A stretch of DNA of 64,000 bases from IMG/VR virus record IMGVR_UViG_3300034107_000262, positions 610 through 64,609 of that record; one strand, given 5' to 3'. The DNA comes from a virus. Taxonomy: Duplodnaviria; Caudoviricetes. Positions 1-64,000 of this stretch are shown one piece after another. Below the pieces are notes generated by a model that saw only the letters and a program-made list of their open reading frames with translations, did no database searches and was not told the DNA's origin. Numbering within the stretch: position 1 is the stretch's first letter; every line of letters starts with the position of its first letter. Made by a program: the position numbers and the translations under genes.

Positions 1-28
1 ACTGCTAGCATGGTATGGTAAACACCTA

Positions 29-58
29 TTGACAGCGAGTACGATGCCATGGTATAAT
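29..58 (+). promoter_or_regulatory. sigma70-type promoter
   Basis: TTGACA (29-34), 18 bp spacer, extended TGgTATAAT (-10 at 53-58). Confidence 0.75.
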
Positions 59-61
59 TTT

Positions 62-125
62 GGCGCACCCGATAGTTAAAAACTATCGGGTACCTGGTGG
101 TGATAGGCTTTGCCTATCACCCCGA
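62..125 (+). ncRNA. candidate small structured RNA/leader with two tandem hairpins
   Basis: cccgatagtt-aaa-aactatcggg (68-90) and ggtgataggc-ttt-gcctatcacc (99-121), both perfect 10-bp stems, just downstream of a consensus promoter; no convincing ORF. Confidence 0.35.
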
Positions 126-156
126 AACCTGGCCGAATAACCCTACAGAAAATAGG

Positions 157-241
157 TGTTGCACACCAGGTGCAACATCCTTTATAATTCATTCATCGGG
201 GCAGCAAAACGCAAACCCCCCACGGATCCGAAAGGTCTATC
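157..241 (+). promoter_or_regulatory. promoter-leader cassette copy 1
   Basis: TTGCAC (159-164), 18 bp, TATAAT (183-188). The -35 lies in the inverted repeat tgttgcac/gtgcaaca. Leader ggggcagcaaaacgcaaacccc...cgaaaggtctatcATG. Confidence 0.75.
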
Positions 242-559
242 ATGGCAACATTCATCGCTAACGCATTTTCCCTCAACATGGTCGCTGAGGCCGACCTGCC
301 CCGGCTGCGCATGGTGGCCTGTGCCGAGCCTACGCGTACCCTTAACGGCCGATTTGTTTCGGCTGTTGGGCACGCTGACACGGCTGCCATCCTAGGCGTG
401 CCATGCAACCGCATTAGCCTGACGCTGACCCAAAGCGATTGGCTGTACGTTGCCCAGTATAAGGGCCCACGGCTGCCAGAGGGCACGACAACCCTGCCGT
501 ATGGGGCATCGTTTTCATGGGTCAGCATTTGGCTCGAGAGGGACGACACAACGGCATAA
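242..559 (+). CDS. acrIII-1: DUF1874/STIV B116-family protein, probable AcrIII-1 cyclic-oligoadenylate ring nuclease (anti-type III CRISPR)
   Basis: Family motifs NAFSLNM, SAVGHADTA (catalytic GH), NRISL and RLPEG in a 105-aa protein; GAAAGG RBS. Confidence 0.8.
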   Translation: MATFIANAFSLNMVAEADLPRLRMVACAEPTRTLNGRFVSAVGHADTAAILGVPCNRISLTLTQSDWLYVAQYKGPRLPEGTTTLPYGASFSWVSIWLERDDTTA

Positions 560-569
560 CCCTTCAGCC

Positions 570-660
570 TGTAGGGGCTTGCACAGCCCCTACAAAATCG
601 CATATAATTCACCCATGGGGCAGCAAAACGCAAACCCCAAACGGACTCGAAAGGTCTATC
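570..660 (+). promoter_or_regulatory. promoter-leader cassette copy 2
   Basis: TTGCAC (579-584), 18 bp, TATAAT (603-608). The -35 lies within the 10-bp inverted repeat tgtaggggct/agcccctaca. Same leader as copy 1. Confidence 0.75.
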
Positions 661-882
661 ATGTCAGCAGCCTACAAAATCAATGTCCTGCGTGCAGCCC
701 GTGCCGAGCTTGCCGAGTGCCGCGTAGCCTTTGCTGCGGCCGAAGCTGCGGCCTACGATAGCTGCGGCCTAGTGCGCAGCGCTGCAGCCTTGCAAACCTT
801 CAGCCGTGCCAGCGATGCGCTGGCCGACGCGATCTACACGTTCAAGGAAATGTTCGATTTTGCGTGTAGTCGCGACGAATAA
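661..882 (+). CDS. small Ala-rich helical hypothetical protein (73 aa)
   Basis: ATG at 661 has the same leader/RBS context as gene 242, so the true start is 661 rather than 517. Confidence 0.7.
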   Translation: MSAAYKINVLRAARAELAECRVAFAAAEAAAYDSCGLVRSAAALQTFSRASDALADAIYTFKEMFDFACSRDE

Positions 883-980
883 CTAATAAGGGGAAACCCT
901 TATTAGTTAGGGTTTCCCCCCGATTGACTATTATGTAGGGTAAACCCTTATAGGGGGGATATTGGACTAGGGTTTACCCT
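880..980. repeat. palindrome cluster with AGGG(T/G)WW(A/C)CCC(T/C) motifs
   Basis: 13-bp stem taactaataaggg-gaaa-cccttattagtta (880-909); motif copies at 889, 909, 937 (agggtaaaccct) and 969 (agggtttaccct, its reverse complement). Confidence 0.8.
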
Positions 981-1020
981 ATATACCCAAGACCCAACCA
1001 CACGGCCTATTTTCAAAATT

Positions 1021-1077
1021 CCTGACAAAACTTTCGGTGCCATTACCTGCAGTACCCTGACAAAACTTTCGGTGCCA
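1021..1077. repeat. 22-bp perfect direct repeat, two copies
   Basis: cctgacaaaactttcggtgcca at 1021-1042 and 1056-1077. Confidence 0.9.
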
Positions 1078-1161
1078 ACATGCATCTAGCCCAATAAACC
1101 GCAATCAATTTAACCAGTTTATTCAGTAAAACTAATTTTCCAAAGCTCCAAAAATTTATAC

Positions 1162-1190
1162 TTGTACCCGCCATACTAAAGTGCTATAAT
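1162..1190 (+). promoter_or_regulatory. promoter of the packaging operon
   Basis: TTGTAC, 17 bp, TGcTATAAT upstream of TerS. Confidence 0.65.
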
Positions 1191-1221
1191 ATTCTCAACA
1201 AAGAAAATAAAAGGCATAAGC

Positions 1222-1698
1222 ATGACCAAACAACTCGCCACCCACCATCCAGCAGAAGTGCTACAGATCTCGCCAGAAGCGTTAGAAGTAGCCAATGCGT
1301 ATCTTACGATCCAGAATGCCCAAAAGGTATCAGATCAATTAGATATTCCGCTGGAGACCGTTAGCCAAATCTTAGGCAGGCGTGAGGTCAAGGCGTATGT
1401 CGACCAAGTATTCTTCGATATGGGCTTCAATAATCGCTTTACTCTTAGAAAAGCGATGGATGCTATTATCTCGAAGAAGTTCCAGGAGATGGACGAGGCC
1501 GGTGTAGGATCAAATAAGGATATTATTGAGATCTTAGCCCTTAGCCACAAGATGACTATGGAAACTTTAGATAAGGAGTTACAGCTAGAGAAATTACGAG
1601 GAAGTTCGATTAAATCACAGGTAAATGTACAAATTAACGAGGGTGGGGGGTCTAATTATGGAAATCTCATTGAAAGATTAATCTCTAATAAAATATAA
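1222..1698 (+). CDS. terS: terminase small subunit (T5-like)
   Basis: Resembles T5 TerS: SPEAL..ANAYL, EVKAYVDQVF.DMGFNNR, KKFQEMDEAGVGS.KDI, HKM.ME; 158 aa; upstream of TerL. Confidence 0.85.
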   Translation: MTKQLATHHPAEVLQISPEALEVANAYLTIQNAQKVSDQLDIPLETVSQILGRREVKAYVDQVFFDMGFNNRFTLRKAMDAIISKKFQEMDEAGVGSNKDIIEILALSHKMTMETLDKELQLEKLRGSSIKSQVNVQINEGGGSNYGNLIERLISNKI

Positions 1699-1699
1699 C

Positions 1700-2941
1700 A
1701 TGCAGAATTATAACCGCGCAACGAAGTATCTAGAAAAAGGTAACCCAGAGAAAGCGTTGCAATTTTACAAACGTCAGATTAAAGAATATGGATTTAAGGA
1801 GTGCTACCTCAATATGGGTAATTCCTATCGTCTATTAGGAAATGATGCAGAAGCAATTAAGTGCTATTTAAAAGCTTCCGCTTTAGACACTCCTTTTAGC
1901 GATAATACATTTGGAGCGTATGACAATGCTTTAGGCAATTTAGGTTTGTTGGAGTATACATATGGTAATGATGATGCTGCAATTGCATATTATACCGCAG
2001 CTTTAGAAAAGAATCCTTTGCACTTTGATTCTATTTGGAACTATGCCAATGCTTTACTGCGTAAGCATTGCTCTTTAGAAGAAGTGGATGTTGCGTCTGC
2101 TTGGAAGATGTATGAGTATAGGTTTAAGCGTTCTAGTGCTACGAAGATTGATCGCTCGATTACGACTTGGGATGGTATTAGTTCTGGCAAGTCGATAGTA
2201 GTCTTAGCTGAACAAGGAATGGGCGACAAGTTTATGTTTGGCAGGTATATTCATTGTTTACGTGATTATTTTGCTGAGATTTGGGTTCAGTGTCCTAAAG
2301 AAATGGAAACTATCTTTAGCGAGTATAATACTTGTCAAGAAGTACCAGATGCTGAGTGTAGCGTACCTATTTGTAGTTTGGCAGGTATTTTTGGGTCGAG
2401 TGACGATGCTTGGCTAGTTGGTATGTTTTCTGCCAGGAAATTTGCTGGTGATGGGTTAAAGATTGGTATTGAATGGGCTGGCTCGGATACTCACAGTAAT
2501 AATAAGTATAGAAGTGTAACCAGTAATTATTTTCAGGATTTAGCTGAGTTTGGTGATCTGTATAGCATTAGACCCGAGGCTGAGGCTGTACGTGGAGTTA
2601 TAGCGTTGAATGCATGCTCATGGGCTGAATCTGCTGAGATAGTTAATGGACTGGATCTAATTATTAGCGTAGATACTTCTATCGTGCATTTAGCTGGATC
2701 GCTAGGTAAAGAATGCTGGATGTTGCAGCCTCTGAAAGAGACAGACTTTAGATGGGGTAGTAACTCGATGGGCGAAAAGAATATCTGGTACGATTCAGTT
2801 AAGGTAATACGTAATCATGGTAACTGGTCGAACGTATTCGCTGAAGTACGCGCTAGATTAGAGTTACGTAGGTTAGAAGCTTGGAAAGATAAAATGCAAA
2901 GCATGATTGGGGATTTGAATGCTACTAGTATCCAGAGATGA
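1700..2941 (+). CDS. TPR-containing GT-B glycosyltransferase (GT9-like)
   Basis: N-terminal TPRs; YEYRF, WDG..., EQGMGDKFMFGRY, KIGIEWAGS, LDLIISVDTSIVHLAGSLGK, DFRW motifs. Confidence 0.8.
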   Translation: MQNYNRATKYLEKGNPEKALQFYKRQIKEYGFKECYLNMGNSYRLLGNDAEAIKCYLKASALDTPFSDNTFGAYDNALGNLGLLEYTYGNDDAAIAYYTAALEKNPLHFDSIWNYANALLRKHCSLEEVDVASAWKMYEYRFKRSSATKIDRSITTWDGISSGKSIVVLAEQGMGDKFMFGRYIHCLRDYFAEIWVQCPKEMETIFSEYNTCQEVPDAECSVPICSLAGIFGSSDDAWLVGMFSARKFAGDGLKIGIEWAGSDTHSNNKYRSVTSNYFQDLAEFGDLYSIRPEAEAVRGVIALNACSWAESAEIVNGLDLIISVDTSIVHLAGSLGKECWMLQPLKETDFRWGSNSMGEKNIWYDSVKVIRNHGNWSNVFAEVRARLELRRLEAWKDKMQSMIGDLNATSIQR

Positions 2942-4226
2942 CATTGATAAAGTTAGTTTAACTGAGTATTCTGCTGGGGAACGTTTCATTAAGCTGCCTA
3001 TTGCTAACTACTTGAAGTTATTAACCTTTGAGGGCAAGAATGTGCACGAGGAACTGAATCGTCCTCAAATAGCTTTGATTAATGCAGTTAATAATCCTAA
3101 GTATAGGTTTATCTGTGCTGCTCTTAGTCGTCGCTTAGGCAAAACATTCATTGCTAACATTATAGGACAGTTAGTAGTATTGATCCCCGGATCTAACGTA
3201 CTAATCATGTCACCAAACTATAATCTATCTTCTATCAGCTTTGAACTGCAACGCAAGCTAATTAAACACTTCGACCTAGAAGTGGAGAAAGATAATCTGA
3301 AAGATAAGGTAATAGAACTTGCCAACGGTAGCACAATCAGAATGGGATCGTTGTCCACAGTTGATTCTACAGTGGGCCGATCCTATAACCTTATCATATT
3401 CGATGAAGCAGCTCTAGGATCAGACGGTGAAGCAGCCTTCAATGTTTCTCTGAGACCTACACTAGATCGAGCAAATGCGAAAGCCATATTCATCTCGACA
3501 CCACGTGGTAAACATAATTGGTTTAGCACATTCTGGCAGCGCGGGTTTGAACCTGAATATAAGGAATGGATCTCCTTACAAGCAGATTACACCGAGAATG
3601 ATCGTATGACTGATGCAGACGTAGCTGAAGCTCGTAGATCTATGTCCAAAGCAGAATTCGACCAAGAATACCTTGCCTCATTTAATACATTTGAGGGTCA
3701 GATCTTTGGTACCTTTGATAGCGAACTGTGCGTGCAGGAATTCGAGCATTCTGATGGTGTGGAGTATATTGCAGGATTGGACCCTGGATATCGGGATCCT
3801 ACAGCTTTCGTAGTTGTAGCATACGATGGTAAGTTAGACAAGTTCCATGTTGTAGATGAGTACCAAGAGTCAGAAGCTACAACTGAGGGTCATGCTGCAG
3901 CAATCGGTGAGTTCGTAGCTAAGTACGGTATCGAGTCTATCTTTATCGACTCGGCAGCCGCTCAGTTCGCTGGCGACTTAGCATATACCTACGATATAGC
4001 TTCTATAAAAGCTAAGAAGCAAGTCCTAGAGGGAATTGCATATGTTCAGACAGTTGTGGATCAAGGACGCCTATTGGTAGCTCCACACTGTAAGCATACT
4101 CTAAAGATGTTAGACCAATATCAATGGAGTAAAAATACTGCGTTAATTCGTGAGAAACCAGAACACGATATTAACTCTCACATTGCGGATGCTTTACGCT
4201 ACGCACTTTATACGTATACAATATGA
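2919..4226 (+). CDS. terL: terminase large subunit (T5-like)
   Basis: Walker A SRRLGKT, Walker B LIIFDEAA, FISTPRG, nuclease GLDPGYRD and HIADALRY. Confidence 0.95.
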   Translation: MLLVSRDDIDKVSLTEYSAGERFIKLPIANYLKLLTFEGKNVHEELNRPQIALINAVNNPKYRFICAALSRRLGKTFIANIIGQLVVLIPGSNVLIMSPNYNLSSISFELQRKLIKHFDLEVEKDNLKDKVIELANGSTIRMGSLSTVDSTVGRSYNLIIFDEAALGSDGEAAFNVSLRPTLDRANAKAIFISTPRGKHNWFSTFWQRGFEPEYKEWISLQADYTENDRMTDADVAEARRSMSKAEFDQEYLASFNTFEGQIFGTFDSELCVQEFEHSDGVEYIAGLDPGYRDPTAFVVVAYDGKLDKFHVVDEYQESEATTEGHAAAIGEFVAKYGIESIFIDSAAAQFAGDLAYTYDIASIKAKKQVLEGIAYVQTVVDQGRLLVAPHCKHTLKMLDQYQWSKNTALIREKPEHDINSHIADALRYALYTYTI

Positions 4227-4747
4227 AATCAGGCATTTATAAATTAATCTTCTCTAGCGGCAAATGTTATATAGGAAAATCTGCTGATATTCCTGCGCGC
4301 TGGAAACAACATACGGATAGATTTAAGAAAGGTGACGCAGCAAGTAAGATGCAGCAGGAATACAATAAGTGCGGAGTACCAGAGATAGAAGTAATCTTTG
4401 AATGCCATGCAGACCATATTGATATTATGGAAACTTATTGTATTCATGCTCATGATAGGGCAATGCTTCTAAATACTAGCGTTCCAGAAGCTTTAGCTCA
4501 AGTAGAGTATAATAACTTACTTCTTAGCCCCGAAGTACTGAAATTCTCTACAGCAGACCATGTAGCTACTATGTTTAGCCTACATGCAGATGTACGTGAA
4601 CTTAAAGCTCAGATTGCTGCATTTACTCCTGCCCCCACTCCTTTAGAAGAGAAGCTGCATGCAGCATTACATACAGAAATCGAACGATTAAAAGACGAAG
4701 TAAATTATCACAAGGCACAACCTTGGTACAGCAAAATTTTCTCCTAA
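4223..4747 (+). CDS. GIY-YIG endonuclease-like protein
   Basis: SGIYKL...CYIGKS...RWKQH, E..I..LLN; C-terminal coiled coil. Confidence 0.75.
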   Translation: MKSGIYKLIFSSGKCYIGKSADIPARWKQHTDRFKKGDAASKMQQEYNKCGVPEIEVIFECHADHIDIMETYCIHAHDRAMLLNTSVPEALAQVEYNNLLLSPEVLKFSTADHVATMFSLHADVRELKAQIAAFTPAPTPLEEKLHAALHTEIERLKDEVNYHKAQPWYSKIFS

Positions 4748-4781
4748 GCCTTTGAAAGCCTTGTGTTTTCAGAGGCTTTTT
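4746..4781 (+). terminator. intrinsic terminator
   Basis: aagcctttgaaa...tttcagaggctt followed by a T-run. Confidence 0.65.
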
Positions 4782-4807
4782 CTTTTGGTACTATGAAATT
4801 TTAAGTG

Positions 4808-4836
4808 TTGACAGTACCATGCCTAGATGCTATAAT
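4808..4836 (+). promoter_or_regulatory. late/head promoter
   Basis: TTGACA, 17 bp, TGcTATAAT. Confidence 0.8.
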
Positions 4837-4864
4837 AAGGAAATTAAAAACTTTGGTGTAAAAA

Positions 4865-5302
4865 ATGGCTAAGAATACGGGGAATAACCGCATCCCAGTT
4901 AAATGGGTTAGAGATAGGGCGAAGGCGGCATATGATAAGAAGGACTCTTGTCATATCTGTAATACTCATGCCGACTTAGAATTACATCACACGCATTCAC
5001 TTACCGTGTTACTGAATAACTGGGCAAACAAAAGCGGCTACGATATCTCTACTGATGCAGGTATCTTAGCTGTAAGGGATCAATTTATTGAAGTACACCA
5101 TAAGGAAATCTACGAAGACGTCTATACTTTATGTAATAGGCATCACGTATCTTTACATGGCGTGTATGGTAAGGCCCCTAGCTTAATTAGTGCCAGTAAA
5201 CAAGGTAAATGGATTGAAGAACAAAAAGCAAAATCTGAGGATGGCTATATAGAACCTATCAAGGTAGCTACAGCTATATCTCCCTTTGCCCAATTCTATT
5301 AA
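4865..5302 (+). CDS. T5-like HNH nicking endonuclease
   Basis: VRDRAK..Y.K...CHIC...LELHH...TLCNRHH..LHGVYGK; same position as in T5, between terL and portal. Confidence 0.8.
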   Translation: MAKNTGNNRIPVKWVRDRAKAAYDKKDSCHICNTHADLELHHTHSLTVLLNNWANKSGYDISTDAGILAVRDQFIEVHHKEIYEDVYTLCNRHHVSLHGVYGKAPSLISASKQGKWIEEQKAKSEDGYIEPIKVATAISPFAQFY

Positions 5303-5310
5303 GGAATCCT

Positions 5311-6543
5311 ATGGCTTGGTACAAACCGAATACTTGGTTTGCAGATAATAGCGAGAAGTTGAATCCAGCGCAAGAAATGATTAGTAGAGAGCAAGGGTTG
5401 TTTATCAACACCAATGCTGTTATTAGTTATGCGCAGGCATTTGATAAGCTAGAATCTGTAAATCGTGGCGTTAACATGATTGTTAGTGCCGCCAGCAGTT
5501 TAGATTACGATATTAAAGATAAAGAAGCACCTGGTATAGCTAATGGCGTTAGACAGAAAACATTAAATAACTTATTAAACTACACGCCCAATCCTTATCA
5601 GTCAGCACAAGATTTTAGAAACAATCTATTCCTTGACTTTATCCTAGAAGGCAATATATTCATTTATTACGATGGCGTTCATCTATACCATCTGCCCGCC
5701 TCACATGTCACAATCGAAACTGATACTAAAACTTTTGTAAGTCTGTATACTTACAATAGAACGATTACATTTAAGCCTGACGAGATTATACATATTAAAG
5801 ATCTTAATAGTGTATCAATCTATCGCGGTACGAGCCGTTTAGTATCTGCGGATAGAAATATCAAAATTCTGTACAAGATGCAGACTTTCCAAGAACAGTT
5901 CTTCGAAAATGGAGCTGTAGCAGGCTTAATCTTTACTAGCGAGAATACGCTAAGTCAGATTGCTAAAGATAAGACAATCGCTAACTGGCAGGCCCGCTAC
6001 AGTCCAAAGAATGGAGCTAAGCGCCCCATGATTCTAGATAGCGGTCTAAAACCCTTTGCTAACTTAACTCAGTCATTTACTGAGATGGATTTTGAAAAAT
6101 CTGTTGATAGTCACAACGCTAAGATTCTACGTGCTTTAGGAGTTCCGCCTATTCTATTAGAAGGCGGTAACAATGCTAATATTAGTCCTAACCTACGTTT
6201 ATTCTATCTAGAAACAGTCCTTCCAGTAGTTACAAAGTTTGTATCTGCTTTAGAACGTTATTTCGGATATGATATTGCACCAGTTACATACAATGTATCT
6301 GCGTTACAACCAGAATTAAAGGACGTAGCTGCGTATAATGTTTCATTAGTTAATGGCGGCATTATTAGTCCTAACGAAGCGCGCGTAGAGTTACGTTACG
6401 GGCCTATGCCTGGATTTGATGAACTACGAGTACCAGTGAATATCGCCGGTTCAGCAGTAAACCCTAATATAGGTGGAGCGCCGCCTAAGCCTCCGGCAGA
6501 CGGGGCAGCCCCAAAACCTCCAGCAGGTGGTAAGGCACAATAA
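5311..6543 (+). CDS. portal protein (HK97-type, T5 pb7-like)
   Basis: EKLNPAQ, LLNYTPNPYQ, EIIHIKD, FFENGA, ALGVPPILL, ISPNEAR; Pro-rich C-terminal tail. Confidence 0.92.
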   Translation: MAWYKPNTWFADNSEKLNPAQEMISREQGLFINTNAVISYAQAFDKLESVNRGVNMIVSAASSLDYDIKDKEAPGIANGVRQKTLNNLLNYTPNPYQSAQDFRNNLFLDFILEGNIFIYYDGVHLYHLPASHVTIETDTKTFVSLYTYNRTITFKPDEIIHIKDLNSVSIYRGTSRLVSADRNIKILYKMQTFQEQFFENGAVAGLIFTSENTLSQIAKDKTIANWQARYSPKNGAKRPMILDSGLKPFANLTQSFTEMDFEKSVDSHNAKILRALGVPPILLEGGNNANISPNLRLFYLETVLPVVTKFVSALERYFGYDIAPVTYNVSALQPELKDVAAYNVSLVNGGIISPNEARVELRYGPMPGFDELRVPVNIAGSAVNPNIGGAPPKPPADGAAPKPPAGGKAQ

Positions 6544-6555
6544 GTGAGGAGTAAT

Positions 6556-8526
6556 ATGGAAAAAAATAAAGTACTATATTTGAATAGTGCTTTTTCCATT
6601 AAAGATATTAGTGATACCTTACCAGCCGTAGGTGACAAGATTGACTCCATCTTTATCGAAGGATACGCAAGTACCAACGATATCGATAGATCAGGAGATG
6701 TAGTTCCTAGTTCGGTTTGGGAAAAGGGCATTCAAAACTATCTGAAGAATCCTATTATTCTATCTCAGCATGACTATGATGATCCAGTAGGACGCATGGT
6801 TGAGTATAAGGTAGATGGTAAAGGTTTATGGATTAAAGCAAGAGTCTCAGCAGCCGCAGAGATATTTAGTTTAGTTAAAGACAAGGTATTAACAGCCTTT
6901 AGTGTTGGTTTTAGAATTATGGATGCTGAGTATAATGCTGCAGCTGAAGTATTCATGATCAAAGAGCTAGAGTTAGTTGAAATTTCAATTGTTTCAGTAC
7001 CATGCAATCAGAATACTGTATTTAATTTATCTAAAGCGTTTAACAACGACGAAGACTACAGTAAATTTAAAGAGCAATTTGCACCCAACGGCACTTCAGC
7101 TAAAGGGCTAGAATCCACAACGGAAGCAATGAGCACAACACAAAAGGAATGGAAAATGAATCCAGAAGAACTAAAGCAAATGCTTGCTGACGCTGCCAAC
7201 AGTGCTGCCGAACAAGCCACCAAGTCTCTACTAGCGGCTCAAGCTGCTCAATCAGAAAAAGCTCTTTCAGAAGCCAAGGCTACTGCAGATCTAGAAGCTA
7301 AGATTAAAGCTGCAGTTGCTGCTTCAATCCAGACCGTTGATACCGGTGCTGAGCGTCTTCTAGCTGAAGTTACAAAGCGTTTCGAAGATCAAAACCAAGA
7401 ATCAAAGAATGCTCTAGCTGGTCTAGAAGCAGCTATCTCTGAGAAAACAGCCGAACTAGCCAAGATCCAAGCAAGCAAGATGCAATTTGCTGGCGACAAG
7501 ACTGGTCAAGGTTCTGAGTATGCTGAACGTGAAAAAGCCTATCTACTAGGTAAGATCACCGGCAAGGGTATCGAAGGCACAAAGTTTGGTAAGTCAATCG
7601 TTGAGAAGACTGGCCAACATCTACCTTCAGCCACTTGGGAACTAGAAGTTTCACTAAACATGGAACAAGAAGTTCGCAGACGTCTAATCGTTGCACCTAA
7701 CGTTCGTGCAATCGCCATGAAGACTAACGTCATGACTCTACCTGTTAATCCAGAAGCTGGTGTTGCTTCATGGGTTACCAACGCAACATTCGGTACTTCA
7801 ACCTCAGCTGGTGGTACATCAACCGCTGCTGGTGGTGCTGGTTCACCTCACGCTCTAAAGGAAATCACCTTAAATGCGTATAAGGTTGCTACCAATGAGT
7901 ACATGAACTACGAAGAAGAAGAAGACAGCCTAATCGTTCTAATGCCTATCGTTCGCGATGCAATGGTTCGTCGTGTTGCCCGTGCTGTTGACCGTGCATA
8001 TCTACAAGGTGCTGGTTCTGGTACTGACCCAGTTAAGGGTCTAGCATTATACAATGCTACTTCTACAGTTACTCCTACCAATACTGGTGTTTGTACTATT
8101 GCTAATCTACGTGCCCTACGTAAGAGCCTAGGTGCATGGGGTCTAGATCCTGCTGAACTAGTTTATATCGTTTCTACCGAAGTCTATTACGACTTACTAG
8201 ACGATACAGCTTTCCAGACAATGAACCAAGTCGGTGTACAAGCTACATTACTAACTGGTCAAGTCGGTTCACTAGGTAACACACCCGTTCTAGTATCAGG
8301 CGAGTTCCCAACCAAGGCTGGCGGTACTGCTACAGCTGCTACCAACATTGGCGCAATCTGCGTTGCTCCTGGTAACTTCCTAGCTGGTAATCAGCGTGGT
8401 CTACGTTTTGACACTCAAGAACTAGTTGAGACTCAACGTCGTGTTCTAGTAGCTAGCCTACGTACTGGTATGACTCAAGTCACTACCAATCTAGGTGCTG
8501 GCGTAGCAACTCTACGTTGGAGCTAA
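6556..8526 (+). CDS. HK97-family prohead protease fused in frame to the major capsid protein
   Basis: GAGGAG RBS before ATG 6556; IEGYAST..DRSGDVV, NPIILSQH, FSVGF, LVEISIVSVPCN; no stop codon before the capsid domain. Confidence 0.85.
   Translation: MEKNKVLYLNSAFSIKDISDTLPAVGDKIDSIFIEGYASTNDIDRSGDVVPSSVWEKGIQNYLKNPIILSQHDYDDPVGRMVEYKVDGKGLWIKARVSAAAEIFSLVKDKVLTAFSVGFRIMDAEYNAAAEVFMIKELELVEISIVSVPCNQNTVFNLSKAFNNDEDYSKFKEQFAPNGTSAKGLESTTEAMSTTQKEWKMNPEELKQMLADAANSAAEQATKSLLAAQAAQSEKALSEAKATADLEAKIKAAVAASIQTVDTGAERLLAEVTKRFEDQNQESKNALAGLEAAISEKTAELAKIQASKMQFAGDKTGQGSEYAEREKAYLLGKITGKGIEGTKFGKSIVEKTGQHLPSATWELEVSLNMEQEVRRRLIVAPNVRAIAMKTNVMTLPVNPEAGVASWVTNATFGTSTSAGGTSTAAGGAGSPHALKEITLNAYKVATNEYMNYEEEEDSLIVLMPIVRDAMVRRVARAVDRAYLQGAGSGTDPVKGLALYNATSTVTPTNTGVCTIANLRALRKSLGAWGLDPAELVYIVSTEVYYDLLDDTAFQTMNQVGVQATLLTGQVGSLGNTPVLVSGEFPTKAGGTATAATNIGAICVAPGNFLAGNQRGLRFDTQELVETQRRVLVASLRTGMTQVTTNLGAGVATLRWS
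7156..8526 (+). CDS. major capsid protein precursor with delta/scaffold domain (internal start)
   Basis: AAGGA RBS then in-frame ATG at 7156 giving 456 aa, close to T5 pb8 size; coiled-coil N-terminus followed by HK97-fold motifs (EEEEDSLIVLMPIVRDAM, YLQGAGSG...PVKG). Confidence 0.8.
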   Translation: MNPEELKQMLADAANSAAEQATKSLLAAQAAQSEKALSEAKATADLEAKIKAAVAASIQTVDTGAERLLAEVTKRFEDQNQESKNALAGLEAAISEKTAELAKIQASKMQFAGDKTGQGSEYAEREKAYLLGKITGKGIEGTKFGKSIVEKTGQHLPSATWELEVSLNMEQEVRRRLIVAPNVRAIAMKTNVMTLPVNPEAGVASWVTNATFGTSTSAGGTSTAAGGAGSPHALKEITLNAYKVATNEYMNYEEEEDSLIVLMPIVRDAMVRRVARAVDRAYLQGAGSGTDPVKGLALYNATSTVTPTNTGVCTIANLRALRKSLGAWGLDPAELVYIVSTEVYYDLLDDTAFQTMNQVGVQATLLTGQVGSLGNTPVLVSGEFPTKAGGTATAATNIGAICVAPGNFLAGNQRGLRFDTQELVETQRRVLVASLRTGMTQVTTNLGAGVATLRWS

Positions 8527-8534
8527 TCTAACTT

Positions 8535-8565
8535 AAAGATAGGGAACTTCGGTTCCCTATCTTTT
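8535..8565 (+). terminator. intrinsic terminator after capsid gene
   Basis: gatagggaac-TTCG-gttccctatc followed by TTTT. Confidence 0.85.
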
Positions 8566-8603
8566 CTAAGGCCTGAGCTTTAGAAAAGATAAAAGGAAAA
8601 CAT

Positions 8604-9233
8604 ATGGGACTAAATCTAGTAACACTCGCAGAATATAAAGCCTACGCAGGAATTACTAGTACTACGTCGGATGCCCAACTTAACACTATCATTACTGGAA
8701 CTAGTAGCTTAGTAAAACAAATCTGCCGTAGAAGTTTTGTAGATTATGTTAACGATACTAAGACTGAAATATTTAAAGGCGGGCCTGCATTGAATGTAGC
8801 CGAAACCCCTTTACTGGCAGTTAGTACTTTTGAATACTCCACTGATTATGGTAATACGTATACTGAACTTGTAGAATTTACTGATTATGCTGTAGACCAA
8901 GAAACAAGTCAGATTATTCCAATTAGAACTATGAACTACTATCCTGACTATTATGCAGGAACTAGTACTACTATGCGCTATAACCCAGAACCTGAGTTCC
9001 CTAGGCGTGTTAACGGTTATCGTGTTATTTATACAGCGGGCTATGAAACATTGCCTTATGATCTTAGATTAGCTGTACTAGATTTAGTTACTTATTACTT
9101 CAAGCAAGAGTGGGCAGTTAAAAGTAATAAGGCTACTGGTAGTAGCACTACCCAGATTGATTACATTATGAATACTGACCTACCTGCTAATATTAAGCGC
9201 GTATTGGATCTATATACTGAGAGCTATAATTAA
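8604..9233 (+). CDS. head-tail connector/head completion protein
   Basis: LVTLAEYKAY, YTAGYETLPYDLRLAVLDLV, LPANIKRVLDLY; synteny with T5 p144. Confidence 0.8.
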   Translation: MGLNLVTLAEYKAYAGITSTTSDAQLNTIITGTSSLVKQICRRSFVDYVNDTKTEIFKGGPALNVAETPLLAVSTFEYSTDYGNTYTELVEFTDYAVDQETSQIIPIRTMNYYPDYYAGTSTTMRYNPEPEFPRRVNGYRVIYTAGYETLPYDLRLAVLDLVTYYFKQEWAVKSNKATGSSTTQIDYIMNTDLPANIKRVLDLYTESYN

Positions 9234-9235
9234 TC

Positions 9236-11011
9236 ATGTCAGGTGATATTCATAAATTTAGCGTAGTTAGTAATATAGAAAAGTTTCTAGTAGGTATGCG
9301 AGTAAATACGCTGGAATTTGAAAGTATTAATATAGCAAAACATGCAAAAAATAAAGCTATTTTTAATCGTATATTTGATATAGAAGATAATTTAAGAAAT
9401 GCTTATGATAGCCTTATTCCAAATGTACACATATTAAATGTAGATAAATTAACAGATCTAGTAATAAAACATCTGGAAAATCAAAAAGAATTTTATATAA
9501 AATTTTATAATAAGACAATACCTTCAGCACCTCCCTCGGATGCTGAAATTGAAGATATGTATAAAGAGTTTGTAAAAGTTCTTAAAGATACGGTACAGTG
9601 GCATAATATGCGTAATTCTATATTCAAAAAAGTATCTGAATATCATATGAAAATACACCAAGCAGGTAATCCTGTAGAAGAACTCAATAAATTAAGTAGT
9701 ACATTGTTTAATTATACAAATTCTACTTATGCAATTACCGATGCAGAAGCTGTAAAACTAGGATATGATTTTGCTAGACAATTAAATAATATTTTTGGAA
9801 AAAAAGCTATAATTGGTTTTACTGACCGAGTTTTAGGAAGTAGTCATAATACTTTTGTATTTTTCGGTAAGTCTTTCAATGCTATGAAGACAATAATTAA
9901 TAATGAGATTAATTCTGCTATTACTCCTATACTTAATAAAATTATAACTGATGCTAATATTAAATATCAACAATATGCGGTACAAGTAAGTGTAGGTTAT
10001 ATAGCTAATTTTGGTCATGGGATGGTAATATCTAAGGATAATGGAAGAGAACTAGGTAGATTCGTTAATTCTCCGGGATTTGCTTCTTCTGTATACGGAG
10101 TAACTAAAGGTTTGGGTAGAGTTGCTGGTACAACTCCTCATGATGCTGCGTTATTATATAAAGAAAAAAGCGGTTTAGTTACAAATTCTATAGAACTAAA
10201 TAAAGACTTTGATAAGGATTTTGGTGTATTAATGAGTCTGGGAGTTACTATAACATTTCCAGAAGATTATGATATAAATCAAGAAAGGGGCAGAAAACAA
10301 GAAGGCCCCAGTAAGACGTCACTAGTAGAAAAAGCAGATTTTGTATTAACTAAAAGATTTACTGGAACAAGTCGTACTAGATATACAGCATACTTAAAAA
10401 ATATTATAATAAAGAATATAATTGGAAAGCATCCAGAATCTGCTAAAGCTTCCAGAAGTATTATTGATTTTATATCAGATTCTATAATGTCTATACTGTC
10501 AGGTAGAAAACCTGCTACAGAAAAAGAAAGAATAGTTAAAACAAATAGTACTCCTGTAAAAACTATAACACGAGTAAAAAGTACTGCTAAACCTATAGTT
10601 TTTGCAAATCCTCAAGTAGTGAGCCCAACAGGTGCTATGTCTTTTCCTGTCGGTCCCAAGTTACGTACTACTAGAGGCCAATTCACTAGTTTAGTATCTA
10701 TACAGAATATTCTTAATCAAGGCCTAGCTTCCCAGATAGAGAAAAATATGGGTAAAGGCGATCGTAGAGATATTCTTAATTATCGTAGTGGACGCTTTGC
10801 AGAATCTGCCAGAGTAGAAACGATGAGTCAGTCTAGAGAGGGTATGATTACTGCTTTCTATAGTTATATGCGTAATCCTTATGCAACTTTTTCATTTGGT
10901 GGTGCGCAGTCTAGTCCGGCTACCAGAGACCCTAAACTGCTAATATCTAGGTCAATTAGAGAAATCGGAGCCACAATGGTTGGAAACAGAATGAGGGCGG
11001 TACTAGTATGA
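9236..11011 (+). CDS. tail completion/neck protein (T5 p143-like C-terminus) with a long N-terminal extension
   Basis: C-terminal LNYRSGRFAES...FYSYMRNPY.TF...RDPKLLISRSIREI; synteny. Confidence 0.65.
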   Translation: MSGDIHKFSVVSNIEKFLVGMRVNTLEFESINIAKHAKNKAIFNRIFDIEDNLRNAYDSLIPNVHILNVDKLTDLVIKHLENQKEFYIKFYNKTIPSAPPSDAEIEDMYKEFVKVLKDTVQWHNMRNSIFKKVSEYHMKIHQAGNPVEELNKLSSTLFNYTNSTYAITDAEAVKLGYDFARQLNNIFGKKAIIGFTDRVLGSSHNTFVFFGKSFNAMKTIINNEINSAITPILNKIITDANIKYQQYAVQVSVGYIANFGHGMVISKDNGRELGRFVNSPGFASSVYGVTKGLGRVAGTTPHDAALLYKEKSGLVTNSIELNKDFDKDFGVLMSLGVTITFPEDYDINQERGRKQEGPSKTSLVEKADFVLTKRFTGTSRTRYTAYLKNIIIKNIIGKHPESAKASRSIIDFISDSIMSILSGRKPATEKERIVKTNSTPVKTITRVKSTAKPIVFANPQVVSPTGAMSFPVGPKLRTTRGQFTSLVSIQNILNQGLASQIEKNMGKGDRRDILNYRSGRFAESARVETMSQSREGMITAFYSYMRNPYATFSFGGAQSSPATRDPKLLISRSIREIGATMVGNRMRAVLV

Positions 11012-11445
11012 GTAGAAGAAATTCCATAGTTATAGCCCTTGCTGAAAAATTCAAAATCATCGACGGTTCTAGCGGATATAAAACTAATCTTTTTAACAAC
11101 TCGTTTGCAAAACTAAAGTTTTGGGATGAGACCAACGATTTCCCTTCGGTCTTCGTAGTAGCAGGGTCAGAGGCTCGCGAGTATATGCCAAGTGCTTTTA
11201 CTTGGGGTTACTTAGGTGTAAGCCTAAAGATCTACTGTAAAGGCGAAGACTCACAACAATTACTAGAAGACCTATTAGAAGATGTAGAAAATGTTATTGA
11301 TGCTAATCGTGTCTTAGTATATGATACTACTAATAACTACGAAACCACAGAAATTCTATTAACTTCTATAACTACTGATGAAGGCCTTTTAGCCCCCTAT
11401 GCAATTGGAGAAATTAATCTTCAAGTGCGCTATCAAATCATGTAA
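11008..11445 (+). CDS. tail terminator protein (T5 p142-like)
   Basis: KFWDETNDFP, E.REY.PS, ITTDEGLLAPYAIGEI; synteny. Confidence 0.8.
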   Translation: MSRRNSIVIALAEKFKIIDGSSGYKTNLFNNSFAKLKFWDETNDFPSVFVVAGSEAREYMPSAFTWGYLGVSLKIYCKGEDSQQLLEDLLEDVENVIDANRVLVYDTTNNYETTEILLTSITTDEGLLAPYAIGEINLQVRYQIM

Positions 11446-11537
11446 TAAGGCAGATGCCTTACCTAGTCTCTTATAAGCATATACAGATAAATATCTAGTC
11501 AGCGCTTTGACGAGACTTCACCATTTAGGAGAAATCT

Positions 11538-13028
11538 ATGGCAATTAATCTAAGTAGAAATACAAAAGTATACTTCACAACAAACGTAGACTCAGCAGGT
11601 AAAGTAGTTGAGCCTGCGACCACTGCTAGTTCTGCTACTAATACTTTTCAAATCCAAGTATTAGATGGCTATTCATTTAGTCAAGCAACTACACAATCAA
11701 CAATCCAATTATCAGAAGCAGGTGACACTCCTGCTCGTGGACAGCGTGCCTTTAACACAGCATTAAATCCTGTAGACTTTTCTTTCTCCACATACATTAG
11801 ACCATCGCTAGGAGCTACAACAGGCCCAGTTACTGCAGCTGAGAAAGTTTTATGGAATGCTCTTCTAGGAGATGCTAATTTAGATACTGCAGGTACTACA
11901 GTAACTAGTATTACTAGACTAGCTAGTACTTCTCCAGTAATTGCAGCAACTGCTAGCCCTCTAGCTACAGTTGTACTAACTGCTGCCTTAAGTAAGACTT
12001 ACGGTGGTAGTACTGCTACTGTAGTTTTAGGTGTAGGTGATATTATTAATATCAATGGTGTAACTCCAACTAGCTTTAACCAACCAGTTAAAATTAGTGC
12101 AGTTAGTAGTAATACGTATACAGTTGAATATGCTATTGCCCCGGCCGTAGGTACAACAGCAACAATTACCGCTGCTGTTGCTACTAGTGGAGCTTGGGGT
12201 AAAGGTACCGTTGCTACTACTGATGCAAATAATTTTAGTTATGTCAGTACTATGGGTTCTAATAAAAATCAATTATTAAAATTTGGTCTAATCTTTGCAG
12301 TAGATAACGTTTTATACGCAATTGATAACTGTGCTATGGATCAGGCGTCTGTTGATTTTGGTTTAGATGCAATTGCTATGTGTGCTTGGACAGGAAAAGG
12401 AACCGGACTTAGACAGATGACAGCTACAGCTATAACAAGCGCTGCTGTTGCTCCTACTCTTGCTCCGTACATTACTAATAAGTTATCAACAATGACTTTA
12501 AAGAGTAATATTGGCGGATCACAGTACACAACTACAGCAGCAGTAGTATATAACATCCCTATTACTGGTGGTAATATTACAATTGCTAATAATATTGCAT
12601 ATCAGACTCCTACTAATCTAGCTGTTGTTAATGCTCCGATTGGATATTATACGGGCCAGCGTTCAATTTCTGGTAATGTAACTGCATATCTACGTACTGG
12701 AGGTTCCGGCTCAACTGCTGCAGATGCAGGACAACTACTAAATGCTCTACTAGTTGCTTCTGCATCAGCTACAGATGCAGGCGTAGAACCTAAGTACGCT
12801 GTACGTTTAGAAATGGGCGGGTCGACCGCAAAGAATCGTGTTGAATTTGACATGCCTGGCGTAGTACTACAAATCCCTGCAGTTAATATTGCAGACGTAG
12901 TTGCAACAACAATCAATTTCAACGCACAAGGATTTGTCTCTGATGTAGTTAATTCACAGACTTTCGATGTAACAGCCAATAATGAACTACTGGTACGTTA
13001 TTTCTCTGATACTGTCGCAGCTACCTAA
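11538..13028 (+). CDS. major tail tube protein (T5 pb6-like)
   Basis: LSRNTKVY, QVLDGYSFSQ, RG.RAFNTALNPVDFSFSTYIRP, YITNKLST, GGNITIANNI.Y.TP..L, TGQRSISG. Confidence 0.88.
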   Translation: MAINLSRNTKVYFTTNVDSAGKVVEPATTASSATNTFQIQVLDGYSFSQATTQSTIQLSEAGDTPARGQRAFNTALNPVDFSFSTYIRPSLGATTGPVTAAEKVLWNALLGDANLDTAGTTVTSITRLASTSPVIAATASPLATVVLTAALSKTYGGSTATVVLGVGDIININGVTPTSFNQPVKISAVSSNTYTVEYAIAPAVGTTATITAAVATSGAWGKGTVATTDANNFSYVSTMGSNKNQLLKFGLIFAVDNVLYAIDNCAMDQASVDFGLDAIAMCAWTGKGTGLRQMTATAITSAAVAPTLAPYITNKLSTMTLKSNIGGSQYTTTAAVVYNIPITGGNITIANNIAYQTPTNLAVVNAPIGYYTGQRSISGNVTAYLRTGGSGSTAADAGQLLNALLVASASATDAGVEPKYAVRLEMGGSTAKNRVEFDMPGVVLQIPAVNIADVVATTINFNAQGFVSDVVNSQTFDVTANNELLVRYFSDTVAAT

Positions 13029-13039
13029 TTAGTTTCACA

Positions 13040-13070
13040 AGAGACGGCTTGATCACCGTCTCTCTTTTTT
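13040..13070 (+). terminator. intrinsic terminator
   Basis: agagacgg-cttgatca-ccgtctct followed by a T-run. Confidence 0.75.
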
Positions 13071-13098
13071 CTCTCTTATATAACAAAGGATACAATCC

Positions 13099-13539
13099 AT
13101 GTCAATTGACAAAGTCTCAGTTACTAGCCTATCACTAAAATCACTATTAGTTCCTAGTAAGCAAGTTGAAGCAGAATTTCCTGGTTTTGCAGGTTTCAAG
13201 GTTCAACTAAGTTTCTTATCTCGTGAAACCCTAGTCGGCATTCGTAAGAAGGCCACTAAGATTACATTTAAGAATCGCCAACCAACAGAAGAACTAAATG
13301 ACGACTTATTCTTACAGCTATACGTAGCTGCATGTATTAAGGGTTGGTCTGGTTTCAAGCTATCATTTCTAGAACAATTAGCACCTGTCGACCTAAGCGG
13401 TCAAGACATGAATGCTGAACTAGACTTTAGCGATGAAAATGCTCTATTCTTAATGAAGTCTAGTAGCAACTTTGACTCATGGGTTTCGGAACAGGTCACA
13501 GAATTGGGAAACTTTCAGAAGATCAGCGCCAGCAAGTAA
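13099..13539 (+). CDS. tail assembly chaperone (G-like)
   Basis: Lies between tube and tape-measure genes; ends just after the slippery GGGAAAC. Confidence 0.8.
   Translation: MSIDKVSVTSLSLKSLLVPSKQVEAEFPGFAGFKVQLSFLSRETLVGIRKKATKITFKNRQPTEELNDDLFLQLYVAACIKGWSGFKLSFLEQLAPVDLSGQDMNAELDFSDENALFLMKSSSNFDSWVSEQVTELGNFQKISASK
13506..13512 (+). other. programmed -1 ribosomal frameshift site G GGA AAC
   Basis: X XXY YYZ heptamer in frame (TTG GGA AAC); a -1 shift enters the 13479-13886 ORF (GKLSEDQRQ...). Confidence 0.85.
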
Positions 13540-13886
13540 ATCTGCAGCTGGAGTCATACTTTCAAAATAGCTCAGTTGGCATGACTCGTGACCAGTATTT
13601 TGAAATGTGTGAGATGCTGGGCAACGAACCTTTAGATTCTGAGATTCCGGTCGAATACGATGACTTACCTTTAGAAGTTCAGGATGCTCTACGTATCTAT
13701 AATACTCTGCAAGATAATTGGGACTATATGGGCGGTAACTATATAGGCAAAAATCTTCATGGTATCAGAGATATATTCGAGATGAACGATATAGAGAAAA
13801 CAGATCATAAATCTATATATGAACTAATTCTACATATAGATAGAATTAGAGCAAAACAGATTCATGATAGCAAACCGAAAAAGTAA
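13506..13886 (+). CDS. tail assembly chaperone C-terminal extension (GT-like, via -1 frameshift)
   Basis: Overlapping -1 frame ORF; MTRDQYFEMCEMLG.EP...EIP. Confidence 0.75.
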   Translation, partial: GKLSEDQRQQVNLQLESYFQNSSVGMTRDQYFEMCEMLGNEPLDSEIPVEYDDLPLEVQDALRIYNTLQDNWDYMGGNYIGKNLHGIRDIFEMNDIEKTDHKSIYELILHIDRIRAKQIHDSKPKK

Positions 13887-13914
13887 AGAGCCTCCTCTAG
13901 TAGGGGGCTTTTTT
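13887..13914 (+). terminator. intrinsic terminator
   Basis: agcctcct-ctagt-agggggct followed by a T-run. Confidence 0.75.
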
Positions 13915-13937
13915 ACGCCTCGCAGAAAAATACAAGC

Positions 13938-13966
13938 TTGACTTGTGCCACCCTCGATGGTATAAT
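13938..13966 (+). promoter_or_regulatory. promoter for tape measure gene
   Basis: TTGACT, 17 bp, TGgTATAAT. Confidence 0.75.
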
Positions 13967-14022
13967 TGTAGCAAATGTGAGTGACACATAAAATTTTTAT
14001 ACTGGCAACTCCAGGAGAATGT

Positions 14023-17000
14023 ATGGCAACAGATAATATAGTAAATATTGGCGTTAATGTATCGGACAATGGCTCAATTGCAAAAGTAACAAAGAACGTA
14101 GAAGTTTTAAGAGATTTATTAGTAAACACTGCCGCAATTGCTGCTCGGATTAACGTAGGTGGCGGAGCCATGCCCTTTGGTGGCATGGGAGCATCTACTG
14201 GTGCCCCACGTGCTGCACGTGCTGCTGGTGCAGCAGCTCCAGCAGCTGGTGGTGGTGGGGGTGGTTCTACTGGTGGTGGCGGGGCTGCAGCTACTGGTGG
14301 CGGCGGAACCTCAGGTAGCAGAGCCTTGAGCGAACAATCTAGATATGGTATGTTCAGAGGGGTTGCTGAAGAAACTGGATCGGCTGCTGGTAACTTTTCT
14401 CAACAAGCACAGGGAGCCAATGGCTTAGTACGTATATATGCTACATTAGCTGCTAACGTATACGCAGCTAGTGCTGCATTTGCCGCACTATCTAAAGCGG
14501 CAGACATAAGTAATTTAACAGCGGGCCTAGATATGTTAGGCGCAGCTTCTGGTAAAAACTTGGGGGCAATGGCTAAAAGATTAGTCGAAGTAACTGAAGG
14601 TGGATTATCTTTAGCAAATGCAATGAAAGCTACGGCTAAGGCTAGCTCCGCCGGAATTTCTACAGATAACATCGAACGTTTAGGCATAGTAGCTAAAAAG
14701 TCATCCCAGGCTTTGGGTTTAGACATGAGTAATGCTTTTGACAGATTAAGTCGCGGTGTTACTAAGCTAGAACCAGAACTACTAGATGAATTAGGTATAT
14801 TTACTAAGATCGGTCCTGCTACAGAAGCTTACGCTAGAAGTATAGGTAAGAGTGTATCAGGTTTGACAGACTTTGAGAAACGCCAAGCGTTTGCTAATGC
14901 TGTACTAGATGAAGGCGAGAAGAAGTTTGGAGCAATTGATCTAGCTACAAATGGTTATAATATCATACTTGCTAAACTAACCAACGGTCTTCAAAAAGTT
15001 CTTGAAATGGCAAATAAAGTACTGAAGCCTATTATAGATTTTCTAAGCCAAAATCCTACAGCTCTACTCTTAGCGTTGGGGTTATTAGCTAAAATAATGT
15101 TTGGTAGTCTGGTACCTGCTTTAACTAAATGGAAAGAATCAAATAAATTAGTTACTGAAAGTACTCAGAAAAAGATCGACGCATTGCGCGAAGAACGTGC
15201 CTCGATGTTAGCTAGAAGAAATGAGATACTTGGTAATTCTGCTGCAATGAGATTACAGAATGCAGAAGATAGTCGTTCATTAAATTTACAAAAGCTACTA
15301 TCGGACCCTAATTTAAATCCCAAAGTTAAAGCAGCTTTAACAACTACAAGTAGGATTGGCGAGGCAGGACCCCAAGCCCCCGTAACAAGTGCAGTTGGAG
15401 AGATTACACCAGACAGGTTAAAAGTACTAGAACAAGCAAAAAGATCTCTAGAACAGGATATTAGGGCACGTGCCGGACTGTATATTTCAGCCCCCGGATT
15501 AGCGGCAAAACAGGCAGAAGATCTAAAACATCTAGATCAAGTAATTAAAGCCCAAAAGGCTGCGACTCTGGCAGCCAAAGAATTAAATAAGGTCGAAGCT
15601 ATTACTACCGCATCTAGAGGCGAAATTAAGTTACTAGATGCGGAAAGAAAAGCTCTATTAAGCCTACAGAAAAGTAACATAGTACAAAATAGTCTTGAAA
15701 CTCAAGCTATTGACGGAACTAGAGCAGGATTTAGGGCACTAATAAAAGAATTAAGCCTTGCTAGACAAGGTTTTGATATTAATGGAGCAGCTTTCGCAGA
15801 TTCTAGTAAGAAGTTAGGATTCTTTAGTGCAGCTGCAACTATGGCTATAGGCTCCGTTAAACTTCTAACGGGGGCACTAAATGCTCTTCTAGGTACCCTT
15901 AGTAGAATATTAATGATAATTGGAATAGTAACAGCAGTATTCCAAATACTTAATTCTATTTTCTCAACTTCTATTAAAGAATCTGCTAATTTTGCGGCAG
16001 CCAGTGATTTATTAGATAGTGCTTTAAAAAATGTGGGTAATACTTTAGATAATATTTCTAAGAAGAAGTTTCTAAGCGCTGAAAGCGTTCAGCAAACTGC
16101 AAATGCTTTTAACGACTTAACTGATGCTACTAGAAAACAATTAAAAGCATTTACGGAACTTACAACATCTCAAAATGGATGGGATAGATTCTGGGAAGGT
16201 ATCTTTAGTGAGATCCCTGGAGTCAAAAGCAATACAGATATTCTAGCACAGAATTTAACTAATGCTATTGACCAATCTATAGTACTAATAAAAGACAAAA
16301 AATTAAGAGCTGAATTTGAGAAGAAATTATCGGGTATATATGACCCATCTGGTACTAAAAAAGAACGTATAGCAGGATTAAAAGTAGCTATAGAAGGTGG
16401 CGAAAATATTGGTTTTATAACTAAAGAATTAGACAAAGTTAATGCTGCTATAAATAATGCCGCTAGTTCTTTGACATCTCTAGATGCAGGATTTACTGAA
16501 ATCTCCAAACAGGTTACGGATATAGCGACTAGTACAAAATTAACTGATGTAGGAGGTAAGTTAGGAACTTCTATGCTTGCTGAAGCAGATAGACTAACTA
16601 AAGCATTCAAAAATCCAGAAGAAGGTCTTATTGCATTAAGTAAAATAGTAAAAGATGTCAATTTAATTACTATTTTTCCAGATTCTGTATCTAGAGATTT
16701 AATAAATAACAAAGAGCAGATACTTGAATTAAGTGCCGCGTATCAAAAAGCTAGTGTAGAAGTAACTGATCTAGAATTAAGGGCTAAAAGTGCTCAAGGA
16801 GTAGACGCCCTAATTGTAGAAGAACAATTAGCTAAAGCTAGAAAAGTACTTTCAACTATACAGGCCTCTTCAAAGACTTTAGTGTCCTATTTTGATACTA
16901 AAGTTACTGGAGGATTAATAGAACAAGCCTTTAATAAGGTAGGTATATCATTAAAGAATGCTATAGTAGAGGCAGGTATTATCAGTGCTAGAGGATACGT

Positions 17001-20000
17001 AAGTATTCTATCTTCTTTAGGGGCTAATACTGCTTCTATGGAGGCAGATTTAAAAGTAAAAGAATTACAAAACCAAAAAGCAGTAGCTAGGGCCTCTTAT
17101 GATCTAAGCCAAAGTTTAGTACGTAATAGATTAGCTATGGAAATTCTTACTCAGACCACCCTAGAAGGTAATGCGTTAAAAGCTATATCAAATGCCTGGG
17201 AATCTAAAAATAAACAGGGCGATGACAAAGCTAAAGCTTTTACTACGCTTCAAGGGGCTATCACCGTAAACGACCTGCTACCTCAAGATAGACAAGCTAT
17301 AGCTAAAGCTCTACCTAATGGAGTAAGTAAAAGTACCGAATCAGCGAAAATATTTGAATTTGAAAAGACGACAGCTACTGCGGGGGTAGAAGACTTAAAT
17401 AAAAAGCAAAATATAATATCTAAACTTGTACTAGATGCTATAGAGGTATTTAAAACTCCTGTAATAGATCCTAAACAGGTTATAGCCGACTCAGCAAAAG
17501 CTTTAGCCGAAGCTTTTGCTAAACGGATAAGTCTGGAAAGTAGTAAAAAGAGATTTTTTGCAGAGAATGGTGAAGGTAAGGCTAATCCAAAAGAAATAAG
17601 AAAAGGTGCAGCCGAAACAGGAACAGAAGCTTCCTCCATAGCTAAAGAGCTATATGTTAATATGGCGGGTCTAGAAGCTGTTATTTCTAAGTTAGATGCT
17701 CAAATAAAGGTAGCTAACCTAGAGGGGCAAGTAGGCAATATACGCGGAGAAGCAAAGAAAAATATTGAATCACAACAGCGCAAGGGTGGAGTAGCAGCAG
17801 ATATAGTTACTACGTTGAAAGATGAAGAAAAACTATTAGGACTTTATAACGAAGGACTGGTAGTTAAACGACAAAAATATGAAGTAGAGGTTTCAGCCCG
17901 ACAAGCAGCAGAAGATAGCATAAAACTAAATTCGGACTTAAAAGCTGCAGAATTAGTTTTAAGTAATATTAAAGATAAAACTAGCGATGCCGGTATAAAA
18001 GCAATAGAAACTGAAAAAGAGCTAAGAGAAAAAGTAAGAGAAAATGAAACTAGTTGGACTAAAAAAGAAAGAAAACAAGATACTGAACAATTAATCGAAC
18101 GTTTAACTGGTGCAGAATCTCTGGCAGTTATAGACAGAGAACGTCAAACTAAAACTCTAGAGTTTGAGAACAACATTAAGCAGACTTCAATTGCTAATTT
18201 AGAAGCTGAACTAGGTATGCGTCAAGCCTTAGGAATTATTAGTGATAAAGAAATAGCTATCAGAATAGCTGAACTAAGTATCAGTAAGCAGGCTATAGAT
18301 TATAGTCAACAAAAGTTAGCTATAGAAAATACAATAGCTGCTACTACAGCAAAAAATATCATAGATAGGGCAGGCCTTGAAAAAGCTGGAGCAACTCCAG
18401 CAACAATTGCAGTATTTGATGAAGCCGCAAAGAAAAACCTAGATATATTAAACTTACAGAAATCAAGCATAGATGCTCAAAATGCTTCTAAACTATACGG
18501 TATAGAAATAAGCAAACAAACACAATTACAACTAGCCGCTGAAAAGAAGATCTTAGACGATCAAAAGTACGCAATGGATAATCTAGTAGCAAGTACTAAT
18601 AGTTTAGCCCTAGTATTGGGGGATGTTGGCAAGAAATTTGGAGAAGGTTTGACAGGTTTACTTCAAGCTAATCAAGATTCTATTAATGCACGTACAGCCC
18701 TTGATAAGAAGTATGCGGCAGATAAGACTGCTATTGAGGCACAGACTCAAGCGGATATAAATTCAATAGCAGATCAAGGACCAGAACAACATCTTATGGA
18801 AATTGCTGACGCTACCGAAAAAGGTAATAAAGCCAAAATTAGCTTAGAGAAGAAATTTGCTAAAGATTCTATGAATTTAGAGTTTGAAAAGAACGCTAAA
18901 ACGATTAGTTCCGCTAAAAATATGTTTTCTGAGAAAACTGCAGCATATAAAATACTAGCTAATGTAGAGAAAGTAATGCACATTAGTAAGCTGGCCATGG
19001 AAGCAAAAGAGATGGCTACGTCCTTATTTGCTGAAGGTAAGAAATTATTTGCAAAAGTATTTACTGCTGAAACCGGCGCTGCAGCAGCAGTTGCAGCAGT
19101 ACCTGTAGAAATAGCAGCAGCTAACTCAGCCGCTGCAGGTGAGATTGCAGCGGCTGTTCCAGGAATTTTTGCTAAATTTAGTGCAATGATGGGACCCTGG
19201 GGCTGGGCCGCCGCAGCGGCAGTTGTAGCTGCTTTAGGATTTTCTGGGGGCGGACCTTCTAAACCACCAGCAGGATTCTCAGCCGAAGAACAGCAAAAAG
19301 TTCAAGGTACGGGTCAAGTATACAGAGATGGTAAGTTAATGGATACGGGAGCAGGTGCTTTAGGCGACCCTACTCAAAAATCAGAATCAGTTGCAAATGG
19401 TATTGCTAATATTGAGAAGTATTCGTTTGACGGATTAGATTATTCTAATAAGATGTTAGATGCTCTTAAAGCAATTAAAGATAATACTGCTAATCTTAGC
19501 ACTGCTATTCTTAGATCAATTCCTGGACTTAATATTAAACCAGCAGATATAAATAGTGGAAATTGGTTATTTGGTAAAAGTACCAGCGCAGTAGTAGATG
19601 CCGGAGTAATACTAGCAGGAAGTTTTGGACAGTTAATCGATAGGACAGGAGAACTATCTTCGTATATTAATACCGTGACTACTTCTAGTGGCTTATTTGG
19701 ATTCGGCTCTGAAACTAATGCTAATAGTGAAATAAAAACTATTAATAATGAAACCGACTTAGCAAGAGTAGTTTCCAGTATAATAAGATCTGTTGGAGAT
19801 GCTCTATCGGAAGCAGGTAGTACACTAGGTCTTGGTATGTCCGACGATATATTAGAAAGTTTTAGAAAACTTAAACTACCCGACGATATAAAAGCGTCTA
19901 TTCTAGGACTAAAACCTTCAGAACAATCAGATGCTATTTTACAAGTTATAAGTGCGGGATTAGATTTAGCTGCTAAAGACCTTTTCAGTTCTTTAGAAAA

Positions 20001-21942
20001 GTATCAAAAAGCAGGAGAAACCTTTGGCGATACAGTTTTAAGACTTGCAAATGATACTATGGTAGTAAATAAAAACTTCCAAATGTTGGGCATTAGTCTT
20101 ACGAAGTTAGATGAAACTACAAGCACTGCTACCACAGCTATGTACGATGCAAGGAACCGAGCGCAAGAGAATCTGCGTCAAGTAACAGCAGCTAGAAATA
20201 CAGTGGTTGAAACACCGGACCCCGGCGGCATGGGGTCTATTTCGAGTCTTGGAGCTACTTTTGAACAAGTACAAGCAGCTCAGAAAGCTTATGATACGGC
20301 TGTTAATAACATAAATCGTGCAAATGCTGGTATGACTACTAATAATATAGCTCTTTATGAGACAATTATTGAAGCTTCTGGCGGATTAGATAAATTTACA
20401 GAAAATACTAAAGCATTCTCTGAGGCTTTCTTAACAGATCGTGAAAAGATTACACCTAGAGTAGATGCTCTACATACTGCATTAGTAGATTTAACATACG
20501 GTACCATTACTACTAGAGATGAGTTTAAACAGTTAATCCTAGGTTTCAAGATTACAAATGAAACCAGTGCTGAAACTTACGCAAAACTAATAGCTTTGTC
20601 TGCTGGCTTTGATGCAGTAGCTCAGTTTGAAGAAAAACTAGCAGATTCCAGGGATAGTCAGACAGATACAATTAGGAAACTAATAGGTACTGAAAAGACT
20701 TTAGCCGCCAGCTTAAAAGCTTCTAGAGATAGAGAACTTAAAGCTATGGACCCTAGTCTTGTAGCTACTCAGAAATATATTAATGCTCTAACGGACGAAG
20801 TCGCAGCAAGAGATAAAGCAGCTACTGCAGTTAAGTCAACTATTGACAGTTTGAAGGGGTCGGTTACAACTCTAACAGATTATCAAACTAGCTTAAAAAC
20901 TAGTGCTCAAGGTACTATGACCCCTGAACAACGTTATGCAGCGCTACAACAGGAACTTTTAGTTACCCAAACAGCGGCGATGGGGCCTACTGGTACTCCA
21001 GCCCAATTAGCCGCACAACAAGCAGCAGCAGCTAAATTACCACAAGCAGCATCCGCTTTCTTAGATGCTTCCAAGGTACTAAATGCTAGTTCAAGTAAGT
21101 ATAGTGACGATCTAGCAGGTGTGCAGAAAATAATTGCAGATACTATTACTTCAGTTAGTGGAACTCAAACCTTAGCTGAGAAAAATCTGGAGGCTCTAGG
21201 GCCACTAGTTAGTATTGATGCCAGTGCTACACTAACATCTAAATTAATGCAAGATTTTTTAACTGCACAAGGAGTAACAGAAACTGCTAGAATAGCTATG
21301 GATATTGCTACTAATCAATGGCAAACAAACTTATTAGCAGCACTTAATCCTACTGAGCAAGCTGGTCCTGTACAGCAAACAGCTGCAGAAAAAGCTGCTG
21401 CAGATGCAGCTGCATCTACTGCTGCATATGAAGCAGCTATGGCAGTAACCTCTGTCGCTTTACTTGATGGTACTGCAAGAATAACTGTAGTTAATGATTC
21501 TTTAGTACTTAGTGTTGGGGCATTAGATACCAGTACTATAGCATTAACTACTGCAGTAGGAGCTTTCGGCTTAGGGGTGGATAGTAATACTGCATCCGTA
21601 CTTACTGCTGTTAATAGTAACTTAAATGCAAGCAGCGTTCTAGATACTAGTATGCGTTCGCTAAATACTAATGTTGATGACTTAAACTTTAATATGTCTG
21701 ATAATACTGCATCTCTTGGTTATCTGGGTAGCGAGGCTTTTGCCAGATTCTTAGCTAAGGCTGTCGGGGATGCTATAGATACTGGATCAATTGTTACGGC
21801 TATCAATGATTCTACAGGAGCTCAGATTGTAGCTAATGCAACAGTAGTAGCTAATCAAACTGCAGAACTTACTGCCGCTCAATTAGATGCTATAGCCTAT
21901 CAAGATTATTTAGATCGTAGTGCTCTTCAAGGTGGTGGTTAA
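14023..21942 (+). CDS. tape measure protein (about 2640 aa)
   Basis: AGGAG RBS before ATG 14023; T5 pb2-like N-terminal block (YATLAANVYA, RGVTKLEPELLDELGI, EKRQAFANAV); hydrophobic segments and long helical regions. Confidence 0.9.
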   Translation: MATDNIVNIGVNVSDNGSIAKVTKNVEVLRDLLVNTAAIAARINVGGGAMPFGGMGASTGAPRAARAAGAAAPAAGGGGGGSTGGGGAAATGGGGTSGSRALSEQSRYGMFRGVAEETGSAAGNFSQQAQGANGLVRIYATLAANVYAASAAFAALSKAADISNLTAGLDMLGAASGKNLGAMAKRLVEVTEGGLSLANAMKATAKASSAGISTDNIERLGIVAKKSSQALGLDMSNAFDRLSRGVTKLEPELLDELGIFTKIGPATEAYARSIGKSVSGLTDFEKRQAFANAVLDEGEKKFGAIDLATNGYNIILAKLTNGLQKVLEMANKVLKPIIDFLSQNPTALLLALGLLAKIMFGSLVPALTKWKESNKLVTESTQKKIDALREERASMLARRNEILGNSAAMRLQNAEDSRSLNLQKLLSDPNLNPKVKAALTTTSRIGEAGPQAPVTSAVGEITPDRLKVLEQAKRSLEQDIRARAGLYISAPGLAAKQAEDLKHLDQVIKAQKAATLAAKELNKVEAITTASRGEIKLLDAERKALLSLQKSNIVQNSLETQAIDGTRAGFRALIKELSLARQGFDINGAAFADSSKKLGFFSAAATMAIGSVKLLTGALNALLGTLSRILMIIGIVTAVFQILNSIFSTSIKESANFAAASDLLDSALKNVGNTLDNISKKKFLSAESVQQTANAFNDLTDATRKQLKAFTELTTSQNGWDRFWEGIFSEIPGVKSNTDILAQNLTNAIDQSIVLIKDKKLRAEFEKKLSGIYDPSGTKKERIAGLKVAIEGGENIGFITKELDKVNAAINNAASSLTSLDAGFTEISKQVTDIATSTKLTDVGGKLGTSMLAEADRLTKAFKNPEEGLIALSKIVKDVNLITIFPDSVSRDLINNKEQILELSAAYQKASVEVTDLELRAKSAQGVDALIVEEQLAKARKVLSTIQASSKTLVSYFDTKVTGGLIEQAFNKVGISLKNAIVEAGIISARGYVSILSSLGANTASMEADLKVKELQNQKAVARASYDLSQSLVRNRLAMEILTQTTLEGNALKAISNAWESKNKQGDDKAKAFTTLQGAITVNDLLPQDRQAIAKALPNGVSKSTESAKIFEFEKTTATAGVEDLNKKQNIISKLVLDAIEVFKTPVIDPKQVIADSAKALAEAFAKRISLESSKKRFFAENGEGKANPKEIRKGAAETGTEASSIAKELYVNMAGLEAVISKLDAQIKVANLEGQVGNIRGEAKKNIESQQRKGGVAADIVTTLKDEEKLLGLYNEGLVVKRQKYEVEVSARQAAEDSIKLNSDLKAAELVLSNIKDKTSDAGIKAIETEKELREKVRENETSWTKKERKQDTEQLIERLTGAESLAVIDRERQTKTLEFENNIKQTSIANLEAELGMRQALGIISDKEIAIRIAELSISKQAIDYSQQKLAIENTIAATTAKNIIDRAGLEKAGATPATIAVFDEAAKKNLDILNLQKSSIDAQNASKLYGIEISKQTQLQLAAEKKILDDQKYAMDNLVASTNSLALVLGDVGKKFGEGLTGLLQANQDSINARTALDKKYAADKTAIEAQTQADINSIADQGPEQHLMEIADATEKGNKAKISLEKKFAKDSMNLEFEKNAKTISSAKNMFSEKTAAYKILANVEKVMHISKLAMEAKEMATSLFAEGKKLFAKVFTAETGAAAAVAAVPVEIAAANSAAAGEIAAAVPGIFAKFSAMMGPWGWAAAAAVVAALGFSGGGPSKPPAGFSAEEQQKVQGTGQVYRDGKLMDTGAGALGDPTQKSESVANGIANIEKYSFDGLDYSNKMLDALKAIKDNTANLSTAILRSIPGLNIKPADINSGNWLFGKSTSAVVDAGVILAGSFGQLIDRTGELSSYINTVTTSSGLFGFGSETNANSEIKTINNETDLARVVSSIIRSVGDALSEAGSTLGLGMSDDILESFRKLKLPDDIKASILGLKPSEQSDAILQVISAGLDLAAKDLFSSLEKYQKAGETFGDTVLRLANDTMVVNKNFQMLGISLTKLDETTSTATTAMYDARNRAQENLRQVTAARNTVVETPDPGGMGSISSLGATFEQVQAAQKAYDTAVNNINRANAGMTTNNIALYETIIEASGGLDKFTENTKAFSEAFLTDREKITPRVDALHTALVDLTYGTITTRDEFKQLILGFKITNETSAETYAKLIALSAGFDAVAQFEEKLADSRDSQTDTIRKLIGTEKTLAASLKASRDRELKAMDPSLVATQKYINALTDEVAARDKAATAVKSTIDSLKGSVTTLTDYQTSLKTSAQGTMTPEQRYAALQQELLVTQTAAMGPTGTPAQLAAQQAAAAKLPQAASAFLDASKVLNASSSKYSDDLAGVQKIIADTITSVSGTQTLAEKNLEALGPLVSIDASATLTSKLMQDFLTAQGVTETARIAMDIATNQWQTNLLAALNPTEQAGPVQQTAAEKAAADAAASTAAYEAAMAVTSVALLDGTARITVVNDSLVLSVGALDTSTIALTTAVGAFGLGVDSNTASVLTAVNSNLNASSVLDTSMRSLNTNVDDLNFNMSDNTASLGYLGSEAFARFLAKAVGDAIDTGSIVTAINDSTGAQIVANATVVANQTAELTAAQLDAIAYQDYLDRSALQGGG

Positions 21943-21951
21943 GTAATAAAT

Positions 21952-21979
21952 AAAACCCTAGCCTAAAAGCTAGGGTTTT
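21952..21979 (+). terminator. intrinsic terminator
   Basis: aaaaccctagc-ctaaaa-gctagggtttt. Confidence 0.75.
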
Positions 21980-21998
21980 ACCTAAATAGGAAAAGAAG

Positions 21999-24023
21999 AT
22001 GTATACTCAGTATGAACAAGCATGGCTAGAAGACTCTAGCGCAATCCGAATCGTCCTAGTTGAAGCTCAAGTTTATAATGTACTTACATCCACAAATACT
22101 TATTTATATTTGTCTACCGATAACTACATTACAACTGATGGGTCAATTAGCTTCTTATCTATAATTAAAAATAACATTACCCTAAATGAAACGTTATCTG
22201 CGGATGGTTCGGGTGCAATGACTTTTGGGGATATTGAGATAGCCAATCACAATGGCGAGTACGACACCTACTTTGATAAAGATAAGTACGTATGGTCAAA
22301 TAGAACTATTAAAATCTATTATGGGGATGCGCGCTGGACGTGTGCAAATTTAGCAGAAATAGTTTCCAAATTTAAAAATATATTCAATGGCGTAATTGAT
22401 GATGCAGACTCTAGAAATAGAGTCTCATTTAATATTAAGATCAGAGATAAGTTAGAACGTCTTAATGCACCTCTTACTTCAGATAAGCTGGGCCCATACG
22501 GAACTTGGGCAGGCGGACAGCAAAATATAGATGCCATTAAACCACTAGTATTTGGAGAAGTTTTTAACATTACTCCAATGGTAATGGATCCATCGTTACT
22601 TAAGTATATGTTTAACAACGCACCTTCAAGTGCTCTAGTTGAAATTAGAGATAACGGTGCACCTCTTAAAACTGATATAGTTACTGGTTTAACTATATCA
22701 GCCACAGTATCTTCAGGGGTAATTACAGCAGCCAGTATATCTGCTGGAGGTAGTAATTACATGATAAGCGATAAAGTCTATGTAATTGACTCTAACAGTA
22801 ATACTAATGCCGTCTTTACAGCTAATATGGCCAATACTACTCTTACCATTTTATCAGTAACTTCTGGTGTAATAAGTGTGGGCATGAAAGTTACAGGTAT
22901 TGGTATACCTAGTAATACAGTTATTAATGGCGGTAGTGGAAGCAGCTTTACTGTTAATAATACTTTACCTACTTCTACTAGTGTAAGTATTACGGGGGTT
23001 AATACCTTAGCAATAATAAATATAACTGGTGTAAATGGTGCAGGGGCTGCCACAAGTATTATTGTAGAGAATGGCGGTACCGGGTATTTAGGTAATGGTA
23101 CTAAATCCACAGGTTTATACAAAGTAAGTATAAATAGAGAATTTAGTGCTGTAGATAATTCAGTAGGAATCTTTTGTTTAGCCTCACAACCTGCGGGTAC
23201 TATTACATGTAGTGTACGTGGAGTTAATAATTCTATTAACTTAACTACAGGAGCTTTAGTAACAGGCACTTATTCAAATAATATTGCAAGTATAGTCTCT
23301 CTAATAGCCACCCAGTATGGTAAGGAAAATACTAGATTTAATTATACAGACTTAGACCTCACCAACTTATCCGCAGCAGCATCGAGCCTGACAGGTGTTG
23401 TAGTTAGCGATACTGCTAATGTATTAACAGTATGTAAACAAATAGTTAATAGTATAGGCTGTCAATTGTTTATTACGCGCGTTGGTAAGTTGCAAATATT
23501 ACGCTATGGTGCAGGATATGTTAACGATCGAGATATTACCACAGTAACTGAATCAGATATTGTATATAACTCTTTGGCTATTAGTAACCGTTTGCCAGTA
23601 GTAGGCGCAGTTAAATTAGGTTATGCTAAAAACTATACGATACAGAGTAATTTACTTACAAGAATCTTACCTGCACACAAAGATATGTTTGCGCAAGAGT
23701 GGCTGAGTTTAACAGAATTAAATCAGTATGTAATTAGTAAATACGCACTATCTCAAGACGTAACCCAAACTGATACGCAGTTAATAAAAACTGAGGAAGC
23801 TCTAGCAGAAGCAAAACGTAGATTAGATTTTTATAGTAGCCAGCGTATTGTTTATAGATTTACAGGTATATCTAAATTATTAGGGTTAAAATTGGGGCAA
23901 CAAGTAACATTAATTCACAGTAGGTTTAACCTATATAATTCAGGTAGTGGCGTAATTGGTCAAGTTATAACACTTCTTCCTAATTGGTCTACTAACCGCG
24001 TTGACGTTGAGGTAATTATTTAA
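21999..24023 (+). CDS. tail tip/baseplate hub-like protein
   Basis: Follows TMP; [42 protein letters not shown]; Thr/Ser-rich insertion. Confidence 0.6.
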
Positions 24024-26005
24024 TGACATATCTAACAACAGCTACTAATGCACGAGATCTAATACTTGAAGCCAGTGTATTTGAAGACAGATTCGTATCT
24101 AGCGCTAAAAGCATAGTAGTAAGTGCTAATTCTCAGGTTTTTACTTATGATGGTACAGGAGCTCTATCTCCTGCTACACAGTATATTTCTATTAATGCTA
24201 GTAAAGCAAATACTGCTAATAATATTACTTGGACTACAGTACCTAGTAGTATCCCTTTATACGCTGCAATTACAGGTGGAAGTTCTTTAACTGGTACTAG
24301 TACTGCAACTAATATAGTATATCTACGCAGTGCTGATTTTGTTAGTACTGCAGTATTTACTGGAAGTATTACTGCAACAACCTTAACAGTCAGTGCAATA
24401 ACTAGCGGTACTATCAGTATTGGAATGACGTTAACTGGTACTGGAGTATCCGCAGGATGTGTAATTAAAACATTGCTAACAGGTACAGGAGACGTCGGTA
24501 GTACTTATACAGTAACTATTCTATCAGCAACTACAGTTGGTAGTACTACTATTACAGGCACTAAGCCTGCTAATTCTGTGCAAGTATTGGCAACTATTCT
24601 TGATAGTGAAATAGTTAGTGATAGTGTTACTATTGTTAAACTACAAGCAGGTTTTGGCGGTATATCTGCTATATTAACTAATGAAACTCACACAATTCCT
24701 ACTGATAGTACAGGAGCAAGTCCAGTATTTACAGGCAGCGGTACTGATATATATTTATACGAGGGCTTAACTCAGCTAGTATATGATGGAGTTGGAACAG
24801 CCGCGGGTACTTGGACAGTAACAGCATCTAATCCACTTGGAGATTTAACCATAGGAGCTATTACTGATCTAGGTAGTTATGCACGAGTTGCACAACTAAC
24901 TGGCATAAACACCGGAGTTAGTACAGCTTTAATTAATTATACTATTACAGGGGTTTCTTCAACCGGAATTGCCATTAGTGTTGTGAAGACTCAGACGTTT
25001 AGTAAGAGTAAGCAAGGTACTCCTGGAGCTCCAGGGAATCCAGGGAATCCAGGGAATCCAGGGGATCCAGGAGCTACAGGAGCTCAAGTTTTCATTATCT
25101 ATATTAGAACAGAAAGTTCATCTACTGTTCCAACCGTTGGGGCTACTAGTAATGTTGGAGCAGTACCTAGTGGAGGGGCGGGGAGTGGGGCAACTACTAC
25201 AGTTTGGCAGTATACAGCTATTTCTCCTGTTAACTTAAGTGGATCCCAGGCACAATGGCAATCTGATGGTACTGCACCAGCAGGAAGTAGTACAGTAACT
25301 TGGAGCACTCCTTATCTAAGTTACTTCAAAGTCGGCAGTTTATCTGCAATCACCGCAGATTTAGGCAGTATTACTGCTGGTAGTGTTGTAATTGGGGCTC
25401 CAGTACTAACTGGTACTAAAATAACATCCGGAACTGGTACTAGACTTAATTCTGACGGCACATTTGCAGCAGGTGGAGCCACTTCTAGTATTGTGGGTAC
25501 TGGGTCTGCAATCTATTTGAATGGAGAAGTAATAAGTACTGGAAATATTACTGCTAATGCTGTGACTAAAATAACTCCTTTATCTGTAATTTCCGGTGGA
25601 ACTTCTGTCTATCTGCCTAATTTTACTACTGATGGTGGCAATATATTTATATCTGTTATTATAAAACCGGATGGAGTACATACTACTGTTTCAGCATCAT
25701 ATATATCATTAAATGTAATATTATATTTATATAAAACAAATGATATTAATTATTATGGAGGTAGTTTTAGTTTAACTAAATTTTTAGTACCTGCTGGACT
25801 TAATACCTCTGCAGGTAATACATGGGTAAGAGATTGTTTTACTATGATGAGTACTTTTACTGGAAAACCTGCAGATTCTTACTATTTTCAAGTAGTATGC
25901 TATTATACAACTTTAACTAATTCAGGGACGATAGTAACAACTAGTAGTTCGGGTAATCTTAGCAGTATAGAAGTATACGGTGCAATTATGGAATTGAAAA
26001 AATGA
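24023..26005 (+). CDS. tail fibre/central tip protein with a short collagen segment
   Basis: [12 protein letters not shown] repeats, [17 protein letters not shown]; Thr/Gly-rich; followed by a fibre chaperone. Confidence 0.65.
25031..25071 (+). repeat. 9-bp tandem repeat encoding collagen GNP
   Basis: ccagggaat x3 plus ccaggggat. Confidence 0.85.
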
Positions 26006-26466
26006 AAAACTTTGTATTATATGATGCAACTGGAAATATTAAAATTACTAGTATATGTGAAGATAATGAATTATCTTCACAGAATAGACCTAATTTAACT
26101 TTATTAGAAACTCTAGCTTATATTTCTTTTAACGATGGGTACGTTTCAAATAACGAATATGTTGCATATACTTCAGAACAAAGAGCTTTAAAAGATAATA
26201 GACCCTATTATCCAGCTAAATGGAGTAATAATACTATGTCCTGGGAAGATTTACGTTCATCTCAAGAAAAACTAGATCAACAATGGTATATAGTTAAATC
26301 TCAACGAGATCAACTTCTCCAAGAATCAGATTGGCGAGTTATAAAGGCTTCAGATACAGGTGTTCCCATCTCACAAAACTGGAAAGATTACCGTCAAGCA
26401 TTAAGGGATATAACTACTCAGTCAGATCCCTTTAACATTATTTGGCCAACGCCTCCAACCGCATAA
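26002..26466 (+). CDS. tail fibre assembly chaperone
   Basis: [10 protein letters not shown]...[23 protein letters not shown]. Confidence 0.8.
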
Positions 26467-26478
26467 TTTAGGATTAGT

Positions 26479-27402
26479 ATGGCAACAAATAATTTACGTA
26501 TTATCTATAATAATGTAGTTGATTTATCAACTACTACAATCACAGCATCTAGTACTCAGTCAGGAACACCCTCAGTAAATAATCTAAAGAAAGATGCCAA
26601 AGGTTTGATTTGGAGATCGAGTCCTACCACAGTATCGAGTACTACTGTTAGAGCTTATTTAACAATAGATCTGGGTAGTGCTAAATCGATTCAAGGAGTG
26701 GTGTTAGCTTTTACTAACTTAGTATCCTCAACTGCAACTATTAAAGTACAGAGTAGCGACATAGCATTTGCAGCAAACGCAGAAAGTCAGATTGATAATC
26801 CTGGAGTAACTCCTGCGAATAATGCAACTGCTGTACTAGCATGTCCTTGGAATACTTTAAGTTTACCAGACTGGGGAACTAACTCAGTGGGTGCTAATAC
26901 ATACGCGTACGGAGGTGGCACATACGCCAGGGTATGGCTATCTGATACTACTGCACGCAGATACTGGAATATTGAAATCACAGATACTCGACCAGCGGGT
27001 ACAGGACATTACATTGAAGTATCTAGACTAATTATGGGACAGTACTGGACTCCTAAGTATAATACTGGATATGGTATGACCAACTCAATGAAAGACATGA
27101 GCACGCATGAACGCACAGAATCTGGTGATTTAGTATCTCAACGTGGACCTAGATACAGCTGTCTTACCTTTGACCTAAAGTGGTTAGACCCTAGCGATCG
27201 CATTCAGTTAACTAAGATTATGCTAGGTAATGGACTTCCAAGACCGTTATTAGTTAGTTTATTTCCAGATAATGGAAGTACTACAATAAAAGCTGAAATG
27301 GAACGTGCGCATCAAATTTATGGTAAGATGGTTACTCTACCAGGAATTACATATGATATGCTGGATATATACTCCACTCAGTTCGAGATAGAAGAAGTAT
27401 AA
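26479..27402 (+). CDS. tail tip protein with a discoidin/F5-8-like domain (possible distal tail protein)
   Basis: ITASS...NNL...W, LTIDLG, ARRYWNIEI, IEVSRLIMGQYWTP. Confidence 0.55.
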   Translation: MATNNLRIIYNNVVDLSTTTITASSTQSGTPSVNNLKKDAKGLIWRSSPTTVSSTTVRAYLTIDLGSAKSIQGVVLAFTNLVSSTATIKVQSSDIAFAANAESQIDNPGVTPANNATAVLACPWNTLSLPDWGTNSVGANTYAYGGGTYARVWLSDTTARRYWNIEITDTRPAGTGHYIEVSRLIMGQYWTPKYNTGYGMTNSMKDMSTHERTESGDLVSQRGPRYSCLTFDLKWLDPSDRIQLTKIMLGNGLPRPLLVSLFPDNGSTTIKAEMERAHQIYGKMVTLPGITYDMLDIYSTQFEIEEV

Positions 27403-27403
27403 C

Positions 27404-27468
27404 AAAAATTCCCAGCCTTCGGGTTGGAATTTTTTTGGTTTGACTATACTATGCCTACATGATATAAT
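27404..27468 (+). promoter_or_regulatory. terminator plus promoter cassette A
   Basis: ccagcc-TTCG-ggttgg plus T-run; TTGACT (27440), 17 bp, TATAAT (27463). Confidence 0.8.
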
Positions 27469-27532
27469 AAGGTCAATTAAAACTAATAGTGCCAATATTT
27501 TTTGGTTAATTATACGGCAAAAGGAACATAAT

Positions 27533-27934
27533 ATGGCTGATGCTATAAGATTTGTACACGGCGATACACTTCCACAATTGAAATTAACTATAAGTGACTC
27601 GGTAACAGGTACTGCAGTAAATCTAACAGATTATTACGTTTATATGTGGATACGTGCCGCAGGTTCTACTCAGAGCCCTCAACGTAAACTAAGTAGTGTG
27701 GCCGGGGGCAGTATTACTGTATCTACTCAAAGTGGGTCGACGCTTGGCCAATGTATTATTGCCTGGGGTGTCGATGATTTAAAATTGGCTACTAGCAGTT
27801 ATGAAGCAGAAATAGAATTGGTACATAAAAATAATGGTAGTAGAGAAACTATATATGATTTACTTACTTTCTACGTACGTGGTGAAGTTGGGCCTACCCC
27901 CTTATCTAATGATGTTGTAATAGCATACCCGTAG
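27533..27934 (+). CDS. BppU/collar-like fibre-anchor protein
   Basis: AAGGA RBS before ATG 27533; GDTLPQLKLTISD..G.AVNLT...W...DL...YEAEIEL. Confidence 0.6.
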   Translation: MADAIRFVHGDTLPQLKLTISDSVTGTAVNLTDYYVYMWIRAAGSTQSPQRKLSSVAGGSITVSTQSGSTLGQCIIAWGVDDLKLATSSYEAEIELVHKNNGSRETIYDLLTFYVRGEVGPTPLSNDVVIAYP

Positions 27935-27935
27935 T

Positions 27936-28544
27936 ATGTGGCAAGTAGTAGCAAGTTTAAAGTCAAGCCTTGTAGGCACTTTAACTAGTAGCAGTAATAA
28001 AATAGCAAACATCGTTGCCACTAGTAATAAGACTTCCATCATAAGTCAAGTTAGTAATTTAGCACTTACAGTAGTACAGGGCATATTTGTACAGATACTT
28101 TATTTATTAGATACTGCAGCTACTAGCGATACTACTAGTAAGGAGTTTGGTAAAGGTATCCCAGATTCTACTAGTGTAGCTGATATTATTTCTAGTAAAG
28201 GTTTTGATAAAGGCATTCCAGACCCTACAACTGTAGCTAATACCTATAGTGTAGGAACAGGTAAGAACGTAGTAGACCCTACAACTGTAGCTAATACCTA
28301 TAGCGTAGAAACAGGCAAGAATGTATCAGACCCTACAAGTGTAGCAAATACTTACAGTATAGGAACAAGTAAAAATATACCCGATCCTATAAGTATAGGA
28401 GATACTATAGGAAGAGTAGTAGCATTTAATAGATCCTATAATGATCCTACAACTATAGTAGATACCGGTACACTATTACGTATAACGTATGTAGATAGCA
28501 GTTATTTTCTCGAAGACTACGTCGGAACTGCTAGCATTTTTTAA
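27936..28544 (+). CDS. virion repeat protein (18-aa repeats)
   Basis: DPTTVANTYSVGTGKNVV-type repeats; C-terminal YV...YF.EDYVG. Confidence 0.55.
   Translation: MWQVVASLKSSLVGTLTSSSNKIANIVATSNKTSIISQVSNLALTVVQGIFVQILYLLDTAATSDTTSKEFGKGIPDSTSVADIISSKGFDKGIPDPTTVANTYSVGTGKNVVDPTTVANTYSVETGKNVSDPTSVANTYSIGTSKNIPDPISIGDTIGRVVAFNRSYNDPTTIVDTGTLLRITYVDSSYFLEDYVGTASIF
28221..28436 (+). repeat. 54-nt tandem coding repeat, about 4 copies
   Basis: gaccctacaa/gatcctataa starts at 28221, 28275, 28329 and 28383. Confidence 0.8.
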
Positions 28545-28562
28545 TTTAAAGAAAGAACTAAT

Positions 28563-29057
28563 ATGAATTCCAATGAGAAATTAGGTATTAAAGGCAATTT
28601 AAATATTGTTCTTACTGATGCACAAGGCAGAATTAAAGATACTAGACAGGTAACAAATAAAGTTACTGCGAATGGCTTAAATCATATTTTACAAAGACTA
28701 GGTAATCTTACCCCCGCTACTTTTATGACCCATATGGCAGTAGGAATCAATGCTAGTCAAACTGCTGAAGATGGTTCGAGTACTATCTTAAAAACTGAAA
28801 CTGGTACCAGGGTATCCACAACAGGTACAGTTGCTGCAAATGTAATTACATATGTAGCAGATTTCGTAGCTGATCCAGACGGGGCTGGGGCTGGGGTATC
28901 TAATCCTGCTGCAGATTCAGCTATCACGGAAGCAGGAATTTTTACTCAAAGTGCAGTTGGTGGTATTCTACTATGCAGAACAGTATTTGCAGTAGTTAAT
29001 AAACTTACCACAGATAGTTTAAGAATTACTTGGAAAATTACACTAACTGCATCTTAA
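28563..29057 (+). CDS. conserved tail-associated structural protein
   Basis: N.VT..G...MAVG...ITEAGIF...LCRTVF.VVNK...L.ITW pattern typical of fibre-module proteins. Confidence 0.55.
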   Translation: MNSNEKLGIKGNLNIVLTDAQGRIKDTRQVTNKVTANGLNHILQRLGNLTPATFMTHMAVGINASQTAEDGSSTILKTETGTRVSTTGTVAANVITYVADFVADPDGAGAGVSNPAADSAITEAGIFTQSAVGGILLCRTVFAVVNKLTTDSLRITWKITLTAS

Positions 29058-29072
29058 TAAAAGAGGTTTGAA

Positions 29073-30053
29073 ATGGCAGCTATTACTACTAGGCAAACAG
29101 CAGGTACTGGAGCAACGGTTGCAGGGGTGCCACTAACAAACGCTCAACTTGATCAAAATTTTATAAATTTAAATACCGCTGTGGTGGATGCTGCAGCAAA
29201 TACTGCAGTAACTGCAGGTGCATATACTAATACTAATTTAACAGTAAACGCTCAGGGCAAGATTACGTCAGCATCTAATGGATCCCCCGGTGGAGTAACA
29301 GCGGTTACTGGTACCACCCCTATAACATCTACTGGTGGTAGTACCCCGGTTATTAGTATGCTTGCTGCTACGGCCTCCGTTAATGGTTATATGACCAGTA
29401 CTTATGCACTTAAATTAGATGGTATAGCATCAGGTGCTACTGCAAATGTAGGTACAGTAACAGCGGTTACTGGTACCACCCCTATAACATCTACTGGTGG
29501 TAGTACCCCTGCAATCTCTTTAGATAATACGGCAGTTACCCCTGGATCCTATACTACAGCAAATATTACTGTAGATGCCAAAGGTAGATTAACTGCCGCA
29601 TCTAGTGGATCTGGCGGTGGTTTAACAGTCTCAGATGATACTACTACTGACGACTCATATTATCCTATTATAGCTACAGCTACTTCAGGTAATCAGAGTA
29701 CGGCGAAAGTAACTAGTACTAAGTTATATTTCAATCCCAGCACAGGTACACTAAGTGCAACAATATACGCCTCATTATCAGATATTACTAAGAAGACTAA
29801 TGTTAAAAATATTAGTGATGCTTCTAGTATTGTTGATAAATTACAGGGCGTAAGTTTCGATTGGAAAGATGGTTCAGGCAGCAGCTACGGTTTTATTGCG
29901 CAAGACTTAGAAAAAGTAGTACCAAATGTAGTAACTACAGGTATAGAAGGTATAAAATCTGTTAATTATTCTGCTATTATTCCTTTCTTACTAGAAACCA
30001 TCAAAGAACAAAATATTAGGATATCTAAATTAGAAGCATTGGTAAGACCCTAA
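29073..30053 (+). CDS. tail fibre with C-terminal intramolecular chaperone (peptidase S74)
   Basis: PLTNAQLDQNF N-terminus; SD..KK.N..., GFIAQDLEKVVP, VNYSAIIPFL; perfect 54-nt internal repeat at 29294-29347 and 29456-29509. Confidence 0.8.
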   Translation: MAAITTRQTAGTGATVAGVPLTNAQLDQNFINLNTAVVDAAANTAVTAGAYTNTNLTVNAQGKITSASNGSPGGVTAVTGTTPITSTGGSTPVISMLAATASVNGYMTSTYALKLDGIASGATANVGTVTAVTGTTPITSTGGSTPAISLDNTAVTPGSYTTANITVDAKGRLTAASSGSGGGLTVSDDTTTDDSYYPIIATATSGNQSTAKVTSTKLYFNPSTGTLSATIYASLSDITKKTNVKNISDASSIVDKLQGVSFDWKDGSGSSYGFIAQDLEKVVPNVVTTGIEGIKSVNYSAIIPFLLETIKEQNIRISKLEALVRP

Positions 30054-30057
30054 GAAG

Positions 30058-30117
30058 AAAATCCAACTCAGGTTGGATTTTTTTTGGTTTGACTGTACTA
30101 TGCCTACATGATATAAT
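30058..30117 (+). promoter_or_regulatory. terminator plus promoter cassette B
   Basis: aaaatccaac-tcag-gttggatttt; TTGACT (30089), 17 bp, TATAAT (30112); promoter differs from cassette A at one base. Confidence 0.8.
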
Positions 30118-30186
30118 AGCATAAAATATACCAGCATAATATACTTGTGCTACATAGACGTTATCTGACGCCAACAAGGAGAATGT

Positions 30187-30774
30187 ATGGCAGCACCTAC
30201 TAAACTGAATTTCAAGATCTACCAAGGCAGTACTTTTAGTGAAGTGTTGCGCTGGGAAAGCGATGTAAAAGTATACGTACCTATTATTAATATTGTAAAA
30301 ACTGCTCCAATGGTAGTAACTGCTACAGCACACGGAGCACCTGCAAATTGGAGAGTTAAAATCTCTAATGTACTAGGTATGAAAGAAGCCAATACTAGTG
30401 ATTATATACTTGCTACTAGTGTTAGTGCTAATTCTCTTACTTTTAATTCTATTAATGCTACCACGTATACTGCGTATACTGCCGGTAGTGGTATATTAGA
30501 ATATAACCAACCAGTAGATCTAACAGACTATACTGCGCGCATGCAGATTCGCGAAAAGGTTACTAGTAGTACCATTATTAAGGAACTTACCACTGCTAAT
30601 GGTGGGATTACTATTGATAATAGTAATAAGACTATTAGTTTTATTATTTCTGCAACAGATACTGCCTTATTTACTTTTAAAACAGCAGTATATAGCCTAG
30701 AACTAGTAAATGGTGCTTTAGTACTACCATTCATCTTCGGTGGAATTACTCTAGACACAGAAATTACGAGATAA
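30187..30774 (+). CDS. collar/BppU-like fibre-anchor protein with an inserted beta-barrel
   Basis: IYQGSTF...PVDLTDYTARMQIR...ELTTANGGI...ISATDTA...AVYSLEL. Confidence 0.6.
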   Translation: MAAPTKLNFKIYQGSTFSEVLRWESDVKVYVPIINIVKTAPMVVTATAHGAPANWRVKISNVLGMKEANTSDYILATSVSANSLTFNSINATTYTAYTAGSGILEYNQPVDLTDYTARMQIREKVTSSTIIKELTTANGGITIDNSNKTISFIISATDTALFTFKTAVYSLELVNGALVLPFIFGGITLDTEITR

Positions 30775-30776
30775 TA

Positions 30777-31034
30777 ATGGACTTAATAAATATTATAGAA
30801 ACTAGTAATATTATTAGCTCGGGCACTAGTGGTAATATTATTGTAGATAAACCAAGTAATAGTACTATAGTAGTATCAGGACTTCCCGGCCCACCAGGCC
30901 CTCCCGGAGGTGCTACAATAGGATCTTATTCAATTGTAGTATCCGGAATAGCCGCTAACGATTTATTAGCATTTAATGGAACTAATTGGATTAATCGACC
31001 ACAGGAACAATTGACCGAAGGCGGCAATTTTTAA
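30777..31034 (+). CDS. small fibre-associated protein with GPP collagen
   Basis: GLPGPPGPPG; ANDLLAFNGTNWIN; C-terminal EGGNF. Confidence 0.55.
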   Translation: MDLINIIETSNIISSGTSGNIIVDKPSNSTIVVSGLPGPPGPPGGATIGSYSIVVSGIAANDLLAFNGTNWINRPQEQLTEGGNF

Positions 31035-31046
31035 AAGGAGCCTTTG

Positions 31047-32702
31047 ATGGCAAATACAATTCGTATTAAACGTAGAGCTACAGGGGCTGTAGGTGCTCCT
31101 GTAGGTCTAGCCAATGCTGAACTAGCATTCAATGAAGTAGATAACACCCTTTATTATGGTAAAGGCACTGGCGGTGCGGGAGGTACTGCAACAACTGTAG
31201 ATGCTATCGGGGGCTCAGGGGCATTTGCAACTCTTACTAGTAATCAGACCATTAGTGGAGATAAGACCCATACTGGTTCACTAACTGCAGTAACTCAAAC
31301 TTCCTCAGATAATAGTACATTAGTAGCAACTACTGGATTTGTTAAATCTCAGAATTATCTCACAACGGTAGCAGGCTCCTCTCCAGTAACAGCATCTGTA
31401 TCAGGTAGTACTGCTACCGTAAGTATGGCTGCGGCCACTGGTAGTGCTGATGGATATTTAACCAGTACTAATTGGACTACTTTTAATAATAAGCAGCCAG
31501 CAGGTGCGTATCTAACTGGTAATGAAAGTATTACTCTTAGTGGTGATATTACTGGTTCTGGTACTACTACTATTACTACTACGCTAGCTGCTGCAGGAAC
31601 TGCGGGAACATACACTAAAGTAACTACAGATGCCAAAGGCAGAGTAACTTCTGGTACTACACTTGCCGCTACAGATATCCCTACTCTTACTGCTGCCAAA
31701 ATCAGCGACTTTGATACTCAGGTAAGAACATCTAGACTAGATCAGATGGCTATTCCTACTTCTGCCGTAACATTAAATGCACAGAAAATCACTGGATTAG
31801 GTACTCCTACAGCAGATACGGATGCGGCAACTAAGCAATATGTTGACGCTACGCGTCAAGGGCTTGCAGTAAAAGACGCAGTTCGCGCAGCAACTACAGC
31901 AGATATTACTCTCTCCGGTACTCAGACAGTAGACGGAGTAGCGCTAGTAGCTGGAGATAGAGTACTAGTTAAGAATCAAAGTACTGGTGCAAATAACGGT
32001 CTATATAATGTAGCAGCAGGTGGTTGGACTCGTACTATTGATAGCGATGCTCCTACTGGTGAACTTAGTGGTGGTGCATTTACATTCGTACAAGAAGGTA
32101 CTGTAAATGCTGATTCAGGATTTGTTTGTACTACTGATGGTGCCATTACTATAGGTACTACTGCCTTAACCTTTACCCAATTCTCAGGTGCCGGGCAGAT
32201 TACAGCTGGTACTGGTCTTAGCAAAACTGGTAATACTCTTGATGTAGGCGGCACTGCTGATCGTATTACTGCGAATGCTGATACTATTGATATTGCCAGT
32301 ACTTACGCAGGGCAAAGTACGATTACTACTCTGGGTACTATTACCACAGGTACTTGGACTGGAACTGCCATTGCAGTAGCTAGTGGCGGTACAGGCGGTA
32401 CAACTAGTACTGGTTCTGGAGCTGTAGTATTAGCTAATACTCCTACTCTAATTACTCCCGTATTAGGAACTCCTGGTTCAGGTAATTTTAGTACAGGCAC
32501 ATTTACTTGGCCTACATTCAATCAAAACACTTCAGGTACTGCAGCAGGTCTTTCTGCTACATTAGCAATAGGTAGTGGTGGTACTGGTGCTACAACCTTA
32601 ACTGGATTAGTTAAGGGTAATGGTACTTCAGCATTCACAGCTGCAGTAGATGGCACAGACTACTTAAGCCCTACCACTACTATCGACGGCGGCACTTACT
32701 AA
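31047..32702 (+). CDS. tail fibre protein
   Basis: AAGGAG RBS; TIRIKR...LA.AELA N-terminus, DAATKQYVD, VRAATT..ITLSG.QTVDGV...GDRVLVKNQ; C-terminal IDGGTY. Confidence 0.75.
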   Translation: MANTIRIKRRATGAVGAPVGLANAELAFNEVDNTLYYGKGTGGAGGTATTVDAIGGSGAFATLTSNQTISGDKTHTGSLTAVTQTSSDNSTLVATTGFVKSQNYLTTVAGSSPVTASVSGSTATVSMAAATGSADGYLTSTNWTTFNNKQPAGAYLTGNESITLSGDITGSGTTTITTTLAAAGTAGTYTKVTTDAKGRVTSGTTLAATDIPTLTAAKISDFDTQVRTSRLDQMAIPTSAVTLNAQKITGLGTPTADTDAATKQYVDATRQGLAVKDAVRAATTADITLSGTQTVDGVALVAGDRVLVKNQSTGANNGLYNVAAGGWTRTIDSDAPTGELSGGAFTFVQEGTVNADSGFVCTTDGAITIGTTALTFTQFSGAGQITAGTGLSKTGNTLDVGGTADRITANADTIDIASTYAGQSTITTLGTITTGTWTGTAIAVASGGTGGTTSTGSGAVVLANTPTLITPVLGTPGSGNFSTGTFTWPTFNQNTSGTAAGLSATLAIGSGGTGATTLTGLVKGNGTSAFTAAVDGTDYLSPTTTIDGGTY

Positions 32703-32743
32703 ACTTTTTAGTTTATCAGATTTCTCCTTTTTAGGAACTTAGC

Positions 32744-35476
32744 ATGGCAAATATAATTAAGATTAAGAATTCCTCAGTAGTCGCTAAAGTACCCCTAGTT
32801 GGAGATTTAGCGTATGGGGAAATTGCTTTAAACTATGCAGATGGTAAGATTTACTATAAGAAATCTGATAATACTATTCAAAGTATTAGTGGAGGCGTAG
32901 CAAGCGTATCAGGAACTGCCCCCATAGTAAGTTCTGGAGGAGCTACGCCTGCTATCAGTATTCCAGTAGCCACTACTTCAGTTAGTGGCTATTTGTCGAG
33001 TACTGATTGGAATACGTTTAATGGAAAACAAGCAGCTTTAGGATTTACTCCTTATAATGCTACGAATCCTAGCGGATACACTACTAACACTGGTACCGTA
33101 ACAAGTGTTGCTGCCTTAACTCTAGGCACTACAGGTACAGATGTTACATCTACTGTAGCTACTGGTACCACTACTCCAGTTATTACTTTAAATTTACCAA
33201 CAGCTTCTGCATCTAATAGGGGTGCTTTAAGTTCTGCTAATTGGACTACGTTTAATAATAAACAAGCAGCTTTAGGATTTACTCCTGAGAATACTGCCAA
33301 TAAAGGGGCTGCTAATGGATACGCTCCATTAGATGCTACTAGCAAAATCTCGTCTACTTACTTACCTAGTTATGTAGATGACGTACTAGAATACGCTAAC
33401 TTAGCCGCATTACCTGCAACGGGTGAAACTGCCAAGATATATGTAACTTTAGATACCAATAAAACCTACAGATGGTCTGGTTCAGCATATGTAGAGATCT
33501 CAGCGTCACCTGGCTCTACTGATGCGGTTACTGAGGGTAGTACTAATCTATACTTTACAAATACTCGTGCTAGAGCTGCAATCTCAGCCACACAGAATTT
33601 AACTTATAACTCTACAACTGGAGTTATTACTGGGCCGGTGTTGAGTAGTTATTTAACTGCTGAAGCAGATACCCTAGCTACAGTTACTGCTCGTGGAGCA
33701 ACTACTACAGCATCTATTGGAATCGGTGCTGCTAGTCCTACTGCAAACTTACATGTACAGAATTCGACAAATGCTACTTTTTTCCAACCCACTGGAACAT
33801 GGGCTGCAAAGATATATCAGGCCGCTGACGGTCTTGGACAAAATGGATTAGTTGTTGCTAATAGATGGTCCGCAGATAATTCAACTGCATTTGAAGTTGG
33901 TTCGCTATACGGTGCTGGATCTGTATGGTCCTCGTACTATAAAATATCAGGACTTGGTACACATACCTGGGGTTCAGGGGCGGCTGGCGCAGTCCGAATG
34001 ACATTGGATACTTCTGGTAACGTTGGTATTGGTACTACTAGCCCTTCCAGTTGGGGCAACCTTGTAGTTAGAGGCACATCTGCGGCGGGTGCAATAGTTT
34101 CAGCAATTGTAAATACGTCCGGCACGGCCGGCAGTCAAGCTGTTTTATCTTTTGATCCAGGTAGCAATGGGTTTAATGTCCGTGATAGTCAGATACGGGC
34201 AACAAATAACGGTAGCAACCAAACCACATTAGAGTTTTATACTGCAAATGCAAGTACACCTGTTGAGTGTATGCGTATTACTAATACTGGACGAGTTGGT
34301 ATAGGTGTAACAGCACCCTCAGTTAGTCTCGATACTATTGGGCCTGTTTATATTAGAGGTGCTAATGCTGCTGGTGCACTCTTGTCTATTACACCAAATG
34401 TAACATCTGGTGCGAATGGTGTTAACATTGCTGCTAGCTTTATCACTGGTGGGCATGGTCCGCTATTATTTAGTACCGCTGCTGCTACACGCATAACACT
34501 GGATACTTCTGGTAACGTTGGTATTGGTGCGACTACTACAACAGGTGAAAGACTTACTGTTATACCATCTGCAAACCCAACAACATATGCTACTGCGAAG
34601 CAAATTGCTATCGGAGAGATTACTAATAATTCTGCTTATCGTTTATCCTTAGGATACGCACTTCTATCTGCTAGTGTTTGGACTGGTATAATCGATTCAA
34701 CAGCAAATACTGCAGGAACCACACTTTCAATAAATCCTTCCGGAGGTTATGTTGGTATTGGTACTACAGCTCCTAGAAATCAAGTAGAAATTGGAAATGC
34801 TACTGCTAATCAAACACTGCGTATTGGTGGAATATATTCTGGACCTACTTCTGGATATACCGCTGTTGGGCAAGAAACTACACGTCACCAGATAGTATTC
34901 TCAAGCTGGAGAGATGCACAAACTGATACGATTGGTGCCAAGATTGTTGCTATTAATCTAACAAATTATGGTGCCCCTTACTATCTAGTACAAAAAACAG
35001 ATCTAGCATTCTTTACATCAAATGCTACGCCAGCTACTACTGATGCAACAACAGAAAGAATGCGTATTGTTGCAAATGGTAATGTACTAATAGGTACAAC
35101 TACTGATGGCGGATATAAACTTCAAGTTAATGGCTCATTTGCTGCAACTACTAAATCATTCGTAATTGATCACCCAACCAAACCGGGTATGCAGTTATGT
35201 TATGGATCTCTTGAAGGTCCAGAAAATGGTGTATACGTTCGCGGTAAGCTAAAAGGTAATAGGATTGAACTACCTGAATACTGGACTAAACTTGTAGATC
35301 CTGATTCAATTACAGTTAACCTAACAGCAATTGGTAAATCACAAGACCTATACGTTGAAGATATTATTGATAATGTAGTGCATATTGGTGGAGATAATAT
35401 TAATTGTTTCTATATAGTATATGGTGAACGGGTAGACGTTGAAAAGCTAAAGGTAGAATATGATTATCAAGATTAA
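32744..35476 (+). CDS. long tail fibre protein
   Basis: IIKIK...LAYGEIALNYADG N-terminus; repeated RM.I...GNVGIGT units; C-terminal KSFVIDHPTK...SLEGPE domain. Confidence 0.8.
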   Translation: MANIIKIKNSSVVAKVPLVGDLAYGEIALNYADGKIYYKKSDNTIQSISGGVASVSGTAPIVSSGGATPAISIPVATTSVSGYLSSTDWNTFNGKQAALGFTPYNATNPSGYTTNTGTVTSVAALTLGTTGTDVTSTVATGTTTPVITLNLPTASASNRGALSSANWTTFNNKQAALGFTPENTANKGAANGYAPLDATSKISSTYLPSYVDDVLEYANLAALPATGETAKIYVTLDTNKTYRWSGSAYVEISASPGSTDAVTEGSTNLYFTNTRARAAISATQNLTYNSTTGVITGPVLSSYLTAEADTLATVTARGATTTASIGIGAASPTANLHVQNSTNATFFQPTGTWAAKIYQAADGLGQNGLVVANRWSADNSTAFEVGSLYGAGSVWSSYYKISGLGTHTWGSGAAGAVRMTLDTSGNVGIGTTSPSSWGNLVVRGTSAAGAIVSAIVNTSGTAGSQAVLSFDPGSNGFNVRDSQIRATNNGSNQTTLEFYTANASTPVECMRITNTGRVGIGVTAPSVSLDTIGPVYIRGANAAGALLSITPNVTSGANGVNIAASFITGGHGPLLFSTAAATRITLDTSGNVGIGATTTTGERLTVIPSANPTTYATAKQIAIGEITNNSAYRLSLGYALLSASVWTGIIDSTANTAGTTLSINPSGGYVGIGTTAPRNQVEIGNATANQTLRIGGIYSGPTSGYTAVGQETTRHQIVFSSWRDAQTDTIGAKIVAINLTNYGAPYYLVQKTDLAFFTSNATPATTDATTERMRIVANGNVLIGTTTDGGYKLQVNGSFAATTKSFVIDHPTKPGMQLCYGSLEGPENGVYVRGKLKGNRIELPEYWTKLVDPDSITVNLTAIGKSQDLYVEDIIDNVVHIGGDNINCFYIVYGERVDVEKLKVEYDYQD

Positions 35477-35618
35477 AATTAATAAAGAAACACTGGAATA
35501 TGAATTAGAAGATGCCGGTGCTATAGTTCATAGTATTACAGCAGATGGTGATTATATTAGCGTTGAAATTTCTAAAGAAGATCCTCAATTAACCGTGGTA
35601 CCCCTATGGCAACAATAA
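35460..35618 (+). CDS. hypothetical protein (52 aa, absent from ORF track)
   Basis: MIIKIKINKETLEYELED...VPLWQQ* fills the gap and overlaps both neighbours. Confidence 0.55.
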   Translation: MIIKIKINKETLEYELEDAGAIVHSITADGDYISVEISKEDPQLTVVPLWQQ

Positions 35619-38050
35619 CCTCTACAACATCAGGTAATTTCAATGCGACTACAACATGGGTTGGTGGTGTAGTTCCAGTAGATGGGGATTCTTTCTATAT
35701 TGCAACAGGACATACCGTAATATATAATGTTACTACTCCTGTTACGAATGGATTTAATGATAGCGATATTTATGGTATTCTTCAACATCAGGCATCGGTA
35801 AATACCATATTAAGAATGAATGGTAGATTGCGTGTTAGAACTGCTGGTACATATCATATGCGAGCAGGTGCTAAACTGCAGTTTAAAGGTACTGCGGCAG
35901 AATCGCATATACTATATGTAGTCGGAGAATCAGGTGCTTCATTCATAGCTGAAGGCAGTGATGGAATGCCGGCTACTACTCTTTCAGCTGCTGCCAATGA
36001 GAGGTCTACAAGTTTCACAGTAGTTAGTGCTACTAATTTTGCTGTTGGAGAATGGATATCAGTATTTGATAACGTTACAGCTCAGGCAAACACTGCAGGA
36101 GCAACTTCTCTAAGAGATGAAGGTTTCTGGATTCATGATATTTCAGGAAATACGATATATTTTAGACAATACGTTGGCCCACAGACAACTATAACTAGTG
36201 GATCTGGAACTAGTGTAATCGTTGCAAACTCTAAAGTATTAAGAGTTGGACAGATCATAATTTTTGGTACCGGTGTTAATAGAAATATACTTACCATCAC
36301 TGCTATAAATTATTCAACTCATACACTTACACTTTCTGCTGCTATAACAGGAACGATTGCTGGATTAACGGTCTACGAGACTGGAACTGATAAAATTCAT
36401 TCATCTGGAGAAAAGGTTAGGAAGGTAGCAACAGTAACTACAGTTGCAGCGATTTCTACAGATACTACTATTACAGTAGCAAATGCTAATATGTTTACTG
36501 CAGGTGATGAAGTCTGGGTAGAAGCAAGAAGTGAAGCTGCTAACAATCAGGATAGACAAAAGGATACATATTCCACTTATATGAAAACGGTATCAAGTGT
36601 TGCAGGTAATGTGCTTACGCTAACTGGTACAATAGGATACAATCTTGTAGTTGGAACTCTTATAACAAGACTAACACGAGATGTAGTAGTTGAGCCAGTA
36701 ACTCCAAATACAGACTATTATGGAGTTTATTTTGAAGCATACAATGCAACATATAATCGTAAACTTATAGTAAAAGATATATATTTTAGATATAATGGAA
36801 GTTCTGCAGGTCAAGCTGAAGGTGGTGTATGGTTTGCCAATGATGGATATTCTAGTACTAACTCTCCTGCAGTTACCCTAACGCAACAGGTGCCTGCTTG
36901 GTCACAACAACCTTGGATTGAAGGTGTAACGCTACTTGGTAGTAACTCATCACGCGATCTTGGAGGTCTTTGGTTACATGGAAGATACTATCAGGCAAGG
37001 TGTTGTACAGTAATTGGAAAATATGATAGTTCTATAACGCTATGGTATGAGAGTGGAGTTTGTGCATATAATTGCATAACATCTGGAGGTACTTGGGGTT
37101 ACAGATGCGAAGGCAATGGCGAGTGGTCAGAACTTGCATACTGCTATTCTTCTAGACATTACTATGCCTTAAGACTTACTCTATATGATGGCGGTTGTGG
37201 TGTACATCATATTATTATTGATGCTATGGATAACCCTCCTTCTTTATTCTCTATGGCTGCAATTCCATTGTATAAAATAAATATGACTGGTGGAACTTAC
37301 GGACTTGCGGTAGATAGAGGTACTGTGATATTTCTATACTCGAAGTATGCAGTATGCAGTGGTTTTAACAAAATAACTGATAATCCCCCAGGAACATATC
37401 AAAGAGGCTTTTATCACTCACAGATAGATCGTGGAAATGCAGGTACTCAAGTTGTAACTATACTTGAAGAGAATTATGAATATGATCGAGTAAGACAGTT
37501 TAGTTATGGCACTGAACGCTATTGGGATGCTGCAGAAAATGCATGGCGCGTAGTAAATGCCACCGACTTTTCAGATTATGGGAATGGATGGTTTACATCG
37601 GTATATGTACCTCCAAACGTAACACTACGAGTTGCATGCGCAGTTAAGCTAGCAGTAGGATTCTCCGGAACGTATCCTAGACTTGAGGCAAGATCAGTAC
37701 AATCAGCAATTGGTCCAAATCAACTTGGAAATGCTGGAGGAAGTTGGAGTAGTGCACTAAGTGGCGGATATTCTGCTGTTGATTATACAATTACAGCTGC
37801 AAGTGCATATGAAAATGCTCAATTAACTATTGCGGCTAAACCATTTCCAAGGTATATTCAAGTAGGAGTTCACTGCTCTAGTTCAACAAGTTCAGAAGGC
37901 TGGTGGATGAAATCAATTGACACATATCTAGATACTCCTTACCCAAATAAAGCATTTGAAGTAATAAATAGAGATAGTGGATCTGGGAATTTAGCTATTG
38001 AAAATAGTTTTATTCAAAATAAAGTAAGAATCGGCGGGAGATTAATGTAA
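35606..38050 (+). CDS. virion-associated protein with G8-like N-terminus and probable beta-helix (spike/depolymerase-like)
   Basis: ITS..SGNF...TW.GGVVP..GD...I..GHTV start; repeated beta-barrel units; Tyr/Cys-rich beta-helix-like region. Confidence 0.5.
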   Translation: MATITSTTSGNFNATTTWVGGVVPVDGDSFYIATGHTVIYNVTTPVTNGFNDSDIYGILQHQASVNTILRMNGRLRVRTAGTYHMRAGAKLQFKGTAAESHILYVVGESGASFIAEGSDGMPATTLSAAANERSTSFTVVSATNFAVGEWISVFDNVTAQANTAGATSLRDEGFWIHDISGNTIYFRQYVGPQTTITSGSGTSVIVANSKVLRVGQIIIFGTGVNRNILTITAINYSTHTLTLSAAITGTIAGLTVYETGTDKIHSSGEKVRKVATVTTVAAISTDTTITVANANMFTAGDEVWVEARSEAANNQDRQKDTYSTYMKTVSSVAGNVLTLTGTIGYNLVVGTLITRLTRDVVVEPVTPNTDYYGVYFEAYNATYNRKLIVKDIYFRYNGSSAGQAEGGVWFANDGYSSTNSPAVTLTQQVPAWSQQPWIEGVTLLGSNSSRDLGGLWLHGRYYQARCCTVIGKYDSSITLWYESGVCAYNCITSGGTWGYRCEGNGEWSELAYCYSSRHYYALRLTLYDGGCGVHHIIIDAMDNPPSLFSMAAIPLYKINMTGGTYGLAVDRGTVIFLYSKYAVCSGFNKITDNPPGTYQRGFYHSQIDRGNAGTQVVTILEENYEYDRVRQFSYGTERYWDAAENAWRVVNATDFSDYGNGWFTSVYVPPNVTLRVACAVKLAVGFSGTYPRLEARSVQSAIGPNQLGNAGGSWSSALSGGYSAVDYTITAASAYENAQLTIAAKPFPRYIQVGVHCSSSTSSEGWWMKSIDTYLDTPYPNKAFEVINRDSGSGNLAIENSFIQNKVRIGGRLM

Positions 38051-39783
38051 TGGCAAAAGACATAATTATAACACCTGCTAGTGGACTTATTGATTTCAAA
38101 AATCTTGCTGGTACTACAACAGGTAGCATACAAGTAGATGATACTGGTAATCTTACTATATCAAATTCTGGGGGTACATTAAGTGTAGGCAATACTGCTA
38201 GTAATGTATATCTCGGAGACGGGGTTAATTCAGTTGACTTAATACTAGAACAAAATGGTGCTGTAAGAGGGGCATCTGGAAAAACACTTACACTTGGTAG
38301 TTCTAATAGTTCTGTAACAGTTGCTAGTATTCCTGCTTTTAATGGTGGTGTGAGTGGTACAACAGCTCCATTTAGCGTTAGTAGTACCAATGTTGTAGCA
38401 AACTTAAATGCAAGTCTACTTAGTGGTTATGCAACTACTACTGCTAGTACTGCAAATACTATTCCGCTACGTGACTCTAGTGGTTATTTAGCGAATGGTT
38501 ATTTCTATACTTCAGCCGGCGGTTCAGAAAGAAACGCTTCGGGTATGGGATACTTCGCAGGATTTAACTCTAGCGATTACTATATTAGAAGTTATACTCC
38601 TGCAGCTGTAGCAGCTGCTATATCTGGTCAGACAATGAATATTGCTGGTACTGCTGGCTTTGCCACTAATTTAGTTAATAGTGGGGGTGGGGGCCTATAC
38701 TCTACTGCTTCTGGCACAGCATATAGTACAGCAGTATGTATACGTGAGTTGAATAGTGCAGGTGCTCAGGGTAATATAGCATCAGTAATGCCTAGATTGG
38801 GATTCCATTGGGGTGGTACAGTAGCTTCTCAAATTGGAATAGAAACTACTGGAAGAATTGCTATTCTAAGTAACCCTGGTACAGCATATGAAGCTTTTGT
38901 ATGTGCTGCATTAACTGCATCTACTGGAACATTTTCAGGAGTACTAACTGCATCTAGTTTTACTGGTGCAGGTACAGGATTAACAGGTACAGCAGCATCA
39001 TTAAGTATTGGGGGTACCGCTGCTAGTGCTACTAGTGCTACCAGCGCTACTAGCGCTACTAGCGCAACCACTGCAACTTATTTAAACACAGCATCGTCTT
39101 CGACAGATGTTACTAATATTACAACTAGAGTAAACTCTGGCTTTTATCAGAATGCTACTGCTACTACTGCTAATGGTTGGCCAGTTACTACAAATTCATA
39201 CTATCATTTACTAGCGTCTACTCATAGTAATGGAAGTAACTATTACTCAATGCAGTTAGCTGGAGATTTTTATAGTAATACATTATATTATAGATCTACA
39301 AATGGTTCAGGTACTACTGCGTGGAATAAGATATGGCACGACGGTAATTTCACTGGTGGTGGTTTAACTGTTTCAGACGATACTACAACCAACGCTTCGT
39401 ATTATCCTATTATTGCTACTGCTACTTCTGGAAGTCAGAGTGCTGGTAAAGTATCTAGTACTAAACTATACTTCAATCCAAGCACTGGAACACTAAATGC
39501 AACTATATTTAATTCATTATCTGATATATCTAAAAAGACTAACATAGTTAAAATCAATGATGCTACAGAAACTATAAATAAAATTGTTGGTGTAGAATTC
39601 AATTGGATTGACAATAATACTAAATCAGCAGGTGTTATCGCTCAAGAATTGGAAAAAATCTTACCGCATTTAGTTGCAGAAACAGACGGTATCAAGAGTG
39701 TTAGCTATTCGGGCTTAATTGCTTATCTAATTGAATCTAATAAAGAACTACATGCAAGAATATGTATTTTGGAGAGTAAATAA
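38050..39783 (+). CDS. tail fibre with knob domain and C-terminal S74 chaperone
   Basis: V.NLNA.LL.G, SAT repeats, SGFY...GWP...Y.MQLA..F...LYYRS...W.KIWH, SD..KKTNI, GVIAQELEKILP. Confidence 0.8.
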   Translation: MAKDIIITPASGLIDFKNLAGTTTGSIQVDDTGNLTISNSGGTLSVGNTASNVYLGDGVNSVDLILEQNGAVRGASGKTLTLGSSNSSVTVASIPAFNGGVSGTTAPFSVSSTNVVANLNASLLSGYATTTASTANTIPLRDSSGYLANGYFYTSAGGSERNASGMGYFAGFNSSDYYIRSYTPAAVAAAISGQTMNIAGTAGFATNLVNSGGGGLYSTASGTAYSTAVCIRELNSAGAQGNIASVMPRLGFHWGGTVASQIGIETTGRIAILSNPGTAYEAFVCAALTASTGTFSGVLTASSFTGAGTGLTGTAASLSIGGTAASATSATSATSATSATTATYLNTASSSTDVTNITTRVNSGFYQNATATTANGWPVTTNSYYHLLASTHSNGSNYYSMQLAGDFYSNTLYYRSTNGSGTTAWNKIWHDGNFTGGGLTVSDDTTTNASYYPIIATATSGSQSAGKVSSTKLYFNPSTGTLNATIFNSLSDISKKTNIVKINDATETINKIVGVEFNWIDNNTKSAGVIAQELEKILPHLVAETDGIKSVSYSGLIAYLIESNKELHARICILESK

Positions 39784-40943
39784 TGCCAAGTAATTTCTTT
39801 ACTGATGATCCTATATTAGGATCTATTGATCTTGATAATAAGTACGTTACTGATGCTTGGTTGGTTGATCAGTTTGTTGGTAATGGTTTGTGGCTATGGG
39901 GGAAGAATAACTATGGTCAACTAGGTCTTGGTAACATAGTCGATCGTTCTAGTCCAGTTCAAGTCGGATCATTAACTAATTGGAAACTAGTTGCTGGTAA
40001 ACTTAATCACAGTGTAGGAATCAAGACTGACGGCACGCTATGGTCATGGGGGAGCGGGAGTCTGGGTCAACTAGGTCTTGGTGACCAAACCAGGCGATCT
40101 AGTCCAGTTCAAGTCGGTGCACTAACTAATTGGAAACAAGTTTCTGGTGGAAACAGTTGCACTACGGCAATCAAGACTGATGGTACTTTCTGGTCATGGG
40201 GATGGAATAGCAATGGTCAACTAGGTCTTGGTGACCGAATCAGTCGATCTAGTCCAGTTCAAGTCGGTGCACTAACTGACTGGAAACTAGTTGCTGGCGG
40301 AGCCTATCACACCACTGCAATCAAAACCGACGGTACGCTATGGTCATGTGGGCAGAATAGCAATGGTCAACTAGGTCTTGGTGTTGTAACCAGATATTCT
40401 AGTCCAGTTCAAGTCGGTGCACTAACTGACTGGAAACTAGTTGTTAGCGGAGGCAATCACACAACTGCAATCAAGACCGACGGTACTCTATGGTCATGGG
40501 GGCAGAATAGTAATGGTCAACTAGGTCTTGGTGATCGAGTCAATCGTTCCAGTCCAGTTCAAGTCGGATCATTAACTAACTGGAAACTAGTTGCTGGAGG
40601 ACTCTATCACAATGTAGGAATCAAGACTGACGGTACTCTATGGCTATGGGGACGTAATACCTACGGTGCTCTAGGTCTTGGTAACACAACCGATCGTTCC
40701 AGTCCAGTTCAAGTCGGATCATTAACTAACTGGAAACAAGTTGCTGGTGCACCTTTTTCTACCACTGCAATCAAAACAGACGGCACTCTATGGTCATGGG
40801 GATACAATAACTTTGGTAAACTAGGCCTTGGTGATGTAGCCAATCGATCTAGTCCAGTTCAAGTAGGTACACTAACTAACTGGAAATTAGTTGCTGGCGG
40901 ATACTATCACACAGCGGCTATAACCTTCAATGATATAACATAA
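39783..40943 (+). CDS. RCC1-repeat 7-bladed beta-propeller protein 1
   Basis: Seven 50-aa units IKTDGTLWSWG.N..GQLGLG....RSSPVQVG.LTNWK.V..G..H. Confidence 0.9.
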   Translation: MPSNFFTDDPILGSIDLDNKYVTDAWLVDQFVGNGLWLWGKNNYGQLGLGNIVDRSSPVQVGSLTNWKLVAGKLNHSVGIKTDGTLWSWGSGSLGQLGLGDQTRRSSPVQVGALTNWKQVSGGNSCTTAIKTDGTFWSWGWNSNGQLGLGDRISRSSPVQVGALTDWKLVAGGAYHTTAIKTDGTLWSCGQNSNGQLGLGVVTRYSSPVQVGALTDWKLVVSGGNHTTAIKTDGTLWSWGQNSNGQLGLGDRVNRSSPVQVGSLTNWKLVAGGLYHNVGIKTDGTLWLWGRNTYGALGLGNTTDRSSPVQVGSLTNWKQVAGAPFSTTAIKTDGTLWSWGYNNFGKLGLGDVANRSSPVQVGTLTNWKLVAGGYYHTAAITFNDIT

Positions 40944-40954
40944 GAGAATAAAAA

Positions 40955-41602
40955 ATGCAATACTTACTAGTAGAAAATAAAGAAACTATTCATCTTGGTC
41001 CATTGTTTTGGAGATATCGTTTTATTCAATCGGAACTAGATGATCTTGAGGTAGAATATGCGGTCTCACCAGTTGAACCAAATGCCTATCTAAAAATAAC
41101 TGACTCATTAGAAATATTTCCAATTGAGTCTATCACTGAACCATCTTATGATAGTACATATGAACAGTTAGTTGGACCTCTTTGGGCTTTCACTGATGTA
41201 GCAATTGGAACATACACAGTTACTTCCAGAGAATTGAGCGTTGTAAAATCTGTTTTAAAAGGTTTGGCTGCTGCTGAACGCTACAAAAAAGAAGTTGCTG
41301 GTGTTAGTGTGACTATTCAAGGTCAAGAAGTAGTAGTTGATACATCTCGTGATGGTCGTAATATCTTTGTTCAAAAGTATCAGATGATGACTGATACAGA
41401 TGTTGTACAATGGAAGTTTCCAACAACTTGGTTGACACTATCAAAAACTGATCTAGGACTTGCTGTAACTGCTGGTGCTGCATACGTTGAAGCTCAATTT
41501 GTCTGGGAACAGAGTATCGTTAATCAGATTGAAGCCGCTGTGACAGTAGACGAATTAAAAGCAATTGTCATTGTTGAGCCAGTCGCACCACTAGGAGTTT
41601 AA
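40955..41602 (+). CDS. DUF4376-like fibre-associated/chaperone protein
   Basis: AAERYKKEVAGV...DTSRDGR...VQWK...W..L...V.AQF.WE......I.AA.T.DELKAI. Confidence 0.65.
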   Translation: MQYLLVENKETIHLGPLFWRYRFIQSELDDLEVEYAVSPVEPNAYLKITDSLEIFPIESITEPSYDSTYEQLVGPLWAFTDVAIGTYTVTSRELSVVKSVLKGLAAAERYKKEVAGVSVTIQGQEVVVDTSRDGRNIFVQKYQMMTDTDVVQWKFPTTWLTLSKTDLGLAVTAGAAYVEAQFVWEQSIVNQIEAAVTVDELKAIVIVEPVAPLGV

Positions 41603-41604
41603 TC

Positions 41605-42801
41605 ATGGCAGTAACTGGACCAAAAACTGGGTTTACTGCTGTTGATCCTAATACTGGAGTACGCCAAGATTTAGGAAATAAATACACTAGTAAAGATTAC
41701 TTCTTAGATGTGTATCCGAATTTAGTACCAGGTAGGACGAGTCCTGGTTTATGGTCATGGGGCCGGAATACCGATGGTCAACTAGGTCTTGGTGACGTAA
41801 CCCATCGTTCTAGTCCAGTTCAAGTCGGTGCATTAACTAACTGGGCTCTAGTTTGTAGCGGGTACTATTATACAGTTACAATCAAGACAGATGGCACTTT
41901 ATGGTCGTGGGGACTTAATGATTTTGGTCAACTAGGTCTTGGTGACATAACCTTTAGAAACAGTCCAGTTCAAGTAGGTACACTAACTAACTGGAAACAA
42001 GTTGCTGGTGGTTATTATCACACTGCAGCAGTCAAGAATGATGGCACTTTATGGTTATGGGGGCGGAATAACTATGGTCAACTAGGTCTTGGTGACATAA
42101 CCTTTAGAAACAGTCCAGTTCAAGTCGGAGCATTAACTAACTGGAAACTAGTTGCTGGTGGAAAATATCACACTGCAGCAATCAATATTGACGGTACTCT
42201 ATGGTCATGGGGATATAATAACGCTGGTCAACTAGGTCTTGGTGACATAACCAATCGTTCTAGTCCAGTGCAAATCGGTACACTAACTAATTGGAAACTA
42301 GTTGCTGGTGGAAGCAATCACACAACTGCAATCAAGACCGACGGTACTCTATGGTCATGGGGACTTAATACCAACGGTCAACTAGGTCTTGGTGACCGAG
42401 TTCGTCGTTCCAGTCCAGTTCAAGTAGGTTCACTAACTAATTGGAAGGAAGTTGATTGTGGATGGTATCACAGTGTAGGAATCAAGACCGATGGTACTCT
42501 ATGGTCATGTGGATTTAATAACGCTGGTCAACTAGGTCTTGGTGACATAACCTATCGTTCCAGCCCAGTTCAAGTTGGTGCTTTAACCAGTTGGAAACAA
42601 GTTTCTGGTGGAAGTGCACATATTGCAGCAATAAAGACTGACGGTACTCTATGGTCATGGGGATGGAATAATTATGGTCAACTAGGTCTTGGTAATACAA
42701 CCGATCGTTCTAGTCCAGTTCAAGTAGGTACACTAACTAATTGGAAGCAAGTTGATTGTGGAGCCCTTCACAATGCAGCAATTTCAGATGGATACTTATG
42801 A
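41605..42801 (+). CDS. RCC1-repeat 7-bladed beta-propeller protein 2
   Basis: Seven RCC1 units after a unique N-terminal arm. Confidence 0.9.
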   Translation: MAVTGPKTGFTAVDPNTGVRQDLGNKYTSKDYFLDVYPNLVPGRTSPGLWSWGRNTDGQLGLGDVTHRSSPVQVGALTNWALVCSGYYYTVTIKTDGTLWSWGLNDFGQLGLGDITFRNSPVQVGTLTNWKQVAGGYYHTAAVKNDGTLWLWGRNNYGQLGLGDITFRNSPVQVGALTNWKLVAGGKYHTAAINIDGTLWSWGYNNAGQLGLGDITNRSSPVQIGTLTNWKLVAGGSNHTTAIKTDGTLWSWGLNTNGQLGLGDRVRRSSPVQVGSLTNWKEVDCGWYHSVGIKTDGTLWSCGFNNAGQLGLGDITYRSSPVQVGALTSWKQVSGGSAHIAAIKTDGTLWSWGWNNYGQLGLGNTTDRSSPVQVGTLTNWKQVDCGALHNAAISDGYL

Positions 42802-43298
42802 AACAATTTATGAAATGTCAACAGTTCTATCAAGACATAGATCAACTGCAAAATTTGATATCCTCTCTTGAATTTGAAGACCATTCGCTTGGCAAAGAAA
42901 TCCTAAACTTCTATTATATTCCAGAAGGTCTTCAGGATTTTCTGAAACAAGTTGTGCAAGAAGATATTGAGATTCAACCCGATACAGGAACATTCCGTAA
43001 ACCATCTAATTTAATACACGTAGACAATTTTTACCAACATGCTCTTTGGACTTGTGTTGTTGCACTAGAAGATACTAAAGTAAACATCTGTGCTCATAAA
43101 GATGCAAATACATTCTTTGATGTTAAAGATAGCCCAGATTTTTTTAAAGAATGTACTATGCTAGAAAACTGGACAATAGATACAAGTATCACTCTAAAGA
43201 AGAATGAGTTTGTTTTAATTCGTCCGTGGCTTTGGAAATCATTAGAACAAGATAAAATGGTTCAGACATTTTTGCTGAATACAAACTTAGGACAATAA
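42798..43298 (+). CDS. 2OG-Fe(II) oxygenase-like (DUF6445-like) protein
   Basis: ATGA coupling at 42798; FY.D.D, FR...IHVD..W.CVV.L, QTF.L. Confidence 0.45.
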   Translation: MKQFMKCQQFYQDIDQLQNLISSLEFEDHSLGKEILNFYYIPEGLQDFLKQVVQEDIEIQPDTGTFRKPSNLIHVDNFYQHALWTCVVALEDTKVNICAHKDANTFFDVKDSPDFFKECTMLENWTIDTSITLKKNEFVLIRPWLWKSLEQDKMVQTFLLNTNLGQ

Positions 43299-43299
43299 T

Positions 43300-44469
43300 A
43301 TGGCATCAGGATATAAATTTCCAATTTTAGATAGTGCTGGAGTAGCAACTAGCACAGTTGTTGATTTTGATGATATGTTTGTGCCACAAGAGTTATTTCT
43401 GAATAGTGGGTTGTGGTCGTGGGGGTATAATGTATATTCTCAACTAGGTCTTGGTGACACGACCAATCGTTCTAGTCCAGTTCAACTAGGATCATTAACT
43501 AACTGGAAACAAGTTGCTTGTGGAGGCTATCACACTATAGCAATAAAGACTGATGGCACTCTTTGGTCATGGGGGTATAATTTTATTGGTCAACTAGGTC
43601 TTGGTAATACAACCGATCGTTCTAGTCCAGTTCAAGTCGGATCATTAACTAACTGGAAACAAGTTACTGGTGGAATTATTCACAGTGTAGGAATTAAAAC
43701 CGACGGCACTCTCTGGTCATGGGGCTTAAATACTAAAGGTCAACTAGGTCTTGGTGACGTAACCCATCGTTCTAGTCCAGTTCAAGTCGGAGCACTAACT
43801 AACTGGAAACAAATTGCGGCGGCGCAGTGGCACACCACTGCAATCAAAACCGACGGCACTCTCTGGTCATGGGGGCAGAATAACTTTGGTCAACTAGGTC
43901 TTGGTAATACAACCGATCGTTCTAGTCCAGTTCAAGTCGGAGCACTAACTGACTGGAAACAAGTTGCTTGTGGAGTCGATTTCACTGCAGCAATTAAGAC
44001 TGATGGCACTCTTTGGTCATGGGGGTATAATGTATATTCTCAACTAGGTCTTGGTAACGTAGCCAATCGTTCTAGTCCAGTTCAAGTCGGATCACTAACT
44101 AACTGGAAACAAGTTTCTGGTGGAAATTATCACACCTCTGCAATAAAGACTGACGGTACTCTATGGTCATGGGGGTTTAATATCAACGGTGGTCTAGGCC
44201 TTGGTGACGTAACCACTCGTTCTAGTCCAGTTCAAGTCGGATCGTTAACTAACTGGAAACAAGTTGCTGGTGGAGGTTATCACACCATTGCGACCAAAAC
44301 CGACGGTACTCTCTGGTCATATGGAGCTAATGGTTATGGGGGTCTAGGCCTTGGTGACACAACCAATCGTTCTAGCCCAGTTCAAGTAGGCACACTAACT
44401 AACTGGAAATTAGTTGCTTCGGGAGTCTATCACTCCGTTGGAATTCAAGCTCCAGATTTACCGATATAA
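43300..44469 (+). CDS. RCC1-repeat 7-bladed beta-propeller protein 3
   Basis: Seven RCC1 units after a unique N-terminal arm. Confidence 0.9.
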   Translation: MASGYKFPILDSAGVATSTVVDFDDMFVPQELFLNSGLWSWGYNVYSQLGLGDTTNRSSPVQLGSLTNWKQVACGGYHTIAIKTDGTLWSWGYNFIGQLGLGNTTDRSSPVQVGSLTNWKQVTGGIIHSVGIKTDGTLWSWGLNTKGQLGLGDVTHRSSPVQVGALTNWKQIAAAQWHTTAIKTDGTLWSWGQNNFGQLGLGNTTDRSSPVQVGALTDWKQVACGVDFTAAIKTDGTLWSWGYNVYSQLGLGNVANRSSPVQVGSLTNWKQVSGGNYHTSAIKTDGTLWSWGFNINGGLGLGDVTTRSSPVQVGSLTNWKQVAGGGYHTIATKTDGTLWSYGANGYGGLGLGDTTNRSSPVQVGTLTNWKLVASGVYHSVGIQAPDLPI

Positions 44470-44503
44470 ATATATATTATATCAAGGATAGTGAAAATTA
44501 TTC

Positions 44504-44533
44504 TTGATTTTTAATACTATTATACAGTATAAT
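44504..44533 (+). promoter_or_regulatory. putative promoter of the modification-enzyme cluster
   Basis: TTGATT, 18 bp, TATAAT in an AT-rich gap. Confidence 0.5.
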
Positions 44534-44594
44534 AGTGTTTTAATAAAGGAGAAATTGCAAGCTGTCCTCTACAGTAGGATTTTGTAAAATAATT

Positions 44595-45176
44595 ATGAAA
44601 TTAAACATTGGATCTGGTTATAAACGTTACGAAGACTTCTTAAATATTGATGACGATCCTTTAGTCTGCCCCGACTATATTGTTAATCTAGAAGAATCTA
44701 AACTTCCATTTGATGATAACTCTATCGAAGAAATTCGAGCTCATCATATTCTTGAGCATATCAAGAATTTCATTCCTCTTATGCAGGAATTTTATCGAGT
44801 CTGCAAACACGGGGCAGTTATTGATATAGTTGCACCTCACCATAATCATGAAGTATACTACGGTGACCCAACTCATGTTAGACCAATTACGGTCAATGGC
44901 ATGTATCTCTTTAGTAAGAAGCATTGTTCTACCCATAAAGAGCAACATGATTCTAGCTCAGGATTAGCATTCAAATATAAAATAGATTTTGAAGTAATTT
45001 CTTATGATTTTGATTACGATATATTCTATGTTCCATTGGTCACACAATTTAATCAAAGAAAAGACAAAGGCGAAGTATCCCAAGAGGAAGACTTCGCCTT
45101 TCAACGTCTTATGCGTGAAGCAAATAACGTTGCAATCAATACCAAGATCAAATTAATGGTCATCAAAGATGAGTAG
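44595..45176 (+). CDS. class I SAM-dependent methyltransferase
   Basis: KLNIGSG, LPFDDNSIEEI.AHHILEH, EFYRVCK.G, DPTH. Confidence 0.85.
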   Translation: MKLNIGSGYKRYEDFLNIDDDPLVCPDYIVNLEESKLPFDDNSIEEIRAHHILEHIKNFIPLMQEFYRVCKHGAVIDIVAPHHNHEVYYGDPTHVRPITVNGMYLFSKKHCSTHKEQHDSSSGLAFKYKIDFEVISYDFDYDIFYVPLVTQFNQRKDKGEVSQEEDFAFQRLMREANNVAINTKIKLMVIKDE

Positions 45177-46515
45177 TAATACTCCATTACTAGACTCAAT
45201 CATTCTCTCCTGCAAATCAAAAAACAATCTTGAAGATGCTAAGACATTTTTAATTATCGCAGCAAAAAACTGTAGTGATCTAGAACAATTAGATCATATT
45301 GCATATTTGCAGAGTGAGATTAAAGACTATAAAGGCTGTGTTGAAAGTCTAAAGTTGTGTCTATCTATGGCATACAACGACCGGTCAAAATTTGCTATTC
45401 GAGCCAATGCAGCAAAGATGTACAACCATCTCAATGAGCCAATGATGTCTCTTGCTTATTCTAAGATGAATAAGGAATATCAGTTTGATTACGATACACT
45501 TATGGAGATGTCGTTCTCATATTATCTAATGGGCAATTATGCAGAATCCGAAAAAATGATGCGTTCATTGGTAGCTGATCAAAATCTACCAGACGAAGTC
45601 CGAGGAAGAGTTGAATACAATCTTGGATCATATGATATCGAAAGAGGCAACTTCAAAAAAGGCTTAATAGGTTTTATTGACGTTGGACATAAAATCAAGA
45701 TATGGCATAACCGATATACTCCTAACATTCCGGTATGGGATGGTGAAGACGTCTCAGACAAAACTGTGATTATTCACGCCGAAGGCGGTATCGGTGATGA
45801 ACTAATCAATGTCAGATTTGTTAATAATCTAAAGAAACTCGGTGCTACTCCAATCTGGGTGTCTAATAATAGTGAGCTTGTGCATATTTTTAATCGTAAT
45901 GAAATTCAAAGTACTCAATCTCTTAAAGACATTGATATTTCAAACACTGTGCAGTGTATGGCAATGTATCTCCCTATCCTACTAGATTTGGATAAAGATC
46001 AACTTTGGTCCGGTCCTTATCTAAAACCATCAGATAAATATCTTGCTAAATGGCAAAAAATCTTACCTGAAGGTAAGAAGATAGCACTACGATGGTCTGG
46101 TGCACTTGTATATGATCAGAATCTGCATCGTAGTCTTACTTTAAAACATTATATGGATTTATTTGCTTCTACTCCAGATATTACATTTGTTTCAGTTCAA
46201 CGTGATTGTGATCTAGAGCAACTTAAAGATTATCCAAATGTATTAGATCTTAGCGATAAATTAGAAACCCTAGAAGATTTGTTAGCATGTATTTCATTAG
46301 TAGATCATACATTTTCTAGCTGTACTAGTACAGTGCATGTTGCTGGTTCTTTAGGCGCGAATGTAACAGTGTTTCCCCCTATTGCAGCGTACTATACCTG
46401 GCTGGGTAGAACCGACAATAAGTCAGACTGGTACGGTAATTCTGTTACTGTTATTAGACAACAAAAATTAAAAGATTATTCTCATCTTCAGAGTACTTTA
46501 CCTCTTACACTATAA
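45169..46515 (+). CDS. TPR-containing GT-B glycosyltransferase (GT9-like) 2
   Basis: WDGED, EGGIGDELINVRF, IALRWSG, HRSL, SSCTSTVHVAGSLG, WY..V..IRQ. Confidence 0.8.
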   Translation: MSSNTPLLDSIILSCKSKNNLEDAKTFLIIAAKNCSDLEQLDHIAYLQSEIKDYKGCVESLKLCLSMAYNDRSKFAIRANAAKMYNHLNEPMMSLAYSKMNKEYQFDYDTLMEMSFSYYLMGNYAESEKMMRSLVADQNLPDEVRGRVEYNLGSYDIERGNFKKGLIGFIDVGHKIKIWHNRYTPNIPVWDGEDVSDKTVIIHAEGGIGDELINVRFVNNLKKLGATPIWVSNNSELVHIFNRNEIQSTQSLKDIDISNTVQCMAMYLPILLDLDKDQLWSGPYLKPSDKYLAKWQKILPEGKKIALRWSGALVYDQNLHRSLTLKHYMDLFASTPDITFVSVQRDCDLEQLKDYPNVLDLSDKLETLEDLLACISLVDHTFSSCTSTVHVAGSLGANVTVFPPIAAYYTWLGRTDNKSDWYGNSVTVIRQQKLKDYSHLQSTLPLTL

Positions 46516-47327
46516 TGGAAAAAACTTATCATTTTTTATCTGGTTTACCTAGATCTGGATCTACTGTTCTTGCATCTATTCTAAATCAACATCCAGATGT
46601 TTATGTAACACCAACGAGTCCGATGCTCAATATTGCAGTAAAAATGCAAGAAGCCTGGCGAGAAGATCCAACAGTTAAAGCAAATTATTACGAAGAACAG
46701 ATTAATAATTTAACTAAAGCTATTCTTCCAGCTTTTTGGCAACATAGACCAGAATCAATTATCATAGATAAAGGAAGGGGTTGGGCTAAGAATATGCCCA
46801 ATGCTTCTACTTTATTTGGAAAGAAAATTAAAGCAATTGTAGTCGAAAGAGATTTACCAAGTATCATGGCAAGTTGGTTAACTTTAATTAAAAAACAAAA
46901 GAACTGTTATGTTGATAAAGTGTTATTGCAGAGAGGATACGCAATAACAGATGAAAATAGAATGGGTGAGATGTGGTTCAATATGGTAAAAGATTGTATA
47001 GAAGGATCTCGCCAAATACGTAAAGATGCACCAGATCAAATCATTATTATTAAATATGATGAACTAATGGGTAATGCTACAGCAACATTAAGCCGAATAG
47101 AAACGTTCTTACAACTTCCAAAATTTGAATATGATTTAAACAATATTCAAAATGATACTACTGATGATGATATGACTGCGTGGGGATTTGAAGGATTACA
47201 TACGATTAGACAAAAATTATCAAAGATATCTAATGATCCTAAAGAAATTTTAGGTAGTGAACTATATAATAGATTTGCTGAATTAGAAAAAGAATATATA
47301 TATGAAGATTCTAATAACAGGCTATAA
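46515..47327 (+). CDS. sulfotransferase family protein
   Basis: GLPRSGSTVL..ILNQHP (5'-PSB loop), DKGRGW, RDLPSIMAS, YDEL. Confidence 0.85.
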   Translation: MEKTYHFLSGLPRSGSTVLASILNQHPDVYVTPTSPMLNIAVKMQEAWREDPTVKANYYEEQINNLTKAILPAFWQHRPESIIIDKGRGWAKNMPNASTLFGKKIKAIVVERDLPSIMASWLTLIKKQKNCYVDKVLLQRGYAITDENRMGEMWFNMVKDCIEGSRQIRKDAPDQIIIIKYDELMGNATATLSRIETFLQLPKFEYDLNNIQNDTTDDDMTAWGFEGLHTIRQKLSKISNDPKEILGSELYNRFAELEKEYIYEDSNNRL

Positions 47328-48096
47328 AGGATTCATTGGCCAAAATATGGTCAAGTCATTAGAAACAGAGCATGAAGTAACTGGCTTTGAATGGGACGAG
47401 CCTTTTTCAATTCTAGGATTTGATTTAGTTATTCATTTAGGAGCTATCTCCTCTACTTCAGAAACTAATGTAGATAAAGTCATGCGACAGAACTATGATT
47501 TTTCTGTTCTACTAATAGAAACTTGTAATATGCTGGGGATAGACTTCCAATACGCATCTTCTGCTTCAGTATACGGGCTAGGTACAGAATTCAAGGAAAC
47601 TTCTTCTGTAGACCCTAGAACCCCATACGCTTGGTCTAAGTACATGTTTGATCGTTATGTTCAAAATAAGGTCTGGGATATTAAAGTACAGGGTTTCAGA
47701 TACTTTAATGTTTATGGGCCTCATGAAGATCACAAGGGAGATCAGGCTAGTCCTTATCATAAATTTACCAAGCAAGCTAAAACAACAGGTACAATTGTTT
47801 TATTTGAAGGATCTGATAACTTCAAAAGAGACTTCATACCTGTTAGCCAGGTTGTAGATACTCATAAAGCATTCTTTAGTATCAAAGAATCGGGTATTTG
47901 GAATCTTGGTACCGGAAATAGCAAGTCATTTTTTGAGGTTGCTGAAGAAGTATCAAAATTGTATAATGTACAATATAAATTTATCAAAATGCCAGAAATA
48001 TTTAAAAATAGCTATCAGAAGTATACCTGTTCTGATAATAGTAAGATAAATAACACACTGAAGGCAAAATATGTGGATCCTAAACTGGTTACCTGA
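47302..48096 (+). CDS. gmhD: ADP-L-glycero-D-manno-heptose-6-epimerase-like NAD-dependent epimerase
   Basis: ITG..GFIG, HLGAISST, YASSASVYG, YAWSK, RYFNVYGP.E.HKG.QAS, RDFI. Confidence 0.8.
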   Translation: MKILITGYKGFIGQNMVKSLETEHEVTGFEWDEPFSILGFDLVIHLGAISSTSETNVDKVMRQNYDFSVLLIETCNMLGIDFQYASSASVYGLGTEFKETSSVDPRTPYAWSKYMFDRYVQNKVWDIKVQGFRYFNVYGPHEDHKGDQASPYHKFTKQAKTTGTIVLFEGSDNFKRDFIPVSQVVDTHKAFFSIKESGIWNLGTGNSKSFFEVAEEVSKLYNVQYKFIKMPEIFKNSYQKYTCSDNSKINNTLKAKYVDPKLVT

Positions 48097-48478
48097 CTGG
48101 CTTTTCTATTTAATGTTTTTAGCAGGAGTATTATCTTTAGTAATCGGTAAGATACTTGCCAACCTACGGTTATACGCCTATCCAGCAGGTGTTGTGCTAA
48201 TAATTATGGGCACGTGGTACTCAGGTGGCATTGCTAAAGATAAAGAATGGAAAGAAAAAGTAGCAGAAGTAGAAGCTAAATTAGCTATTGCCCAACAAGC
48301 AAGTGCTGTAGTAAACGAAAAGATAATTACTAAGGTAATTACCAAAAATCAGATAATTAAACTACGTGGTGATGATATAGTAAAGTACATTGATAAGGAA
48401 GTTATCAAGTATGATAATACTTGCAAAATCCCTATTGAAGTAATTACTGTACATAACATGGCGGCTAAACATGATTAA
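48071..48478 (+). CDS. inner-membrane spanin (Rz-like)
   Basis: N-terminal TM helices followed by a coiled coil; adjacent to a lipoprotein and the endolysin. Confidence 0.7.
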   Translation: MWILNWLPDWLFYLMFLAGVLSLVIGKILANLRLYAYPAGVVLIIMGTWYSGGIAKDKEWKEKVAEVEAKLAIAQQASAVVNEKIITKVITKNQIIKLRGDDIVKYIDKEVIKYDNTCKIPIEVITVHNMAAKHD

Positions 48479-48725
48479 ATATATCGCTATTCTATTATTA
48501 ACTGGATGCGCTACGGCAGTACCTGTAAAGCAGGTATTTCCTAGCGTACCGGAAGAATTGTTAAAGCCATGTCCCGCCCTAACTACTATAGAGACTCAGG
48601 AGATTAAATTAAGCGAGTTATTAAATATTGTTAGCGCAAACTATACCAAGTACTACCAGTGTTCTAATGTATTAGAAGCATGGGCAACTTGGTATAAAGA
48701 AAATAAGAAAATAAGCGAGGAATAG
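48471..48725 (+). CDS. outer-membrane spanin lipoprotein (Rz1-like)
   Basis: Lipobox LLTGC; Pro-rich P..P..LL.PCP.L; NY..Y..C. Confidence 0.8.
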   Translation: MIKYIAILLLTGCATAVPVKQVFPSVPEELLKPCPALTTIETQEIKLSELLNIVSANYTKYYQCSNVLEAWATWYKENKKISEE

Positions 48726-48726
48726 T

Positions 48727-49344
48727 ATGTTTGATTTCACTCAAGATCATCTATCTCAATTACTACCAAGTAATCCCTATATTGAATACTGGCACTCTGC
48801 TTTAATGCAATGCTTGCCAGACTATGAGATTGATACTCCGCAGAGAGTAGCAGCCTTTATCGCTCAATGTTCGCATGAAAGTGGCGGATTTAAAGCCCTA
48901 AAGGAGAATCTTAATTACCGTGCTGAAACTCTATTAAAAGTATTCCCCAAGTACTTTTCTACTTTAGCTATTGCACAGCAGTACGCTCATAAGCAAGAAG
49001 CAATTGCTAATAAAGTATATGCTAATCGTATGGGCAATGGCCCTGAAGCTAGCGGAGATGGATTTAGTTATTGTGGACGTGGACTTATTCAATTAACTGG
49101 TAAGAGTAACTATACAGCATTCGCGGCTAGTATTGAAACTCCAGTAGAAGAAATACCTGAATTCTTAGGTACATTTGAAGGTGCTGTACAAAGTGCATGT
49201 TGGTTTTGGGAATCTAATAACTTAAATCAATATGCAGATGTAGGCGATATTTTAACTATGACCAAACGTATCAATGGGGGAACAATTGGATTAGAGGATC
49301 GTAAAAAACATTATCAACATGCACTGCATGTATTTGGGATATAA
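48727..49344 (+). CDS. GH19 family endolysin
   Basis: AAFIAQCSHESGGF..L.ENLNY, YANRMGN, GRGLIQLTG, SACWFW, TKRINGG..GL.DR. Confidence 0.92.
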   Translation: MFDFTQDHLSQLLPSNPYIEYWHSALMQCLPDYEIDTPQRVAAFIAQCSHESGGFKALKENLNYRAETLLKVFPKYFSTLAIAQQYAHKQEAIANKVYANRMGNGPEASGDGFSYCGRGLIQLTGKSNYTAFAASIETPVEEIPEFLGTFEGAVQSACWFWESNNLNQYADVGDILTMTKRINGGTIGLEDRKKHYQHALHVFGI

Positions 49345-49345
49345 T

Positions 49346-49873
49346 ATGGAAAAACCACTTTCTAGATCAGAACGCGAAGCACACATTAAAGACAAAGCCG
49401 GTTGGATTATCACTGTTCTTGCTGCTCTGTTGGCCATTACTATGCTTATTGGTGGGAGTAATAGTAGCAAAATTCTTAATAACACCCTAGCTATTAATGA
49501 TACTTGGGGATTTTATCAAGCTAAATCAATTAAGCAAACTATAAATGAAGTAGCAGGAGTACAGGCCGCTAATGGCGGAAATCTGGAGTTAGCTGAGAAA
49601 TACGCAGCAAAAGCTTTATCGTACGAAAGTGAACCTAAAACTGGAGAAGGTAAAGTAGAGTTAGCAATTAAAGCACGCGCACTGGAAGCAGAACGCAGCA
49701 TCGCTAAGTCTAAGAGCCCTTACTATACTTATGCCGGTAGTTTATTCCAGATCGCAATCGTACTACTAACCGCAAGTATTCTAGCTGTTAGTATGTCACT
49801 ATTCTGGGGTAGTCTAGCTGTTGGTAGTTTAGGCATCGCAATGCTAGTACAGGCAGTTTGGTTGCTAGTATGA
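49346..49873 (+). CDS. DUF4337-like membrane protein
   Basis: TM, ND.W.FYQAKSIKQ, coiled coil, LFQIAIVL plus TM. Confidence 0.65.
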   Translation: MEKPLSRSEREAHIKDKAGWIITVLAALLAITMLIGGSNSSKILNNTLAINDTWGFYQAKSIKQTINEVAGVQAANGGNLELAEKYAAKALSYESEPKTGEGKVELAIKARALEAERSIAKSKSPYYTYAGSLFQIAIVLLTASILAVSMSLFWGSLAVGSLGIAMLVQAVWLLV

Positions 49874-50256
49874 AGAAAGAAGATTGGTTACAGAATAGAT
49901 GGAGACCAGCTATTGCATGGCTCTACATGGCAGTATGTGCTTTCGACTTCATTATTGGGCCTATCTTCTTTACTATCGTACAATTCTGGGAAACCGCAGT
50001 TGCTAACGATGCTTTTAGACAGTGGGCTCCAATGACTCTACAAGGTGGTGGTTTATTCCACATATCTATGTGTGCAGTATTAGGAGTTTCAGCTCATGGG
50101 CGCACGCAAGAAAAATTGGCAGTTACTAATACTGCTTCATTAACCCCGACCCCCGTAGCTCCTACACCAGTAACTTACACACCAGTAGCAGCTCCAATGG
50201 TAGCTGTAGTAAACGGTAAACCTGCCCCCCCTAAACAAATCGACCCTATTTTATAA
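49870..50256 (+). CDS. holin-like membrane protein
   Basis: WRPAIAWLY..C.FDF, QW.P.TL.GGG.FH..M..VLG; two TM segments; ATGA-coupled. Confidence 0.6.
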   Translation: MKKEDWLQNRWRPAIAWLYMAVCAFDFIIGPIFFTIVQFWETAVANDAFRQWAPMTLQGGGLFHISMCAVLGVSAHGRTQEKLAVTNTASLTPTPVAPTPVTYTPVAAPMVAVVNGKPAPPKQIDPIL

Positions 50257-50264
50257 GGAATTAT

Positions 50265-50426
50265 ATGAAATTTCTAGCCACATTATTAGTAAGCCTTAGC
50301 TTACTAGCTCCTGCATACGCAGCAGTTGAAAAGAAGGCAGCCCCTGCAGCTTCTGCACCTAAAAAGGCTAAACCAGTAAAGATTCACAAGAAAGTAGAAG
50401 GCACAAAAGTGCCCGTCAAGAAGTAA
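50265..50426 (+). CDS. small secreted Lys/Ala/Pro-rich peptide (53 aa, absent from ORF track)
   Basis: AAGGA RBS; MKFLATLLVSLSLLAPAYA signal peptide followed by AVEKKAAPAASAPKKAKPVKIHKKVEGTKVPVKK. Confidence 0.65.
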   Translation: MKFLATLLVSLSLLAPAYAAVEKKAAPAASAPKKAKPVKIHKKVEGTKVPVKK

Positions 50427-50451
50427 TTTCATTAACTAACCGGGATAATTA

Positions 50452-51141
50452 ATGGCAACTAATAGTGGTAAAAAAGCCAGGCGTGTTACTGCAGTCGGGG
50501 ACACGTATAAAACTCAATCAGAATTCAGAGATGTAAAACCATTAAATTACATCCAAGAAACCTATCTAGAAGCTATCAAGAATAATGAAATTATTTTTGG
50601 TATTGGTTCAGCAGGTACAGGTAAGACCTATGTGGCAGCCTCATACGCTGCTGGCGAGTTATTTCACAGACGCGTGGAAAGAATTATTCTCACACGCCCC
50701 AATGTGGAAACTGGCCGCGGTTTAGGATTCTTACCTGGTACTCTAGAAGAAAAATATGCTCCATACTTAGAACCTTTTGACTCCGTATTTCATAAATCGC
50801 TGGGCACAGGATTTTATGAATATGCACTCAAGTCTAAGACTATCGATCCTAGACCCTTAGGATTTATGCGAGGAGCTACGTTTGACAATGCAATCGTTCT
50901 AGTGGACGAATGCCAGCAGATGACAAAACCTGAATTCCAGATGCTATTATCCCGCATCGGAAAAGGTACTAAGATTATTCTTAGCGGAGACCAGGATCAA
51001 TCAGATATTCCTGATTCAGGTCTCATGGATGCTGTTAAACGTCTAGAAGGCATTCCTGGAATCGAAGTAGTAAGATTCCTAGATTCAGATATTGTACGCA
51101 GTAAGATGTGTAAAGCTATAATCATAGCATACCGTAAATAG
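50452..51141 (+). CDS. phoH: PhoH family ATPase
   Basis: GSAGTGKT, IILTRP, LGFLPG, FMRG.TF, DECQ, SRIG, GD..QSD, DIVRS. Confidence 0.92.
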   Translation: MATNSGKKARRVTAVGDTYKTQSEFRDVKPLNYIQETYLEAIKNNEIIFGIGSAGTGKTYVAASYAAGELFHRRVERIILTRPNVETGRGLGFLPGTLEEKYAPYLEPFDSVFHKSLGTGFYEYALKSKTIDPRPLGFMRGATFDNAIVLVDECQQMTKPEFQMLLSRIGKGTKIILSGDQDQSDIPDSGLMDAVKRLEGIPGIEVVRFLDSDIVRSKMCKAIIIAYRK

Positions 51142-51150
51142 GAGACTAAC

Positions 51151-51531
51151 GTGGCAGAGACATATAAACCAACTGAAGGCATGGCTACTGCCGCAAAAAG
51201 AGCTTTAAAATGGCGTGAAGATGGCTTTCCTGGAGGCACCTTAGTAGGACTTGCGCGAGCCAATCAACTAAAAGACAGAGAACCTTTAAGTGCTAGTGTT
51301 GTGTTACGCATGTATAGCTTCTTCTCTAGACACGAAGTAGATAAACAAGCAACTGGATTTTCAAGTGGGGAAGAGGGTTTTCCCAGTAAAGGCAGAGTAG
51401 CTTGGGATTTATGGGGTGGCGACGGCGGATTTTCGTGGAGTACTCAAAAACGTGATCAAATCATGAGAGATAGAGAAAATGGTAAACAAATGGATACTGT
51501 AGCTCGACTATTTGCATATTTAGACGATTAA
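51151..51531 (+). CDS. conserved phage hypothetical protein
   Basis: GGAG RBS before GTG; P..M..AAKRAL.W...GGT.VG.ARA.QL...RM.SFF.RH...AW.LWGG motif. Confidence 0.7.
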   Translation: MAETYKPTEGMATAAKRALKWREDGFPGGTLVGLARANQLKDREPLSASVVLRMYSFFSRHEVDKQATGFSSGEEGFPSKGRVAWDLWGGDGGFSWSTQKRDQIMRDRENGKQMDTVARLFAYLDD

Positions 51532-51532
51532 T

Positions 51533-51569
51533 AAAAAGCCCGCAAGGTATTATCCTTAGCGGGCTTTTT
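51533..51569 (+). terminator. intrinsic terminator
   Basis: aaaaagcccgc...gcgggcttttt. Confidence 0.8.
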
Positions 51570-51602
51570 CACGTCCTTAAATTTTGATTAATAATTTTGG
51601 AG

Positions 51603-51631
51603 TTGACTTTTGATGGTACCTGTTATATAAT
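51603..51631 (+). promoter_or_regulatory. promoter of the 51.7-55.0 kb operon
   Basis: TTGACT, 17 bp, TATAAT. Confidence 0.75.
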
Positions 51632-51671
51632 ATACATATAAGATATTGGTATATAAAATAAAGGTATACAT

Positions 51672-52136
51672 ATGTTTCAAACTCAATCGCTTTTCCCCAC
51701 TACTGGCTTAATGGTTATGCCCGGTTTGACACAGGCACAAGGTTTATTTCCAATACAACCTATTTATGGTTCGGACGATGATATTACTGTTAACTTCTGT
51801 CCTATTCCGGGCCCACCAGGCCCACCAGGACCCCCGGGCCCACCCGGCCCGCCAGGTTCCTTATCGGATGTACCCGTTACACTAATCGACGAACCTACTT
51901 ATATTCCTAATGCTGATGAGTATTTTCTTGGCTGCATATATAATGGACAAGTAACCATTACTTTGCCGGCAGGTACTGTAGGCAAAGTTTATGTAATCAA
52001 AGATAGCGTTGGCGATGCTGCTAATAATCCTATTACTATAGTAGGATCAATTGATGGAGCCGCTAGCTATGTAATCAATATTGACTGGGCTAGTATTACT
52101 TTAGTTTTTAACGGTATAGAATGGAATGTAGTATGA
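51672..52136 (+). CDS. collagen (GPP)5 protein with C-terminal beta domain
   Basis: GPP x5; TITLPAG..GKVYVIKD..G.A..PITI..IDG....LVFNG.EWNVV. Confidence 0.7.
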   Translation: MFQTQSLFPTTGLMVMPGLTQAQGLFPIQPIYGSDDDITVNFCPIPGPPGPPGPPGPPGPPGSLSDVPVTLIDEPTYIPNADEYFLGCIYNGQVTITLPAGTVGKVYVIKDSVGDAANNPITIVGSIDGAASYVINIDWASITLVFNGIEWNVV

Positions 52137-52684
52137 GTTACTCAGCACCTTTAGCCTCAGCAACAGAATTTGGAGTAGCAAAAATAGGTACTGGCTTAAC
52201 TGCAACTAACGGTACTGTTTCTGCTACATTAGGTTTACTAAACTACGGCTTCTTCACTGACGGCACACAAACTAATCCGGTTGCAAATACAGTTAATCTT
52301 GTTACATTCAATATCACCGGGCCCACCAATGGCATTAGCATAGTTGGTGGTACTGATCTAACTGTTGACAATGCTGGCACCTATAACACTGTGTTTACAC
52401 TGAATGTGAACAAAACTTCTGCAGGCGCCAGTACCATTACAATTTGGATGCGCTTAAATGGAGTTGACATTGTGGGTTCAACCCAAGATTTAATCTTGAC
52501 TGGCGCGCTAGATACAATCTTTGTAACAGGAAACTTTACATTGAATATTCCTGCAGGCGGTAATATTGAAATGTGCTGGAGTAGTGCTGACACTACCATG
52601 CAATTACTTGCATTACCAGCAAGAGTTGCGCCCATTAGACCTTCAGGTGCTAGCGCAAAAGTAACACTAACTAGGATTTCATAA
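52133..52684 (+). CDS. BclA-C/C1q-like beta-sandwich protein
   Basis: ATGA coupling; PLASAT.FGV N-terminus; YG.F...V.F....GIS.....V..AGTY...F...IW.R.NG.DI.GS. Confidence 0.55.
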   Translation: MSYSAPLASATEFGVAKIGTGLTATNGTVSATLGLLNYGFFTDGTQTNPVANTVNLVTFNITGPTNGISIVGGTDLTVDNAGTYNTVFTLNVNKTSAGASTITIWMRLNGVDIVGSTQDLILTGALDTIFVTGNFTLNIPAGGNIEMCWSSADTTMQLLALPARVAPIRPSGASAKVTLTRIS

Positions 52685-52992
52685 TGTCACTTAATTTAGC
52701 TACAAGAATTGTTACTACAACTCCTTATAATATTGTTAATAGTGATACTGTAGTTTTTATAAACAGACCATCTGCTATTTCTTCAGTAGTATTACCTTCA
52801 ACAGGTATTGATGACGATGATAAGAAGCGTTCTTTTTATATAAAGGATTTTTCTGGAAATGCAGGAACATTTCCTATTACTATTACTTCAGCAGGTGGAA
52901 AAACTATAGATGGCGGAACTTTCGCCCTTATAAATGGTGGCTATGCATATGTACAAGTTATATATGATGGCACTAATTGGAAAATAATTTAA
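52684..52992 (+). CDS. small beta-domain protein, paralog of the 51672 C-terminus
   Basis: V.LP....FYIKD.SG.A...PITI...TIDG....YDGTNW. Confidence 0.6.
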   Translation: MSLNLATRIVTTTPYNIVNSDTVVFINRPSAISSVVLPSTGIDDDDKKRSFYIKDFSGNAGTFPITITSAGGKTIDGGTFALINGGYAYVQVIYDGTNWKII

Positions 52993-53002
52993 AGGAAACA
53001 AA

Positions 53003-53548
53003 ATGGCATATAATACTCCTCTAGCTTCAGCTACGCAATTTGGTGTAGTTGAAGTTGGCACAAACATTGACGTCGTAGCCGGCGTTATCGATCTACCCCA
53101 AAGTGTAGCAACTACTGCAAACCCAACGTTTGCAACCGTAACTAGCACAGGTGCAGTTACGGACACAGGTAATAGAGTTATCACAACTCTTACCGCAGGT
53201 ACTGGTATCACAATCACAGGAGTTGCTCCTAGTTTAACAATTAATGCGGATGTAACACCCATAGTACCTACTAGATTAGTAGCTGTTACTGGGCCTGTTC
53301 TAACCACGGATTACTATGTTGGTGTTATTGCAGTAGCTCCTGTAACACTAACCCTACCAGCAGGTGTAGCTGGAGATGAATATGTTATTAAATCTGAGTT
53401 TGGCAATTTGGGCAATGTAACAATTGTCGGCAATGCCGTAGCAGATACAGTTGAGGGTCTAGTTTCACCTGCAGGTTTTGTACTAGCTTTTGCAGCCAAT
53501 GCAAGTGCTACATTAATCTTCCGCGGTACAAACTGGAACGTAGTATAA
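53003..53548 (+). CDS. beta-rich structural protein, mosaic paralog
   Basis: N-terminus shared with 52133 (PLASAT.FGV); C-terminus shared with 51672 (TLPAG..G.EYVIK...FRGTNWNVV). Confidence 0.6.
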   Translation: MAYNTPLASATQFGVVEVGTNIDVVAGVIDLPQSVATTANPTFATVTSTGAVTDTGNRVITTLTAGTGITITGVAPSLTINADVTPIVPTRLVAVTGPVLTTDYYVGVIAVAPVTLTLPAGVAGDEYVIKSEFGNLGNVTIVGNAVADTVEGLVSPAGFVLAFAANASATLIFRGTNWNVV

Positions 53549-53599
53549 GTCGGCTTTTTAATTTAAAGTCTTTCTTAAATCAAAAAGTAAAGGAAGATA

Positions 53600-54766
53600 A
53601 TGTGGACACTAGAATCACCGGTAAGCACACTTACTAATAAAGTAGTCACCCCTACGGATGGCAAAATACAAGTAATGTCTACTGGTAATACAAAAGTAAC
53701 AGCTTTTATAAACGATGAAGAAGTAAGACCTCTAAGTCGTTTATGGGCAAGGGCAGGAGACTCTGTACACTTCGAGATCAAAGGAGATCGAAGTGCAGCT
53801 ACTACTGTAACAATTATGTATGGGGAAGGTACGAGCACTATTGAAGTGCCGGCACGTGGTCCCAAAATGTCAAATTCAGATGTATATGATGCATCAGCAA
53901 TCAACGAGGAAACTATTATGACACCAGCAGAAACAATCAATCTATTCGCCAACCCACAAGGTGGTAATATGGGCGGCGCTCTAGGCGGCGGTTTAGGAGC
54001 AGGACTAGTTGGCGGCCTATTAGGCACAATGCTATTCCGTAACGGCGGGCTTAACGGCGGCGCCGACGGCGGACCAGCGTCGCTACTTGGAGTTGAGTCA
54101 GTTGTCAACAACGCTGCGATTATGCAGAGTCTTGGAGATATTAAGGCTTCTGTACCTCTAGCAGAAGGCCAAATTCAACTAGCTCTAGCCGGAGCTCAGA
54201 TGGACATTAACAACCGTACTACAGCAAGTACAGGTTCAGTTATCGGTGCAATCTCATCATTTGAGAGCAACATCATGGCTAACCTAAATATGCAAACACA
54301 GATGAATCAAAAAGGATTCTCTGATAATGCAGCTACCACAGTAGCAGCCGCCCAAACTAACCTAATAGCTACCAAAGATGCTGCAACTCAAGCTCTACAA
54401 AGCTCATGGTTACTAAATCAAGCTATCGTTGCAGATGGCGATCGTACTCGCGCTCTAATCCAGTCTATCGACAAGACCAATGACAGCCGTGCACTAGTTG
54501 TTCTAGCTAATGAAGTTAGCGAACTACGTAACGAAGGCCGTTTAAACGCAGCCACAGGTAACATCACTATCAGCAACACAAATACTGCTAACGCAGTAGC
54601 TCAACAACAGCAAGCTCAGCAACAACAACAGCAATTAGCTGTTCTAGGTGCTAACATTGCTGCTTTATACTCACAAAACCAGCACATCCAACAAGGTGTT
54701 CTAAACATCGGTAGTGGTACAGTTAGTGGTAATTCACAAACTGCTGCTAACACTCGCGTAGCCTGA
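53600..54766 (+). CDS. Gly-rich hydrophobic plus Gln/Asn/Ala-rich coiled-coil protein; second in-frame start at 53918
   Basis: AAGGA RBS at 53600 and GAGGA RBS at 53918; GGGLGAGLVGGLLG segment; DGDRTRALI; poly-Q. Confidence 0.7.
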   Translation: MWTLESPVSTLTNKVVTPTDGKIQVMSTGNTKVTAFINDEEVRPLSRLWARAGDSVHFEIKGDRSAATTVTIMYGEGTSTIEVPARGPKMSNSDVYDASAINEETIMTPAETINLFANPQGGNMGGALGGGLGAGLVGGLLGTMLFRNGGLNGGADGGPASLLGVESVVNNAAIMQSLGDIKASVPLAEGQIQLALAGAQMDINNRTTASTGSVIGAISSFESNIMANLNMQTQMNQKGFSDNAATTVAAAQTNLIATKDAATQALQSSWLLNQAIVADGDRTRALIQSIDKTNDSRALVVLANEVSELRNEGRLNAATGNITISNTNTANAVAQQQQAQQQQQQLAVLGANIAALYSQNQHIQQGVLNIGSGTVSGNSQTAANTRVA

Positions 54767-54770
54767 TACT

Positions 54771-55022
54771 ATGCTTGCTGAGTTGCTCAAAGCGTTAACT
54801 CCTGAAATGTTAGTGCACGCTATTAAAACAAATCAGGCCCCTATTATGGCAGCTCTCCGGAATTTTGATGCATACAATTCTTTCGGAGCAGCATTGTCTG
54901 TAGAACAGCAAATATGTATTTCTAGTAACCTCCCGAAGGCTAACGACTTTTTTCTATCGAAAGATGGTAAAGAAGCGCTATCTATACTCGCTGAGGAATT
55001 TGTGACATTTTGTAGCAAATAG
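54771..55022 (+). CDS. hypothetical protein
   Basis: 83-aa ORF closing the operon. Confidence 0.6.
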   Translation: MLAELLKALTPEMLVHAIKTNQAPIMAALRNFDAYNSFGAALSVEQQICISSNLPKANDFFLSKDGKEALSILAEEFVTFCSK

Positions 55023-55025
55023 CAG

Positions 55026-55061
55026 AAAGCCCCCTAAACTAAATGTCTAGGGGGCTTTTTT
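55026..55061. terminator. bidirectional terminator between convergent units
   Basis: aaagcccccta...tagggggcttttt. Confidence 0.85.
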
Positions 55062-55063
55062 AC

Positions 55064-55231
55064 TTATTCAGTCTCTTTAGCTTCTAATGGAGCAAGCTGT
55101 GCTTTAGCACTATCTGTTATCTTCTGAGTAAGTGGATTACAGATTTTAGCAGGAAGTTCTTGTAATCCTGCTAAAATCATATTGATTTCGCTAAGTGTTA
55201 CTTCAAGGGTTAGTACTGGGTTTTCATTCAT
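55064..55231 (-). CDS. hypothetical protein (55 aa, absent from ORF track)
   Basis: MNENPVLTLEVTLSEINMILAGLQELPAKICNPLTQKI...; AGGA upstream. Confidence 0.6.
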   Translation of the reverse strand: MNENPVLTLEVTLSEINMILAGLQELPAKICNPLTQKITDSAKAQLAPLEAKETE

Positions 55232-55250
55232 TGTTTATATTTCCTAATAG

Positions 55251-57110
55251 TTATAAAATCTCACATCCGTCAGGACCTGAGCAGGCTAGTTCATTGCTTA
55301 AATCTACAGAACTACCATCCATTTCGAATACTTTACTAATATCTACTGCCTCTAGTAAAGGTAGCATTTCATAGTATTGTTCTTCAGTAATGTCCTCAAA
55401 AGGTAACTGAGGATAGGCGGCAGCCCCGAAATAAGGTAGAACTGAAATACCGTTATAGTGATCACGATTATCCCACATCCATCGAGTTAGTAGCTTCCAC
55501 TGATTATCCATTACTGAGATAGTGCAAGATACATTATGTTGATTAATACCATCACGGTGCCCTGGAGCAACCCAACGTACTGATACATCTTTGACTCGTT
55601 CTAGAAGTTCTAGCATATGCTCGCTGCGTACTTTAGCACCTACCGGAGCAGCTTGAGGGAAGCTAAGAACTACTTGATGGGCAACATTAACATCCTGTTC
55701 TACTAGGCCAGGTGCTGCTTTCATCATGTATTGCGCTAGTGCTTCATCTTTACCAGCACGCATCCTGCGAATGTAATAAGGAGCGTGCCAAGCATGAATT
55801 CCAGAGCTAGTACCTAGAACTAGAGACGTAGTTCCTGCGGGTTTCACGCAGGTAGTTCGTGCGGCTGGGTTGATTCCAATTCGCTCGGCCATATCTGCAT
55901 TCATAGTTTTTACATATTCTACAGCTTCACGCATATCAAGATTCTCTACTGTACCGCTAGCAATACCTGTCATAGATACTCCGATTAGAGCATCTTTCTC
56001 ACAAGCAATACGCCACTTAGGATTCAGATAGTGGAAGTCAGTATAGCCTGCTTGTAGAGTACCTAAGAAAGCAGCAGCACCTGCAGCATGGTTGAAATCC
56101 TCTTGAGTATAGATTTCACCAGCATTGATTTCTGTTAGATTACACATCTGGTAAGGCCGAAGTGCAATCTCGCAACAAGGATTAGTGCCCCAATCTTTGT
56201 TATTAGTCCAGTATACTCCAGGCTCCCCACAACCAGATTCTTCAATACGCTTCATTAGCTGAGTGAATTCAGCTTGTGTGACTTCATCTCGAGGAAGAAC
56301 TGCTGAGTTATTACTACGAGCACGTGCAGGATGGTTAATATACCATTCACCTGCTTTACATGCTAGCATTTCTTCATCATCACGGTCGAATAAACTAATC
56401 ATTGCTGCACGTCGAATACCGCCAGCTAATACTGCATCAGCAATAACGCAAGCCATATCATGAACTTCTAGCGGACGTAGTTTACGACCAATAGCTTTCC
56501 TAAGAATAACTTCTAGATTATTAATGCAAATACGTAGAGGTTCTGGACCTGGGGCTTGCCCACCAGTAGTGATTAGTTCTGCACCTTTTTCACGAATATC
56601 ACGGTAGTCAAAGATCGGTAGAGTACCTGCGTTGAAGAATGCCTTACATACTACCTTAACTGCATCGCTCCATCCTACGATGCTGTCTTGCACCTGAAAC
56701 TTGTATTCCTTATCAGACTCAGGAGTCTTGATTTTAGGCAATTTATTAACGTGTCGAGCTTGTACAGAGTACCCCATACCTGTCCCACCTAATAGAAGGA
56801 ACATTAGCTCTGAGAAAAACCTGGTTGACTCTGCTGGTGCATACGCACAATTGAAGATGCGATTCTCGGCCATAAGGATAGGACGCCCGCCGAACTGCAG
56901 GCTGCGCATACTAGGTAGAACCTTTTTAGTATGCACAAAGTTCTTATATACCGTATCAATGTCTTCTGCAATACCGGGATACTTGGTCTTATGCATTTCT
57001 GCATTACGGTTGACTATTTCAGTCCAAGACTCCCGCCGGCCTGCATTATGATTGAAACGCGCGTACTTATTAAATACGGTAATATCTGCTAGTGCTAATT
57101 TATCATTCAT
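55251..57110 (-). CDS. nrdJ: class II (adenosylcobalamin-dependent) ribonucleotide reductase
   Basis: LPSMRSLQFGG, FNC, GGIRRAAMI, GTNPCCEI, CNLTEI, TTCVKPAGTTS, C-terminal ELACSG..GCEI. Confidence 0.9.
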   Translation of the reverse strand: MNDKLALADITVFNKYARFNHNAGRRESWTEIVNRNAEMHKTKYPGIAEDIDTVYKNFVHTKKVLPSMRSLQFGGRPILMAENRIFNCAYAPAESTRFFSELMFLLLGGTGMGYSVQARHVNKLPKIKTPESDKEYKFQVQDSIVGWSDAVKVVCKAFFNAGTLPIFDYRDIREKGAELITTGGQAPGPEPLRICINNLEVILRKAIGRKLRPLEVHDMACVIADAVLAGGIRRAAMISLFDRDDEEMLACKAGEWYINHPARARSNNSAVLPRDEVTQAEFTQLMKRIEESGCGEPGVYWTNNKDWGTNPCCEIALRPYQMCNLTEINAGEIYTQEDFNHAAGAAAFLGTLQAGYTDFHYLNPKWRIACEKDALIGVSMTGIASGTVENLDMREAVEYVKTMNADMAERIGINPAARTTCVKPAGTTSLVLGTSSGIHAWHAPYYIRRMRAGKDEALAQYMMKAAPGLVEQDVNVAHQVVLSFPQAAPVGAKVRSEHMLELLERVKDVSVRWVAPGHRDGINQHNVSCTISVMDNQWKLLTRWMWDNRDHYNGISVLPYFGAAAYPQLPFEDITEEQYYEMLPLLEAVDISKVFEMDGSSVDLSNELACSGPDGCEIL

Positions 57111-57547
57111 TATTTAGTTCCTGTTGATCCGAATCCGTCAGCTCCACGCTCGGTATCTAACCAATCCGCGTCTGACATATTTACTAATTCTAGTGTTGGT
57201 AATGCAATAGGCATAATCACAATTTGCCCGATGCGATCATAGCGCTCGATAATATAATCCTGAGTGCTATAATTACATAAATTAATTTTTATATTTCCTC
57301 GATAAGATGAATCAATTACGCCCACGCAATTAGCCGGACTAACATTATGTTTCCCCATTCCGCTCCTTGCGAAAACAAGGCCAACGAAGCCCTCCGGAAT
57401 TTTGAAGGCTACTCCTGTATCAAAAAGTTTTGTCTCACCCGCAACTAGAATGTAAGGGATAGTTGAACGTAGATCTAAACCCGCATCAGTGGGATTAGCG
57501 CGGTTGGGTAGACATGCAATATCTGTTACTTTAGTTTGCAATTCCAT
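57110..57547 (-). CDS. dut: trimeric dUTPase
   Basis: DAGLDL, ARSG, GVIDSSYRG, DRIGQ, RGADGFGSTG. Confidence 0.92.
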   Translation of the reverse strand: MELQTKVTDIACLPNRANPTDAGLDLRSTIPYILVAGETKLFDTGVAFKIPEGFVGLVFARSGMGKHNVSPANCVGVIDSSYRGNIKINLCNYSTQDYIIERYDRIGQIVIMPIALPTLELVNMSDADWLDTERGADGFGSTGTK

Positions 57548-58394
57548 TAAGATATTTCTCCAAAACATGGTTGACTTTTTTGCAATTTTCTGGGCCGATT
57601 GCCTCGTCGCAGAACTCCATCAAGTCCATTAATTTATAGTTCAGCATCAGATTTTCTGCACCGAACGCGTTTAGATTCTGAATATATTTATACTTACTAG
57701 TAATAGGTAGGTTTGCTGCAATATCATACGCAGTACCATACGCACGTACTAGATCCAAAGCTTTCTTAGGGCCCACACCAGGAACTCCAAACACATTATC
57801 ACCAGAGTCACCTTGCAAGCATTTAATACTAATATACTCTTCTCTAGTAAATTCATAATGCTCTGCCCAATTATCCACAGTGAACTCTTTACGCGTGACA
57901 TAAGAGAATTGACTAACTCCCTCATCTACTAATAGATTCCAGTCACGATCTGAGCTAATCAACCATACCTGGTCAATCTCAAACTTCTTCTTATTCTTTA
58001 CGATTAGAGCAGCAATATCATCAGCTTCTGTCTTATCGAAACGAAATACTGGAAAATGAGTTGACTCTTCGTAGGATTCCATAACTCGGTTGAATTCTTC
58101 GAAGAAAAGCTCGAACTCTTTCTGCTCCTCAGGGGTCTGTAAAGCATGCTTATCTTTACGATTTTGCTTGTACTCAGGGTAAATAGCTTTACGATAGCTA
58201 CTAGAACCTGAATCACAAGTCATAACTACTTTACCCGCACCGTACGATTTACGCAGACTATCTACAGTGCGGATATAAGATTCTAGGAAATTTAGGTCTC
58301 CTGAATGTTTCCAGCGAAAGGCTAGATTAAGAGAATCTACGACCATTACAGTACGTGGGTTCAATTCTGTAATACTTGAGAATGTTTTAGCCAT
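57531..58394 (-). CDS. D15: flap endonuclease/5'-3' exonuclease (T5 D15-like)
   Basis: VDSLNLAFRWKH, YRK..PEYKQNR, EADD, LISSD.DW, LQGDSGDNV.GV.GVGPK. Confidence 0.9.
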   Translation of the reverse strand: MAKTFSSITELNPRTVMVVDSLNLAFRWKHSGDLNFLESYIRTVDSLRKSYGAGKVVMTCDSGSSSYRKAIYPEYKQNRKDKHALQTPEEQKEFELFFEEFNRVMESYEESTHFPVFRFDKTEADDIAALIVKNKKKFEIDQVWLISSDRDWNLLVDEGVSQFSYVTRKEFTVDNWAEHYEFTREEYISIKCLQGDSGDNVFGVPGVGPKKALDLVRAYGTAYDIAANLPITSKYKYIQNLNAFGAENLMLNYKLMDLMEFCDEAIGPENCKKVNHVLEKYLNGIAN

Positions 58395-58418
58395 AGTATG
58401 TTTTATTTAAGAATAATT

Positions 58419-58447
58419 ATTATAACAATAATGATAAAGAAAGTCAA
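58419..58447 (-). promoter_or_regulatory. promoter upstream of D15
   Basis: On the - strand TTGACT, 17 bp, TGtTATAAT. Confidence 0.75.
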
Positions 58448-58896
58448 GCTATGAATTTTGGTTTCTCATTTACAAGATAATCTTCTAGTAGAGATATAAA
58501 GAACTCGTGCTCGTCAATATGTATTAACATGTGCCTATAATCTGCGGAAGGTATTTCAGTAAAGGCTACAAATACTTTACTACGATCGTGTTTGAAGATC
58601 AAAATTGGCGCTTTATTAACCTGAATTCCCTGTCGTATGGCCTGCTTCCACCATTCGATAAGCTGAGGATTCTTATTAGTTAATAGACCACTATTGATAT
58701 GATCGTCCTTATAGTGCTTAACTTCTACACAATAGAGATTCTTCTCGTTGGGAACATATAAATCTCCTTTCAATCCGTGTTTCTCATTAAGAGCACCCGA
58801 ACCTGGAGTACGTTCCCAATTCAATCCTGTAGCTTTTCTTAGCACATCTCTAATAACTGACTCTGCTCTAGCTCCTTTATCCCTACTATCTACCAT
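58444..58896 (-). CDS. D14: T5 D14-like PD-(D/E)xK nuclease/resolvase
   Basis: DSRDKGARAE..RD.LR..TGL.WERTPGSGA, KGDLY, CVEVKHYKD, WW.Q. Confidence 0.85.
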   Translation of the reverse strand: MVDSRDKGARAESVIRDVLRKATGLNWERTPGSGALNEKHGLKGDLYVPNEKNLYCVEVKHYKDDHINSGLLTNKNPQLIEWWKQAIRQGIQVNKAPILIFKHDRSKVFVAFTEIPSADYRHMLIHIDEHEFFISLLEDYLVNEKPKFIA

Positions 58897-58897
58897 G

Positions 58898-59461
58898 TTA
58901 ATTCTTTCTAAGGATAAACTCTATAGCGCACTCCGGGCCATAAGTAGGGCCTGTTTGATCTATATGTTTGGGTGCATCAAAATTAAAATTATCCTCTATA
59001 CGTGCTAGACTAATAATTTCTGTATCTTTCCATACTAATTTTAATAGGTCTGATACGTTAATAGATTTAGGTAATCTAGCATTACCACTATAGATTTTAA
59101 ATGACCATTTATGATCTGTATTAAATACAGAAGGCCAGATTCTATGTTCGTATAAATCTTCTTCAGGAATAGTAACTACAATATACCCTCCTGGAGAGCA
59201 TACGCGAACCCAGTGTTTTATAGCTACTTTAGGATCAACCATATGTTCTAGACAATGAGAACTATGTACGAAATTAAACTTATTATCAGGTACAGAGGCC
59301 AAGTACTGCGCATCACCATCTTTTAAATCCCAGTTATACGCATCGAAACCATGTTTACTAATACAGTCCGGTCCGGCACCTATATCTATACCGGAACCTT
59401 TAAATAACTTATTGTTTAGCTCAGTACCTCTACGGTTAATAGCTTTTGTAGCCTCATCCAT
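58898..59461 (-). CDS. class I SAM-dependent methyltransferase
   Basis: GIDIGAG, FVHSSHCLEH, WVRVCSPGG, EDLYE...WPS.FN.DHK. Confidence 0.8.
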   Translation of the reverse strand: MDEATKAINRRGTELNNKLFKGSGIDIGAGPDCISKHGFDAYNWDLKDGDAQYLASVPDNKFNFVHSSHCLEHMVDPKVAIKHWVRVCSPGGYIVVTIPEEDLYEHRIWPSVFNTDHKWSFKIYSGNARLPKSINVSDLLKLVWKDTEIISLARIEDNFNFDAPKHIDQTGPTYGPECAIEFILRKN

Positions 59462-61251
59462 TATTCAATCCTTGATATGTTTTTAGTTTTAATTACCTGA
59501 ATCTTCTCTAATAGGGGATGGCTAAAACCATGACTTATTACAAATGTATTTAAGTGTTCTTCTGCTAGCAATACTTCTACTAGCTTCTCTTTACCTTCTG
59601 TATCTAGATTCTCAATAGTCTCGTCTAGGATAAGCAGATTGATTCTACTATTACTAAGAGACTGCATAAGTTTGCGAATCCCCAGCAATGCTGCTGCATT
59701 TACGCGCGCGCGCTCTCCACCACTAAGTGCAATAATATCAATATCTTTGCCATTATCTGTGATAATTACATTAAGTTTATCAGATGCAGCGATCTTGAAA
59801 CTGATCTGAAATCTACCAGACGAAAGCTCTGCTAGATACTTATTAGTAGTTTCTTCTAGATCTTTAATGAGACACTCGATCTTATATGCTACTAAGCCCG
59901 TGGAACTAAATGTCTTAACTAATACCTGGAGGGTACTAAGTCTAGAAGATACTGCAGCTAGTTCGGCACGATGAGTCTCTAGCTCATCGTGCATCTCCTG
60001 CATTTGCGTTCTAACTAACTCAACTTTAGCATTATGAGCTAGAGCAGTATTGTTATACTCTGTAGCATCTCTAATTGCTTTATTTACTTTAGTTATGGTA
60101 GCTTCATGTTCTTTGATAATAGCATCTAGATTATCTTTATTAAGTAATTCTTCAGTTAACTCAGGATTATAAAGACCATGATATTCTTCATATAGTTCTT
60201 TACTAGTATTCTTGATTTCCCAAGCTGCCAAAGCTGTTTCAATTAGAGCAATCTTATCAGATACACTCTTAACACTTTTCTGAGAAATTAGCTTGATAGA
60301 TGCTTGATCTGAGATAATTGTTGCAACTTTGTCAGCATCAATATCCTGTAGACACGTGGGGCAGGATGCCCCTAGTTTCTTCATTTTTAGGATGAAAGCA
60401 TCTGCGCTTTTAATAGCAGAATTATGTTCTATTAACTCTGTATCTAGAAGTTTAGTAGATTCAGGTTTAAGTCCTGCGGGCTCTAAACTTATACTATCAC
60501 GAAGCTCTTTATACTTATTGTTCTGAATTACTTTCTTATTCAGAGTATCTATATTCTTAATACTCTCTTTAGTAGTGGTAACTTCTTCTGTTAACTGTGT
60601 AGGAGTATTAGGTACTTCTACAAAAGATTTCTCTATTAAGGGAGTCTTTGTATACTTAGCTATCCATGTCTCTGCACTAGTAGCTTTAGTACTGTAGATA
60701 GTTACTTGCTCATTAACTTCCTTAGTAGCCGCTTTGAAGATCTCTGCCGCATCTACATACTTGGATAAGTTAAGTAGATCTATTAGGAACTTCTTACGGT
60801 TAGAATCTGTAGCAGTTAGAAACTCAAGGCTAGCAGCGCTACTCTGGTATACGATCTGTGCGAAAGTCTTATGATCGTAGCCTATTAATTCTTCTATTAA
60901 TTTATATGTATTAGTAGCAGTATGCGCGCTAATATCTACATCTTCTTTATAGAGCTTTACAGTTTGAGTATTACCGCGATTAGTCTTAATACGGTAATTA
61001 GTACCGTCTTTATTGAATTCTAGATCAATAGAATAGCTCTTAGCATTAGAATTACGATTAAGAATATCTGCCTTCTTGATACCCTTAGAGTTCTTATTAT
61101 ATAATGCTTCTTCTAAAATTAAAGCGATGCTACTCTTACCATGCCCATTCTTACCCACAATCTGAGTCAAAGCGTCTGCGCTGAAGTCTATTTCATTATC
61201 TTCGCCATACGAGAATAAATTACTCCAGCATAACTTTTTAATTGTAATCAT
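59461..61251 (-). CDS. D13: SbcC/Rad50-like recombination ATPase (T5 D13)
   Basis: GKNGHGKS, Q-loop VYQ, zinc hook CPTC, LSGGE, LILDE, ISH. Confidence 0.92.
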   Translation of the reverse strand: MITIKKLCWSNLFSYGEDNEIDFSADALTQIVGKNGHGKSSIALILEEALYNKNSKGIKKADILNRNSNAKSYSIDLEFNKDGTNYRIKTNRGNTQTVKLYKEDVDISAHTATNTYKLIEELIGYDHKTFAQIVYQSSAASLEFLTATDSNRKKFLIDLLNLSKYVDAAEIFKAATKEVNEQVTIYSTKATSAETWIAKYTKTPLIEKSFVEVPNTPTQLTEEVTTTKESIKNIDTLNKKVIQNNKYKELRDSISLEPAGLKPESTKLLDTELIEHNSAIKSADAFILKMKKLGASCPTCLQDIDADKVATIISDQASIKLISQKSVKSVSDKIALIETALAAWEIKNTSKELYEEYHGLYNPELTEELLNKDNLDAIIKEHEATITKVNKAIRDATEYNNTALAHNAKVELVRTQMQEMHDELETHRAELAAVSSRLSTLQVLVKTFSSTGLVAYKIECLIKDLEETTNKYLAELSSGRFQISFKIAASDKLNVIITDNGKDIDIIALSGGERARVNAAALLGIRKLMQSLSNSRINLLILDETIENLDTEGKEKLVEVLLAEEHLNTFVISHGFSHPLLEKIQVIKTKNISRIE

Positions 61252-61490
61252 TTTGCTAAATACGCAGATAACTGAGGAAAGCCCCCAATATACTCGCCAT
61301 CAACAAAGATCTGAGGTACAGATTTAGCATCTGGAACCGCATCTATTAGATCTTTCTTAGTCCACTTATTCCCCTCACCAATCTTGCGCTCTTCGACTTC
61401 ATACCCATTAAGATGTAAAAGGCGTTTTGCAGAAATACATGCTGCACAGTTGTCTTGACTATAGACTATACTAGTTTTTAATAAGCTCAT
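61248..61490 (-). CDS. glutaredoxin-like protein
   Basis: VYS..CAAC..AK.LL, SVPQIFVDGEYIGGF. Confidence 0.85.
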   Translation of the reverse strand: MSLLKTSIVYSQDNCAACISAKRLLHLNGYEVEERKIGEGNKWTKKDLIDAVPDAKSVPQIFVDGEYIGGFPQLSAYLAK

Positions 61491-62427
61491 TTGCATAATT
61501 ATTTAGTTCCTGTAATGCATCCTCGACCGCACTATCACTTAACTGTAGTACGTATCTTAGATATTCGTTGACTTCTTCTTCTAGCGTTAAATCTGGTGCT
61601 AGAATTAATGTAGTATCTGTGTCTCGTTTAATAATCTTCTTGTCGATCAAATCACTATCTGCTAGGGCACCTAGTTCTGACATATCACCTTCAATCTCGT
61701 AGATTGTATGATGATATTCCGTAGGCTGCATTGGCTCTCCAGCTTTAATAGTTTTCCTAATAAGCTGTGGAAGTTTTAGAGTTATGTGCTGATGAGACAT
61801 ACTGATAAAGTCAAACAACACAACACCTGTATCCACAGTATGCCTGTGGAAACTAGTAGTAAGAGGAGACCCAGGATAAAGAATATTTCTTTGCGAGTTT
61901 TCATATGCGTGTAAATCACCGGCTAAAACGACTTCCCATTTATCGAAGATAGATAGGTCTACTTCTGGTTTAACATGTGGAGGAATCTCTCCTCTAACAT
62001 GAGTACATAGCATAGTTCCAGTAAACTTATGCCCGTCTTTCTCAAAGTGTTTTAGTTTATTATAGGGTATAAAATCAATACTTTCATAACTAAAGTAATC
62101 GTCAATAACCTCTACTAAAGGATTAATCCAGTTAGTTACATCCTTGAAGTTAGTAAAGAATGTACCATGCTTAGTAGTAGATTCATGATTGCCGCTATAG
62201 ATGAATGTCTTAATTGGGATAGCTTTTACTAAACTAAAATATAGTTCTAGTTCTTCTGCGGAGGGATACTTATCCCAAATATCTCCGCCAATAATTAAAA
62301 GGTCTGCCTGTGCACATATCTCAACTAATTGATCCTGAAACATTTTGTAGCGGTTCTTAGCCCATTCTACAGGTACATGTTTCTGTCCTAATTTGTAATG
62401 AATATCTGCCGTGAATAATACTTTCAT
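61471..62427 (-). CDS. D12: SbcD/Mre11-like nuclease (T5 D12)
   Basis: FTADIH, GGDIWD, GNHE, THVRGEIPPHV, GDLH, YPGSP. Confidence 0.92.
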   Translation of the reverse strand: MKVLFTADIHYKLGQKHVPVEWAKNRYKMFQDQLVEICAQADLLIIGGDIWDKYPSAEELELYFSLVKAIPIKTFIYSGNHESTTKHGTFFTNFKDVTNWINPLVEVIDDYFSYESIDFIPYNKLKHFEKDGHKFTGTMLCTHVRGEIPPHVKPEVDLSIFDKWEVVLAGDLHAYENSQRNILYPGSPLTTSFHRHTVDTGVVLFDFISMSHQHITLKLPQLIRKTIKAGEPMQPTEYHHTIYEIEGDMSELGALADSDLIDKKIIKRDTDTTLILAPDLTLEEEVNEYLRYVLQLSDSAVEDALQELNNYANELIKN

Positions 62428-62441
62428 TTGCTCTCCAGAAC

Positions 62442-62477
62442 AAAAAGCCCCCAGAGTGTTTATTTCTGGGGGCTTTT
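62442..62477 (-). terminator. intrinsic terminator after D11
   Basis: aaaagcccccaga...tctgggggctttt. Confidence 0.75.
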
Positions 62478-62478
62478 A

Positions 62479-63117
62479 TCAGCCTAGTTCTTTAACTGCT
62501 TCACCATCTGCAGACTCGTCAGCAGCCTCATCGACTCCTGAAGTAATCTTCTCTAGTGCTGCTTTGATTTCATCAGCGGTAGGACGGATAAACTTGCTAT
62601 CAATATCTTCCGCCTTTTCAGCTACAGCACGCTCGTCGGCACTTAGCTTGCGCTTCTTGCACTTTAGAACTGAAAGGGTGTACTCGACATTGAAGGGCAG
62701 AGGCCCGGTCTTAACACGCTTGAAGACTACATCCCAGCCACTATCCATATCAGTAGGATCGCCCAGATCTTCAGCAGCAGAAAGAATCTGCTCAAAGAGC
62801 TTCTTCTTGAGATTAAGCGCCTTGACTTTGCCATCGCTAGGGTCGATACAGTTAATAGAATAAGCCCATGAGCACTTCTTATCTGGGAAGAAGCTGGGGA
62901 CGTGGTCAACTTCGGTATTCGTGAACTTTTCCTTTTCACGATCGAAGGCTAGACACTCTAGTGGAATATCCTTGTTATTAGTGCCTTTGACCCAGTACAC
63001 ATAGCGGGGTAGAACACCACCGACTAGACGCAGCGTATTGTCGCCGTCTTTATATGTGTATGACTCAACTGACTTCTTAACTGCCTTACCCTTGGTTGAA
63101 TTGAAAGCTAGTGCCAT
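62479..63117 (-). CDS. D11: T5 D11-like single-stranded DNA-binding protein
   Basis: RLVGGVLPRYVYW, ECLAFDREKE.F, LKKK..EQI, TGP..FNVEY; acidic C-terminus. Confidence 0.85.
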   Translation of the reverse strand: MALAFNSTKGKAVKKSVESYTYKDGDNTLRLVGGVLPRYVYWVKGTNNKDIPLECLAFDREKEKFTNTEVDHVPSFFPDKKCSWAYSINCIDPSDGKVKALNLKKKLFEQILSAAEDLGDPTDMDSGWDVVFKRVKTGPLPFNVEYTLSVLKCKKRKLSADERAVAEKAEDIDSKFIRPTADEIKAALEKITSGVDEAADESADGEAVKELG

Positions 63118-63502
63118 TGTATAATTCCTCGTATTTGAAAAGTATTTGTTTATTTAATACATTAAGTATTGGATTTGATTTTATCTTAGCCAGATTTAAG
63201 TCTGGAAAGAAAGATATATCGAGCGTTATTAATTTATGTGTTTTGTAAAGAGCCCAATCTCGCATACCTGCTAATTTTATATACTGAACCAAGTAGTTAA
63301 TATCTATGTTATGGATATTGAAAATAGGTTCAGGATTTAATATAAAACTATAACCTCTCAGCGGTAGTTTACTTGGCTTGTATTTAGATTTTGCACTGGA
63401 AGGTATAGACCCTCGATAGTGATACTCTAATACAGCCAGAAACTTGATTGGGTCGTTTGCTGCTTCCTTTTCTAGATTACCTAAGTTGAAGAATAAACCC
63501 AT
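63086..63502 (-). CDS. conserved T5-like hypothetical protein
   Basis: LFFN, G.SFILNP, QYI.LA..R..A.Y, NP.L...I.FKYE; between D10 and D11. Confidence 0.65.
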   Translation of the reverse strand: MGLFFNLGNLEKEAANDPIKFLAVLEYHYRGSIPSSAKSKYKPSKLPLRGYSFILNPEPIFNIHNIDINYLVQYIKLAGMRDWALYKTHKLITLDISFFPDLNLAKIKSNPILNVLNKQILFKYEELYNGTSFQFNQG

Positions 63503-63522
63503 ATCTCGACTTTCTAAAGAAT

Positions 63523-63551
63523 ATTATAGCAGTTTAGCACTCTATGCGCAA
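63523..63551 (-). promoter_or_regulatory. promoter
   Basis: On the - strand TTGCGC, 17 bp, TGcTATAAT. Confidence 0.6.
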
Positions 63552-63562
63552 CTCTAAATTTA

Positions 63563-64000
63563 TTAATGCATTTCAATTTCCCACCCTTTACTAGCATAGA
63601 ATGCGAGCCTAGCTCCATTCTGTCTACGCTCAGCACCACTGCTGAAGTTTAGATCTAGTACAACAGGATCTAACTTCTCGGGATGCATCCGCATAATACG
63701 ACCAATAACCTGTTCTAGAGAAATTGGGTTTGAAGTTGGTACTGCAAGAATTACACAACTTAATCGGTTTATTGAGATGCCTTCTGAAAAGATTTGTCTG
63801 CTACCAGCAACGCACATCTTTTCTCCGGATTCGACTTGCTCAATAAGAGCTTTTCGTTCCTCGTAGTCGGTTTCGCCTGTAATAAGTATGCAACTTGAGC
63901 CAATGTAATCCTTAATTTTGTTTAGAAATTCTACGCGATCAGCCACAACTAAAACACAGTGGCCTTTCTCTATTTGAGTTAAAGCTAATGCTGAGACAAA
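63563..64000 (-). CDS. D10: SF2 helicase (T5 D10-like), C-terminal part; gene runs off the window
   Basis: DRVEFL, IFSEGIS, LEQVIGRIMR helicase motifs V/VI. Confidence 0.85.
   Translation of the reverse strand, partial: FVSALALTQIEKGHCVLVVADRVEFLNKIKDYIGSSCILITGETDYEERKALIEQVESGEKMCVAGSRQIFSEGISINRLSCVILAVPTSNPISLEQVIGRIMRMHPEKLDPVVLDLNFSSGAERRQNGARLAFYASKGWEIEMH

What the first reader, a model, noticed from the sequence alone, without database searches (positions are those of the whole stretch)
39783..44469. Three RCC1 propellers built from 21 homogenised 150-nt units with hypervariable codons: a candidate non-DGR receptor-diversification system
Seen: all 21 blades share a near-invariant DNA framework, yet fixed loop codons change at positions 1-2 while the wobble base stays constant. 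By hand count of the codons after GLG-x, codon 2 ends in A in 20/21 units (I,Q,R,V,T), codon 3 ends in C in 20/21 (V,T,I,A) and codon 4 ends in T in 19/21 (D,R,S,N,H,F,Y,T). Sub-blade tracts are shared patchwork-fashion between different genes: 53 nt at 41776-41828 = 43738-43790; about 50 nt at 42676 = 43588 = 43888; 49 nt at 40453 = 42314. The genes follow an S74 tail fibre and flank a DUF4376-like chaperone. Inference: blades are shuffled by recombination or gene conversion under diversifying selection, giving an antibody-like combinatorial binding surface on the virion.
Basis: partly seen in the sequence, partly recalled or inferred. Interest (0 to 1): 0.85.

Follow-up and report, generated by a model that had tools for sequence, protein, structure and literature searches.

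The report
Phage propeller genes evolving in concert
A lake phage carries three tail-module RCC1 propeller genes whose 21 blades keep each other alike by gene conversion while a few loop codons on one face stay highly variable, a pattern known from fungal immune receptors but not, as far as I could find, described for phages.

Summary
All coordinates, wobble counts and shared tracts were reproduced exactly. One correction: only the core of each unit (nt 28-105) is near-invariant, at 87.5% pairwise identity. Whole units are 75% identical.

The three genes are seven-bladed RCC1 propellers (Pfam E 1e-85 to 1e-97; AF2 pLDDT 91; best fold match UVR8). They lie behind an S74 tail fibre and flank a DUF4376 gene.

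Concerted evolution is well supported:
- All 21 of 21 blades have their nearest DNA neighbour inside the window.
- Two syntenic relatives keep position-specific N-termini, yet the propellers are more alike within a genome than between positional orthologues.
- Long exact tracts exceed a column-shuffle null in 0 of 300 shuffles.

The hypervariable positions 6, 8, 19 and 39-40 align with UVR8 dimer-interface residues. The same positions vary across the family.

Positive selection is significant in the window only at codons 17-19 (dN/dS 5.8). It is strong in relative L027 (3.35).

A DGR is not supported: no reverse transcriptase in 5 records, no extra template copy in the window and no adenine bias.

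Contigs from four lake runs (2020-2024) showed no convincing blade variants. This therefore looks like evolutionary-timescale diversification, not a programmed system. Virion location and receptor binding remain inferred.

The parts
38050..39783 (+). Tail fibre protein (577 aa) with a C-terminal S74 intramolecular chaperone domain, immediately upstream of the first propeller gene.
   Evidence: Pfam Peptidase_S74 E 2.4e-12 at residues 491-542. 16 of its 18 PHROG matches are in the tail category, most of them tail fibre families, e.g. phrog_5668 E 2.6e-23. The C-terminal part has homologues at the same relative place in L016, L034 and L027.
39783..40943 (+). RCC1 propeller gene A (386 aa). Blades A1-A7 lie at 39888-40937, behind a 35-aa N-terminal extension.
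   Evidence: Pfam RCC1 E 1.1e-85 with 7 stretches, and WD40_RLD E 2.5e-82. PHROG regulator-of-chromosome-condensation families phrog_7220 and phrog_4219, E 1e-65 to 6e-67. Units extracted.
40955..41602 (+). DUF4376 protein (215 aa) between propeller genes A and B.
   Evidence: Pfam DUF4376 E 1.3e-8. phrog_10508 'tail fiber protein' E 8e-12. Homologues sit at the same position in L016 and L034 and in S-SRM01 gp336 (E 5e-23).
41605..42801 (+). RCC1 propeller gene B (398 aa). Blades B1-B7 lie at 41749-42798, behind a 48-aa N-terminal extension.
   Evidence: Pfam RCC1 E 3.9e-97. AF2 model with pLDDT 91.2 and pTM 0.85, showing seven four-stranded blades. Foldseek best match UVR8, E 1.8e-40, TM 0.81/0.86.
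42798..43298 (+). Small ORF (166 aa from the ATG that overlaps the stop of B) of unknown family, between B and C.
   Evidence: No Pfam, PHROG or NCBIfam family. Weak homologues at the same position in L016/L024 and L034 (E 4e-12 to 8e-14).
43300..44469 (+). RCC1 propeller gene C (389 aa). Blades C1-C7 lie at 43411-44460, behind a 37-aa N-terminal extension.
   Evidence: Pfam RCC1 E 2e-93 and WD40_RLD E 2.5e-95. Units extracted.
44595..45176 (+). Methyltransferase-like protein (193 aa), part of the conserved cassette.
   Evidence: Pfam Methyltransf_11 E 5e-5. Homologues next to RCC1 genes in 5 of 22 related loci.
45169..46515 (+). TPR domain plus GT9-like glycosyltransferase domain (448 aa). 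This is the gene most often found with the propeller genes.
   Evidence: AF2 pLDDT 90.2. VIA-align Z 16.5 to GT9 3tov, 15.7 to heptosyltransferase II 1psw and 15.1 to protein heptosyltransferase TibC over residues about 190-448, with TPR matches of Z about 11 over residues 1-180. Foldseek top hits are the TPR glycosyltransferases SPY and OGT. Homologues in 15 of 22 related loci and in S-SRM01 gp338 (E 1e-56).
46515..47327 (+). Sulfotransferase (270 aa).
   Evidence: Pfam Sulfotransfer_3 E 5e-15. Homologues in 8 of 22 related loci and in S-SRM01 gp345 (E 5e-45).
47302..48096 (+). NAD-dependent sugar epimerase/dehydratase (264 aa).
   Evidence: Pfam Epimerase E 1.4e-30. A homologue in 1 of 22 related loci, L021.

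Best explanation
The three genes encode stand-alone seven-bladed RCC1-type beta-propellers that belong to the tail-fibre module of a lake-water tailed phage. I think they are most likely virion-associated adhesins or accessory receptor-binding proteins; this step is inferred.

Their 21 blades evolve in concert. Short-tract homologous recombination (gene conversion), within and between the three genes, keeps copying pieces of blades onto each other. This homogenises the DNA, above all a 78-nt core of each unit. A handful of codons in the two loops that form one face of the propeller (unit positions 6, 8, 9, 17, 19, 39, 40, 43) stay different from blade to blade.

Those codons change at their first and second bases on a background that was homogenised recently. 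The inherited third base therefore persists, often as a codon that is rare in this genome. That explains the 'constant wobble'.

The outcome is three paralogous binding faces, each built from seven different loop sets. This diversity was generated on evolutionary time scales by ordinary recombination plus selection, not by a dedicated mutator.

Shown here: the fold, the repeat architecture, the concerted evolution, the mosaic tracts, the placement of the variable positions in the sequence and (by alignment) on the UVR8 interface face, and the absence of DGR hallmarks.

Inferred: the virion location, receptor binding, and that selection rather than mere lack of constraint maintains all of the variable positions.
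For: Family and fold:
- Pfam RCC1 E 1e-85 to 1e-97, with 7 repeats in each gene.
- AF2 pLDDT 91.2.
- Foldseek and phmmer best hit UVR8, at TM 0.81-0.88 and E 7.7e-62.

Concerted evolution:
- Unit DNA identity is 75.3% within the window and 56.8% to 115 units of 16 related loci. All 21 of 21 units have their nearest neighbour in the window. Codons for the same amino acid are identical in 73.7% of within-window comparisons and 35.7% of between-locus comparisons.
- L016 and L034 share the gene order fibre, RCC1, DUF4376, RCC1, orf166, RCC1. Their N-terminal extensions match by position. Even so, propellers are 65-68% identical within the window and 74-77% within L016, but only 56-59% between the window and L016.
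- There is no clustering by gene or by blade index: 75.9% within a gene, 75.0% between genes, 76.9% at the same blade index.

Mosaicism:
- 7 pairs share 45 nt or more exactly, against 0.19 expected; 0 of 300 shuffles reach this.
- Distances in the three thirds of a unit are uncorrelated (Mantel r 0.12, 0.01 and -0.01).

Not codon bias:
- ACC, GTC, ATC and GCC are used at 7-16% in the rest of the window but fill 20 of 21 units at codon 18.

Selection:
- In the window, core pS is 0.24, while pN is 0.60 at codon 17 and 0.54 at codon 19.
- Counts on a tree for codons 17-19: S=2, N=36, dN/dS 5.8, p=0.002. The other 42 codons give 0.30.
- In L027, 35 blades are 86% identical. 15 of 16 highly variable sites lie at codon positions 1-2, and dN/dS is 3.35 at 6 codons (S=8, N=156, p=6e-5).

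One face:
- By DSSP on the model, positions 6-19 and 38-40 are the strand1-strand2 and strand3-strand4 loops.
- In the phmmer alignment, position 6 aligns with UVR8 W94, 8 with D96, 19 with D107, and 39-40 with the W-R of GWRHT.
- Passages of PMC4501546 place W94, W233/285/337 and R286/R338 at the UVR8 dimer interface.
- The same positions are the most variable in the relatives' blades. The top six are 39, 6, 40, 8, 9 and 19, against 39, 6, 19, 8, 9 and 40 in the window. Spearman 0.66, p=2e-7.

Tail and virion role:
- The genes sit directly behind an S74 tail fibre.
- phrog_4219 (E 1.4e-65) is the family of three tandem RCC1 proteins detected by MS in phage W70 particles (PMC11370258, passage).
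- An RCC1-like protein of GAP32 was identified as structural by MS, and 121Q has 13 copies (PMC5259590, passage).
- BFVD matches include proteins annotated with a T7 tail-fibre N-terminal domain or as tail fibre, from Pseudomonas phages PollyC and Littlefix.

Not an artefact of metagenome assembly at family level:
- Cultured Synechococcus phage S-SRM01 has the same three-gene arrangement. Its blades are 79% identical in DNA, with the same variable positions.
Against: - For 5 of the 8 hypervariable codons in the window, counts give dN/dS of 0.8-1.0 (codons 6, 8, 9: 0.77; codons 39, 40, 43: 1.00). The pooled set gives 1.16 (p=0.28). Unconstrained loops would explain these without positive selection.
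- Synonymous diversity in the unit flanks is high (pS 0.54-0.57). The lack of correlation between unit thirds could therefore partly reflect saturation rather than recombination.
- The tree used for the counts is unreliable if blades recombine.
- Low synonymous diversity in the core could also come from selection on the nucleotide sequence itself. That would inflate dN/dS at codons 17-19.
- No blade-swap or loop variant was seen in contigs of 4 lake runs (X1 and X3 from 2020, X2 and X5 from 2024). Uniquely placed pieces had 0 differences: for example 39038-40124 in X3, 42216-42545 in X5, and 42314-42545 in X2. Contigs do drop rare variants.
- The proteins have only 35-48 residues before the first blade, and no recognisable virion-anchoring domain was found.
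- I could not obtain model coordinates. The one-face claim rests on topology and on alignment to UVR8, not on measured distances or solvent exposure.
Confidence: 0.7

Rival explanations
1. Recent amplification without ongoing exchange. One blade was multiplied to seven and the gene was triplicated recently. The similarity is plain recent ancestry, and the variable positions are simply unconstrained loop residues drifting neutrally.
For: - dN/dS is about 1 at codons 6, 8, 9, 39, 40 and 43.
- The same positions are variable in all relatives, as expected for unconstrained surface loops.
- No variants were seen between 2020 and 2024.
Against: - The triplication is old. L016, L034 and S-SRM01 share the interleaved gene order, and L016 and L034 also share the position-specific N-termini. 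Yet propellers are more alike within a genome than between positional orthologues.
- Blades of the same index in different genes are no closer than other pairs (76.9% against 75.0%). A plain gene triplication would leave them closer.
- Long exact tracts sit in otherwise 64-77% identical pairs, and the thirds of a unit are uncorrelated.
- Codons 17-19 show N=36 against S=2, and L027 shows dN/dS 3.35.
Confidence: 0.1
2. Targeted hypermutation. A diversity-generating retroelement or another dedicated mutator rewrites the loop codons. The NNA/NNC/NNT pattern would be its footprint.
For: - Variation at codon positions 1-2 with a fixed third base is what adenine mutagenesis of AAY codons produces.
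- In L027 the variable codons are NNT: at codon 6, 35 of 35 end in T, and AAT is among the commoner variants.
- The window's record is only 61% complete by CheckV.
Against: - No RVT_1 match in the window's record, nor in the records of L027 (145 kb, 83% complete), L016 (259 kb, 73%), L018 or L013. The control genomes did ring.
- No 22nd, non-coding copy of the unit core on either strand of the window, allowing up to 4 mismatches. All 21 RCC1 matches in the record lie in the three genes.
- Variable sites are not adenine-specific. In the window, 11 of 45 consensus-A sites are variable, against 6 of 31 C, 5 of 35 G and 11 of 39 T. In L027, 24 of 44 consensus-A sites are nearly invariant.
- Codon 18 varies only as RYC.
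- DGRs, as I recall them, act on one or a few variable regions next to a template, not on 21 to 42 tandem blades.
Confidence: 0.03
3. Assembly artefact. The patchwork of shared tracts arises from in-register chimeric joining of blades during short-read metagenome assembly.
For: - The record is a metagenome contig.
- Logan contigs (built, as I recall, with 31-letter words) break up or jump at the repeats. One X2 contig joins the left part of B2 to the right part of B3 (133 of 136 identical to B3) through their 51-nt shared core.
- In-register chimeras would keep the frame open.
Against: - The longest exact repeat between blades is 56 nt. That is shorter than usual read lengths and shorter than the larger k-mers of metagenome assemblers; this step is inference.
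- All listed pieces of the best-holding run X1 match with 0 differences.
- Unique parts recur unchanged in three further runs.
- The same architecture, homogenisation and variable positions occur in the genome of the cultured phage S-SRM01 and in many independent contigs.
Confidence: 0.03
4. Same evolutionary mode, different function. The propellers are not receptor-binding virion parts. They would instead be substrates or partners of the co-encoded glycosylation and sulfation enzymes, or intracellular effectors or decoys whose variable face engages variable host proteins such as defence sensors.
For: - There is no recognisable virion-anchor domain. Only 35-48 residues precede blade 1.
- The most constant neighbour of these genes is not a fibre. 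It is a TPR plus GT9-like enzyme (15 of 22 loci) and a sulfotransferase (8 of 22).
- The GT9-like domain resembles the protein heptosyltransferase TibC (Z 15.1).
- PHROGs files the family under nucleotide metabolism, by name only.
Against: - The genes sit inside the tail-fibre block and upstream of lysis.
- Family members were detected in W70 and GAP32 particles.
- Propellers of this fold are fused to tail-fibre N-terminal domains in other phages.
- Glycosylation of an adhesin would be compatible with a virion role.
Confidence: 0.2

Closest known systems
Fungal NLR (HNWD/het-d/het-e) WD40 repeats with high internal conservation (Paoletti, Saupe and Clave 2007, PMC1805685, abstract and outline read; Dyrka et al. 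2014, PMC4986451, passages read; Chevanne et al. 2010, PMC2873952, listing only)
   Same: [quoted passage not shown]
- A few codon positions per repeat that are hypervariable or positively selected and map to the ligand-binding face.
- Diversity arises from a large pool of repeats, reshuffling and selection, without a dedicated mutator.
   Different: - The repeat is RCC1, not WD40. The genes are phage tail-module genes without any NOD/NTPase or effector domain.
- Blade number per propeller is fixed at 7: 38 of 43 RCC1 ORFs in relatives carry 7, 14, 21 or 35 repeat matches. Fungal repeats are reported to vary in number.
- Whole-unit DNA identity in the window (75%) is below the 85% protein identity used to define 'high internal conservation'. 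Relative L027 reaches 86% DNA identity.
- There is no RIP.
Multi-copy RCC1-like virion proteins of large phages (W70_237-239, PMC11370258; GAP32 GAP_001, 121Q and PBECO4 arrays, PMC5259590; passages read)
   Same: - Tandem arrays of RCC1-like genes in tailed phages, with members detected in purified particles by mass spectrometry.
- The window's protein A matches the same PHROG (phrog_4219, E 1.4e-65).
   Different: - Those papers, in the passages I read, report presence and copy number only. They do not report blade homogenisation, hypervariable codons or a conserved enzyme cassette.
- Identity to the window is low: 28-29% to Escherichia phage UB and other large E. coli phages of about 350-370 kb.
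Diversity-generating retroelements (DGR) of phages and bacteria
   Same: - Variation is focused on first and second codon positions of ligand-binding residues in a phage tail-associated protein.
- NNT-type codons cannot mutate to stop codons at positions 1-2.
   Different: - No reverse transcriptase, no template repeat and no adenine specificity.
- 21 to 42 targets rather than one or a few.
- The scaffold is a propeller, not a C-type lectin or Ig fold (the last point is recalled).
UVR8 and other eukaryotic RCC1-like domains (PDB 6xzl, 4dnw, 1a12, 3kci)
   Same: - Seven-bladed RCC1 propeller with 35-36% identity and TM 0.81-0.88.
- The phage hypervariable positions coincide with the UVR8 interaction-face residues W94, D96, D107 and W/R of GWRHT.
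   Different: - Those residues are not conserved, so there is no UV-B sensing triad. GWRHT is replaced by G-x-x-H-T with variable x-x.
- There is no evidence for guanine-nucleotide exchange activity.
- The blades are far more alike than in the eukaryotic proteins.
Synechococcus phage S-SRM01 gp335-gp345 (NC_070963.1)
   Same: Same cassette in a cultured freshwater cyanomyovirus:
- Three RCC1 genes, 48% identical to gene A.
- A DUF4376 homologue, a TPR/GT9-like protein and a sulfotransferase.
- Blades 79% identical in DNA, with the same variable positions.
   Different: - A 240-kb T4-like myovirus. The window instead has a siphovirus-like layout (major tail protein, 2653-aa tape measure, portal 41% identical to Vibrio phage Ceto-type phages).
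- The units are 51 aa long.
- The main text of the genome paper does not mention these genes: 0 occurrences of six search terms (PMC8557907).

Membership tests
RCC1 / RCC1-like domain (Pfam PF00415, PF25390) | Seven tandem repeats of about 50 residues scoring above the Pfam gathering cut-off | tested here: met
   282-319 bits against a cut-off of 21.7, with 7 stretches in each of the three proteins. WD40_RLD gives 278-320 bits against a cut-off of 150.
RCC1 / RCC1-like domain (Pfam PF00415, PF25390) | Seven-bladed beta-propeller fold | tested here: met
   AF2 model of B with pLDDT 91.2 and 28 strands in seven groups of four. Foldseek matches to UVR8, HERC2, RPGR and RCC1 with E 1e-40 to 1e-33 and TM about 0.8.
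RCC1 / RCC1-like domain (Pfam PF00415, PF25390) | Guanine-nucleotide exchange or another defined biochemical activity | not testable with these tools
Diversity-generating retroelement target | Reverse transcriptase in the same genome | tested here: not met
   0 RVT_1 matches in the window's record (61% complete) and in 4 relatives' records (9-83% complete). The incomplete records leave a small gap.
Diversity-generating retroelement target | A template repeat: a near-copy of the variable region outside the target gene | tested here: not met
   The two 21-nt core consensus words, with up to 4 mismatches, occur only inside the three genes (20 and 19 hits) and never on the minus strand. All 21 RCC1 matches in the record lie in the three ORFs.
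Diversity-generating retroelement target | Variable sites correspond to adenines | tested here: not met
   Variable sites fall on all four consensus bases: A 11 of 45, C 6 of 31, G 5 of 35, T 11 of 39. In L027, 24 of 44 consensus-A sites are nearly invariant. The consensus was used as a stand-in for a template.
Repeat arrays under concerted evolution with hypervariable surface positions (fungal NLR type) | Repeats more alike within a genome than between orthologues, within and between paralogous genes | tested here: met
   21 of 21 nearest neighbours lie in the window. Paralogues are 65-68% identical, against 56-59% for positional orthologues in L016.
Repeat arrays under concerted evolution with hypervariable surface positions (fungal NLR type) | [quoted passage not shown] | tested here: not met
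   Whole-unit DNA identity is 75.3% in the window. Only the 66-column core reaches 87.5%. L027 reaches 85.7% DNA identity. The published criterion is on protein over 100 aa and was not recomputed.
Repeat arrays under concerted evolution with hypervariable surface positions (fungal NLR type) | Positive diversifying selection at a few codons that map to the binding face | tested here: inconclusive
   In the window, codons 17-19 are significant (dN/dS 5.8, p=0.002) while the pooled 8 codons are not (1.16, p=0.28). L027 gives 3.35, p=6e-5. The face mapping is by alignment to UVR8 only.
Repeat arrays under concerted evolution with hypervariable surface positions (fungal NLR type) | Repeat-number polymorphism and a NOD/STAND architecture | tested here: not met
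   38 of 43 RCC1 ORFs in relatives have 7, 14, 21 or 35 repeat matches. No NTPase domain is found in the proteins. This therefore works like that class but is not a member.
Phage receptor-binding or tail-fibre protein | Presence in the virion at the tail tip and binding to a host surface receptor | not testable with these tools
   Support is by context and by reports on other phages only.
Phage receptor-binding or tail-fibre protein | An N-terminal domain that anchors the protein to the baseplate or a fibre | tested here: inconclusive
   No family is detected in the 35-48 N-terminal residues. In the model they have pLDDT 56-73, with two short strands and two helices. They are conserved by gene position across three genomes, which would suit either propeller closure or docking.

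The most novel reading that the evidence does not exclude
A mobile cassette is widespread in aquatic phages. It is seen here in a siphovirus-like lake phage, in contigs of 145 and 259 kb, and in the cultured cyanomyovirus S-SRM01. It would be a retroelement-free way of diversifying host-recognition surfaces.

Arrays of 21 to 42 near-identical RCC1 blades serve as a shared pool. Blade-level gene conversion reshuffles that pool. Strong selection then rewrites about six stop-proof NNT-type codons per blade on one propeller face.

The resulting adhesins would further be glycosylated and/or sulfated by the co-inherited TPR-GT9 and sulfotransferase enzymes.
Probability: 0.25. Interest if true: 0.8.

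Novelty: new variant of a known kind. Interest (0 to 1): 0.6.

Why it matters
Phage host range is set by receptor-binding proteins. The known routes to diversify them are point mutation, module swapping between phages, and DGRs. Concerted evolution of a pool of propeller blades, with a few hypervariable loop codons per blade, would be a further route. It is the one described for fungal self/non-self receptors.

The family is very large: 7994 of the 8000 scored candidates had E of 1e-20 or better. The same cassette occurs in a cultured freshwater cyanophage, so the idea can be tested at the bench.

The constant company of a TPR-GT9-like enzyme and a sulfotransferase hints at modified adhesins, which would also be unusual for phages.

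My literature searches found no description of this for phage RCC1 proteins.

Tried and rejected
- Sawyer-type site permutation gave SSCF 96154 against 72508 +/- 2660, with 0 of 500 permutations reaching it, and MCF 35 against 23.7, with 8 of 500. I do not rely on it. The clustering of slow sites in the core inflates the statistic, so I replaced it with the column shuffle and Mantel tests.
- Read evidence. All four runs are Logan contigs that break at the repeats. The listed joints have sides of only 22-36 letters, and the loose ends look like other phages' RCC1 genes. The X2 'variant' of 21 letters equals B3 (133 of 136, using the 18 changes listed). The X3 changes at 43875-43886 lie 36-47 letters from a contig end, next to a shared core. 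None of this can count as a blade swap or as its absence.
- A search for closer relatives failed. The best full-length homologues are 62-66% identical, no closer than the paralogues are to each other. Blade swaps between near relatives could not be examined.
- Literature searches for RCC1 in phages mostly returned Roscoff culture-collection strain numbers or rcc locus tags.
- Pfam and NCBIfam gave nothing for the 448-aa neighbour beyond weak TPR hits. Only the fold comparison placed it.
No solvent-exposure or distance mapping was done.
- One search returned no answer and was repeated.
- Not run: complex prediction, the metagenome contigs and genome-contig scans, the search of protein representatives and the protein atlas. 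No claim in this report depends on them.

Full report
**What is there**

The window is almost all of a 64.6-kb IMG/VR virus record, which is linear and 61% complete by CheckV. Its plus strand carries, in order:
- a head-and-tail module: large terminase, portal, a protease/major-head fusion, major tail protein and a 2653-aa ORF at the tape-measure position;
- a block of fibre-like genes: the 326-aa and 577-aa proteins match tail-fibre PHROGs at their S74-type C-terminal ends (Pfam Peptidase_S74 was scored only for the 577-aa one), and the 552-aa and 910-aa proteins match fibre PHROGs without that end;
- the three RCC1 genes of the finding;
- four enzyme genes;
- a lysis block with a GH19-type lysin.

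The portal is 41% identical to those of Vibrio phages of about 128 kb. The host is not known from this. The DNA recurs in 24 coded lake-water metagenome runs dated 2020-2024.

**Check of the observation**

Genes A (39783-40943), B (41605-42801) and C (43300-44469) each contain seven 50-codon units without a single indel. TRF finds period 150.

The third base of codon 17 is A in 20 of 21 units, of codon 18 is C in 20 of 21, and of codon 19 is T in 19 of 21.

Codon usage does not explain this for codons 17 and 18. Given the amino acids present and the usage in 20 other genes of the window, 8.8 and 2.2 of 21 would be expected (P=2e-7 and 3e-19). For codon 19 the expectation is already 14.2 (P=0.01).

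The claimed shared tracts are exact at the stated places: 53, 51, 56 and 49 nt.

'Near-invariant framework' needs qualifying:
- Whole units are 75.3% identical on average, range 61-86%.
- A 66-column core (nt 28-105 without codons 16-19) is 87.5% identical, with 35 invariant columns.
- The flanks are 66% identical.
- In the core, Leu-12 is CTA, Leu-14 is CTT, Gly-15 is GGT, Pro-23 is CCA and Gln-25 is CAA in all 21 units. Leu-1 uses five codons and Gly-5 three.

**Fold and the place of the variable residues**

Pfam scores are far above cut-off. The AF2 model of B is confident, with pLDDT 91.2. Its best matches are UVR8, then HERC, RPGR and RCC1 domains.

By DSSP each unit runs as follows:
- strand (positions 1-5);
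- long loop (6-19);
- strand (20-25);
- loop (26-31);
- strand (32-37);
- short loop (38-40);
- strand (41-46);
- loop (47-50).

In an antiparallel meander the first and third loops come out on one face and the other two on the opposite face. This step is inference from topology.

The positions whose non-synonymous diversity exceeds the overall synonymous diversity are 6, 8, 9, 17, 19, 39, 40 and 43. All but 43 lie in the first and third loops. Position 43 is the third residue of the strand that follows the third loop.

In the phmmer alignment to the UVR8 D96N D107N W285A chain, unit position 6 aligns with W94, 8 with residue 96, 19 with residue 107, and 39-40 with the W-R of the GWRHT motifs. 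Passages of PMC4501546 place W94, the W233/W285/W337 triad and R286/R338 at the UVR8 dimer interface.

I could not get the coordinates. No distances or exposures were measured.

**Concerted evolution**

Four results point the same way.

1. Each of the 21 units has its closest DNA relative inside the window. Identity to 115 indel-free units of 16 related loci is 56.8%, against 75.3% within. Where two units encode the same residue they use the same codon in 73.7% of comparisons within the window and 35.7% between loci. Units with indels, and locus L023 (a duplicate of L022), were left out.

2. There is no structure by gene or by blade index: 75.9% within a gene, 75.0% between genes, and 76.9% for the same index in different genes.

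3. L016 (from a 259-kb contig) and L034 have the same interleaved order: fibre end, RCC1, DUF4376, RCC1, small ORF, RCC1, methyltransferase, TPR protein. The short N-terminal extensions of the first, second and third genes resemble each other by position across the three genomes. The triplication is therefore older than these lineages. Even so, whole proteins are 65-68% identical within the window and 74-77% within L016, but 56-59% between them. L034 is less homogenised, at 52-58%.

4. Local linkage occurs without long-range linkage. Seven pairs share 45 nt or more exactly, against a mean of 0.19 in 300 column shuffles, none of which reached 7. Distances in the three thirds of a unit are uncorrelated (Mantel r 0.12, 0.01, -0.01; p 0.2-0.5).

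This is what short conversion tracts produce. Saturation in the flanks (pS about 0.55) may contribute to the lack of correlation.

**Selection**

Overall pS is 0.378 and pN is 0.205. The core has pS 0.24. Codons 17-19 have pS 0.12 and pN 0.50.

Parsimony counts on a FastTree tree of the 21 units:

| Codon set | S | N | dN/dS | p |
|---|---|---|---|---|
| 17-19 | 2 | 36 | 5.8 | 0.002 (binomial) |
| 6, 8, 9 | | | 0.77 | |
| 39, 40, 43 | | | 1.00 | |
| All eight variable codons | | | 1.16 | 0.28 |
| Remaining 42 codons | | | 0.30 | |

In the window, positive selection is therefore demonstrable only for the loop embedded in the homogenised core. The tree is unreliable if blades recombine.

The family gives a clearer picture. 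The same positions are the most variable in the relatives.

In L027 (three 14-blade ORFs; 35 indel-free 49-codon blades of the 38 blades scored over the whole repeat, out of 42 repeat matches):
- DNA identity is 85.7%.
- 15 of 16 highly variable sites are at codon positions 1 or 2.
- Codon 6 ends in T in 35 of 35 blades.
- Six codons give S=8, N=156, dN/dS 3.35, p=6e-5, against 0.72 for the rest.

The window looks like an older, partly eroded state of the same process.

**Why not a DGR**

- There is no RVT_1 match in the window's record or in the records holding L027, L016, L018 and L013. The control genomes did ring.
- There is no further copy of the unit core anywhere in the window.
- Variable sites fall on all four consensus bases, and most consensus adenines are invariant.

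The records are incomplete, so a small doubt remains.

**Is it happening now?**

Contigs of four runs were laid: X1 and X3 from 2020, X2 and X5 from 2024. They break at the repeats.

Pieces that can be placed uniquely have no differences. Examples are 39038-40124 in X3, 40922-41828 in X2, 42216-42545 in X5, and all listed pieces of X1.

The one 21-letter 'variant' is a contig that runs from the left of B2 into the right of B3 through their shared 51-nt core (133 of 136 identical to B3). It is either a one-blade deletion or an artefact of short k-mers, and I cannot tell which. Contigs also hide rare variants.

Nothing here shows fast or programmed shuffling.

**Function**

The virion or adhesin reading rests on four things:
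- Position inside the fibre block.
- Membership of phrog_4219. This is the family of three tandem RCC1 proteins found by ESI-MS/MS in phage W70 particles (PMC11370258, table passage).
- The structural RCC1-like protein of GAP32, and the multi-copy arrays in 121Q and PBECO4 (PMC5259590, passage).
- BFVD matches to proteins annotated with a T7 tail-fibre N-terminal domain or as tail fibre.

Against it, the window's proteins have no recognisable anchor domain.

**A wider cassette**

The 448-aa neighbour (45169-46515) folds confidently, with pLDDT 90.2. It is a TPR domain followed by a GT9-like domain:
- VIA-align Z 16.5 to a GT9 enzyme, 15.7 and 15.0 to the LPS heptosyltransferases WaaF and WaaC, and 15.1 to the protein heptosyltransferase TibC.
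- Foldseek ranks the TPR glycosyltransferases SPY and OGT first, at low TM.

Homologues lie beside RCC1 genes in 15 of 22 related loci. The sulfotransferase is found in 8, the methyltransferase in 5, DUF4376 in 2 and the small ORF in 3. L016/L024 and L022/L023 are near-duplicates of each other.

The cultured Synechococcus phage S-SRM01 has the same set, gp335 to gp345. Its blades are 79% identical in DNA with the same variable positions. The main text of its genome paper contains none of six relevant terms.

That the enzymes modify the propellers is a lead only.

**Comparison and novelty**

The evolutionary mode matches the fungal het-d/het-e/NWD WD40 repeats. Those show concerted evolution within and between loci, plus four positively selected positions per repeat on the interaction surface (PMC1805685, abstract; PMC4986451, passages).

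It is not a member of that class. The repeat type differs, there is no NOD domain, blade number is fixed in sevens (38 of 43 ORFs), and overall repeat identity is lower.

Phage RCC1 arrays in virions are known. Their blade-level concerted evolution with hypervariable loop codons was not found in my searches. I rate it a new variant of a known kind, of moderate to high interest.

Noticed in passing
window 44595-48096; L016, L017-L021, L027, L034; L035 (S-SRM01 gp338, gp345): The RCC1 genes travel with a TPR plus GT9-like glycosyltransferase, a sulfotransferase, a methyltransferase and, in the window and L021, a sugar epimerase. L027 and S-SRM01 also carry 2OG-Fe(II) oxygenases. This suggests a protein- or glycan-modification module coupled to the propellers.
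   Followed up: partly
L027 4884-7073, 7962-10151, 13677-15860: Three 14-blade (two-propeller) ORFs whose blades are 86% identical in DNA. Their hypervariable codons are almost purely NNT (codon 6: 35 of 35 end in T). dN/dS is 3.35 at six codons. No reverse transcriptase is found in the 145-kb record.
   Followed up: yes
L022 6319 onward, L023 7955 onward, L018 7817 onward, L026: Single ORFs with 35 or 21 RCC1 repeat matches (five or three propellers in one chain). Propeller number per gene varies in the family, while blades come in sevens.
   Followed up: no
window 41799-42095 (run X2 contig): A lake-metagenome contig joins the left part of blade B2 to the right part of B3 through their shared 51-nt core. 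It is either a one-blade deletion variant or a short-k-mer assembly jump.
   Followed up: partly
window 29073-30053 and 38050-39783: Two separate fibre genes end in matching S74-type C-terminal regions (shared PHROG hits). With the 552-aa, 910-aa and 814-aa proteins, this phage has an unusually long block of fibre-like genes before the propellers.
   Followed up: no
window 39018-39070: A 9-nt tandem repeat (5.3 copies) inside the S74 fibre gene, encoding the run SATSATSATSAT.
   Followed up: no
window 35606-38050: An 814-aa protein in the fibre block with no Pfam or PHROG family (only a sub-threshold G8 hit, E 0.036).
   Followed up: no
window 6544-8526: A single 660-aa ORF matches both head maturation protease families (residues about 29-304) and major head protein families (about 414-648). 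It is an apparent protease/capsid fusion.
   Followed up: no
window N-termini of A, B, C (39783-39887, 41605-41748, 43300-43410): The short extensions before blade 1 are conserved by gene position across the window, L016 and L034, even though the propellers behind them are homogenised within each genome. They escape conversion and may carry gene-specific docking or propeller-closure functions.
   Followed up: partly
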